Below, one piece after another: positions 1 through 24,000 of a DNA stretch of 24,000 bases. This DNA comes from Pontiella desulfatans. Lineage in GTDB: Bacteria > Verrucomicrobiota > Kiritimatiellia > Kiritimatiellales > Pontiellaceae. How positions within the stretch are numbered: the stretch's first letter is position 1; each line of letters begins with the position of its first letter. Location: assembly GCF_900890425.1 (NCBI RefSeq), contig NZ_CAAHFG010000004.1:218798-242797 (forward strand). Direction: 5' to 3'. The translations under genes and the position numbers were made by a program. The notes beneath the pieces were generated by a model. It did not search any database and had not been told where the DNA came from. It saw only the letters and a list, made by a program, of their open reading frames with translations.

Positions 1-1199
1 TCGACCATGGAAAGAACGACCTGGAGCGGGAGGACACGGGCATCTTTGTTCAGTTTCCCGCGGGCGGCTGGGTGTTCGACATCCTGTCTACCCTACGGAC
101 GAAGGAGTTCGGCGCACAAGGCTATTACGGGATTCCCAAGCAGGTGTATGCCGAACAGCGCACCGACGATTTCCTGACTTTTTTCAGCGCCACCAAAGGC
201 GAGCTGGACGATGCCTTTTTCCGCACCAGCGCCAGCCTGCGCGAGTTCGATGACGAATATGCGATTCCTTCGGAGCTGTTTACCAACGAGGTCGTTTCCC
301 GCCACGGCGCGGTTATGGCCGAGGGGCGGACGCTTGAGATCCAGCACATTGCACTCAACCTCCGGGGCGATCTGGAATATGAACGCATAAGCGGGGATGT
401 TGGAACCCACGACCGGCTGCGCGGATCGGTGATGGTATTGCCGGAGGTCCGGTTCGAACGCGTGGTTTTCAAGGCGGGGTTGAATTCGGTGTTCCAATCC
501 GATGAAAGTGCCGAGTGGCTCCCGCTGGCGGGCATCGACTGGCTTGCATCGGACAACGGCACGGTCTACGCGTCCTATTCCGAAACCGAGCGCCAACCGG
601 ATTACGAAACGCTGTATTACAACGGGCCCTACCGCACCGGGAACCCCCTGCTCGAGCAGCAGCACTCGCAGAATACGGAGCTGGGTTTCCGCCAGTTTCT
701 TTCCGCAAGCCTGGATTGGAAGATCGCCGGGTTCCATCGACGGATGGACCATGCATCGGACTGGATAGGCGGGGTGGCGACCGACCTCGGCACGCTGAAG
801 GTGGCCGGCATCGATACGGGCATCGGCTTTTATCCAACGGAAAACGTGCGCCTGACGGCCTACTACCAGTGGGTGCACAAAGACAACGAGCTCACCGGAG
901 GTCTCTACGAAACCGACTATCCGGAGCACCTGCTGAACCTTTCCGCCCAGTGGCGCTTCCTCGATGAATATACCCTTCAATTCGCCCAAACCACGCGCTG
1001 GCAAACCGAGAACCCCGCCCGGACCGGCAGCGATTTTGGAGCCGAGGCGTCGCTGGGCTTGCATTGGGAGCCGCGCTTTGCCAACAATGTCCGCCTTTCG
1101 TTCCTGGTGGACAATCTGTGGGGCTCCAACTTCGAGGCCATTCCCGGCCTCGAACCGCGCCCCACCACCGCCTCCGCCGGGATGGCAGTGCGGTGGTAA
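1..1199 (+). CDS. TonB-dependent-receptor-like outer-membrane beta-barrel, C-terminal part (5' end lies upstream of the window)
   Basis: The frame is open from nt 3 with no stop before the listed GTG at 72, and ends at TAA 1197-1199. The sequence is Gly/Tyr/Asn/Thr-rich with an alternating beta-strand pattern. It ends in an aromatic residue (AGMAVRW), as in OM barrels. Overlapping antisense ORFs are Arg/Pro/Gly-rich GC artefacts. Confidence 0.55.
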   Translation, partial: DHGKNDLEREDTGIFVQFPAGGWVFDILSTLRTKEFGAQGYYGIPKQVYAEQRTDDFLTFFSATKGELDDAFFRTSASLREFDDEYAIPSELFTNEVVSRHGAVMAEGRTLEIQHIALNLRGDLEYERISGDVGTHDRLRGSVMVLPEVRFERVVFKAGLNSVFQSDESAEWLPLAGIDWLASDNGTVYASYSETERQPDYETLYYNGPYRTGNPLLEQQHSQNTELGFRQFLSASLDWKIAGFHRRMDHASDWIGGVATDLGTLKVAGIDTGIGFYPTENVRLTAYYQWVHKDNELTGGLYETDYPEHLLNLSAQWRFLDEYTLQFAQTTRWQTENPARTGSDFGAEASLGLHWEPRFANNVRLSFLVDNLWGSNFEAIPGLEPRPTTASAGMAVRW

Positions 1200-1262
1200 C
1201 TAACCACAAAGACACGAAGAGCACAAAGGCGCACTCGTGGCCAAATTAATTGAGGTTGTAAA

Positions 1263-2363
1263 ATGGGTTTTGAAAAAGGTTCTGTGAGTTTCCGCATGTA
1301 TTTCGCGTCGCGCGATTTGACGGTGGAGGATGTTGATAAGTTTGCCGCGCAGGCGCTGCCGCCGTTGAGCACGCTGGCCGAGGAGGAAGTCCACGGCTGG
1401 GTGGCCGGCCGCCACCTGCTGGACCGCACCATCACCGAGGAAAACGCCTTTCTCGGCGGCTACCTGCGCCTGACCCTGACGCAGGCCAAGAAAAAGGTGC
1501 CCACCTCCCTGCTCCAGGCCGAATGCGCCGTGGAGGAAATGGCCGTGATGGAGGCCGAAGACAAGCAATACCTCAACCAGCAGGCGCGCTCGGAAATCAA
1601 GAAGCAGGTCAAGGAACGTCTCCTGCCCGACATGCCGCCCCAACTCAAGGGCATCGATTTTGTCTTCGACGAACGCTCGCACATGATCTATGCCTCGGCC
1701 ACCTCCGAAAAGCAGGTCGACGCCTTCGTGCTCAGCCTGATGCAAACCACCGGTTGCGGCGCCGAACCGGCCGACCCGGACACGATCGCCGCCAAGGCCG
1801 AAGGGGTCGATATCCAAAACTGGGGGCCGGCCAGCTTTTCGGACGAGCTCGAGGACGGCATGGTGGACGGCACCGCCGGCCGCGAATTCCTGATGTGGCT
1901 GTGGTATTGCTCCGAAAAACGCGACGGCCTCGTGCAGGTTCCGGACGTGGGCGAGATCGCCTACATGGTCGAAGGGCCGCTGACCTTCGTGATGGAAGGC
2001 AAGGGCGCGCACGAGATCACCCTGAAAAAGGGGCAGCCCATGCTTAGCGCCGAACTCAAAAGCGCGCTCATCAGCGGGAAAAAACTGAAGAAGGCCAAGG
2101 TCCAGTTTGCCCGCGGCGAAGAGGTGTTCGAGTTCACGTTCGATGCCGACGAGTTCATCTTCCGCAGCCTGAAGCTTCCGCAAACCGAAAACTTCGACCG
2201 TATCGGCAAGTTCCAGGAGCGCATGGTCTTCATGGAAGCCTTCCGCCAGTGCTTCTTCCACCTCTACCAGGAGTTCGTCAAGGAACGCGACGACGACAAG
2301 ACCTGGAAAAAGACCAAGGAAGCCATGCGCCAGTGGGTCGCCGAGCGCCCGACCACGGCGTAA
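1263..2363 (+). CDS. RdgC-like recombination-associated protein
   Basis: GAGG lies 8 nt upstream of the ATG. The layout resembles E. coli RdgC: N-terminal F..YR-type strand, a GWV motif near aa 45, a basic/acidic helix (KKKVP..., EIKKQVKERLLP), then a D..S..I..S.S.K..D segment. Assigned by recollection of the family pattern only. Confidence 0.55.
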   Translation: MGFEKGSVSFRMYFASRDLTVEDVDKFAAQALPPLSTLAEEEVHGWVAGRHLLDRTITEENAFLGGYLRLTLTQAKKKVPTSLLQAECAVEEMAVMEAEDKQYLNQQARSEIKKQVKERLLPDMPPQLKGIDFVFDERSHMIYASATSEKQVDAFVLSLMQTTGCGAEPADPDTIAAKAEGVDIQNWGPASFSDELEDGMVDGTAGREFLMWLWYCSEKRDGLVQVPDVGEIAYMVEGPLTFVMEGKGAHEITLKKGQPMLSAELKSALISGKKLKKAKVQFARGEEVFEFTFDADEFIFRSLKLPQTENFDRIGKFQERMVFMEAFRQCFFHLYQEFVKERDDDKTWKKTKEAMRQWVAERPTTA

Positions 2364-2367
2364 GGAA

Positions 2368-2385
2368 AAGCTCGTATACGAGCTT
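2368..2385. terminator. Bidirectional intrinsic terminator between convergent genes
   Basis: Perfect 18-nt palindrome AAGCTCGTATACGAGCTT. It is flanked by GGAAAA on the left and GTTTACCTTTT on the right, so both strands have a T-run. It lies between the stop at 2361-2363 (+) and the stop at 2388-2390 (-). Confidence 0.65.
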
Positions 2386-2387
2386 GT

Positions 2388-4010
2388 TTACCTTTTCAAT
2401 TCCTTCTTGAGCAGGCGGACGAATTTTTCGGTCGGCTTGTGCTCGGCGCCCATCATGCAGGCCTGGATCCAATTGCGTTCAAGCAGGTAGTGGCTGCGGT
2501 AGCTGATCAGCACGCCATGCGCCTTGAGCTTGTCGCCGATGGTTTCCGACGAATGGATCTCGGGAAGCGCAATGGTGATGACCGCAGGCATGGCGCAGGC
2601 GTCGGCGGCCAGAATCGGCGCGTCGATTTCCGCGAGCTTGCGGCGGATGGATTTCGACCAGTCGCGGACTTCGGCGAAGCGCTTTTCCCAGTCGTGCGAT
2701 TTAAGTGCGGCGAGCAAGGCGTAGACGAGGTTCGACTGGATGGTGAACGGGATGCCTTCGGCCTGCTGGTAGAGGCCGAGGTCGAGCGCGCAGGGGATAT
2801 CGTCGGGCGCGGGTTCGAAATCGTGGTTGTGGAACACCATGGAGAGCCCGGAAATCGAGGCCAACCCCTTTCCGCTGGTTCCCGAAGCCAGATAGACTCC
2901 GGAAAGATCGACCGCGACGGTGCCGATGGAGCTGATGCAGTCCATGCAGAGCTTGATGCCTTTCTCGCCGCAAACCTGCTTATACATTTCGATGTCGTTG
3001 AGGACTCCGGTGGAGGTTTCGCAGTGGGTTCCCCATACCCATTCGATATCGGGGTGGTCGCGGAGTTCCTTTTCCAGATCGTGGCGCATGAAGGCCTGCC
3101 CCTCGGGGATTTCCAACGTGTGGAAAAAGAGCTTGGCGCCGTTGGCGTTCTTGACGAGCCTGCGCCCGAATTCGCCGCTGACGAGAATGAGGCCGGTCTT
3201 GCAAAGCAACGACAATTGCGCGGCGACGGCGTCGTTGGCCAGCGTTCCGGGCCCCATGAGGATTTCAACCTGCTGCGCCCCGGTGAGGTCGCACAGCAAC
3301 CCGCGGGCTTTCTGGAAATCCTTTACGAAGGCGTCGCCTCGGTGGGAGCAGGGCTTTTCGTTATAGACCTCCTGCACCTGCTTGGCGAAATCGACCGGAC
3401 CGGGCAGGAAGTTGAAGAGCAGGGTGTCGTCGTTGGCCAGCTCCGGCTCGTCCTTGGCGAAGGAGCGGGAGCGCCCTTTCAGGTCCTTGTAGGCCTCGAG
3501 CGTGAGATACATGGGCTGGTATTGCGCATCCTCGGTGCCGACGAGGGGGCCGAAGGGAACGAAACCGAGGAACTTGTAGAGCTTGATCTGGCGGACGGTG
3601 CCGGAAATCACGGCGAGGTCGTGCCCGCAGTCGATGGCATGCTGGACGAGCGTGGCGATGAGCCCCTGGGAGATGCGGGTGTAGCGGAACTCCTCCTCGA
3701 CGGCGAGCAGGCGGATTTCGCACAGCGACCGGTCCGGGGGGAGGTAGGAATCGAGGTTGTCGAGCTTGCGGTCGAGCGAGAACGGGCGCTCGTCGCGAAA
3801 GGCGATCATACCGGCGAGGATTCGTTTTTCCTGATGAACGCAGATGATGTAGGTGTTCTGCTCGTGGAATTTATCGGCCAGCATCTTGTCGCGGTTGGGT
3901 TCGTGCTGCGGGATTTCCTCCACGAAGGTTTTATAGTTCAGCGCATGGACTCCCTCGATTTCCCAAGGTTGTTCCGCGATCTTGAAGATGAATCCATCGA
4001 GCAAACCCAT
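2388..4010 (-). CDS. Fusion protein: N-terminal GNAT-type N-acyl/acetyltransferase domain plus C-terminal class-V (AGXT/PhnW-like) PLP aminotransferase domain
   Basis: The N-terminal ~175 aa show GNAT-like features (EIRLLAVEEEFRYTRISQGLI...YKFLGFVP). The remainder resembles class-V aminotransferases (GPGTLANDAV, CETSTGV, candidate PLP lysine in ASGTSGKGLAS). A strong AAGGAGG SD lies inside the plsY 3' end. The ATG at 4008-4010 directly abuts the plsY stop. Confidence 0.7.
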   Translation of the reverse strand: MGLLDGFIFKIAEQPWEIEGVHALNYKTFVEEIPQHEPNRDKMLADKFHEQNTYIICVHQEKRILAGMIAFRDERPFSLDRKLDNLDSYLPPDRSLCEIRLLAVEEEFRYTRISQGLIATLVQHAIDCGHDLAVISGTVRQIKLYKFLGFVPFGPLVGTEDAQYQPMYLTLEAYKDLKGRSRSFAKDEPELANDDTLLFNFLPGPVDFAKQVQEVYNEKPCSHRGDAFVKDFQKARGLLCDLTGAQQVEILMGPGTLANDAVAAQLSLLCKTGLILVSGEFGRRLVKNANGAKLFFHTLEIPEGQAFMRHDLEKELRDHPDIEWVWGTHCETSTGVLNDIEMYKQVCGEKGIKLCMDCISSIGTVAVDLSGVYLASGTSGKGLASISGLSMVFHNHDFEPAPDDIPCALDLGLYQQAEGIPFTIQSNLVYALLAALKSHDWEKRFAEVRDWSKSIRRKLAEIDAPILAADACAMPAVITIALPEIHSSETIGDKLKAHGVLISYRSHYLLERNWIQACMMGAEHKPTEKFVRLLKKELKR

Positions 4011-4601
4011 TTATGCCTCCTTGGGGGGTAGTGCCTGGGCGAACGCCTTGCGGAGGCGCTCGCGGTGCGCGAAAAGTATGATGACCGAAGCGCCGGCCAG
4101 GGCAGCCACCGTGTGGCCGGGGAGCTCCACCGCGTAGGCCACCAGCGGCAAAAGTGAAAACGCCGCCAGCCCGCTAAGGATGAATCCGCGGCGGAACACC
4201 ATCAGTACCCCGGTGAGCACGAGCAACAGCAAGGCAATGAAGGGATCGTAGGCGAGATAGGCGCCGATGGCGGTCGCAATGCCGCGCCCCCCGCGGAACT
4301 GCAACGGCAAGGGCCAGATGTGGCCGGCAATGACCGCAACCAGCACGAGCGAAACCGCGGGTTCGGCAATCTCGAACCTACGGGCGAGCATGATGGCCAC
4401 AAGACCTTTAAGGGAATCGCCCAGCATCGTGACGATGAATCCTGGCTTGCCCAGCACCCGACCGACATTGCGGGCGCCAACCCCGCCGCTTCCGCACTCG
4501 CGGATATCCAGCTTTTCCTTGAACCGGACCAGATAATAACCGGTGCAGATTCCGCCTAGCAGATAGGCGACCAGGATACAGATGATGTCTTTGCCAGCCA
4601 T
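4011..4601 (-). CDS. plsY: Glycerol-3-phosphate acyltransferase PlsY (acyl-phosphate dependent)
   Basis: 196 aa polytopic membrane protein with PlsY motifs: GSGGVGARNVGR (GSGN.GATN-like), KG. and HIWP. GGGGAG SD upstream. Confidence 0.85.
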   Translation of the reverse strand: MAGKDIICILVAYLLGGICTGYYLVRFKEKLDIRECGSGGVGARNVGRVLGKPGFIVTMLGDSLKGLVAIMLARRFEIAEPAVSLVLVAVIAGHIWPLPLQFRGGRGIATAIGAYLAYDPFIALLLLVLTGVLMVFRRGFILSGLAAFSLLPLVAYAVELPGHTVAALAGASVIILFAHRERLRKAFAQALPPKEA

Positions 4602-4633
4602 GTCACACTCCCCAGTATTGGCATAGTGTTAAC

Positions 4634-4661
4634 ACTCTAACAGCGCACGAATCTTTTTCAA
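4634..4661 (-). promoter_or_regulatory. Sigma70-like promoter for plsY with an overlapping 12-bp palindrome
   Basis: On the minus strand: TTGAAA-N16-TAGAGT. The perfect palindrome AGTGTTAACACT (4625-4636) overlaps the -10/+1 region. The start codon is about 26 nt downstream. Confidence 0.35.
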
Positions 4662-4683
4662 CGCGCAATTGAAGATTCTTGGC

Positions 4684-6228
4684 CTAGCTCCCTGCCGTTT
4701 TGTGGCGGACTGCGGATTCGTACATCATTTCGTAGTTGGACTTTCCAACCTCGATGTTGGTGCGCTCGCGCAGGGCGGCATCGAGGCGGATCATCTGGAA
4801 CACCCCGTCGGCGAAGTCAAGGCCGGTCTTGGTGCAGCGGAAATAGTTCGCGTCCGCGAGTTTGAATTTAAGGATGAGGCGCAGGAGCCAAGGCGCCTTT
4901 TTCAACAAGCGGTCGACCTGCTCCCGCTTGTCCATGCCGGCGCTGTTTGCAAACCGGGCGTAGACATCGGGGGCCTTGAGCTTGTAGTCGGGATCCTTGA
5001 GCTTGAGGTTGTAGCGTTCCGGAAACTGGTCCATGCGGGAATTGGGCAGGAGGGAGAAGGGGCCGAAGACCACCATGCCCGGCTCCATTTCGACGAGCAG
5101 CTCAATGAGCCGGTCGATATCCGCAACGGTTTCGTTGGGATTGAGCAGCATGAAGCTCCAGCAGGAATGTATGCCGACGCGCTTGCACATGGCCTCGGTT
5201 TCACGCATGACGTCGAGGTGGGGCTTGCCATACATTTTCTGCGTGCCCTCGTTCGCGCTTTCGCCTCCGAAGAAGAGGCTGACGCAACCGCTTTCGTGCG
5301 CTTGGCGGAGGGTCTCCTCCGCATAGTAGGGGCGGAGGCCTTTCCAGGTTCCGGGCCGGGCGTAGCCCGTCCACTCAATCCCTTTGCCGGCAAACAGTTC
5401 GCTGAGCATCTCCATGCGCGAGGTGGGGTAGATGGAGGGATCGGTGACGACCATGTGGCGGAAGCCGAGTTCGTATGCCCGGTTGATTTCCTTTTCGATC
5501 TGGTCGCGCTCCTTCGTTCGCCGTGTTTCATACATGGCGGGCATTTCGCAGAAGGGGCAGCGGTAGGCGCAACCGCGCGAGGTCTCGATGTAGGCCACCG
5601 GAATCAGGCCTTCATTGATTTCGAAGTCGGGGATGGGCAGCAGGCTGAGGTCTTCGAGCACGGCCGGTTTTTTTGAAAGGTGCAGTTTGCCGGAGGAATC
5701 GCGGCAATAGATGCCGTCCGCCGCAGGATCTTCGCGATCAACCATGGCTCCGATTTCATCCGCATTGCCTTCGTGGCGCAGGATGGTTTCCAGGGCAATT
5801 TCGCCCTCGCCATAGACGAGGAAGTCGACGTAATCCGCGAAGCGGCCGCCCGTTTTTTTGGCCTTTGCGAGACGGTAGAAATCCTCCCGGAGGTTCCCGA
5901 GGCTCGGCCCCCCGACGATCACGGTCTTTCCGGGGAGCGTTTCCTTCAGGCGCTGGGTGGCTTCCTGCACGGGGAAGTGGCTGGAGAAACTCAGGTAGAA
6001 CCCGACGGCATCATAGTCGAACGCGGCCTTCAGCAAGCCCGCGACCCCGCCCCTATCCAAATCAAAGATGCCAACGCGGAACCCCTTGTTCTTGAGCCAG
6101 GAACTCAGCACCGGGATGGAAGGTTGCGGAAGATCCCGCACCATGTGGTAGCCATTGATTTCGTCGGCCTTGAAGAAGGCCTCCGCTCCGCCGACTATCG
6201 ATTTGACCAATAAAAGACTGTTCGCCAT
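4684..6228 (-). CDS. B12-binding-domain radical SAM enzyme (class B rSAM), substrate unknown
   Basis: Contains the CxxxCxxC motif (SRGCAYRCPFCEMP), preceded by a Rossmann-like N-terminal domain (VGFYLSF..., TVIVGGP, LVYGEGE) typical of the B12-binding rSAM architecture. GGAGAGG SD upstream. Confidence 0.8.
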   Translation of the reverse strand: MANSLLLVKSIVGGAEAFFKADEINGYHMVRDLPQPSIPVLSSWLKNKGFRVGIFDLDRGGVAGLLKAAFDYDAVGFYLSFSSHFPVQEATQRLKETLPGKTVIVGGPSLGNLREDFYRLAKAKKTGGRFADYVDFLVYGEGEIALETILRHEGNADEIGAMVDREDPAADGIYCRDSSGKLHLSKKPAVLEDLSLLPIPDFEINEGLIPVAYIETSRGCAYRCPFCEMPAMYETRRTKERDQIEKEINRAYELGFRHMVVTDPSIYPTSRMEMLSELFAGKGIEWTGYARPGTWKGLRPYYAEETLRQAHESGCVSLFFGGESANEGTQKMYGKPHLDVMRETEAMCKRVGIHSCWSFMLLNPNETVADIDRLIELLVEMEPGMVVFGPFSLLPNSRMDQFPERYNLKLKDPDYKLKAPDVYARFANSAGMDKREQVDRLLKKAPWLLRLILKFKLADANYFRCTKTGLDFADGVFQMIRLDAALRERTNIEVGKSNYEMMYESAVRHKTAGS

Positions 6229-6279
6229 TTCAGAAACCTCTCCGGGAATGTCCCCCCGCCGTTCACCAACATCTTAACT

Positions 6280-7896
6280 TCATACAAGGTTGTAGCGGCC
6301 GGGCGCGATAATATTGTTGGGATCGAGCACCTTTTTAAGATCGCGAACCGTTCGCCAGAACGGATCGTCTTCCCGGACTGTCCGCTCCATCGAGTTGATA
6401 CCCACCCGATACGGGGGATAGCCCATTTCAGTGTAGCGCGCCTCCATCTCCCTAATGCACTCATGCGCCTTCGCCGCCCGGGCAGCGTCGCGGCGGTCGA
6501 AGGAGAGGCTCACAACGCCCTCCACCGCCTTGGCGTTGATCAGGTTGACCGTTATCCCGGCCTCGAACCCATGCTTGGAAAAGGTTTCGCGCGTGGCCTG
6601 CACAACCTGCCGCACGGCCTCGCCCGTCGCCGGGATGATCGGGCAGCAAAAGAGCAGGCCGCAATTGGAGTGGTCGGGGTCGATCTCGTCCAGGTGCTGG
6701 AAATCGCCGGCCGACCAATAGAAACATTTCAAGGCGACATCCGTGGTTTCGCAGCAGGTGAGTCGATAGATCGGTTCAACCGCCTTGAGCATCATGAGCT
6801 GTGTGCGGACGGCGGGAATAAAGGTCAGCCTTTCCGCAATCCGTTTTGCCACATCCACGACGACATCGGAGAGGAACATGGTTTTGGCGAAGCCCCCGAC
6901 CGCCTTATGGATCTCCTTTTTCGCCAGCTTGAGCTGCCGCTTGGTGCCGAGGACCCCCAGCGAAGTGCTCCATGGGCCAAAGCCGCCCTGCTTCAGCATC
7001 TCGAGGGCCTTGGCCCGGGTCGCCTCGCCTTCCGGCTCGCCGGTTGCGGTCAATTCGTCGTAGAGCAACGGCGCGAGGGTTGCGTAGGTACGTTCGCGGC
7101 TCCCGATATGCGCAATGGTGTTCACCACCCCGCCCGAGCGCAACGCAACCAAGGCATCGATGAGCCGGGGAAAATCTTTTTCGTCGGCAATCTTGATGAT
7201 GGCCGCCATATGGCTTTCGGGTTTCGGCATGAGATCGATGCAAGCCGATGTGACGATGCCGAAGTTGCCTTGCGGAAACAAACCGGAGAGGTCGGGGCCC
7301 ACGCCATAACGGTATAGGTTTTGCGTTTTCGCCCCTTCGATGTGACCGAAACCGGTCTGGATCGTCTCCCCGTTTCCCAGCACCACCGTCAAGTTCGAGA
7401 AGCCTTCGGCACGGGGCTGGAAATAGCCAACGCCGCGGTCCATGGCATTGCCGATCAAGCTGGTGTCGGATGTCGATCCCGTCACGTTGAAGATGAGCGG
7501 AAGGTTGTTTTCCCTGATATGGTCCAACAGTTGCCGTTGCGTTACCCCCGGCTCGACGACCGCGTAGTGGTGCCGCGTGTTTACCTCGATGATCCGGTTC
7601 ATCCCGGCCAAATCGACAATGGCCGCCCCGTCCTTCACCGGAAGGCGCGAGCCCATGCCCCACTGCTTCCCGCAGCTGATCGGATATAGCGGCACCTTGT
7701 ATTCGTTCGCAATGGCCACAATACGCTGCACTTGTTGCTGCGTTGCGGGCTTCAGGACGGCAACAACATCGCGTTTGGAGGCACAGACCGTGCGGGTGTA
7801 GCTGGCCAGCTCCGTTGATTCGTGGATGACGGCATCCGCCCCCAACTCCCGCCTCCAGGTTTGGATGGCGGATTGCACGGAAGTGGGACTCGCCAT
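6280..7896 (-). CDS. FAD-binding oxidoreductase of the VAO/PCMH (vanillyl-alcohol oxidase / 4-cresol dehydrogenase) type
   Basis: The N-terminus has the PCMH-type FAD-binding pattern (VVAVLKPATQQQVQRIVAIANEYKVPLYPIS.G...G). It also carries YGVGPDLSGLFPQGNFGIVT and a C-terminal LDPNNIIAPGRY motif. Its start lies 3 nt after the upstream gene's stop. Confidence 0.75.
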   Translation of the reverse strand: MASPTSVQSAIQTWRRELGADAVIHESTELASYTRTVCASKRDVVAVLKPATQQQVQRIVAIANEYKVPLYPISCGKQWGMGSRLPVKDGAAIVDLAGMNRIIEVNTRHHYAVVEPGVTQRQLLDHIRENNLPLIFNVTGSTSDTSLIGNAMDRGVGYFQPRAEGFSNLTVVLGNGETIQTGFGHIEGAKTQNLYRYGVGPDLSGLFPQGNFGIVTSACIDLMPKPESHMAAIIKIADEKDFPRLIDALVALRSGGVVNTIAHIGSRERTYATLAPLLYDELTATGEPEGEATRAKALEMLKQGGFGPWSTSLGVLGTKRQLKLAKKEIHKAVGGFAKTMFLSDVVVDVAKRIAERLTFIPAVRTQLMMLKAVEPIYRLTCCETTDVALKCFYWSAGDFQHLDEIDPDHSNCGLLFCCPIIPATGEAVRQVVQATRETFSKHGFEAGITVNLINAKAVEGVVSLSFDRRDAARAAKAHECIREMEARYTEMGYPPYRVGINSMERTVREDDPFWRTVRDLKKVLDPNNIIAPGRYNLV

Positions 7897-7899
7897 GGT

Positions 7900-9090
7900 T
7901 TAGGCCTGAACCAGGGAATCGGGGCTGGAGAAGTAGCCCAGGGCCGTATGGGCCTGCGGCACGCGGACGGAAACGATGGTTCCTTCGCCCACCCGGCTTT
8001 CGAACTGGAGCGAGCCGCGATGCTCCTCAATCACCTTTTTCGTAATGAAGAGCCCGAGCCCCGCACCTTTTTCGATGGTTGCCGTGTTATCGAATGGCTC
8101 GAAAATCCAGCGCAGGCTCTGCGCATCCACCCCGCACCCGTTGTCCTTGACCTTGATATCAATATCATTGTTGCTGATTGCAAACAGAACAACGATGCAG
8201 GGGGAAGATTGCTGGTCCAAGGCCTCGACGGCATTGTCGATCAGATTCTGGAGCGCCCGCTTGACCTGCAGCCGCTCACCCAGCATTTCATACTGGTCTT
8301 CAATGCCCTCGACCTGCACCGAGAATGAAATGTCGGAATGGGCCGCGGCATCGCGGAAACAATCGTTGATCAGCTTTGGAAGGTTCAGGCGCTGAAGCTG
8401 CGAGAAATCGAAGCGCCCCAATGCCCGCCAAGACTCCACCAACTCGGCGCAACGCTCAACGTTGGTTTCAATTTGGTCGAGATATTCGTTCATCTCATCG
8501 GAGGTGGATTCCTGCTTTTCCTTCAGCTCATAGTTGAGCAGGTCAAGGTAGCCGCGGATAATCGTGAGCGGATTCCGCAAGTCCCGAACCAGCTCGGAGG
8601 AGGCCGCCCCGAGCGAGGTCAGCTTGTTGGTCTTCCCGACCTCGCGGCTGAGCGACTGCGTCATCTTGTTCAGCTCTTCCTGGGCCTGTTTCTTCCGCGA
8701 ATGCAGCTTTGAGCGATCAACATATTTTTTAACAACCGCCTGGATTTCGTCGGTATCGAACGGTTTCTGGAGATAGTCGTTGGCGCCAAAGCGGATCGCC
8801 TGCTGGGCCGTGTCCAGGTCGCCGTAGCCGGTCAGCATAACAATGGAGACATTGGGGTTGATTGCACGGATTTCCTGCAACCCCTCGATGCCGCTCTTTT
8901 CCGGCATCCGGATATCCATGATCACGAGATCGGGTTCCTGCTCCCGGAGCAGCTCGACCCCGGCGTCCACGCGATCGGCCAGAAACATGTCGTAATCGTA
9001 CTTGAGCACCATCCGCAGGCTTTCGCGCGGGCCGCGCTCGTCGTCGATCACCAACACCGTTCCCAACTTTTCCTTCGTCTCCGCAATCAT
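7900..9090 (-). CDS. Receiver (REC) plus histidine-kinase-like hybrid lacking the phospho-acceptor His
   Basis: The REC domain is canonical: VIDDE, LVIMDIRMP, MLTG, QKPF. The HATPase_c domain is intact: N box QNLIDNAVEA, DNGCGV, IFEPF, GAGLGL. The H-box reads SSELVRDLRNPLT, with Arg (CGG, 8584-8586) where His is expected. Confidence 0.8.
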   Translation of the reverse strand: MIAETKEKLGTVLVIDDERGPRESLRMVLKYDYDMFLADRVDAGVELLREQEPDLVIMDIRMPEKSGIEGLQEIRAINPNVSIVMLTGYGDLDTAQQAIRFGANDYLQKPFDTDEIQAVVKKYVDRSKLHSRKKQAQEELNKMTQSLSREVGKTNKLTSLGAASSELVRDLRNPLTIIRGYLDLLNYELKEKQESTSDEMNEYLDQIETNVERCAELVESWRALGRFDFSQLQRLNLPKLINDCFRDAAAHSDISFSVQVEGIEDQYEMLGERLQVKRALQNLIDNAVEALDQQSSPCIVVLFAISNNDIDIKVKDNGCGVDAQSLRWIFEPFDNTATIEKGAGLGLFITKKVIEEHRGSLQFESRVGEGTIVSVRVPQAHTALGYFSSPDSLVQA

Positions 9091-9099
9091 GGTAGTTTC

Positions 9100-10314
9100 C
9101 TAAAAAGACAAGGAATATGTCACAGATGCCAGGTTGGAATCAACATCATAAGTGCCGTTCGCCGTTTCCCGGTCATCGTAGATGCTATAGGCATAACCCA
9201 AGTCCAGCGTGTGCATGCCCAGGGAGTAGCCAATACCGAAACTGAGGATGTGGCGATCAAGGTCGGGGAGCAAAGGCGAAGCTGAGCTATCGGGAATGGG
9301 AGACGGCAACCAGGTATAGCCCGAACGCACAGCCAAACCATCGATGATTTCCCAGTTGACGCCGGTGTTGATGGAGTAGGAATCGTCCCAGTTGTTTTCC
9401 AAGACGAGCTGGCTTCCTCCCGCATTGATTGTTTGCGTCTTGTTCACCGACCACTCCAACCACTCGAACAGAGCCTCCAGCTGCACGTTTCCGGGAAGCG
9501 CGATACCGTATCCGATTCCAATGGTGTTCGGATATTTTAGCGTGGTCTCGAACTCGCCGGTGTTGGGGTAGGAAGCCGCAAAGTCGCCTTTGTATTTCAC
9601 ATCCACGCGGCTGCGGTAGGTCAGCGCCACGCGCTGGTTTTCCGTTGGCAACCAGGTCAGGCCCACGTTGCCGCCAATGCCCCAGCCATCGCCGGAGCCC
9701 TCCACATCATATGGAGACATCGGATCGGCAACCGGATAAAGATTTGGAAAGAGGGCTTTCATGGAAAAATCCGAATAGAAAATATCGCCGCCGATGCCGA
9801 AATAGACAGAATCATGGAGCTTGAAGGAAGCCGTTGGATTAAAGTTCACCAAAAGAACCTCGGCCTCGTAGGGAACCGGCTCGGTTACACCAGTCATGGG
9901 GTTGACTAGGTCTGTCTTGTTCCAGGATACACTCTGGCCATACGGGGTGCTGATGCCTAAACCGACCACCAGCCCCTTCACGCCAACAGGCTGCGAGTAG
10001 AAGAGGTTCGGCAAGACATTCCAAGGATCATCCGACTTCAATTCATAGCCCGGAGCGGGTTCATAGGTGATTTCCGACTGGGCAAACGTTGCCGCCAACA
10101 CCAAAGAATGATCTTCTTGCATGGCCAGGTTGGCCGGATTGTAGAAGATGGCCGAAGCATCGTCCACAAACGCCGAGTGGGCGCTGGATTTGCCGAGACC
10201 CTCCGCGGTCGGCGGTGGATTCCGATAGCCATCCGCGTAAACATCGCCGACCATGGCGATAGGCAACGCACTGAGCAAAACCATCCTACACAAGCGCTTA
10301 CTATTTGTTTTCAT
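9100..10314 (-). CDS. FadL/TodX/OmpP1-family outer-membrane channel for hydrophobic compounds
   Basis: I start it at the internal ATG 10312-10314 (MKTNSKRL...), which has a GGGAGAAG SD and a signal peptide (LLSALPIAMVGDVYA/DG). It carries the FadL-type N-terminal motif (DDASAIFYNPANLA). It is a Gly/Tyr-rich barrel ending in ...TYSLSF. Confidence 0.75.
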   Translation of the reverse strand: MKTNSKRLCRMVLLSALPIAMVGDVYADGYRNPPPTAEGLGKSSAHSAFVDDASAIFYNPANLAMQEDHSLVLAATFAQSEITYEPAPGYELKSDDPWNVLPNLFYSQPVGVKGLVVGLGISTPYGQSVSWNKTDLVNPMTGVTEPVPYEAEVLLVNFNPTASFKLHDSVYFGIGGDIFYSDFSMKALFPNLYPVADPMSPYDVEGSGDGWGIGGNVGLTWLPTENQRVALTYRSRVDVKYKGDFAASYPNTGEFETTLKYPNTIGIGYGIALPGNVQLEALFEWLEWSVNKTQTINAGGSQLVLENNWDDSYSINTGVNWEIIDGLAVRSGYTWLPSPIPDSSASPLLPDLDRHILSFGIGYSLGMHTLDLGYAYSIYDDRETANGTYDVDSNLASVTYSLSF

Positions 10315-10361
10315 ATCTTCTCCCTTAGTTCGGCTAGTTGAATTTGAACCACTCAAGTGAT

Positions 10362-10377
10362 AGCAACAGACGTGCCA
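10362..10377 (-). promoter_or_regulatory. Sigma54 (-24/-12) promoter for the FadL-like operon
   Basis: The minus strand reads TGGCAC-GTCTG-TTGCT, an exact TGGCAC-N5-TTGC consensus with GG-N10-GC spacing. The predicted TSS is near 10351, giving a leader of about 37 nt before the ATG. Confidence 0.75.
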
Positions 10378-10419
10378 CTTGTCAGTAAGTTTTTTCGTCC
10401 ATAGGTTGTGTAATAATTC

Positions 10420-10448
10420 TTGATATATACAACATATTGACATTTAAT
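10420..10448 (+). promoter_or_regulatory. Sigma70-like promoter for the ketosynthase/kinase operon
   Basis: TTGATA-N17-TTTAAT in a very AT-rich divergent intergenic region. An alternative TTGACA (10437-10442) is also present. Confidence 0.4.
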
Positions 10449-10449
10449 G

Positions 10450-10465
10450 TGTACAAATTTGTACA
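10450..10465. promoter_or_regulatory. 16-bp perfect palindrome TGTACAAATTTGTACA (TGT-N10-ACA), candidate enhancer/operator
   Basis: Perfect dyad. Its centre lies about 105 nt upstream of the predicted sigma54 TSS on the minus strand. It lies immediately downstream of the plus-strand -10 element. Confidence 0.55.
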
Positions 10466-10540
10466 GGAATGGGTTGCGGGCTTTTTAAGCCGCTTGGTTT
10501 CCAGAGTCTGGAATACCAATTTCAACGGGGGTTCAGGCGC

Positions 10541-11776
10541 GTGATCGGCAGAAACAGAGTAGTCATTACCGGCTTGGGGGTGCTCGCCGCCAACGGCATT
10601 GGCAAGGAGGCCTTCTGGAAGTCCCTCCTAGCCGGCGAGTCCGGCATCGGCCCCATCACCCAGTTCGATGCGAGTGAAATACCTTGGCAGATTGCTGGAG
10701 AAATCGACGGCTTTTCACCAACTGATTTCATTGATCCGAGTCTTAAGCCCAAAAGACAAAGTAGAAATACACAGATTGCCGCAGCAGCCACCGTCATGGC
10801 ACTTGAAGACGCAAAACTGTCCATGGATTCCTTGAAAAAGGTCGAACCCGTGCAAATCACACTTGGCATTAGCCTTGGGGGGCTCGATTTGGTGGAACAA
10901 CACACACGAAGGCTTGTCGAAAAGGGAGCCATGAAGGGACTGCCGACGGTTTCCGCGTGTGTGCACATTATCGCGTCGAGTTTCATCTCCGCCCTCCTCA
11001 AAGTGAAGACACAGATCAATGTTGTTTCGAACAGTTGCACAGGCGGACTTGATGCAATCGCCGCTGGAGCCGCAGCGATTAGACGCGGCGAAGTGGAATT
11101 GGCGATAGTAGGAGGAACCGATGCTGTCATCATACCTTCGGTTGTTACAGGATTAGGTTTTGCTGGCATGTTGACCGACAGTCACGATAATCCTAAAACC
11201 ATTAGCCGACCCTTTGATCTGACAAGGTGCGGAGGAGTGCTGGCGGAAGGCACGGGTATCGTGATCCTTGAAAGCCTAAATCATGCTCGAGAACGTGGAG
11301 CCCGGCAATATGCAGAAATCAGTGCCCATGGAACAGCAAGTGGCATCAACATGCAATTGCATGAGGGACTGGAAACCAGCATGCGGCGGGCAATGAGCAA
11401 TGCAGGTCTCTATCCACAAGACATATCCAACATCAACGCCCATGGCACCAGCGATCCGGATTTGGATATTGCGGAAACCGTGGCGATAAAGAATGTTCTT
11501 GGGAGCCACGCTTATAATATCCCCATCAACTCCATTAAAGGATCAACGGGAAATCCTTTAGCCGCAGGCGGTGCCCTCCAGGTCATTTCCAGCTGCCTTT
11601 CAATGGAGGTCGGCATAATACCTCCGACAACGAACCTTAGAGTACCTGATCCCGATTGTGATCTTGATTATGTCCCCGAAACACCCCGCCACTTTGAACC
11701 TTCTGTTACGTTGATTAATAGCCATGGCACAGGCGGAGTGAACAGTTCTATGGTCTTGGAGAAAATTAAACAGTGA
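10541..11776 (+). CDS. FabF/FabB-type beta-ketoacyl synthase, orphan, with a Cys-His-Asn active-site pattern
   Basis: Motifs: RVVITGLGV, active-site NSCTGG, NAHGTS, and SIKGSTGNPLAAGG (Asn where FabF has His). I prefer the GTG at 10541 (GGGGG about 10 nt upstream; N-terminus MIGRNRVVITG). The ORF track's ATG at 10469 is the alternative. The stop overlaps the next gene's start (GTGA). Confidence 0.8.
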   Translation: MIGRNRVVITGLGVLAANGIGKEAFWKSLLAGESGIGPITQFDASEIPWQIAGEIDGFSPTDFIDPSLKPKRQSRNTQIAAAATVMALEDAKLSMDSLKKVEPVQITLGISLGGLDLVEQHTRRLVEKGAMKGLPTVSACVHIIASSFISALLKVKTQINVVSNSCTGGLDAIAAGAAAIRRGEVELAIVGGTDAVIIPSVVTGLGFAGMLTDSHDNPKTISRPFDLTRCGGVLAEGTGIVILESLNHARERGARQYAEISAHGTASGINMQLHEGLETSMRRAMSNAGLYPQDISNINAHGTSDPDLDIAETVAIKNVLGSHAYNIPINSIKGSTGNPLAAGGALQVISSCLSMEVGIIPPTTNLRVPDPDCDLDYVPETPRHFEPSVTLINSHGTGGVNSSMVLEKIKQ

Positions 11777-14283
11777 TCCTAATCACACTACTTCTTATCT
11801 TGGCTATTGTGGTCAACCTTGGACTGGGCACTACGGTATACCTCACCAATCGGGCAAGAAAAGCGAACCAAAGTTATCTGGTTGCAACAATCTTTATGTC
11901 ACTGTGGCTCAGTGCCAATCTTATCATTCTCCATTCCACATCCGCCCACCTAGCTCACATAGGCATCGATGCCGCATCGGCTTTATCTGTTTGCATTCCA
12001 ACAACATTCCAGTTGCTTCGCCTTACGATCAAGTTTCCCGAATACTCTTGGAGATCGGTGCTGACCAGGTGCCATAAGCAAATTCTTTTCAATATTATTA
12101 CCGTTGCAGTCTGCTTCACGCCCTCATTCAGCCAATCAGTCATTCTTCCCGAACCAGGCGAACCGGGGCTGGTTCAACCAGTATATGGACCAGCCTTTCT
12201 CGTTTTCCTCGTATACATGCTTTCTTCCATAGCAGTGCTTGGATGCGGGGTTTTTAAAGACAGAAAACAAATTAGGGGAACACAACGACTAGAACTGGAA
12301 TTCCTCCTATTCGCCTGTCTGGCAGGTCTTAGCGTAGGCATCTTCCTAGGGACGGTTGTTTCACTGATCTCAAAATCATACAACTCAATCCCAATTGCAA
12401 ATTCTGCAAGCGTTTTCACAGTATCCATCATCGTTGCGTATGGCATAGCCATGCATAAAATCCTGACCGTTTCGACGCTCTTACGCAGATTCACCGCCTA
12501 TGCCCTGATCACGGTCTACCTAAGTGTGGTATATTTTATAACAGCAAGCATAATGCGATTCGCCTGTGAAGCACTTGAAATATCCATGACATTCCCCATT
12601 CATTTAACTTCGGCTCTTGCCGTAGCTTTTTCCATGCTTCCGGCCAGATCACGAATGCAGAAAGCAACAGACCTTCTATTTGGAGGAACAAACTACTTTA
12701 ATGTCCAGGACACGGTTCGAAAAGCCAGCGACATCTTCCAATCCGTTACAACAATAACCTCTCTGCTTGATCATTTCTCAAACTTACTCGTTAGTGCTTT
12801 CGGAACGGAGCGCGTTATAATTCTTACCGCTACCGACGGTGGATATAAGCAACAATACCCCTACCCTCTTGATAATGCTGTTTTCTTTTCTGAAAATAGT
12901 GCCTTGGTAGGAATGCTGGAAAGAAACCGAGATCCCGTCTGTGCAGAAAGCCTGCTACGTATCCGGGAGACCTCGGAAATCCATGACACGATCAAGAATC
13001 TCAAATCTTCTGATGCAAACATAGCGACAGGTGTTTTCTCAAAATCAAAATTGAATGGCATTGTTTTATTCGGAACGCGACACAAAGGCCGTATTTACGA
13101 CAAAACCGAGCAGGATGCGATTCAAATCCTCTGCAACCAATTTGCCGTGGCCTTTGAAAACGCCCAGCTTTATACCGAAATGCAGGATAGCAAAATCCGC
13201 AACGAAATCATGCTCGATCAGCTCGTGAGTGGTGTGATTGTTGCCAGCCCTGACCGGAAAATCACCCTGTTCAACCATGAAGCACAACGCATAACCGGCA
13301 TCGTCGAGTCGGAAGCGATCGGCCAGAACATCGACATTCTTCCCAAAGCCATTGCCATGGCTCTGGAAGAAACGTTGGAAGACAAAACCGGGCTCCGCAA
13401 TATCGATGCATCCCTCTATTCACCGGAAGTGAGGGAGGAAAGCGTAAGCATCCGGATGGGTTCCGCCTTCCTGTTCGGCCACGACGATAAACCCATGGGA
13501 GCCTTGCTCGTTTTCACCGACACTACCGAGTTGAAGGGCCTGGAAGAACAAGTCCGGCGCTCCGACCAGTTATCCAGCGTCGGTACGCTGGCCGCCGGCA
13601 TGGCGCATGAAATCAAGAATCCGCTCGTCACCATCAAAACCTTCACCCAGCTGCTGCCCAAACGATACGACGACGAAGATTTCAGACAGGAGTTTTCCAG
13701 CCTGGTTGCCCACGAAGTCTCGCGTATCGACGGCATCGTGAACGAGCTGCTCAGTTTCTCCAAACCGGCCAAACCGCACCTGGTCCCGATGAAACTCCAG
13801 CATACGATCGATCAGATCCTCAAGCTGACCCATGAGCAGATGGTGCAAAGCAACATCCAGCTCAAGAACAAATGCACTGCCGAAAACGACATGATCTTCG
13901 GCGATGCCAAGTTGCTTTCCCAAGCATTGATCAACCTCAACCTGAATGCGGCAGAGGCCATTGGCGAGGGCGGGACGATCACCGTTGGAACCCTCAATTG
14001 CACCTACCGGTTTGCCAATGGCGACTCTCCGGAGCATGCCAAAACCAAGCACTGCATCCGGCTGCAGATCACCGACACCGGCAAGGGCATCGAGCGCAAG
14101 GATCTCCAAAAAATCTTCGATCCATTCTTCACTAGCAAGAGCGAGGGCACCGGCATGGGGCTTTCCGTCGCCCATGGCATCATCAACGAACATCACGGGG
14201 TGATCGAGGTGGAGAGCGAACCCGGACTTGGCACCACGTTCTACGTCTACATCCCCTTGCTTGAGGAGGGTATTGCTTCATGA
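11773..14283 (+). CDS. Polytopic-membrane sensor histidine kinase (about 8-9 TM helices, GAF, PAS, HisKA, HATPase_c)
   Basis: By eye there are eight to nine hydrophobic helices in aa 1-290. A GAF-like segment ends ...FAVAFENAQLY. A PAS segment follows (VSGVIVASPDRKITLFNHEAQRITG). The H-box is MAHEIKNPL (His codon 13606-13608). N/G boxes: NLNLNAAEA, DTGKGI, GTGMGL. GGAGA SD lies 10 nt before the GTG. Confidence 0.85.
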   Translation: MILITLLLILAIVVNLGLGTTVYLTNRARKANQSYLVATIFMSLWLSANLIILHSTSAHLAHIGIDAASALSVCIPTTFQLLRLTIKFPEYSWRSVLTRCHKQILFNIITVAVCFTPSFSQSVILPEPGEPGLVQPVYGPAFLVFLVYMLSSIAVLGCGVFKDRKQIRGTQRLELEFLLFACLAGLSVGIFLGTVVSLISKSYNSIPIANSASVFTVSIIVAYGIAMHKILTVSTLLRRFTAYALITVYLSVVYFITASIMRFACEALEISMTFPIHLTSALAVAFSMLPARSRMQKATDLLFGGTNYFNVQDTVRKASDIFQSVTTITSLLDHFSNLLVSAFGTERVIILTATDGGYKQQYPYPLDNAVFFSENSALVGMLERNRDPVCAESLLRIRETSEIHDTIKNLKSSDANIATGVFSKSKLNGIVLFGTRHKGRIYDKTEQDAIQILCNQFAVAFENAQLYTEMQDSKIRNEIMLDQLVSGVIVASPDRKITLFNHEAQRITGIVESEAIGQNIDILPKAIAMALEETLEDKTGLRNIDASLYSPEVREESVSIRMGSAFLFGHDDKPMGALLVFTDTTELKGLEEQVRRSDQLSSVGTLAAGMAHEIKNPLVTIKTFTQLLPKRYDDEDFRQEFSSLVAHEVSRIDGIVNELLSFSKPAKPHLVPMKLQHTIDQILKLTHEQMVQSNIQLKNKCTAENDMIFGDAKLLSQALINLNLNAAEAIGEGGTITVGTLNCTYRFANGDSPEHAKTKHCIRLQITDTGKGIERKDLQKIFDPFFTSKSEGTGMGLSVAHGIINEHHGVIEVESEPGLGTTFYVYIPLLEEGIAS

Positions 14284-16271
14284 AAACCCTACCGTCATGC
14301 ATCCTATACAGCCGCGACGACGAACTCACCGGACGCCTGATCCGCATCTCGACCTCCGTCGTCGCCCTCCAGCTTATCGAGGAACCGGTCGACCTTGAAC
14401 AGTGGATCGCCCAATTTGGCGATACGGTGCTGCTTGCCGATCTACGGGCAACCAACTGCCTCGACATGCTTGCATCCATCCGGAAGGAAAAGCCGGCAAC
14501 CATCATCATTCCCATTGGAGCCGACCGGTCCGACCCAATGCTCGCGGTTGAGTGGCTCGAGCCCTTTGCCACCTTATCGCTCGAACCCGACCGCCGCGAA
14601 TTCCAGACCCTGCTAAAACAGGCCGTCGAATGCCTGGCCCTCCGCCAGAAAAACAAGGTGCTCGAGGAGGAGCTGGCGACCTTGAACGCCCGCAAGGTCG
14701 AGCAACGCCCCCAACCGCGCACCCTCTTCTCCGCCCCGCTGCAGAACTTTTCCAAAGCACAGCGGAATTTCGACAACATCGACATGCTGTTCGACAGTGT
14801 TGTCGAAGGCCTTGTTGCGACGGCACGCGTATCGCGCGCGGGCATTTTCATCAAGCCCGATTCGGGCGACGCATATCTCTACAAGGCCGGAACCCGCTGC
14901 CTGGCAACCACGGAAAAACTGCGAGTCCGGCCGGACAGTCCGTTCGTGCGCTGGCTGGAAATGAACACGCATCTGGTATCGCGCAAGACGCTCGAAAACG
15001 TTGCCGACCCCCAGGAACGCGCAATGCTCAAGCAGATGCTCGACTCGCTCGGCGCGGAAATCATCATCCCCCTATACGCAACCGGATGCATCAAGGGCTG
15101 GATCTTCGTCGGCCAGCGCTCCACCGGCATCCCGTTCGATATCGCCGACCTCGAAGACATGACCGGCCTGGCCGACCACATTTCCACCACGCTCGAAAAG
15201 GCGCTCAAGTACGAGGAAACCGCACTCCAGAAAGCCCTCGCCGAAACGGTGCTGCACACCATTCCGTTCGGCATCATCGCCTGCGACGAACATGCCATCC
15301 TGCGCTGGTTCAACACCACCGCGCGCGAAATCCTCAAACCGCAAAGCGAAGTCGTCATCGGCCAGCGCGCCGAAGTGCTGGGCAGCCGGATTGCAGACAT
15401 GCTCCGAAGCGCCGTCGGCGGCCAGCACATGCCCTGCACCAAGGAATGGACCGACAACCGCACCAAACTAACACTCGCCGCAGAAACACACTGCCTAACG
15501 GATGGCGGCTCCTGCGTCGGCGCCATGGTCATGCTACGCGATGTCACTGGCGTTAAGCTGCTCAAGGAAAAGGAAGAGCAGGTTGAGCGCGCCACCTTCT
15601 GGAACGAACTCGCCTCGAGCATGAGCCACGAAATCCGCAACCCCCTCGTGGCCATCAAGACCTTCTCGCAGTTGCTGCCTCAGCGATACGAAGATCCCGA
15701 TTTCCGCGCCGAATTCAGCAAACAGGTCACCACCGAGGTCGACCAACTCAACCAAATCATCGACAAGATCAACGAGTTCGCCAATCCGCCCAAACCCATC
15801 TTCCAACCCCTCGATATCCGCAAGCCCATCGAGCACGCCGTCACACGGATCCAATCTGAACTCAACCACGACAATCTCAAAATCCACCTCTCGGCCGACG
15901 AAACCGCCCTCCAGATCAATGGCGACACCACATCCATGGAGGAATGCATCTACCACCTGCTCAAGAACGCGGCGGAAAACCTCGCCAACAAACCCGGCTC
16001 GCGCATCAACGTCACGGTCAAAGGGCGCTCCCCCGAGAAGGGATCCGGGAACATCTACATCATGGTCACCGACAACGGCAGCGGGATCGACCCTTCGTTG
16101 CGCGACAAGATATTCTCGCCCTTCATCACCATCAAGGCGCTCGGCTTCGGCCTCGGCCTGCCGATCGCCAAACGCGCGGTCATCGACCACAACGGACAGA
16201 TGGACATCGAAAGCAGCTCCGGCGGAACCACTGTATCCATCACCCTCCCCGCCTCGGAGGAACAGGAATGA
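14280..16271 (+). CDS. Cytoplasmic sensor histidine kinase (degenerate receiver-like N-terminus, GAF, PAS, HisKA, HATPase_c), paralog of the preceding kinase
   Basis: ATGA overlap with the upstream stop, and a GAGGAGGG SD. The H-box MSHEIRNPLVAIKTFSQLLPQRYEDPDFRAEFS (His codon 15627-15629) is near-identical in pattern to HK1. N/G boxes: LLKNAAENL, DNGSGI, GFGLGL. No TM segments. Confidence 0.85.
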   Translation: MKTLPSCILYSRDDELTGRLIRISTSVVALQLIEEPVDLEQWIAQFGDTVLLADLRATNCLDMLASIRKEKPATIIIPIGADRSDPMLAVEWLEPFATLSLEPDRREFQTLLKQAVECLALRQKNKVLEEELATLNARKVEQRPQPRTLFSAPLQNFSKAQRNFDNIDMLFDSVVEGLVATARVSRAGIFIKPDSGDAYLYKAGTRCLATTEKLRVRPDSPFVRWLEMNTHLVSRKTLENVADPQERAMLKQMLDSLGAEIIIPLYATGCIKGWIFVGQRSTGIPFDIADLEDMTGLADHISTTLEKALKYEETALQKALAETVLHTIPFGIIACDEHAILRWFNTTAREILKPQSEVVIGQRAEVLGSRIADMLRSAVGGQHMPCTKEWTDNRTKLTLAAETHCLTDGGSCVGAMVMLRDVTGVKLLKEKEEQVERATFWNELASSMSHEIRNPLVAIKTFSQLLPQRYEDPDFRAEFSKQVTTEVDQLNQIIDKINEFANPPKPIFQPLDIRKPIEHAVTRIQSELNHDNLKIHLSADETALQINGDTTSMEECIYHLLKNAAENLANKPGSRINVTVKGRSPEKGSGNIYIMVTDNGSGIDPSLRDKIFSPFITIKALGFGLGLPIAKRAVIDHNGQMDIESSSGGTTVSITLPASEEQE

Positions 16272-16480
16272 AAACGCCCAAGGATATCCAGAATGCAGAG
16301 GGCCCAATCAACCTCGAAGAAGCCGTCGGGGATTTCGAACGCAACCTGATCGAGCAGGCGCTCGAAAAATGCAACGGCATCCAAACCCGGGCCGCGGAAC
16401 ACCTTGGCACCACCCGCCGCATCCTCCGCTACCGCATGGACAAACTCGGCATCAGGCCCCAGCGCGGCAAACATCCATAA
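16268..16480 (+). CDS. Stand-alone Fis/NtrC-type helix-turn-helix protein (70 aa)
   Basis: ATGA overlap with the HK2 stop. The sequence FERNLIEQALEKCNGIQTRAAEHLGTTRRILRYRMDKLGI matches the C-terminal HTH_8 pattern of NtrC-family activators. It lies in the same frame as listed ORF 15944-16480, but the upstream part of that ORF overlaps HK2. Confidence 0.7.
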   Translation: MKTPKDIQNAEGPINLEEAVGDFERNLIEQALEKCNGIQTRAAEHLGTTRRILRYRMDKLGIRPQRGKHP

Positions 16481-16487
16481 CCCATTC

Positions 16488-16515
16488 TTGCCAAACGCCC
16501 GGCTTGGACTACAAT
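16488..16515 (+). promoter_or_regulatory. Sigma70-like promoter upstream of usp
   Basis: TTGCCA-N16-TACAAT, followed by AGGAGG (16531-16536) and the ATG at 16542. Confidence 0.4.
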
Positions 16516-16541
16516 AGCTTCACCGAACCAAGGAGGCCTCC

Positions 16542-17027
16542 ATGGAAAACCTTTTAGCCGCCGTTGATTTCTCACAAACCACCGATACCGTCATTGAACA
16601 GGCCACACTCCTCGCCAATGCGCTCGGCTCAAAGCTCTGGATCCTGCACGTCACTTCCGACGAAACGCAGGCCATGGTCTACGAAGCCACCCAGGTCACC
16701 GGCTACTCCCCCGAATTCGTCAGCATGCCCGGCGATGTCCAGCTGGCCCGCGACCTCAGCGCCGAGGAAATCAAACGCGAGCACAAGGAGCTGCAGGGCA
16801 TCTCCTCCAAACTCCGGGCAGAGGGCGTCGATGCCCAGGCCCTGTTGCTCAAGGGCGATGCCGCCAAAACCATCGTCGAAAAGGCGAAGGAACTCCGGTC
16901 TGGAATAATCATCCTCGGCTCGCACGGCCATGGCCTGTTGCATAAGGCCTTGCTGGGCAGCGTCTCCGAGGCCGTGATGCACCACGCCAAATGCAACGTC
17001 CTCGTCGTTCCTCGGGCCGGGAAATAG
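16542..17027 (+). CDS. Universal stress protein (UspA family)
   Basis: 161 aa with an N-terminal LLAAVDFS and the C-terminal ATP-binding-type motif GSHGHGLLHKALLGSVSEAVMHHAKCNVLVV. Confidence 0.85.
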   Translation: MENLLAAVDFSQTTDTVIEQATLLANALGSKLWILHVTSDETQAMVYEATQVTGYSPEFVSMPGDVQLARDLSAEEIKREHKELQGISSKLRAEGVDAQALLLKGDAAKTIVEKAKELRSGIIILGSHGHGLLHKALLGSVSEAVMHHAKCNVLVVPRAGK

Positions 17028-17126
17028 GCCTCTCTACCATGCAATTCGTATGGCGTATGGCTTGACCTCCCCTTCGGTCGAGCTACTCTCCACACGCATT
17101 ACGAAATCACAAGACGAAGGCCTCCC

Positions 17127-18125
17127 ATGTTGCAGACCATCATAGAAAAAGCCGTTGCCGGAACCGGATGCACGCCTGAAGACGCTCCTGGGCTGATCGA
17201 AGCCAACGAAGCCGACCTCTTTGCCGGCGCCACGCAAATCCGCGAAGCCCACTTCGGCAACACCATCCAGCTCTGCTGCATCATCAACGCCAAAAGCGGC
17301 AAGTGCGACATGGACTGCCGCTTCTGCTCCCAGAGCGGGCACAACTCCACCGAAATCGAAGTCTACCCCTTCATGGAAACCGTGGATCTACAAAACCAAA
17401 TCCACGAAAACATCAAGAACGGCGACCGCATGTGCGGCGTCGTCACCAGCGGCGGAAAACTCTCAACCGCGGAACTCAAGCAACTCGCCGAAACCGTCAA
17501 GCGGATTGGCGGCGGCGAACAGGCTCCCATCTGCGGCTCCCTCGGACGGCTCCCCCCCGAAGACCTCTCCATGCTCAAGCAATCCGGCGTCACCCGCTTC
17601 CACCACAACCTCGAAACCTCCGAAAACCACTATCCGCAAATCTGCTCCACCCAGGAATGGTCGCAACGGCTCGAAACCGTCAAAGCCGCCCAGGCCGCCG
17701 GACTCAAGGTGTGCAGTGGCGGGCTCTTCGGCCTCGGCGAAAGCTGGCACGATCGCATCGACCTCGCCCTCACCCTGCGCGAACTCGGCGTCGATAGCGT
17801 CCCCATCAACTTCCTCTACGCCCATCCCGGCACCCCCTTGAAAGACCGGCAGCAACTCTCCCCGGCGGAAGCCCTGCGCATCATCGCCCTCTACCGCTTC
17901 CTCTTGCCAACCGTCACCCTGCGCATCTGCGGCGGACGCTCCCACATTCTCGCCCATCGCCAGGCCGACATCTTCGCCGCCGGAGCCAACGGCCTCATGA
18001 CCGGCAACTACCTCACCGTCGCCGGCAGCCAATACGAATCCGACCTCCAATTGATCCAATCCCTCGGCCTCGAAATCGCCCCCCCCCAATCCCCGCCTCC
18101 GTCACGCCCGCGCTCACGATCGTGA
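17127..18125 (+). CDS. bioB: Biotin synthase
   Basis: Radical SAM motif NAKSGKCDMDCRFCSQS. BioB signature FHHNLETS...Y..I. Cys residues are positioned for the auxiliary cluster (CGVV, ICGSLG, VCSGG). There is an unusual Pro/Ser/Arg-rich C-terminal tail after a C9 run. Confidence 0.85.
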   Translation: MLQTIIEKAVAGTGCTPEDAPGLIEANEADLFAGATQIREAHFGNTIQLCCIINAKSGKCDMDCRFCSQSGHNSTEIEVYPFMETVDLQNQIHENIKNGDRMCGVVTSGGKLSTAELKQLAETVKRIGGGEQAPICGSLGRLPPEDLSMLKQSGVTRFHHNLETSENHYPQICSTQEWSQRLETVKAAQAAGLKVCSGGLFGLGESWHDRIDLALTLRELGVDSVPINFLYAHPGTPLKDRQQLSPAEALRIIALYRFLLPTVTLRICGGRSHILAHRQADIFAAGANGLMTGNYLTVAGSQYESDLQLIQSLGLEIAPPQSPPPSRPRSRS

Positions 18126-18198
18126 GCACAGACGTGCCCCCCCTTTCGCCTGCCGAAATCGTTAGACACGGCTAAAAAAGCGAGTAGTCTGAAACACC

Positions 18199-19422
18199 AT
18201 GGAATCACCATCCATAGTACCGAGCGATGTCATCCTCGAAAGCATATCCGACGGCGTGTTCACGGTTGGAAACGACTGGCGCATCGCCTCGTTCAACCGG
18301 GCGGCGGAACAGATAACCGGCGTTCCGCGCAAGGAGGCCATTGGACGGCTCTGCTCGGAAGTATTCCGCTCCAGCATGTGTGAAGGCGCCTGCGCACTGC
18401 GCAAAACCCTCGAGACCGGCCAACCGCTCATTGCCCACGCCTGCTACATCGTCAACGCCGATGGCGAGCGCATCCCCGCAAGCGTCTCGACCGCCGTGCT
18501 CAAAGATGAAGCCGGCAACATGATCGGGGGGGCCGAAACCTTCCGCGACCTCAGCGAAATCGAAACCCTGCGCAAACAAATCTCCGGCCGCTACACCCTT
18601 GGCGACCTCATCAGCCACAGCCACGCCATGCAGCCGGTCTACGAGATGACCTCCTCCGTCGCCAATTCCAACATCACCGCCCTCATCCATGGCGAAACCG
18701 GCACCGGCAAGGAGTTGCTCGCCAGAGCCATCCACGGCATGAGCCCCCGCTCCGCCAAACCCTTCGTCGCCATCAACTGTGCCGCCCTGCCCGACACCCT
18801 GCTCGAATCCGAACTCTTCGGCTATAAAAAGGGCGCCTTCACCGGCGCCGTGCAGGATCGCGAAGGCAGATTTGCCCAGGCCAGGGACGGCACGGTCTTC
18901 CTTGATGAAATCGGCGAAATCAGCCCCGCCCTGCAGGTGCGGCTGCTTCGCGTCTTGCAGGAACACACCTACGAACCGCTCGGCAGCAACGAAACCCGGC
19001 GCACCGAGGCCCGCATCATTGCCGCCACGCACCGCGATCTCTCCGCGTTGGTTGAAAGCGGCGAATTTCGCGAAGACCTCTTCTACCGCATCAATGTCAT
19101 CCGCATCGACCTCCCCCCCCTGCGCAGCCGCAAGGAAGACCTTCCCCTGCTCATCGACCACTTCATTGAACGCTTCAACCGCATTCACAACAAAAACATT
19201 GCCGGGCTATCCAACGGGGCCAACTCGTTGCTCATGGCCCACGACTGGCCGGGCAATGTCCGCGAGCTCGAAAACATCGTCGAGCGCGCCTTTGTCCTAT
19301 GCAATGGCACGCAGATTGAAATACGCCACCTCCCCCCGGTGGGCAGCCGAGCCCCCGCCACCCCGAACATCTACCCGACATCGGCACCGCCCGCCGTAGC
19401 GCCGAAGCCCGGACTATTTTGA
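18199..19422 (+). CDS. Sigma54-dependent enhancer-binding protein (PAS plus AAA+), reading frame interrupted before its HTH
   Basis: PAS domain with four Cys. Walker A GETGTGKE, sigma54-contact loop GAFTGA, and [10 protein letters not shown]. The ORF ends in a low-complexity Pro/Ala tail at TGA 19420-19422 with no DNA-binding domain. Confidence 0.85.
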
Positions 19423-19535
19423 AAACCCTCGAAAAAAACAACTTCAACCGCCTTGCCACCGCCCACGAACTCGGTATCCACAAAACCACCCTATACCGAA
19501 AAATTAAGGCACTCGGACTCTCCCTTCCCCACTAA
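19320..19535 (+). other. Displaced Fis-type HTH coding segment of the sigma54 activator (different frame)
   Basis: The frame whose codons start at multiples of 3 reads ...[48 protein letters not shown], the expected EBP C-terminal HTH. It is open from 19320 to TAA 19533-19535. It has no start codon of its own. Confidence 0.75.
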
Positions 19536-19536
19536 G

Positions 19537-19580
19537 GTATATCATCCAACCACCACGATCGTGGTGGTTGGATGATATAC
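19537..19580 (+). terminator. 44-bp perfect palindrome (22-bp arms, no spacer), probable terminator of the activator gene
   Basis: GTATATCATCCAACCACCACGA/TCGTGGTGGTTGGATGATATAC, verified base by base. It starts 2 nt after the HTH-frame stop and is followed by TTT only. Confidence 0.5.
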
Positions 19581-19594
19581 TTTCATGCGGACTT

Positions 19595-19641
19595 GGGTTG
19601 CTAAAATGCAACCCTGGCCACCGATATGGTTGCATTTTAGC
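19595..19641. repeat. Nested inverted repeats built on GGTTGC/GCAACC, candidate enhancer (UAS) sites
   Basis: GGGTTGC-TAAAAT-GCAACCC occupies 19595-19614. A 14-nt arm GCTAAAATGCAACC (19600-19613) is perfectly complementary to GGTTGCATTTTAGC (19628-19641), with a 14-nt spacer. The repeats lie about 115-160 nt upstream of the sigma54 promoter's predicted TSS. Confidence 0.4.
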
Positions 19642-19731
19642 TACCCTCCCACCTCATCGCCCCCACACGTTGTATTACGCAAGAGGCTTTCTGTTATGGA
19701 CTTGCGAATCCGATGCCCCGGCATCCGCCGC

Positions 19732-19746
19732 TGGCACCGTTGTTGC
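19732..19746 (+). promoter_or_regulatory. Sigma54 (-24/-12) promoter for the NifX-like/MinD-ferredoxin cluster
   Basis: TGGCAC-CGTTG-TTGC(T), an exact consensus with GG-N10-GC spacing, in the intergenic region directly downstream of a sigma54 activator gene. Confidence 0.7.
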
Positions 19747-19760
19747 TATAGGGGTGGCAG

Positions 19761-20114
19761 ATGAAAGCTGCACTCACAGATTGGCAAGGACGCATTGCCC
19801 CCGTATTCGACGTGGCGGGGAATGTTCTGATCGTCGGCCAGGATGGCCGGGAGCAATCCATGGCCCTGCCGGCTGATTATCCCGAGAGCAAGCTGGCCTT
19901 TCTTAAGGAGCAGCAGGTCGATGTCTTGATTTGCGGTGCGATCTCGCGCCGGGTGCAGAAATATGCGGAGGAACTCGGAATCCGGGTGAACCCCTTCGTC
20001 TCCGGCGAAGTCCGGGAGGTTTGGGAGGCGTGGAAAAGCGGCCAGCTCGACGAAGCCTGCTATTCGATGCCCGGCTGCCGCCGATGCCGCAGACGCAACG
20101 GACAGTGCAATTAA
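19761..20114 (+). CDS. NifB/NifX-family (dinitrogenase FeMo-cofactor-binding-like) small protein with a Cys-rich C-terminal tail
   Basis: MKAALTDWQGRIAPVFDVAGNVLIV... plus VDVLICGAIS match the NifX-like/MTH1175-like small-protein pattern. The tail is CYSMPGCRRCRRRNGQCN. Confidence 0.65.
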   Translation: MKAALTDWQGRIAPVFDVAGNVLIVGQDGREQSMALPADYPESKLAFLKEQQVDVLICGAISRRVQKYAEELGIRVNPFVSGEVREVWEAWKSGQLDEACYSMPGCRRCRRRNGQCN

Positions 20115-20128
20115 CAAGGAGGCATAAC

Positions 20129-20419
20129 ATGCCACGAGGAAACGGAACAGGGCCGGTTGGTGCCGGCCCCATGACAGGAAAAGGCGTGGGATACTGCGCC
20201 GGCAACCATGCGCCGGGATGGCAAACATCCGGCGGCGGAGGAATGCAACGCGGATTGCGCCGAAACGGGAAGCCGCGCGGCTTTTTCCGCAACCATGCCC
20301 AGCATGCCGTCGCATCGGCCGATGCCATGCTGTTGCAGGAAGGGATCGATGCCCTGCACGCAAAGCTTGCATCGCTCGAACAACAACTCGCCGGACTCGG
20401 CGGACAACAGGAAGACTGA
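20129..20419 (+). CDS. DUF5320-family protein (Gly-rich N-terminus, coiled-coil C-terminus)
   Basis: AAGGAGG SD at 20116-20122. The N-terminus MPRGNGTGPVGAGPMTGKGVGYCAG matches my recollection of the DUF5320 signature. The C-terminus is heptad-like (IDALHAKLASLEQQLAGL). The longer listed ORF (19931) overlaps the previous gene. Confidence 0.65.
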   Translation: MPRGNGTGPVGAGPMTGKGVGYCAGNHAPGWQTSGGGGMQRGLRRNGKPRGFFRNHAQHAVASADAMLLQEGIDALHAKLASLEQQLAGLGGQQED

Positions 20420-20420
20420 A

Positions 20421-20783
20421 ATGAAAATCGCCATTACCACCGCCGGGGACAATCTGGACGCCGCGGTCGACACCCGATTCGGGCGCGCACCGCAGTTCCT
20501 GATCTACCATTCCAAAACCGGCTCATTCACCATTAGGAAAAACACGCAGAACCTGAACGCCGCGCAAGGTGCGGGCATCCAGTCGGCCGTCAACCTGACC
20601 GATGAGCAAGTCGATTGCGTCATTACCGGAAACTGCGGCCCGAAGGCCTATGCCACGCTCGATGCCGCCGGGATCAAGGTTTACACCTGCTCCGGCACCA
20701 CCGTTGGCGAGGCCATCGAAATGCTCAAGCGCAACGAGTTGAAGCCGTCCGCAGAAGCCAACGTGGAAGGTCATTGGGCGTAA
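20421..20783 (+). CDS. NifB/NifX-family (FeMo-cofactor-binding-like) small protein
   Basis: MKIAITTAGDNLDAAVDTRFGRAPQFLIY..., VDCVITGNCGPKA and AGIKVY form the classic NifX-like domain pattern. The ATG lies 1 nt after the previous stop. Confidence 0.8.
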   Translation: MKIAITTAGDNLDAAVDTRFGRAPQFLIYHSKTGSFTIRKNTQNLNAAQGAGIQSAVNLTDEQVDCVITGNCGPKAYATLDAAGIKVYTCSGTTVGEAIEMLKRNELKPSAEANVEGHWA

Positions 20784-20852
20784 GTAGCAAAAGCTACCGG
20801 TCAAAAGCCGAAAGTCCCAAGGTCTAGCGTCTGACCTTCGGCCTTCGGCTTT
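20784..20852 (+). other. Structured intergenic element (hairpins plus tandem heptamers) inside the cluster
   Basis: GTAGC-AAAA-GCTAC occupies 20784-20797. AAAGCCGAA (20804-20812) pairs with TTCGGCTTT (20844-20852), enclosing AAGGTC-N8-GACCTT. Tandem CCTTCGG x2 and TCCGACC x2 follow. Confidence 0.4.
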
Positions 20853-20876
20853 CCGACCTCCGACCACAAAACCATC

Positions 20877-21746
20877 ATGCAAACCTACACCGAATGCATT
20901 CCCTGTTTTGTTCGCCAGGCGCACGACGCGTTGCGGCAGGTTGCAAAGGAAGACGAGGAGCTCGTGCTCCGTACGCTTCAGCGCGTATTGCGCGAAGCCG
21001 CCGAGTTTCCGCTTTCGAGCACGCCGCCCGCCATGGCCCAGGCCACCCATCGCATTATCCGCGAGGAATCGGGCAATCCCGATCCCTATGCGGAAATCAA
21101 GGCCGAATCCACCCGGTTGGCACTCGGGCTGGCCAGCGAGGCGCGCAAGGTGATTTCCTCCGCCATCGATCCGTTCAAGATGGCGGTGCGATTCTCCATT
21201 GCCGGCAACATCATGGATTTTGCGCTAATGGCCAACTGGGATAAACTCGACCTCGACAACTTTATTGAACAGACCCGCCTGCAGCCCGTTGACGATGAGG
21301 CGCTTGAAAAACTACGGAACGCCGTGCGCCAAGCGCGTTCGATCCTGGTTCTGGGCGACAATGCCGGGGAGGCGGTCTTCGACAAGCTGTTGATCGAGCA
21401 CCTTGGCGGTGCAGACATGTTCTATGCGGTCAAAGGTTCGCCGGTGATCAACGATGTCACGTTGGAGGATGCCAAAGCCTCCGGCCTTGATGAGGTTGCC
21501 ACGCTGGTTGAAAACGGCTCCGATGCCCCGGGCACGATCCTCGAAGACTGCAACACCACATTCCGCGGACTGTTTCATGAAGTCGGGCTCGTGATTGCCA
21601 AGGGGCAGGCCAACTATGAAACACTGAGCCGTTGCCCCCGTCCGCTCTTTTTCTTGACGCAGGTCAAATGCCCGGTCATCGGAAGAGATCTCGACGAACC
21701 GGTCGGCACCTGGGTGGTGCGCGAACACAAAGGAACGAAACGATGA
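20877..21746 (+). CDS. DUF89/ARMT1-like metal-dependent (damage-control) phosphatase family protein
   Basis: N-terminal C.PC (ECIPCFVRQ), then AGNIMDF, LGDNAGEAVFD, GSPVINDVT and AKGQANYE signatures. No obvious SD upstream. Confidence 0.7.
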   Translation: MQTYTECIPCFVRQAHDALRQVAKEDEELVLRTLQRVLREAAEFPLSSTPPAMAQATHRIIREESGNPDPYAEIKAESTRLALGLASEARKVISSAIDPFKMAVRFSIAGNIMDFALMANWDKLDLDNFIEQTRLQPVDDEALEKLRNAVRQARSILVLGDNAGEAVFDKLLIEHLGGADMFYAVKGSPVINDVTLEDAKASGLDEVATLVENGSDAPGTILEDCNTTFRGLFHEVGLVIAKGQANYETLSRCPRPLFFLTQVKCPVIGRDLDEPVGTWVVREHKGTKR

Positions 21747-22576
21747 AAATTGCAATTGCATCCGGCAAAGGGGGAACGGGGAAAACCACCCTCTCCTGCG
21801 CTATGGCGCTCTCCGTGTCGGAGGAAGTGTTCCTGCTCGACTGCGATGTCGAGGAGCCGAACAGCCACTTCTTCATCCGCCCGACCATCGGGCGGACGGA
21901 AAAAACATACAGCCTCGTTCCCGAGGTCGATGCGGAAACGTGCACCGGCTGCGGGGAGTGCGGGCGTGTTTGCCAGTTCAGCGCCATTGTGTCGCTCGGG
22001 AAAAAAACCATGGTCTTCAACGAGCTGTGCCACAGCTGCGGCGCCTGCAGCCGCATCTGCCCCTCCGGGGCCATCCGGGAGACCCCGAAGAAGACCGGGC
22101 TGCTGACCATTGGGCGGAGAGACCACATCACGTTTGTATCCGGTCGTCTCGATGTTGGCCAGGCCATGTCGCCGCCGGTCATCCGCGAGACCTTGAAACA
22201 CGCAAGCAAGGACGGACTGACCATCGTGGATTGCCCTCCCGGCACCTCGTGCCCGTTCGTGACGGCGGTCAAGGGGTGCGATGCCGTGCTGCTTGTCACG
22301 GAGCCGACGCCTTTCGGCCTGCACGACTTGAAGCTCGCCGTCGAGACGATCCGCGAGCTGGGCATCCCGTTCGCGGTGGTCGTCAACCGCTCAAACGGCG
22401 AGCGCAACCGCATCAGTGAATATTGCGAGATGGAAGGCATTGAGCTTCTGCTGCAGATTCCCGAAGACCGCCGCGTCGCCGAGGCCTATTCCCGCGGCGC
22501 CGCCCTCACCACCGCCCTGCCCGAACTAAAGGAAACCATTGCTTCGCTTCCGGAAAAAATGAAGGCTCTTGCATGA
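21743..22576 (+). CDS. MinD/ParA-superfamily P-loop ATPase with an inserted 2x[4Fe-4S] ferredoxin domain
   Basis: Deviant Walker A SGKGGTGKT, plus CTGCGECGRVC and CHSCGACSRICP motifs. ATGA overlap with the upstream stop. Confidence 0.85.
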   Translation: MKIAIASGKGGTGKTTLSCAMALSVSEEVFLLDCDVEEPNSHFFIRPTIGRTEKTYSLVPEVDAETCTGCGECGRVCQFSAIVSLGKKTMVFNELCHSCGACSRICPSGAIRETPKKTGLLTIGRRDHITFVSGRLDVGQAMSPPVIRETLKHASKDGLTIVDCPPGTSCPFVTAVKGCDAVLLVTEPTPFGLHDLKLAVETIRELGIPFAVVVNRSNGERNRISEYCEMEGIELLLQIPEDRRVAEAYSRGAALTTALPELKETIASLPEKMKALA

Positions 22577-23427
22577 AAGAACTCGTGATCATCAGCGGGA
22601 AGGGTGGTACGGGGAAGACGAGCATCACCGCCTCGTTCGCGGCTTTGGCCGAGTTTGCCGTGCTGGCCGACTGCGATGTCGATGCCGCCGACCTGCATCT
22701 TGTCCTGAGCCCCAACATTCAAACCAGCACGACCTTCACCAGCGGCCACGCCGCCGAAATCCGCGCGGCCGACTGTACGCAGTGCGGTCTATGCGAAGAG
22801 CTCTGCCGTTTCGATGCCATCCGTAATTTCCAGGTCGATCCGTTGAGCTGCGAAGGGTGCGGGGCCTGCGTCGAATTCTGCCCGGTCAAGGCGATCGACT
22901 TTCCGGAGCAGGATTGCGGCGAATGGCATGTTTCGGCCACGCGCAACGGCGAGATGGTGCATGCGCGCATGCATCCCGGCGCGGAAAACTCCGGCAAGCT
23001 CGTCAGCCTCGTCCGGCAGGAGGCGCGCAAGATCGCCATCCGGCAAAACAGCGCATTTCTTCTGGTGGACGGCCCGCCCGGCATCGGTTGCCCGGTGATC
23101 GCCTCCATTACGGGCGCCGATGCCGTGCTGGTTGTCTCGGAGCCGACGCTCTCCGGCGAGCACGACCTGAAGCGCGTGCTGGAGCTGGCCAACCATTTCA
23201 AGATTCCGGCGATGGTCTGCATCAACAAGTGGGACATCAACGCAGTGATGACGCAGCGGATCGAGCAAACCGCCCGGGAACTGGGGGCGACGCCCGTCGG
23301 GCGCATTCCATATGACCCGGCGGTGACCACCGCGCAGATCAACGCCCGGGCGTTGGTCGAGGATTCCGACGGCGAGGCCGCCCGGGCCGTTCGCGAAACC
23401 TGGAGCACCGTATGTTCGACGATATGA
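22573..23427 (+). CDS. MinD/ParA-superfamily P-loop ATPase with an inserted 2x[4Fe-4S] ferredoxin domain (paralog)
   Basis: SGKGGTGKT, CTQCGLCEELC and CEGCGACVEFCP motifs. ATGA overlap with the upstream stop. Confidence 0.85.
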   Translation: MKELVIISGKGGTGKTSITASFAALAEFAVLADCDVDAADLHLVLSPNIQTSTTFTSGHAAEIRAADCTQCGLCEELCRFDAIRNFQVDPLSCEGCGACVEFCPVKAIDFPEQDCGEWHVSATRNGEMVHARMHPGAENSGKLVSLVRQEARKIAIRQNSAFLLVDGPPGIGCPVIASITGADAVLVVSEPTLSGEHDLKRVLELANHFKIPAMVCINKWDINAVMTQRIEQTARELGATPVGRIPYDPAVTTAQINARALVEDSDGEAARAVRETWSTVCSTI

Positions 23428-23834
23428 TGGCTGCCATCGAAGAGCGCGCGAAATATTTTGGCCCGATGCGGGATGCCAATGCCTATGCCAAGGTGCATGG
23501 CGAGTGCAACGACACGGCGGAGGTCTGGCTGCGCATCGACGGGGGGCGGGTCCGGAAGGGTTCGTTCATGACCGACGGATGCGGCTATTCCAAGCATTGC
23601 TGCGCGACCGCCGTCAAACTGGCCGAGGGCATGAAAACGGAGGACGCCGCGGCCATGACGCAGGAGCAAGTGCTCGAAGCCACCGGCCCGCTGCCGGAAG
23701 ACCACCGGCATTGCGCCCTGCTCGCGGCCAACACGGTTCGGCAAGCCATCGACAACTTCCAAAACGCAACCCCGAAGGTTCCGTTGAGCGAACGGCTGAA
23801 ACAACTTTTGGACAAGGAGCGTGGCCATGCCTGA
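23412..23834 (+). CDS. NifU/IscU N-terminal-domain-like Fe-S scaffold protein
   Basis: Three Cys in IscU-like positions (GECND, DGCGYS, HRHCALLA) and the KT.DA helix. The in-frame ATG at 23424 would give an ATGA overlap with the upstream stop, so it is an alternative start. Confidence 0.7.
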   Translation: MFDDMMAAIEERAKYFGPMRDANAYAKVHGECNDTAEVWLRIDGGRVRKGSFMTDGCGYSKHCCATAVKLAEGMKTEDAAAMTQEQVLEATGPLPEDHRHCALLAANTVRQAIDNFQNATPKVPLSERLKQLLDKERGHA

Positions 23835-24000
23835 AAACGAACACCGCAACTGCCTGCTCTGCGGCGATCTTAATCCGCGGTCGCTCGGCCTCCGGTTCGA
23901 GCCCCATGGAGACGATGGCGTTCGTGCGGAATTCCAGGGGCACGAGGATTTGCAGGGCTACGACGGTATCCTGCACGGCGGAATCATTGCCTCGTTGCTG
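23827..24000 (+). CDS. PaaI/4HBT-type hotdog-fold thioesterase, 5' part (continues beyond the window)
   Basis: CLLCGDLNPRSLGLRF...LQGYDGILHGGIIASLL matches the PaaI-family N-terminus. It overlaps the upstream gene by 8 nt. The frame is open to the window end. Confidence 0.6.
   Translation, partial: MPENEHRNCLLCGDLNPRSLGLRFEPHGDDGVRAEFQGHEDLQGYDGILHGGIIASLL

Follow-up and report, generated by a model that had tools for sequence, protein, structure and literature searches.

The closest described systems are the eDNA fee cluster (FeeM/FeeG) and the chondrochloren locus (CndG), in which an N-acyl-tyrosine synthase is paired with an oxidative decarboxylase of the VAO/PCMH type. Both flavoproteins, FeeG and CndG, are members of the 4-phenol-oxidising subgroup of the VAO/PCMH family and act on N-acyl-tyrosine by oxidative decarboxylation (PMC11350588, PMC11959600, PMC8762209). 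In addition, ring C-methylated N-acyl dehydrotyrosines have been described in another PVC bacterium (PMC7293339). The window (the whole 24,000-nucleotide stretch of DNA analysed here), which originates from a Pontiella (Kiritimatiellota) genome, resembles these systems in that a VAO/PCMH flavoprotein is encoded close to a FeeM-family GNAT, a likeness of gene pairing and of published subgroup placement. It differs from FeeM/FeeG in that the flavoprotein has a Met in place of the first phenolate Tyr and in that an aminotransferase is fused to the GNAT, which belongs to a separate transcription unit.

A second point of comparison is provided by the XrtA/PEP-CTERM loci of Betaproteobacteria, where homologs 35-38% identical to the window flavoprotein are found amid genes for PrsT, a chain-length determinant, a TIGR03016 protein, a FeeM-family protein, a LolCE-like ABC transporter, a LolA-like protein and a DUF1302 protein. 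In contrast, no PEP-CTERM genes occur near the window operon and the exosortase gene of the genome is located on another contig.

Layout and conservation of the operon

Four minus-strand genes are tightly packed with gaps of 9, 3 and 51 nt, their coordinates agreeing with the first-pass annotation. In order, they encode a 404-aa outer-membrane channel of the FadL/OMPP1/TodX family (9100..10314), a 396-aa soluble hybrid of receiver, HisKA and HATPase domains recognised by Pfam (REC/HK, 7900..9090), a 538-aa divergent VAO/PCMH-family flavoprotein (6280..7896) and a 514-aa class-B (cobalamin-type) radical SAM enzyme (rSAM, 4684..6228). Pfam, PDB and NCBIfam matches bear out the families previously given to the first, third and fourth products; the second, which had been left unnamed, is the receiver/histidine-kinase hybrid. 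The channel scores 151.5 bits with Toluene_X (cut-off 29.7), and carries a signal peptide (MKTN...VYA-DG) and an FYNPANL motif (the NPA hatch motif), while the NCBIfam FadL equivalog gives 98 bits for a cut-off of 585, membership being established at the family level only. Its start codon at 10314, where the signal peptide begins, is preceded by a AAGGGAGAAG ribosome-binding site.

The single sigma54 promoter proposed for these genes was also recovered, as an exact TGGCAC-N5-TTGC match (TGGCACGTCTGTTGC, 10363..10377, minus strand) that displays the -24 GG and -12 GC elements with correct spacing 5' of the first gene. In shuffled windows this pattern occurred at a mean of 0.09 per window and never twice (0/100 shuffles), as against two matches in the real window; an equivalent GGCA-N7-TGCT was found 5' of the FadL gene in 15/15 related loci examined, its distance from the start codon being 58-76 nt in those where it was determined. 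A PAS-AAA+ protein encoded at 18199-19422 was considered as a conserved activator of this promoter, but synteny gave no support in the five relatives checked, one of which has a syntenic ortholog while two complete ones lack it.

On the plus strand, a divergent operon (10469..16480, Pfam) encodes a FabF-fold ketosynthase with a Cys-His-Asn triad, a membrane PAS kinase, a soluble kinase and a 70-aa Fis-type HTH protein. Comparison of gene order shows that FadL-REC/HK-flavoprotein is a conserved operon under sigma54 control in Pontiellaceae and in related members of the PVC group, always divergent from the ketosynthase-kinase operon. This arrangement, with its promoter, occurs in ca. 30 Pontiella genomes, synteny inside one genus being partly inheritance and not independent evidence, and it extends, along with the genes for the ketosynthase and for the first (membrane) kinase, to PVC MAGs in which the flavoprotein is 45-50% identical; the second kinase was confirmed in locus L055 as well as in the Pontiella loci. 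The FadL gene lies 5' of REC/HK in every relative with a sufficient contig, and the REC/HK and flavoprotein genes adjoin throughout the PVC group. A Lentisphaerota homolog of the flavoprotein adjoins STAS and SpoIIE partner-switch genes instead. The REC/HK hybrid is 75-91% identical across the genus and its H-box is constant save for the phospho-acceptor residue, which is Arg in 24 of 34 orthologs (as Arg169 in the window), His in nine and Asn in one.

The flavoprotein and its FeeM-linked clade

The flavoprotein comprises FAD_binding_4 (PF01565, 82 bits) and FAD-oxidase_C (PF02913, 22 bits) domains. Comparison with PCMH, VAO, eugenol oxidase and alkyl-DHAP synthase (AGPS), as had been suggested, placed it nearest to PchF among solved structures (E 3e-67), followed by VAO and eugenol oxidase (EUGO; E 1e-41 to 1e-45). 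By its domains and nearest structures it thus falls within the 4-phenol-oxidising VAO/PCMH subgroup, while an identity as alkyl-DHAP synthase (ether lipid) was rejected (E 2e-6). A paper on an anaerobic-benzene flavoprotein deals with GlcD-like proteins and has no bearing on this enzyme.

The window protein shares with PchF (PDB 1DII/1WVE) the FAD_binding_4 fold, the Tyr-Arg pair and the acid/base Glu (Glu177, here Glu164), and differs from it by a ca. 34-residue insertion in the cap region and a long intervening branch. The substrate-phenolate Tyr-Tyr-Arg triad of the subgroup is incomplete: the first Tyr (PchF Tyr95, VAO Tyr108) is replaced by Met81, with Met in 115 and Leu in one of 116 homologs, while Tyr496-Arg497 correspond to PchF Tyr473/Arg474 and VAO Tyr503/Arg504. 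At the acid/base position (Asp170 in VAO), the same 116 homologs have His (83), Asp (17) or Glu (10). The position of the covalent-flavin His422 is occupied by Leu414, and PchF Tyr384, which binds FAD covalently, has no alignable residue because of the cap insertion. By contrast with the acid/base position, the FAD-binding core is highly conserved among the homologs; conservation also extends to the Tyr-Arg pair and to a large part of the substrate cap. PCMH is a periplasmic flavocytochrome, and PchF is exported and has the PchC cytochrome subunit; the window flavoprotein has no signal peptide and no cytochrome c subunit gene was detected among the window ORFs scanned against Pfam.

In phylogenetic analysis, the flavoprotein and the FeeM-linked homologs of Betaproteobacteria and Bacteroidota form one clade apart from PchF and 9fge (100/100 support). 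The 501 genomes matched by flavoprotein patterns include betaproteobacterial ones, taken in by the second pattern, whose homologs retain the canonical Tyr-Tyr-Arg triad as well as Pro and Asp/Glu. FeeM-family genes were found near flavoprotein homologs in three phyla. In the window, a PF21926 GNAT lies two genes downstream, the pairing seen with FeeG/CndG-type decarboxylases. In the betaproteobacterial XrtA/PEP-CTERM loci, a FeeM-family gene neighbours the flavoprotein homolog in 11 of 22 cases by BLAST and in 12 by profile; the FeeM and flavoprotein genes of a Cyclobacteriaceae MAG overlap by 14 nt. No FeeM gene was found within ca. 9 kb in the PVC group with 45-50% identity.

The radical SAM gene, its slot and the downstream unit

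The rSAM has a Radical_SAM domain (PF04055, 61 bits) with the CxxxCxxC motif of class-B enzymes in its barrel (C220-x3-C224-x2-C227, all three Cys invariant in 20 homologs), while the match to the cobalamin-binding domain is weak (PF02310, 25.2 bits for a cut-off of 32.1). An N-terminal beta-alpha (Rossmann) domain is predicted in the AF2 model (pLDDT 78), for which the top Foldseek matches were TsrM, TokK, MgmA, CysS and AprD4. TsrM, TokK, CysS and MgmA share with the model the Rossmann N-terminus, the CxxxCxxC barrel and a C-terminal domain (TM 0.51-0.58), but they are only 14-16% identical and the rSAM approaches no curated subfamily cut-off. Indeed, its best such score is 80 bits for PhpK (cut-off 600), all others reaching at most 60 bits for cut-offs of 250-775, so that identities as PhpK, HpnR, HpnJ, BchE, BzaD, ladderane rSAM or RiPP C-methylase were rejected. 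The tree and family-model check that had been called for places the rSAM in an isolated clade of ca. 24 sequences outside any named class-B subfamily; only about this many homologs are at least 52% identical, beyond which identity falls to 26%.

A recurring pathway of channel, flavoprotein and rSAM, as earlier proposed, found no support in the synteny comparison. Co-occurrence analysis upheld the FadL-REC/HK-flavoprotein part, whereas no rSAM ortholog was detected in 60 relatives (E<=1e-30) or in 80 named loci. The gene adjoins that of the flavoprotein in the window and in three metagenome contigs only, which keep the REC/HK-VAO-rSAM order; in these four independent sequences it lies directly behind the flavoprotein gene and has its own ribosome-binding site. 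The remaining homologs (ca. 54% identical) stand alone, with no VAO or FadL neighbour, and the two whose source is named are both from Chloroflexota. The five sub-lineage rSAMs (that of the window, those of the three VAO-linked contigs and a fifth whose contig does not reach any neighbour) form a single 100/100 clade. Judging from these distributions, the analysis shows the rSAM to be accessory, a small Pontiella sub-lineage having acquired the gene once, inside the predicted sigma54 transcription unit. Composition gave no sign of a recent foreign origin, the GC3 of the gene (0.78) being within the range of most neighbouring genes (0.76-0.83).

The rSAM gene sits in a variable slot that extends from the stop codon of the flavoprotein gene to the conserved promoter of the downstream unit and that, in other genomes, either is empty or contains a U32-like gene, an SDR or a lactonase-like gene. 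The B12-rSAM found 5' of the ketosynthase gene in two relatives is a different one and belongs to another family (just 22% identity over the core). In agreement with the first-pass annotation, a RiPP cluster was discarded: the gaps that flank the rSAM, of 51 and 82 nt, are too short for a precursor-peptide ORF, and the 82-nt gap is the conserved promoter.

Across this 82-nt gap, 3' of the rSAM, lies a minus-strand gene for a 196-aa PlsY-like acyltransferase paralog (4011..4601; Pfam G3P_acyltransf), for which NCBIfam PlsY models score below cut-off (113 vs 199 and 111 vs 137). It is followed on the same strand by a FeeM-type GNAT fused to an aminotransferase (GNAT-AT, 2388..4010; PF21926 41.5 bits, cut-off 27, and Aminotran_5). 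A separate promoter for plsY had been suspected, and a consensus scan located a sigma70-like TTGAAA-N16-TAGAGT (4634..4661, minus strand) whose block is conserved in all relatives, both where VAO precedes it and where the rSAM does, and which marks the downstream edge of the slot. The link between the operon and plsY, which had served as a pointer to lipid tailoring, is, as read from the promoters, adjacency to a separate transcription unit only. GNAT-AT is present in 27 of the 36 flavoprotein-positive congeners and missing from nine, five of which are at least 92% complete; P. sulfatireligans has the aminotransferase half only. A terminator-like hairpin (2368..2385), located where the GNAT-AT gene meets the convergent RdgC gene, may act as a bidirectional terminator.

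Candidate functions of the locus

From these data we infer, with moderate confidence, that the locus would be a regulated cassette that produces or modifies a small hydrophobic lipid or signal resembling an N-acyl amino acid, in which the rSAM would serve as a strain-specific C-methylase. An acylated molecule would come from the FeeM-type GNAT, perhaps assisted by the ketosynthase and the PlsY-like protein, and the cytoplasmic flavoprotein would dehydrogenate it in parallel to FeeG and CndG but without O2, an unlikely acceptor since the host is an obligate anaerobe. The slot gene would then add a strain-specific decoration (cobalamin-dependent C-methylation here; a U32-type, SDR or lactonase-type step in sister strains), the product or signal would cross the outer membrane through the FadL channel, and control of the operon would fall to the kinases and the REC/HK hybrid together with sigma54. 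The C-methylase assignment is favoured by the best structural matches of the rSAM model, which are cobalamin-dependent C-methyltransferases, although the enzyme could rearrange rather than methylate, AprD4 being among the fold matches. Points against the N-acyl lipid cassette are that GNAT-AT has its own promoter, that some congeners lack it and that the PVC group with 45-50% identity shows no FeeM gene within ca. 9 kb; furthermore, the missing first phenolate Tyr and the variable acid/base position in the PVC clade make a tyrosine-type substrate uncertain. Of the two functions initially put forward, the tailoring of a lipid-like molecule is favoured over the catabolism of an imported phenol, and the rSAM probably decorates a lipid-like signal instead of taking part in aromatic degradation.

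If correct, this cassette would assign a role to the flavoproteins of a clade that spans Kiritimatiellota, Lentisphaerota and further PVC lineages. Chemistry of the FeeG/CndG type would thereby reach strict anaerobes, in which O2 is no possible electron acceptor, and a family of cobalamin radical-SAM enzymes, small and isolated, would be recognised together with a class of substrates open to test. Marine polysaccharide degraders, in which we know of no signalling chemistry, would also be seen to have a regulated system based on a lipid signal. An analogy, with differing enzymes, can be drawn to the Ralstonia phc-type cassette, which consists of a signal synthase, a sensor kinase and the receiver/kinase-like regulator PhcR: here too a gene for an enzyme that forms a small molecule (the ketosynthase) is co-operonic with sensor kinases, and a hybrid protein combines a receiver with a kinase-like part. 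A more elaborate scheme, speculative and rather improbable, would be a PVC system of the quorum-sensing kind in which the ketosynthase and/or the FeeM-type synthase makes an N-acyl-aromatic lipid that an O2-independent VAO-fold dehydrogenase with an altered phenolate site oxidises and a dedicated FadL passes; tandem kinases, the His-less receiver/kinase hybrid and sigma54 would read it, and interchangeable slot enzymes would write strain "dialects", one of them founding a new cobalamin radical-SAM C-methylase family.

The alternative that survives best, although unlikely, is that the flavoprotein acts chiefly as a ligand or redox sensor, or as a signal-inactivating enzyme, for the sensor-less REC/HK, with FadL admitting a hydrophobic cue and the rSAM being a passenger with an unrelated substrate. 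The flavoprotein gene begins 3 nt past that of REC/HK and the pair stays together throughout the PVC group, the Lentisphaerota homolog has partner-switch neighbours, the acid/base residue varies over a highly conserved FAD-binding core, the REC/HK phospho-acceptor differs (Arg, His, Asn) and the other rSAM homologs have unrelated neighbours. To our knowledge, however, a VAO-fold sensor has no precedent; the conservation of the Tyr-Arg pair and of much of the cap speaks against it, the repeated occurrence of FeeM genes beside the flavoprotein gene in three phyla speaks for an enzyme, and the position of the rSAM directly behind the flavoprotein in four independent sequences, each time with its own ribosome-binding site, is not that expected of a passenger.

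Bulk membrane-lipid remodelling, in which the PlsY-like protein and GNAT-AT would make an aminolipid and the flavoprotein and rSAM would modify lipids (e.g. by methyl branching or desaturation), appears quite improbable. It could account for the PlsY paralog and the OlsB/FeeM-type GNAT (Acetyltransf_5, FeeM) directly downstream, for the adjoining FabF-like ketosynthase and for the weak NCBIfam matches of the rSAM, which include ladderane-associated, HpnR and HpnJ models; yet these lipid-rSAM models give at most 46 bits for cut-offs of 360-650, the flavoprotein is far closer to PchF than to alkyl-DHAP synthase, the PlsY-like unit has its own promoter and the absence of the rSAM from nearly all congeners is not compatible with a core membrane function for this enzyme.

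Sigma54 control is common among aromatic catabolic operons, and it is shared by this one. Catabolism of external 4-alkylphenols or cresols, with import by the FadL/TodX-family channel, side-chain hydroxylation by the PCMH-like dehydrogenase (PchF, VAO and eugenol oxidase being its best solved relatives) and transformation of the product by the rSAM, is nevertheless unlikely and the most doubtful reading, given the replaced phenolate Tyr, the lack of a cytochrome c partner and of a signal peptide on the flavoprotein, and a genome (95% complete) in which 4-hydroxybenzoyl-CoA reductase reaches only 185 bits (TIGR03194, cut-off 995) and the benzoyl-CoA reductase B subunit (TIGR02260) has no match, class II (Bam) enzymes lying outside this search. 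The trio of channel, cresol-type oxidase and rSAM is not a conserved anaerobic aromatic pathway; the operon is set among signalling and lipid genes and not catabolic ones, and its flavoprotein branches outside PchF and 9fge.

The sigma54 operon and its conserved core

ORF listing together with Pfam and NCBIfam scans recovered four minus-strand genes separated by gaps of 9, 3 and 51 nt. These encode a FadL/OMPP1/TodX-family channel (9100-10314), a soluble receiver-HisKA-HATPase hybrid left nameless by the first-pass annotation (REC/HK; 7900-9090), a FAD_binding_4/FAD-oxidase_C flavoprotein (6280-7896) and a B12-binding/radical-SAM protein (rSAM; 4684-6228). An exact sigma54 element, TGGCACGTCTGTTGC, was matched on the same strand at 10363-10377, for a chance level of 0.09 matches per window in shuffles, and the four-gene array and promoter initially proposed are thus real. 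The longest ORF of the channel gene starts at 10443, but the ATG at 10314 is the better start because it is preceded by AAGGGAGAAG and a predicted signal peptide begins there. A PlsY-like paralog (4011-4601, minus) follows 82 nt past the rSAM and is abutted by a FeeM-type GNAT fused to a class-V aminotransferase (GNAT-AT; 2388-4010, minus).

A single flavoprotein gene per genome was found for 36 of 52 congeners, and also for the one further Pontiellaceae genus searched; genome searches of the order's remaining families did not find it. Comparison of ca. 30 loci with 1.5-kb flanks and of 14 loci with 20-kb flanks gave the constant order (Usp <- kinase 2 <-) kinase 1 <- KS / FadL -> REC/HK -> flavoprotein, in which KS is a FabF-fold ketosynthase; identities over these loci were 75-91% for REC/HK, 58-75% for the flavoprotein and 43-69% for FadL. 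The core from kinase 1 to the flavoprotein is also found in PVC MAGs, including one of Lentisphaeria, in which flavoprotein identity is just 45-50%, and a metagenome contig (flavoprotein 62%) carries it with both kinases and Usp. A GGCA-N7-TGCT element lies upstream of FadL in 15/15 loci inspected, 58-76 nt from the start codon where measured, alongside a strongly conserved upstream block. The robust unit is FadL - REC/HK - flavoprotein with its sigma54 element and the divergent KS and kinase 1. The conserved entity is a sigma54-driven operon of FadL, REC/HK and a sequence-divergent VAO-type enzyme within a PVC signalling/lipid cassette. Synteny within the genus is not independent evidence, and the weight is carried by the distant PVC loci and by a FeeM association spanning three phyla (see below).

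On a Lentisphaerota contig (L054, genes 5817-9985), the genes ahead of a flavoprotein homolog (61% identity) encode a 7TMR-DISM/PAS/SpoIIE phosphatase, a STAS protein and an NMT1-type binding protein, a context of partner-switching rather than of two-component signalling.

The radical SAM gene and the slot after the flavoprotein

The first-pass annotation had grouped channel, flavoprotein and rSAM, with transformation of an imported hydrophobic or phenolic compound, or lipid tailoring, as plausible functions. This pathway idea holds only in part: the sigma54-driven operon stands, and its conserved core does without the rSAM. The latter was detected in none of 60 relatives at E<=1e-30 and in none of the 80 named loci recovered by the flavoprotein profile. 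In 5.8 billion proteins, just ca. 24 share at least 52% identity with it, and identity then falls to 26%. The order REC/HK - flavoprotein - rSAM is kept on three metagenome contigs (rSAM 68-70%), one of which runs on into the PlsY-like gene; in the rSAM tree, these three, the window and one contig too short for neighbours form a single 100/100 clade, and a very long branch leads to the family as a whole. Homologs of ca. 54% identity are stand-alone genes with unrelated neighbours, and both source-named ones are from Chloroflexota. No curated class-B subfamily claimed the rSAM in the NCBIfam scan. It is a rare accessory add-on of an uncharacterised class-B family, probably with a tailoring role, and its GC3 of 0.78, similar to that of the host, indicates that acquisition was not recent.

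The PlsY-like gene is preceded by a block, TTGAAA-N16-TAGAGT then a GGGGAG ribosome-binding site, that all relatives retain, with either the flavoprotein or the rSAM ahead of it; this places the rSAM between the end of the flavoprotein coding sequence and the promoter in this block. This position, a ribosome-binding site of its own and the lack of a recognisable terminator upstream in our scan point to the rSAM as a predicted member of the sigma54 transcription unit.

Two stretches with stand-alone rSAM homologs, L002:5142-11551 (a record named Chloroflexota) and L005:10001-12333, show an rSAM gene preceded by genes for a GH3-type acyl-acid amido synthetase, a kinase and a receiver in one case and adjoining a PEMT/ICMT-type methyltransferase gene in the other. 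The neighbours of the L002 and L005 genes give faint hints of acyl-amide substrates.

Elsewhere, the slot between the flavoprotein stop and the PlsY-like promoter holds a convergent gene for an SDR or for a U32-family protein (two genomes each, P. sulfatireligans being one of the U32 pair) or a co-directional 7-bladed lactonase-type propeller (one contig), and is empty in several genomes, P. agarivorans among them. These slot genes were located in relatives or metagenome contigs at L040:11331-12572, L030:3120-4214, L041:8215-9096, L048:11040-11879 and L055:11639-12760. Relatives of the U32 family include O2-independent hydroxylases. Two Pontiellaceae genomes carry, upstream of KS, an unrelated B12-binding radical SAM protein (489-490 aa; L043:13612-15081 and L053:14132-15604) that has 22% identity with the window rSAM over the core.

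Flavoprotein relatives and the FeeM association

The best solved relatives of the flavoprotein are PchF (E 3e-67), then VAO/EUGO. In the PchF alignment (PchF numbering), Tyr95 corresponds to Met81, Tyr473-Arg474 to Tyr496-Arg497 and Glu177 to Glu164. Among 116 homologs, Met81 occurs in 115 and the Tyr-Arg pair is retained, the residue at 164 varies (83 His, 17 Asp, 10 Glu), and the covalent-flavin residues have no aligned counterpart. Neither a signal peptide nor a cytochrome partner was found. The protein is thus predicted not to be a canonical cresol or vanillyl-alcohol enzyme. Phenol or cresol catabolism by this operon is further opposed by the host genome (8.66 Mb in six contigs, the window being from contig 4), in which no 4-hydroxybenzoyl-CoA reductase scored above cut-off and the B subunit of benzoyl-CoA reductase was not found, by the predicted cytoplasmic location of a flavoprotein missing one phenolate ligand, and by its constant partners, which are signalling proteins and a ketosynthase.

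In the flavoprotein tree, PVC, Cyclobacteriaceae and betaproteobacterial sequences group in a single 100/100 clade that excludes PchF and 9fge. The motif WG(M/L)GS is uniform in the PVC clade (named genomes), and the betaproteobacterial clade (35-38% identity) has WGYGS and keeps the N5 proline, Asp/Glu and Tyr-Arg. Betaproteobacterial homologs sit in XrtA/PEP-CTERM loci that contain PrsT, a chain-length determinant, a TIGR03016 outer-membrane protein, PEP-CTERM proteins, a LolCE-like ABC transporter and LolA-like and DUF1302 genes. Of 22 such loci, 11 also encode a FeeM-family N-acyl amino acid synthase with a strong PF21926 match (E 1e-44 to 1e-52), a profile search adding a twelfth. One Cyclobacteriaceae MAG has a Leu-variant flavoprotein homolog whose gene start shares 14 nt with a FeeM-family gene; the synthase encoded by the latter (L106:7908-8966) has an N-terminal extension of ca. 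160 aa, receiver-like on visual inspection. In Pontiella, the GNAT-AT lies one or two genes downstream of the flavoprotein, 27 genomes of the genus having both genes, 9 the flavoprotein only, 6 the GNAT-AT only and 10 neither.

Because FeeM adjacency recurs, an N-acyl-amino-acid-type substrate is the best lead for the flavoprotein clade. FeeG of the eDNA fee cluster and CndG of chondrochloren are reported members of the 4-phenol-oxidising VAO/PCMH subgroup and oxidatively decarboxylate N-acyl-tyrosine, the product of FeeM, via a quinone methide (PMC11350588, PMC11959600, PMC8762209); the window flavoprotein is likened to them through the FeeM pairing and these published descriptions. Ring C-methylated N-acyl dehydrotyrosines are known from the planctomycete Stieleria (PMC7293339). 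Plausibly, the cobalamin-dependent rSAM would act as an anaerobic C-methylase on a molecule of this N-acyl-amino-acid type. Its AF2 model (pLDDT 78) best matched TsrM, TokK, MgmA and CysS (TM 0.51-0.58), with the dehydratase AprD4 also among the matches. This specific chemistry, as every function that we infer at the locus, is conditional, and it is weakened by Met81, by the nine congeners with the flavoprotein only, by the lack of FeeM genes in the vicinity of the flavoprotein in the 45-50% PVC group and by the separate promoter of the GNAT-AT.

The divergent operon and its regulators

Opposite FadL, the divergent operon encodes the KS, a large membrane PAS kinase, a second kinase and a 70-aa Fis-type HTH protein, past which are found Usp, BioB and a PAS-AAA+ sigma54 activator. 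The KS (10469-11776), co-operonic with the two kinases, has a Cys190-His325-Asn362 triad where Cys-His-His is expected; among 27 orthologs the third residue is Asn in 24 and Ser in 3, and no ACP, KR or DH gene occurs nearby. The REC/HK H-box, SELV-R-DLRNPLTIIRGY, is invariant but for its phospho-acceptor residue, here Arg169 (codon 8584-8586); of 34 orthologs, 24 have Arg, 9 His and 1 Asn. Receiver Asp59 is invariant among orthologs and the ATP-binding motifs of the window protein are intact. Such a protein may have no classical kinase function.

The 70-aa protein (16268-16480, after the second kinase) consists of a Fis-type HTH_8 domain alone, and ca. 2 kb beyond its gene the PAS-AAA+ activator (18199-19422; 407 aa) has no detected HTH. 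The pair resembles an enhancer-binding protein split over two genes. Two complete relatives do not keep the AAA+ ortholog. A second exact sigma54 motif, TGGCACCGTTGTTGC, occurs on the plus strand just downstream of the activator gene (19732-19746). Finally, a GC3 trough spans 9100-14283 of the window, with values of 0.66 for FadL, 0.52 for KS and 0.58 for kinase 1, as compared to 0.76-0.83 for all neighbouring genes.

Follow-up and report, generated by a model that had tools for sequence, protein, structure and literature searches.

What does a ketosynthase-like protein do in an operon of sensor kinases? This question is raised by a window of 24 kb of Pontiella desulfatans DNA, which is the whole stretch analysed here. 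On its plus strand, the window carries a unit of four genes, which encode a ketosynthase-like protein (KS), two kinases (HK1 and HK2) and a small helix-turn-helix (HTH) protein and are joined by 4-nt overlaps. A sigma54 operon diverges from this unit on the minus strand. All the items listed in an initial annotation of this DNA were located in the sequence. Its interpretation of them is supported in part: the unit is real and conserved, while the readings of the KS, the HTH protein, a receiver-containing kinase (REC-kinase) and a B12-binding radical SAM enzyme are revised below. The unit is also apparently undescribed, as had been suggested, and our literature search found no description of a module composed of KS-HK1-HK2 and the REC-kinase. 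The window is best explained as the Pontiellaceae version of a sigma54-linked multi-kinase signalling module of Kiritimatiellota, Verrucomicrobiota and relatives.

Conservation of the module

Pfam was run on all large open reading frames (ORFs) of the window. The conservation sample comprised the best 80 species-level genomes (Kiritimatiellales, Chthoniobacterales and others) and Ratteibacteria. In all of these, the arrangement of the REC-kinase gene and KS-HK1-HK2 is retained, together with conserved start/stop overlaps and a conserved -24/-12 element. HK1 follows KS in 65 of 66 loci, HK2 is in its place in 61 of 63, and the REC-kinase gene is found upstream of, or divergent from, KS within 3.3 kb in 57 of 64. 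These counts decisively answer the concern, voiced in the initial annotation, that the gene pairing might not be conserved in related genomes. The module is also present in two more metagenome contigs (L088 and L089), and in Ratteibacteria it is adjoined by rpoN.

The three overlaps that had been described between KS, HK1, HK2 and the HTH gene were found at 11773-11776 (GTGA), 14280-14283 (ATGA) and 16268-16271 (ATGA). Across loci, the KS-HK1 junction is -4, -1, 0 or +1 nt (64 of 75) and the HK1-HK2 junction is -4 nt (61 of 64). As read from these junctions, the KS-like protein is co-translated with HK1 and HK2, and from translational coupling alone we infer that it may be in physical contact with the kinases. 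Downstream, a universal stress protein is encoded at 16542..17027 on the plus strand (Pfam Usp). This gene is a conserved neighbour in Pontiellaceae and follows HK2 or the HTH gene in 13 loci; it is an uncertain member of the module.

The two kinases

HK1 (11773..14283, plus strand), whose start overlaps the KS stop, can be described as composed of a HisKA_7TM membrane domain, a GAF-like region, and the PAS, HisKA and HATPase domains that Pfam matched. It has about 7 hydrophobic segments and lacks a large periplasmic domain, in agreement with its earlier description as a polytopic GAF-PAS kinase. The N-terminus corresponds to HisKA_7TM in 11 of 15 orthologues. The NCBI annotation of HK1 covers 610 aa only. 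HK2 (14280..16271, plus strand) has a receiver-like N-terminus, in which Asp54 is invariant, followed by GAF, PAS, HisKA and HATPase domains. The two proteins are paralogues, as had been proposed, with 28% identity over 461 aa (E 2e-48). All 61 orthologues of HK1 and all 60 of HK2 have the same H-box, which by sequence shows both kinases to be catalytically intact.

The ketosynthase-like protein

The KS gene (10541..11776, plus strand) was characterised by Pfam, structure prediction and orthologue columns. Its true start is the GTG at 10541 and not the ATG at 10469: the 411-aa NCBI protein matches at 100% identity, and 11 relatives share both this start codon and a GGGG ribosome-binding site. 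The protein matches the N- and C-terminal ketoacyl-synt domains of Pfam and is annotated in the sources as 3-oxoacyl-ACP synthase II. Its predicted structure has the FabF fold, with a TM score of 0.93 to B. subtilis FabF, and the sequence identity to FabF is ~36%. The earlier reading as a FabF-like KS thus holds for the fold and for the thiolase-fold, dimer-type architecture of FabF / KAS II; it does not hold for the active site, which is not canonical. The catalytic positions of the window KS are Cys166, His301, Lys333 and Asn338, and the gate Phe is replaced by Thr. The Cys, Lys, Asp and Glu of the active-site network are invariant in 83 orthologues. However, 107 of 120 homologues have Asn at the second catalytic His, as do 78 of the 83 orthologues. 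Of these 83, 47 have Tyr in place of the first His, and just 9 retain a gate Phe in the GFGG loop.

These features bear on the possibility that these bacteria use the KS as their housekeeping FabF and that its gene lies by chance beside an unrelated two-component system. The fold, the identity and the source annotation are in its favour. However, the protein reaches none of the FabF equivalog cutoffs (342 vs 493 bits), the catalytic His and the gate Phe have given way to other residues, its genomic partner is a kinase pair coupled to it by start/stop overlap across phyla, and no acpP or fab gene was found beside KS in ~85 loci. This possibility is very improbable, and by sequence criteria the KS is distinct from a housekeeping-type FabF, as the initial annotation had expected. 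Its observation that no ACP, KR, DH or AT gene accompanies KS was also borne out for the 24 kb, by Pfam on all large ORFs and by a search of all six reading frames for the Ser motif of ACP.

With neither catalytic His left in 47 of 83 orthologues, the KS probably does not act as an ordinary condensing enzyme. The Tyr/Asn pair might still polarise a thioester. The window KS keeps the first His, and therefore a Cys-His-Asn triad, which is typical of FabH and chalcone synthases, and it could be a working condensing enzyme.

In a model that follows the initial annotation, the KS would be an autoinducer-type synthase that produces a hydrophobic molecule or contributes to its synthesis; HK1, with its 7TM domain, would sense the product; and the sigma54 operon would tailor this molecule and carry it through the outer membrane, in a feedback loop. 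The model follows the logic of CqsA/CqsS-LuxO of Vibrio and LqsA/LqsS/LqsT/LqsR of Legionella, in which, as here, an enzyme gene adjoins that of a polytopic sensor kinase and one pathway receives input from two paralogous kinases. In every lineage the polytopic kinase is coupled to a synthase-like gene, and an NtrC-type, sigma54 activator as output parallels LuxO. The Cys-His-Asn triad is kept in the FadL-containing lineages, window included, whose loci have tailoring genes (VAO-type oxidase, O-methyltransferase, B12-rSAM), and one locus has an srsABC-like type III PKS operon beside the module. However, CqsA and LqsA are PLP-dependent acyl-CoA transferases and their kinases have no GAF and PAS domains, while here the enzyme is a thiolase-fold KS, the kinases have GAF/PAS, and catalytic residues are eroded in most lineages with synteny unchanged. 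None of the loci yielded an ACP, a thioesterase or a release enzyme, one condensation on FAS substrates would produce an ordinary intermediate, and Chthoniobacterales lack FadL and the tailoring genes. The analogy drawn with PpyS and DarB is weakened as well; these known KS-type signal synthases are FabH-type enzymes partnered with LuxR solos, not kinases. We consider the autoinducer model unlikely.

The intergenic region

An exact sigma54 -24/-12 promoter, TGGCACgtctgTTGC, is located at 10363..10377 on the minus strand. On both strands (48 kb), two exact matches were seen against ~0.05 expected by chance, a figure from our own arithmetic on 10 fixed bases. Most of 75 related loci have the consensus YGGCAC-N5-TWGCT at this position, with a mean score of 11.95 compared with 10.2 for shuffles, and the element is also conserved in aligned intergenic regions. 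The promoter assigned earlier to the divergent operon is thus conserved family-wide. Alignment of 11 Pontiellaceae intergenic regions revealed a near-invariant block at 10401..10449 (plus strand). Within it, also on the plus strand, lies a candidate sigma70 promoter that would serve the KS operon, with a putative -35 TTGATA (10420-10425), a 17-nt spacer and a putative -10 TTTAAT (10443-10448).

This block is followed by a perfect 16-bp palindrome, TGTACAAATTTGTACA, at 10450..10465, which has no strand. Its motif, TGTACA-N4-TGTACA, is found in all 7 loci with an HTH-only regulator and in L011, L048 and L074. The dyad is degenerate in L013 and L036, which have no HTH gene, and in L069, whose contig is too short to tell. 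The palindrome is likely an operator or UAS for the HTH_8 domain, as predicted from this distribution.

Decay of the regulator and of the REC-kinase

The HTH protein (16268..16480, plus strand) has 70 aa and matches Pfam HTH_8 (E 1e-14). It aligns to the C-terminus of a full-length regulator that occupies the same slot in L002, and across loci the regulator measures 452-479 aa, 202 aa or 68-76 aa. The bare HTH of the initial annotation is present; judged by the alignment and the size series, it is not a designed stand-alone regulator but what is left of an NtrC-type sigma54 activator, namely its C-terminal DNA-binding domain. The HTH-only form belongs to Pontiellaceae and the full-length activator to related lineages. 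A similar origin is thought to apply to Fis, a stand-alone HTH_8 protein derived from an NtrC C-terminal domain. However, at 25 vs 122 bits the window HTH does not qualify as a Fis orthologue, and it arose independently within its own operon, where an intermediate, the REC+HTH form of L020, is still visible.

The REC-kinase (7900..9090, minus strand) is a REC-DHp-CA hybrid (Pfam REC-HisKA-HATPase) with intact ATP-binding boxes. Its receiver is also intact, with Asp59, Thr87 and Lys109 in the window, and Asp, Thr and Lys are invariant in orthologues. Its phospho-acceptor position is occupied by Arg (SSELVRDLRNPL), so that the kinase is His-less, as had been noted; this is Pontiellaceae-specific, and among 69 orthologues 56 have His and 13 have Arg. 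DivL likewise keeps a histidine-kinase architecture with the His replaced, but there the substitute is Tyr; the REC-kinase differs further in carrying an intact N-terminal receiver and in having lost the His in one subclade only. The HTH gene co-occurs with the palindrome and with the His to Arg replacement. The His is present in all 11 loci with the full-length regulator, and Arg is found in all 7 HTH-only loci and in L020, the sole REC+HTH form. Exceptions to this co-loss are L009, L016 and all Chthoniobacterales, which keep the His without a local regulator.

Overall, the module resembles NtrB/NtrC-type systems (AtoS/AtoC, ZraS/ZraR) in its PAS-HisKA-HATPase kinases and, in related lineages, in an operon-encoded REC-AAA+-HTH_8 activator near a GG-N10-GC promoter with an upstream dyad. 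It differs from them in having three kinases rather than one, a KS-like protein, scores far below the equivalog cutoffs and, in the window, an activator reduced to its HTH.

The divergent operon

The first gene behind the sigma54 promoter (9100..10314, minus strand) encodes an outer-membrane channel of the FadL/TodX family (Toluene_X, E 2e-44). The real start is the ATG at 10314, after which a signal peptide is encoded, and the 447-aa ORF is too long. FadL occurs in 26 of 64 loci; the lineages that have it are those in which the first KS His is kept. After the REC-kinase gene, positions 6280..7896 (minus strand) encode a VAO/PCMH-type flavoprotein of the 4-phenol-oxidising kind (FAD_binding_4), found in at least 19 loci. 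Both assignments agree with the initial annotation. The best solved relatives of the flavoprotein are p-cresol methylhydroxylase (PCMH, E 3e-67), vanillyl-alcohol oxidase and eugenol oxidase. Its Tyr-Arg phenolate motif is kept, and the position of PCMH Tyr95, one Tyr of the phenolate triad, is a Met. In a strict anaerobe, this enzyme would require an electron acceptor. The B12-binding radical SAM enzyme (4684..6228, minus strand; Pfam Radical_SAM and B12-binding) is present as described, but it is a window-specific insertion and not a conserved member: it is absent in P. agarivorans, and no close homologue was found in other loci.

The initial annotation overlooked two downstream genes that give the operon a specific chemical theme. 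The first (4011..4601, minus strand) encodes a PlsY-like acyltransferase paralogue (G3P_acyltransf, E 9e-37), which is below the NCBIfam PlsY cutoffs (111 vs 137) and conserved in Pontiellaceae loci. The last operon gene in Pontiellaceae (2388..4010, minus strand) encodes a FeeM-family GNAT, of the N-acyl amino acid synthase type, fused to a class-V aminotransferase (Pfam FeeM 41.5 bits, cutoff 27, and Aminotran_5; a PhnW-like match is below cutoff). The two genes are adjacent in L001, L007, L008, L013, L016, L026, L036 and L066. FeeM-type synthases use acyl-ACP as substrate, and FeeG and CndG form a 4-phenol-oxidising VAO/PCMH subgroup that acts on N-acyl-tyrosine (PMC8762209; PMC11350588). 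The pairing of a FeeM-like synthase with a PCMH/FeeG-type flavoprotein in one operon suggests N-acyl-tyrosine-type lipids. The likeness to FeeG/CndG is at class level only, and the fee-type pathway differs in that here the GNAT is fused to an aminotransferase and the flavoprotein lacks one phenolate-binding Tyr. Both genes are restricted to Pontiellaceae, and therefore this cargo says little on the family-wide role.

The cluster could also be read as a regulon for taking up and catabolising a hydrophobic or phenolic compound from outside (cf. TodX/TodST and AtoSC), in which the kinases sense, FadL imports, the PCMH-like flavoprotein oxidises, and the KS is a co-located metabolic enzyme, e.g. 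of a thiolase-like step. The channel and flavoprotein behind the sigma54 promoter fit this reading, as do the co-occurrence of FadL with the NtrC-type regulator and the top NCBIfam matches of the kinase core and the HTH, which are AtoS and AtoC. However, these scores are far under the cutoffs, the invariant core of KS and three kinases persists without FadL and oxidase, further catabolic genes are absent, and the downstream genes of Pontiellaceae are biosynthetic in type; a catabolic regulon is improbable.

A DesK-like membrane-homeostasis circuit, in which HK1 would sense the state of the bilayer through its 7TM domain and the KS, PlsY-like and FeeM-like proteins would be regulated lipid-modifying effectors, is quite improbable. 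It agrees with the topology of HK1, with the lipid-related cargo and with the tuning of acyl-chain composition by FabF-type enzymes. However, KS sits in the regulator operon and outside the sigma54-regulated one, its catalytic His have decayed despite kept synteny, and the effector genes are wholly different between lineages.

A proposed mechanism

Our preferred reading, drawn from sequence comparison, is a sigma54-linked multi-kinase module with the KS-like protein as input device, an activator step dismantled in Pontiellaceae, and a lipid cargo. We hold this proposal as a whole tentatively, with slightly less than even confidence. In the ancestral circuit, phosphate from HK1 and HK2 would pass to the receiver of the REC-kinase, whose kinase half would phosphorylate the NtrC-type activator encoded after HK2; the activator, bound to the intergenic dyad, would then fire the sigma54 promoter. 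This order of phosphotransfer is suggested by the co-loss pattern, which is imperfect. In Pontiellaceae, the final activation step would be dismantled. The HTH could still bind the palindrome but would no longer activate sigma54, so the sigma54 promoter would have to use an activator encoded elsewhere. Since the palindrome lies directly after the candidate -10 of the KS operon, the HTH would most likely act as an autorepressor or as an architectural, Fis-like factor.

The least certain step is that the KS-like protein would serve as an input device and not as an enzyme of fatty-acid elongation. Acyl-ACP or acyl-CoA may deliver an acyl chain to its invariant Cys, and whether the protein is loaded or not would be relayed to the kinases, so that the divergent lipid operon would be expressed according to the supply of acyl chains or lipids. 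The cargo in the window (FadL, the FeeG-like flavoprotein, the PlsY-like protein and the FeeM-like synthase/aminotransferase) may make or remodel phenolic envelope lipids of the N-acyl-aromatic-amino-acid type. A partly decatalysed ketosynthase-like protein, which at least 80 species of Kiritimatiellota, Verrucomicrobiota and relatives invariably encode alongside a pair of sensor kinases, points to an undescribed link between lipid chemistry and bacterial signalling.

Results

Gene organization of the locus

The ketosynthase-like protein (KS) is encoded at 10541-11776 (+), where its start was corrected to the GTG at 10541, and it is 100% identical over 411 aa to a protein of Pontiella desulfatans (phylum Kiritimatiellota). 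On the same strand follow the genes for two histidine kinases, HK1 (11773-14283) and HK2 (14280-16271), and for a 70-aa HTH_8 protein (16268-16480), which begins 4 nt inside the HK2 stop. The initial annotation had described three 4-nt overlaps in this series, and all of them were found in place. Further downstream on the plus strand are the genes for a universal stress protein, a BioB-like enzyme and a PAS-AAA+ activator. The divergent operon, on the minus strand, encodes a FadL/TodX channel (9100-10314), a REC-HisKA-HATPase hybrid, here called the REC-kinase (7900-9090), a VAO-type flavoprotein (6280-7896), a B12-binding radical SAM protein (4684-6228), a PlsY-like acyltransferase (4011-4601) and a FeeM-type GNAT fused to a class-V aminotransferase (2388-4010). 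All these assignments are from Pfam and NCBIfam. The channel matches the Toluene_X family with 152 bits (cutoff 29.7) and misses the cutoff of the FadL equivalog (98 vs 585). The start of fadL was corrected to the ATG at 10314, and the intergenic region is therefore 226 bp long. It contains the sigma54 promoter recognized earlier, TGGCACgtctgTTGC at 10363-10377 (-), about 50 nt before the fadL start, which fits TGGCAC-N5-TTGC exactly. Domain scans of the window gave no ACP, KR, DH or AT, and there is no ACP serine motif in any frame, in agreement with the initial annotation. An Rfam scan of the window had no matches.

The GC content is 0.46-0.51 at 10500-13000, which covers KS and the membrane domain of HK1, against 0.58 for the whole window. 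P. agarivorans has an equal dip (0.45-0.47 vs 0.51); the dip is therefore gene-specific, and recent horizontal transfer was ruled out as its origin. The BioB-like radical SAM gene (Radical_SAM and BATS domains; 17127-18125, +) follows that of the universal stress protein, and in one of the related loci compared with the window, L016, a BioB-like gene stands directly after HK2.

Conservation of the module

A scan of one genome per species gave at least 581 relatives. The best 80 of these all belong to Kiritimatiellales/Pontiellaceae, to 'Lentisphaerae' MAGs or to Verrucomicrobiota, chiefly Chthoniobacterales. For homologues of KS from 67% down to 47% identity, the REC-kinase gene diverging from KS-HK1-HK2 was seen in every context examined. 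The initial annotation had named neighbourhood conservation as a check on the KS-kinase pairing, and it is high: in the synteny table, HK1 comes after KS in 65 of the 66 loci with enough flank and HK2 follows in 61 of 63. The REC-kinase gene is divergent and within 3.3 kb in 57/64 loci; most of the others have additional genes in the interval. In 64 of 75 loci, the start of HK1 overlaps the stop of KS or directly adjoins it, and HK1 and HK2 share a 4-nt overlap in 61 of 64. The module was also found in a Ratteibacteria genome, where it lies beside rpoN, and on two further metagenome contigs. The recurrence of this synteny and of these overlaps across lineages argues that the KS-kinase pairing is ancient and under selection.

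Some loci are arranged differently. In L072, HK2 is absent and the REC-kinase gene lies behind HK1 on its strand; in L074, which also has no HK2, the regulator gene is directly after HK1. In the Ratteibacteria locus (L087; 2800-4017 and 13565-14755), rpoN adjoins the REC-kinase gene and HK2 is split into two genes. A 75-aa ORF upstream of KS in this locus was considered as an ACP and rejected, as it lacks both an ACP motif and homologues. In L025, L029 and L084 (about 17100-19700, -), the gene beside that of the module regulator encodes a REC-GAF-GGDEF-REC-HD-GYP protein, and a REC-HD-GYP protein takes the same position in L087. The neighbour with GGDEF and HD-GYP domains hints at a link of the module to c-di-GMP signalling.

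The three kinases

HK1 and HK2 are paralogous, as had been proposed for the second kinase, and their similarity spans GAF-PAS-HisKA-HATPase. The H-boxes are invariant in the orthologues of both. HK1 is publicly annotated as a 610-aa 'Sensor protein ZraS', from which about 226 N-terminal residues, encoded at 11773-12450 (+), are missing. The omitted stretch is a 7TM domain, which is conserved in 61 orthologues, with HisKA_7TM found in 11/15 of them. A homology search with this membrane domain gave only 13 matches and no new lineages. The N-terminus of HK2 is receiver-like, and its invariant Asp aligns with the receiver Asp of the REC-kinase at an hhalign probability of only 59%. In the receiver of the REC-kinase, Asp, Thr and Lys are invariant, and its HATPase_c domain (76 bits) has visible N, G1 and G2 boxes. 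The initial annotation had noticed that this kinase lacks the phospho-acceptor His; in the H-box, SSELVRDLRNPL, Arg takes its place. Over 69 orthologues, the residue is His in 56 and Arg in 13, all 13 coming from the one Kiritimatiellales/Pontiellaceae subclade that includes the window. The PEP-CTERM system PrsK/PrsR was rejected as a counterpart, only the kinase core being matched (89 vs 300 bits).

The regulator slot

In the 70-aa protein, Pfam found HTH_8 alone (E 1.3e-14) and no AAA+ sigma54-interaction domain. To this extent the bare HTH of the initial annotation stands; the slot elsewhere holds a REC-AAA+-HTH protein, and the short form is thus better described as a remnant. Its sequence closely matches the C-terminal part of the L002 regulator. 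The gene after HK2 codes for a complete REC-AAA+-HTH_8 regulator (452-479 aa) in 11 loci and for an HTH-only protein of 68-76 aa in seven loci of Pontiellaceae, the window among them; the slot is empty in several other loci and in Chthoniobacterales. In L020 (10916-11524), the slot holds a 202-aa REC+HTH_8 protein from which the AAA+ domain has been deleted, and which, by its domain content, stands between the complete activator and the remnant of 70 aa. The activator of the L087 module, REC-AAA+ without an HTH, is the mirror image of the Pontiella state.

The truncated regulators all co-occur with a REC-kinase in which His is replaced by Arg, and the full-length regulators all with His. This co-occurrence suggests that transfer from the REC-kinase to the regulator was the final phosphotransfer step, although the link is not tight, because His is also kept in loci without a local regulator. 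Since the 70-aa protein has no AAA+ domain, it cannot activate sigma54; we infer repression of its own operon or an architectural role.

Regulatory elements

Most of 75 loci, those that lack a local activator among them, have a conserved -24/-12 element, YGGCAC-N5-TWGCT, ahead of the divergent operon. Some Chthoniobacterales (L054, L058, L063, L064, L075) have a second sigma54-like element, TGGCACgcaagGTGCA, which lies upstream of KS on the plus strand and is directed at the KS operon; in these loci sigma54 may drive transcription of both divergent units. In Pontiellaceae, the intergenic region has a near-invariant 49-bp block (10401-10449) and then a perfect palindrome, TGTACAAATTTGTACA (10450-10465). 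All HTH-only loci have the TGTACA-N4-TGTACA dyad, as do two with full regulators. A degenerate form is seen in L013 and L036, which have no HTH gene, and in L069, where the contig is too short to show whether the gene is present. The dyad is about 80 bp upstream of the -24 element, which is a normal position for an enhancer. It also comes directly after TTTAAT (10443-10448), the candidate -10 of a candidate promoter of the KS operon, TTGATA-17-TTTAAT.

There is no cognate AAA+ activator within the module of the window. The downstream PAS-AAA+ gene (18199-19535, +) has a stop at 19422 and an intact HTH_8 in another frame (19359-19535, Pfam E 1.5e-10), while its orthologues in L012 and L020 are 446-447 aa long; it is either a frameshift pseudogene or the product of an assembly error in a C-rich stretch. 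This gene, which is absent from P. agarivorans, is unlikely to be the missing activator, as it precedes an exact sigma54 promoter of its own and a Nitro_FeMo-Co / MinD-Fer4 / NifU set. That promoter, TGGCACcgttgTTGC (19732-19746, +), is directly followed (19761-23834) by genes for two Nitro_FeMo-Co-family proteins, an ARMT1-like protein, two MinD/4Fe-4S P-loop ATPases and a NifU-like protein. The PAS-AAA+ activator probably controls this set, which is distinct from the KS cassette.

Structure and residues of KS

The AlphaFold model of KS (pLDDT 87) has the thiolase (KAS I/II) fold, with a Foldseek TM of 0.93 to FabF of B. subtilis (4ls8). The FabF cutoffs are not reached (342.6 vs 493.75 for TIGR03150 and 325.7 vs 387 for NF005589). 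The Cys-His-His triad is incomplete; Cys and the first His are kept, and the second His is replaced by Asn (KGSTGNPLAAGG). Alignment with FabF of B. subtilis also shows Thr in place of the gate Phe in the GFGG loop (NSHGTGGVN). Asn is found at the second catalytic His in 107 of the 120 closest database proteins, and Asn-type proteins form a broad clade that has no curated family name. All 83 orthologues taken from the loci keep Cys166, Lys333, Asp309 and Glu312. At position 338, 78 of them have Asn, 4 have Ser and 1 has Cys, and only 9 have the gate Phe. His301, equivalent to His303 of FabF, is Tyr in 47, which are those of the Chthoniobacterales-type loci.

On this residue pattern, the acyl-accepting Cys and a structural network are common to KS across the module, and the decarboxylation and condensation machinery is not. 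Because the former are conserved and the condensation residues are not, we infer that the shared role of KS is acyl binding or transfer tied to signalling rather than chain elongation. In the lineage of the window the triad is Cys-His-Asn, and KS might therefore still be catalytic there. A housekeeping FabF was rejected on motif, score and gene context in the loci compared. These observations run against the KAS II behaviour that the initial annotation had set against its own proposal, and they make it very unlikely. According to that proposal, KS would make, or help to modify, a lipid-like ligand that is sensed by HK1. A synthase paired with a receptor kinase would suit the FadL-type lineages, but it leaves unexplained the majority in which both His residues are replaced (47/83, in the same synteny), and we consider it doubtful.

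Cargo of the sigma54 operon

The genes beside the REC-kinase differ between lineages. Kiritimatiellales have FadL and a VAO-type oxidase, to which Pontiellaceae add the PlsY-like and FeeM-like genes. In some Verrucomicrobiota, FadL is accompanied by an O-methyltransferase and a different B12-radical SAM family, and Chthoniobacterales have an 800-aa LanB_N-like protein and a ParA-like ATPase. In L004, L005, L060 and about 40 other Chthoniobacterales loci, the genes after the REC-kinase are those of this conserved protein of some 800 aa, which matches Lant_dehydr_N in part (E up to 8e-16), and of the ParA/MinD-like ATPase, and a fructose-bisphosphate aldolase gene comes after HK2. The B12-radical SAM protein of the window has no counterpart in the other loci; the initial annotation had listed it in the divergent operon, and it was dropped as a member of the module. 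In L089 (15068-17260, -), genes for a type III polyketide synthase, an FAD monooxygenase and a methyltransferase stand directly after the module regulator and resemble the srsABC phenolic-lipid operon. Being seen in one locus only, a link of the module to type III PKS or alkylresorcinols was set aside as an anecdote.

Two readings start from parts of the window. A catabolic regulon would explain some of them but not the invariant core, and its chances are slim. A DesK-like homeostasis circuit likewise accounts for parts of the window and leaves the invariant core unexplained; we give it a still slimmer chance.

The GNAT domain matches the FeeM family PF21926 with 41.5 bits (cutoff 27), and P. 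agarivorans has a strong precomputed match too. The closest solved relatives of the flavoprotein are p-cresol methylhydroxylase (PCMH), vanillyl-alcohol oxidase and eugenol oxidase. Compared with PCMH/VAO-type relatives, it retains the Tyr-Arg pair and lacks one Tyr. An ether-lipid (alkyl-DHAP synthase) reading was rejected (AGPS E 2e-6 vs PCMH 3e-67). FeeM-type synthases make N-acyl-tyrosines from acyl-ACP, and FeeG and CndG, of the 4-phenol-oxidising VAO/PCMH subgroup, carry out their oxidative decarboxylation (PMC8762209, PMC11350588, PMC11959600). N-acyl-tyrosines are also known in Planctomycetota (PMC12479983). Given these roles, the FeeM-like protein and the putative 4-phenol-oxidising flavoprotein suggest that the Pontiellaceae operon plausibly makes N-acyl-aromatic-amino-acid lipids, which is a lead and not a result.

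Discussion

Two-component systems are the main sensing devices of bacteria, and it is usually binding proteins or transporters that serve them as accessory inputs. We know of no kinase system with a dedicated partner derived from a ketosynthase. No description of the module was found in the full-text literature, of which the FeeM/FeeG background was the only useful yield. The parts are familiar, namely NtrB/NtrC-type kinases with an activator, FadL, the FabF fold and HTH_8, and their combination is not.

The reading we prefer, if tentatively, is that of a relay of several kinases linked to sigma54, with the KS-like protein as its putative input device. In the window, this relay would have lost its last step, and the HTH remnant would have been kept as a factor that binds DNA. 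The statements on architecture and evolution are much firmer than that on the role of KS, and all functional statements are drawn from sequence and synteny. A more specific form, which we regard as possible rather than probable, has KS as a thiolase-fold 'trigger' whose invariant Cys would be covalently acylated and which would represent a histidine-kinase input module of a new kind. Acylated KS would report acyl-ACP or lipid status, or a hydrophobic ligand imported by FadL, directly to the two co-translated kinases, and the sigma54 operon of Pontiellaceae would make phenolic lipids of the N-acyl-tyrosine type. Taken together, this would amount to an autoregulatory or quorum-like loop that is based on lipids and particular to Kiritimatiellota, Verrucomicrobiota and related phyla.

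The proteins of the module are now called 'FabF', 'ZraS' and 'GlnL' in annotations, with HK1 226 residues too short. The loci offer two natural series, one from an enzyme to a regulatory protein (His-His to His-Asn to Tyr-Asn) and one from an NtrC-type activator to a Fis-like DNA-binding protein (REC-AAA+-HTH to REC-HTH to HTH). The pair of FeeM-like and FeeG-like proteins is a testable lead to N-acyl-amino-acid lipids in Kiritimatiellota. The module occurs in at least 80 species, from phyla that are abundant in the environment but poorly studied, and it is of relevance to signalling, to the evolution of regulators from enzymes and to the biology of these phyla. If the reading is true, a ketosynthase-derived protein permanently fixed to a kinase pair would be a new connection between lipid metabolism and gene control.

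Follow-up and report, generated by a model that had tools for sequence, protein, structure and literature searches.

Identity and extent of the operon

Eight + strand genes at the end of the 24,000-nucleotide stretch of Pontiella desulfatans DNA analysed here (the window), together with the adjoining activator gene orpR, probably constitute the ORP (orange protein) system of this member of the Kiritimatiellota (estimated probability about 0.8). The ORP system was previously studied in Desulfovibrio vulgaris and D. gigas, and the Pontiella cluster adds to this already described system of anaerobes a new member of somewhat greater size. Pfam searches and ORF coordinates recovered all eight genes with the domains listed by the first-pass annotation. 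Its statement that the combination has an unknown function and no demonstrated role is out of date, since this is the ORP cluster and OrpR has been characterised (PMC8359166, PMC3897727). Its gene calls, the sigma-54 control and its general idea that Fe-S or other metal-sulfur clusters are handled at the expense of ATP all agree with published work on the ORP system.

The cluster was initially delimited as eight genes starting at 19732, but the unit begins upstream of that position, where orpR and a pair of predicted regulatory sites (19597-19644) lie, and extends about 2.3 kb beyond the window end into contig L001, of which position 1 corresponds to window position 19555. Two further genes are found there, one coding for a metallo-beta-lactamase-fold (MBL) protein (L001 4677-5519) and one for MrpORP (Orp9; L001 5516-6703), the tenth gene of the operon. 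A terminator hairpin lies at L001 6763-6785, some 60 nt past the stop codon of MrpORP, and no + strand terminator or sigma-70 promoter was found inside the operon. Boundaries at the upstream sites and at the terminator are supported by a related genome (L010) from which exactly the stretch between them is absent and in which orpR and moxR are kept. Spacings between the + strand genes are, in order from 19761, +14, +1, +93, -4, -4, -16 and -8 nt; the tight packing described earlier therefore holds as overlaps and short spacings, but not as uniform 1-nt gaps or ATGA overlaps, two of the gaps being larger (+14 and +93).

Judged from the encoded proteins, each of the five known components of the ORP complex appears to be represented in the operon: MrpORP, an Orp8-like orange protein, a pair of ferredoxin-ATPases resembling Orp3/4 and, as the Orp5-like member, a NifX-like protein with a Cys tail. 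The other five genes specify a DUF5320 protein, a DUF89 protein, a putative scaffold of the IscU type, a hotdog thioesterase and the MBL-fold hydrolase. The Orp5-like, Orp3/4-like and DUF5320 genes are putative orthologues of genes in DVU2103-DVU2109 and Dde_3197-3202 according to domain architecture, motifs and synteny. Expression, metal content and protein interactions of the Pontiella operon are presumed by analogy with Desulfovibrio.

The OrpR activator

The gene orpR (18199..19535, + strand) codes for a sigma-54 enhancer-binding protein with PAS, AAA+ and HTH_8 domains. The Cys-rich PAS activator first noted beside the cluster is indeed present at 18199-19422, but its gene is frameshifted in the window: this ORF contains the Pfam domains PAS, Sigma54_activat and AAA_lid, and HTH_8 is encoded in a different frame that ends at 19535. 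The Logan contig L007 encodes an intact OrpR of 446 amino acids with HTH_8, and its only differences from the window are AGC after ~19339 and a single C at ~19360. If the frameshift were real, the OrpR of Pontiella would be without its DNA-binding domain.

Residues C52, E54, C61 and C65 of the Pontiella activator occupy exactly the signature positions of OrpR (PMC8359166), and the pattern C-x-[ED]-x6-C-x3-C is found in all of its 120 best homologues (120/120). OrpR is a PAS redox sensor carrying a [4Fe-4S] cluster, with a defined regulon (PMC8359166, PMC3897727), and in D. vulgaris it is active only at low redox potential. By homology, the Pontiella protein would bind a redox-sensitive [4Fe-4S] cluster through the three cysteines of its PAS domain.

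The regulon of OrpR bears on the idea that the cluster is an accessory maturation module for a nitrogenase or nitrogenase-like enzyme encoded elsewhere, with NifX-like carriers and a NifH-like function for the ATPases. P. desulfatans has nifDHK elsewhere in its genome and the cluster includes NifU_N and PF02579 domains, the latter in three copies in the operon and belonging to the same fold family as the nitrogenase carriers NifX, NafY and NifB-C. However, the regulon of D. vulgaris OrpR consists of the orp operons only and responds to redox, not to nitrogen, and the P. desulfatans strain did not fix nitrogen. The first-pass annotation had reported no nitrogenase genes in the window, which we confirmed; a search for nif genes was negative across the 24-kb window and the 10 kb that follow it, and nifHDK, nifEN and nifB are not adjacent. 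It had also considered that a known nitrogenase or other maturation pathway might lie just past the window end; MrpORP does lie there, in the same operon, but nitrogenase genes do not. A role as nitrogenase maturation module is very improbable.

Upstream sites and predicted sigma-54 promoter

A palindrome with 33-nt arms (19526..19591; 88% complementary, 0 nt between arms) overlaps the orpR stop codon and may be a hairpin terminator or an insulator. Short-read contigs break at this palindrome, L007 ending at 19563 and L001 starting at 19555. Two 16-bp palindromes of the form GTTGC-N6-GCNAC follow, both 5' of the -24/-12 element: upstream activating site 1, GTTGCTAAAATGCAAC (19597..19612), is centred at about -153 and site 2, GTTGCATTTTAGCTAC (19629..19644), 32 bp from the first, at about -121. 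Both are predicted OrpR sites and fit the pattern GTNGC-N6-GCNAC. With at most one mismatch, this motif occurs in 55/58 loci as against 6.8 in shuffles, and a pair of palindromes spaced 32-33 bp apart in 38/58 loci as against 0.4.

The predicted sigma-54 promoter TGGCACCGTTGTTGCT (19732..19747, + strand) has the exact -24/-12 consensus. The first-pass annotation was right in this respect, TGGCACCGTTGTTGC at 19732-19746 being an exact TGGCAC-N5-TTGC match where 0.12 such matches are expected per window and two were found. Of 57 related loci, 54 have a -24/-12 element ahead of the orthologue of the first gene. The predicted transcription start, at about 19758, is 3 nt ahead of the ATG; with a leader of only about 3 nt, the apparent Shine-Dalgarno sequence would lie outside the transcript. 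No match to the IHF consensus WATCAANNNNTTR with at most one mismatch was found between the upstream sites and the promoter (19645-19731), a weak test, since the functional IHF sites of D. vulgaris Hildenborough (DvH) are themselves only 67-78% similar to the consensus.

NifX-fold proteins and DUF5320

The first gene (19761..20114, +) codes for a divergent NifX/MTH1175-like protein (NifX-like A) of 117 amino acids with a Cys-rich tail, CYSMPGCRRCRRRNGQC. Its PF02579 score of 26.8 bits is just over the cut-off, and HHalign gives a probability of 96.5% against the ORP family profile. The N-terminus MKxAFxxWxxRIAPVFD is conserved among relatives, which fixes the start codon at 19761; C58 is invariant and the MPGC motif of the tail is conserved. 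From these features NifX-like A is the probable counterpart of Orp5, a small [2Fe-2S] protein. The next gene (20129..20419, +) encodes a DUF5320 protein (PF17253, 69 bits) with a Gly-rich N-terminus and a helical C-terminal part, which is found at the matching position in 22/49 loci and may be the Orp7 counterpart.

NifX-like B (20421..20783, +; PF02579, 80.5 bits) is an orange protein of the Orp8/ORP type, with an MTH1175-like NifX fold. It aligns over its full length with the D. gigas (Megalodesulfovibrio) ORP and the MTH1175/TM1290 family, with E=1.3e-14 over residues 2-106 against the former (PDB 2WFB), E=3.4e-16 against MTH1175 and E=1e-15 against 1RDU, although it is only about 36% identical to the D. 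gigas protein. A relative that is 75% identical to D. gigas ORP is encoded in locus L088 directly upstream of two ferredoxin-ATPases, the same position as that of NifX-like B; the L088 cluster has a DUF134 protein and lacks OrpR.

A Mo-Cu-sulfide cluster is the published ligand of the orange protein (PMC6345978), and the operon could be viewed as a means of handling thiometallates, the sulfides of Mo, W or Cu, where the habitat is sulfidic. It would serve detoxification, storage or Mo/W supply, with NifX-fold proteins binding Mo-Cu-S-like clusters and ATPases powering their loading or release. The D. gigas protein, to which NifX-like B is homologous, holds [S2MoS2CuS2MoS2] non-covalently, the NifX fold serves as a FeMo-co carrier in nitrogenase systems, and OrpR would turn on the operon at low, sulfide-poised redox potential. 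Nevertheless, the window has neither a transporter for molybdate or tungstate nor a gene or riboswitch related to Moco, the Mo-Cu cluster may itself not be physiologically relevant, and an IscU-like scaffold and an Mrp carrier in the same operon indicate Fe-S chemistry. We consider this role unlikely.

Ferredoxin-ATPases, putative scaffold and MrpORP

The accessory DUF89 gene (20877..21746, +; PF01937, 201.7 bits), present in 11/49 loci, encodes an ARMT1-like metal-dependent phosphatase similar to PDB entries 2G8L and 2FFJ (E about 1e-36). It is followed by the genes of two MinD-type P-loop ATPases of the Orp3/Orp4 type, each with an inserted 2x[4Fe-4S] ferredoxin. ATPase 1 (21743..22576, +), which has CbiA/ParA and Fer4 domains and is 100% identical to PDESU_05404, carries the motifs GKGGTGKT, CTGCGECGRVC and CHSCGACSRIC; ATPase 2 (22573..23427, +), assigned from its domains and motifs, carries GKGGTGKT, CTQCGLCEELC and CEGCGACVEFC. 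Both proteins thus combine a Walker A of the deviant type with a pair of CX2CX2CX3C motifs, matching the published description of Orp3/Orp4.

The resemblance of these ATPases to MinD raises the possibility that the operon primarily serves to control cell division in space: the two ATPases and a polar MrpORP would place the septum during anaerobic growth, and the metal clusters would be no more than redox-sensing or structural cofactors. Papers on Desulfovibrio propose such a role, describing morphological defects upon OrpR inactivation and polar localisation of MrpORP, and a C-terminal amphipathic helix has been claimed for Orp3/4. The nearest solved relatives of the Pontiella ATPases by sequence are archaeal MinD and FlhG/FleN, and TIGR01969 (minD_arch) is also matched, but at 59-60 bits, far below its cut-off of 201.75; TIGR01968 scores 38-51 bits against a cut-off of 212.9. 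Neither the operon nor its flanks contain MinC, MinE or another division gene, most of the conserved partners bind or assemble clusters (three NifX-fold domains, the IscU-like protein and Mrp), and the published phenotype may be indirect. Division control as the primary function is unlikely.

The gene at 23412..23834 (+; PF01592, 51 bits) encodes a putative accessory Fe-S scaffold of the IscU/NifU_N type. It aligns with Archaeoglobus fulgidus IscU (4EB5; E=2e-13), including the three ligand Cys, the Asp and the His, and remains below the IscU and NifU equivalog cut-offs (57.9 bits as against 187.9). Unlike in IscU systems, the scaffold is located in an ORP operon and has no desulfurase partner there, no cysteine desulfurase gene being found among the ten genes. 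A link between this scaffold and the carrier MrpORP is supported by three loci (L016, L051 and L082) in which MrpORP carries a fused NifU_N-like domain. A hotdog (4HBT) thioesterase gene (23827..24000, +) is cut by the window end and continues in L001, its product having 135 amino acids in full.

MrpORP scores 529.3 bits against the curated NCBIfam equivalog NF041136 (cut-off 450), over model positions 1-364 of 365. It contains GKGGVGKS, CPKC, HFGHC, PPHEPGLLP and a C-terminal CDH, and motifs of these types were named for MrpORP in PMC6345978. It shares with MrpORP, a member of the Mrp/NBP35/ApbC family of Fe-S carriers, the GKGGVGKS and CXXC motifs, the HFGHC and PPHxPG Di-Nase motifs and the C-terminal CDH; its Di-Nase domain lacks the first Cys of CXHFGHCE. 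In other lineages MrpORP is represented by separate Mrp and Di-Nase genes or by a NifU_N fusion.

Distribution and comparison with Desulfovibrio

Gene order is conserved in 30 of 49 loci, across many phyla: orpR, Cys-tailed NifX-like, DUF5320, ORP, optionally DUF89, and the two ATPases, followed by NifU-like, Mrp/Di-Nase, thioesterase and MBL genes, each of them optional. ORP clusters thus range over many anaerobic phyla, more widely than the published "delta-proteobacteria" range.

In DvH, a member of the Desulfobacterota, the system consists of the operons DVU2107-2109 and DVU2105-2103, with DVU2106 as OrpR. Common to DvH and Pontiella are a PAS-[Cys3+Glu]-AAA+-HTH activator adjoining its target genes, a sigma-54 promoter preceded at a distance of about 90-150 bp by palindromes, those of Pontiella being predicted sites (centres at -131 and -88 in DvH, comparable to those in Pontiella), and the products: orange protein, two 2x[4Fe-4S] MinD-type ATPases, MrpORP with its Mrp/NBP35 plus Di-Nase architecture and, probably, a small Cys-rich protein. 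The layout differs, Pontiella having one co-directional ten-gene operon downstream of orpR and DvH two divergent three-gene operons around it, and five genes are extra in Pontiella (DUF5320, DUF89, IscU-like, 4HBT thioesterase and MBL-fold). The half-site is GTTGC in Pontiella and GGCGC in DvH (motif GGGCGYRTTTTGCGCCC), the activator motif is GAFTGA instead of GAFTDA, and unlike DvH, Pontiella has no recognisable IHF site.

Possible function and significance

By homology to D. vulgaris, OrpR would bind the two palindromes at 19597-19644 and, at low redox potential, remodel sigma-54 RNA polymerase at the 19732-19747 promoter, giving a single ten-gene transcript that would end at the hairpin past MrpORP. 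MrpORP is known to transfer Fe-S clusters to the two ferredoxin-ATPases Orp3/Orp4 (PMC6345978). We infer, at about even odds for the steps taken together, that the operon carries its own maturation line for metal-sulfur clusters: the IscU-like scaffold would build clusters and hand them to MrpORP, which would load the ferredoxin domains of both ATPases. The ATPases, in turn, would spend ATP on loading or moving the metal-sulfur clusters that NifX-fold proteins hold without covalent bonds. Such handling would take place only when the cell is reduced enough for the clusters to survive.

The novelty of the finding is modest. New are the occurrence of the system in the Kiritimatiellota as one co-directional operon, the recurrence of accessory genes, the fusion of NifU-like domains to MrpORP in other lineages, a promoter 3 nt from the start codon and an orpR frameshift in the assembly. 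A broader proposal, quite unlikely when all its parts are taken jointly, is that extended ORP operons form a self-contained, redox-gated cluster assembly line in strict anaerobes. If it were true, the line would run from IscU-like scaffold to MrpORP, then to the ferredoxin-ATPases and finally to the NifX-fold carriers; the task of the DUF89 phosphatase, hotdog thioesterase and MBL-fold hydrolase would be the synthesis or recycling of a small ligand of thiol or phospho type, and the sigma-54 transcript that expresses the first gene would be leaderless. Extended ORP operons would then provide a dedicated route for cluster biogenesis or storage, parallel to ISC and SUF.

Gene content and extent of the operon

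The first-pass annotation described eight genes at the 3' end of the window as a sigma54-controlled cluster of unknown function, and every domain it named in them was borne out by Pfam. All on the + strand, the genes code for NifX-like A (19761-20114; PF02579, 26.8 bits, marginal), a DUF5320 protein (20129-20419), NifX-like B (20421-20783; 80.5 bits), a DUF89/ARMT1 protein (20877-21746), two P-loop ATPases of CbiA/ParA type into which Fer4 domains are inserted (21743-22576 and 22573-23427), a NifU_N protein (23412-23834) and a hotdog thioesterase (4HBT) which starts at 23827 and is truncated by the window end. The intergenic spacings from the 19761 gene onward are +14, +1, +93, -4, -4, -16 and -8 nt; the tight packing that had been claimed holds, but two of the gaps exceed the 1 nt given there.

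Public contigs from the same organism are 100% identical to the window and extend it. Position 1 of the short-read contig L001 corresponds to window position 19555, and this contig contains the complete thioesterase (135 aa), a ninth gene coding for a 280-aa MBL-fold protein, which overlaps the thioesterase gene by 4 nt, and a tenth coding for a 395-aa ParA/NUBPL and Nitro_FeMo-Co fusion, which overlaps the MBL gene by 4 nt. Because these two genes are followed by a hairpin with a T-rich tail about 60 nt past the tenth stop codon (L001 6763-6785), the unit comprises ten genes; the next unit beyond the hairpin is a MoxR/DUF58/BatA-D operon. A scan of the cluster detected no sigma-70-like promoter and no + strand terminator within it.

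Upstream, also on the + strand, are two histidine kinase genes (11773-14283 and 14280-16271), a gene for a stand-alone HTH_8 protein of 70 aa (16268-16480), a universal stress protein gene (16542-17027), bioB (17127-18125) and the PAS/sigma-54 activator gene orpR (18199-19422). An upstream radical-SAM maturase was considered and ruled out, the gene being an ordinary biotin synthase gene (TIGR00433, 362 bits against a cut-off of 225). Translational coupling links the gene for the HTH_8 (Fis-type) protein to that for the second histidine kinase, an arrangement also conserved in P. sulfatireligans. Elsewhere in the window, a lipid-related gene group occupies 2388-7896 (- strand) and 10469-11776; its members include a 540-aa protein with a FeeM-like N-acyl amino acid synthase domain, PlsY, a 514-aa radical SAM protein and a FAD_binding_4 protein, and a FabF-like ketoacyl synthase is encoded nearby. 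A second exact sigma-54 promoter, TGGCACGTCTGTTGC (10363-10377, - strand), lies about 50 nt 5' of ~10314, where a gene for a FadL-like outer-membrane transporter probably has its true start; this gene is followed by one for a REC-histidine kinase hybrid (7900-9090).

Identity as an ORP system

The cluster is a further member of the named and partly characterised ORP ("orange protein") system of anaerobes, expanded in layout and from a phylum new to the system. The metal-cluster interpretation of the first-pass annotation was right in spirit, but it missed this system. In Desulfovibrio vulgaris Hildenborough (DvH), Orp3 and Orp4 (DVU2103, DVU2104) are ATPase paralogues that each carry two [4Fe-4S] ferredoxin motifs, the orange protein, Orp8 (DVU2108), binds a Mo-Cu-sulfide cluster non-covalently, and Orp9 (DVU2109), or MrpORP, combines a Mrp/NBP35 domain with a "Di-Nase" domain and donates Fe-S clusters to Orp3 and Orp4 (PMC6345978). 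Orp5 (DVU2105) is a small protein of [2Fe-2S] type. The DvH and Dde ORP genes were compared with those of Pontiella via published descriptions.

NifX-like B matches the D. gigas ORP (2WFB) with E=1.3e-14, and also MTH1175 and TM1290. GKGGTGKT and a pair of CX2CX2CX3C motifs are present in each of the two ATPases, the first of which shares 100% identity with PDESU_05404 of Pontiella desulfatans (Kiritimatiellota). With the NCBIfam equivalog model NF041136 "MrpORP" (cut-off 450), the tenth protein reaches 529.3 bits, the match covering positions 1-364 of the model's 365. It carries GKGGVGKS, CPKC, HFGHC, PPHEPGLLP and a terminal CDH, and so matches the MrpORP motif list apart from the first Cys of CXHFGHCE, which is absent in Pontiella. 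NifX-like A shares the ORP fold but has diverged (HHalign against the ORP family, 96.5%, E=9e-10). With its invariant Cys58 and its conserved Cys-rich "MPGC" tail, it fits the published description of Orp5, of which it is the probable counterpart. The MPGC motif is nearly invariant among NifX-like A homologues, many of which (L011, L014, L016, L018, L021 and others among the scanned loci) have a long Gly/Arg-rich linker and end in a zinc-ribbon-like domain, CxCPxCG...PH..G.PC....CPxCG, that the Pontiella protein lacks. Among the additional genes, the DUF89 protein is nearest to PH1575 and AF1104 and the MBL-fold protein to the uncharacterised 2P4Z and TM1679, while a literature search on DUF5320 gave nothing relevant.

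The OrpR activator

OrpR of DvH (DVU2106) is a sigma-54 activator, active at low redox potential only, whose regulon consists of the orp operons only (PMC8359166, PMC3897727). The Cys-rich PAS activator that had been noticed beside the cluster has C52, E54, C61 and C65 at exactly the published OrpR positions, and C-x-[ED]-x6-C-x3-C is present in all of the 120 best activator homologues.

In the window, the orpR reading frame stops at 19422 and the HTH_8 segment continues in another frame, ending at 19535; the NCBI protein ("ZraR", 407 aa) shares this frameshift. L007, a second short-read contig from the same organism, is otherwise identical to the window over 6.4 kb, and in the orpR linker (window 19330-19400, L007 6174-6280) it has an additional AGC and, 21 nt on, one more C in a C-run, giving an intact 446-aa OrpR with HTH_8. 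Either the assembly is wrong here or the variant is genuine and inactivating, in which case the OrpR of this strain would be without its DNA-binding domain. A near-perfect palindrome with 33-nt arms (19526-19591) overlaps the orpR stop codon, and independent short-read contigs begin or stop inside it.

Promoter and upstream sites

The exact sigma54 promoter reported earlier was confirmed as a perfect -24/-12 match, TGGCACCGTTGTTGC, at 19732-19746, where 0.12 are expected per window. Two 16-bp palindromes are predicted OrpR sites: GTTGCTAAAATGCAAC (19597-19612), some 153 nt 5' of the predicted start, and GTTGCATTTTAGCTAC (19629-19644), some 121 nt 5' of it. In DvH, OrpR sites are found at -131 and -88 (PMC8359166, PMC3897727); the Pontiella palindromes differ in sequence from the DvH motif GGGCGYRTTTTGCGCCC but are arranged like the DvH sites. 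This arrangement recurs across the loci collected below: the first gene has a -24/-12 element scoring at least 17/20 ahead of it in 54 of 57, GTNGC-N6-GCNAC sites with at most one mismatch occur in 55 of 58 (6.8 in shuffled controls), and such sites are paired, at a spacing of 32-33 bp, in 38 of 58 (0.4 in shuffled controls). No match to the IHF consensus was detected between the upstream sites and the promoter, a weak negative since functional DvH IHF sites themselves fit the consensus poorly.

The N-terminus MKxAFxxWxxRIAPVFD of NifX-like A is conserved in 57 homologues and places the start codon of this first gene at 19761; an 84-aa gene call from Met34 in L001 contradicts it and was rejected. 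With the -12 GC at 19745-19746, transcription is predicted to start near 19758, about 3 nt ahead of the ATG. The distance from motif end to ATG is 13 nt in the window and 11-13 nt also in L008 (P. sulfatireligans), L009, L067 and L071, the last two having no Shine-Dalgarno-like sequence in that interval; in most of the remaining loci the distance is 22-50 nt and a Shine-Dalgarno sequence is clearly present. On sequence grounds, the simplest reading is that the first gene would be expressed from a leaderless or near-leaderless sigma-54 transcript.

Distribution and synteny

A scan with an OrpR PAS-domain alignment, using one genome per species, confirmed at least 574 loci. The 80 best of these are from Kiritimatiellota, Lentisphaerota, many Desulfobacterota, Acidobacteriota/Aminicenantes, Omnitrophota, Nitrospirota, Fibrobacterota, Planctomycetota, Zixibacteria, WOR-3, Fermentibacteria, Bacillota and others, with none from Desulfovibrio. 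OrpR was published as seemingly restricted to delta-proteobacteria (PMC8359166); judged from these genomes, the predicted OrpR-ORP module spans many anaerobic phyla and is wider than the sulfate reducers and delta-proteobacteria.

Synteny was examined in those 49 loci that extend 7 kb or more 3' of orpR by searching six-frame ORFs with the Pontiella proteins, genes being counted only if on the orpR strand and in the same order. NifX-like A was found in 40 of the 49 loci, ORP in 34, ATPase 1 in 33, ATPase 2 in 31, Mrp and/or Di-Nase in 33, DUF5320 in 22, MBL in 18, NifU_N in 15, DUF89 in 11 and 4HBT in 7. These counts indicate that a single operon 3' of orpR is the common layout in these loci, in which the extra genes are recurrent accessories rather than chance neighbours. 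The first-pass annotation had proposed a genome-context analysis of its gene set: the order does recur, with all four core genes in 30 of the 49 loci, but in a system that already had a name. Linkage to orpR of bioB (3/49) and of the stress protein gene (2/49) is limited to Pontiellaceae-like genomes.

The limits of the unit are also visible in L010, a locus from a Kiritimatiellales metagenome-assembled genome that keeps the two histidine kinase genes, the stress protein gene, bioB and orpR on one flank and moxR on the other. It is without the segment from just past orpR to the terminator hairpin (junction at 6150-6165, corresponding to window ~19520 and L001 ~6777), a gap which delimits the upstream sites, promoter and ten genes as one unit. 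L010 and Pontiella represent a clean presence/absence polymorphism in which orpR is left without its predicted target.

A cluster without OrpR was also encountered at L088 (6942-10519), with the order DUF134, hypothetical, ORP, ATPase, ATPase, NifX-like. Its ORP, the closest contig-bearing match in a protein search with the D. gigas ORP sequence, is 75% identical to that protein. With DUF134 and no OrpR, this cluster indicates that the ORP core also occurs with a different putative regulator.

Proposed cluster delivery and end use

A NifU_N-like domain is fused in-frame to MrpORP in three loci, L016 (17439-19199), L051 (14618-15940) and L082 (5915-7612), with the Di-Nase domain included in L016 and L082 and absent from L051. 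Together with the three IscU Cys, Asp and His retained by the Pontiella NifU_N protein, these fusions support a scaffold-to-carrier hand-off. The recurrent IscU-like scaffold and the three fusions support the Fe-S delivery role proposed for MrpORP, and suggest this scaffold as the source of its clusters. We propose that the operon makes the ORP complex plus its own maturation line, in which clusters would pass from the IscU-like scaffold to MrpORP and then to the two SIMIBI-type ATPases, whose ferredoxin domains would receive them, with the three NifX-fold domains as putative non-covalent carriers of metal-sulfur clusters.

Three rival readings of the end use, partly compatible with one another, can be considered. 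The complex may have a role in cell division, as proposed in Desulfovibrio, or may serve in the handling of thiometallates (Mo/Cu/W); an Rfam scan of the window returned no families and hence no riboswitch, including that for Moco. It may also be linked to nitrogenase: the window has no nitrogenase genes, as initially observed, nor do the following 10 kb, and nifDHK is present at another place in the P. desulfatans genome.

The reassignment of an "unknown eight-gene cluster" to a named system averts a false claim of novelty. For the ORP field, the comparative data add a wider phyletic range, a common operon layout and an IscU-like scaffold, and the recurrent DUF89, thioesterase and MBL-fold genes provide leads on what the ORP complex does.
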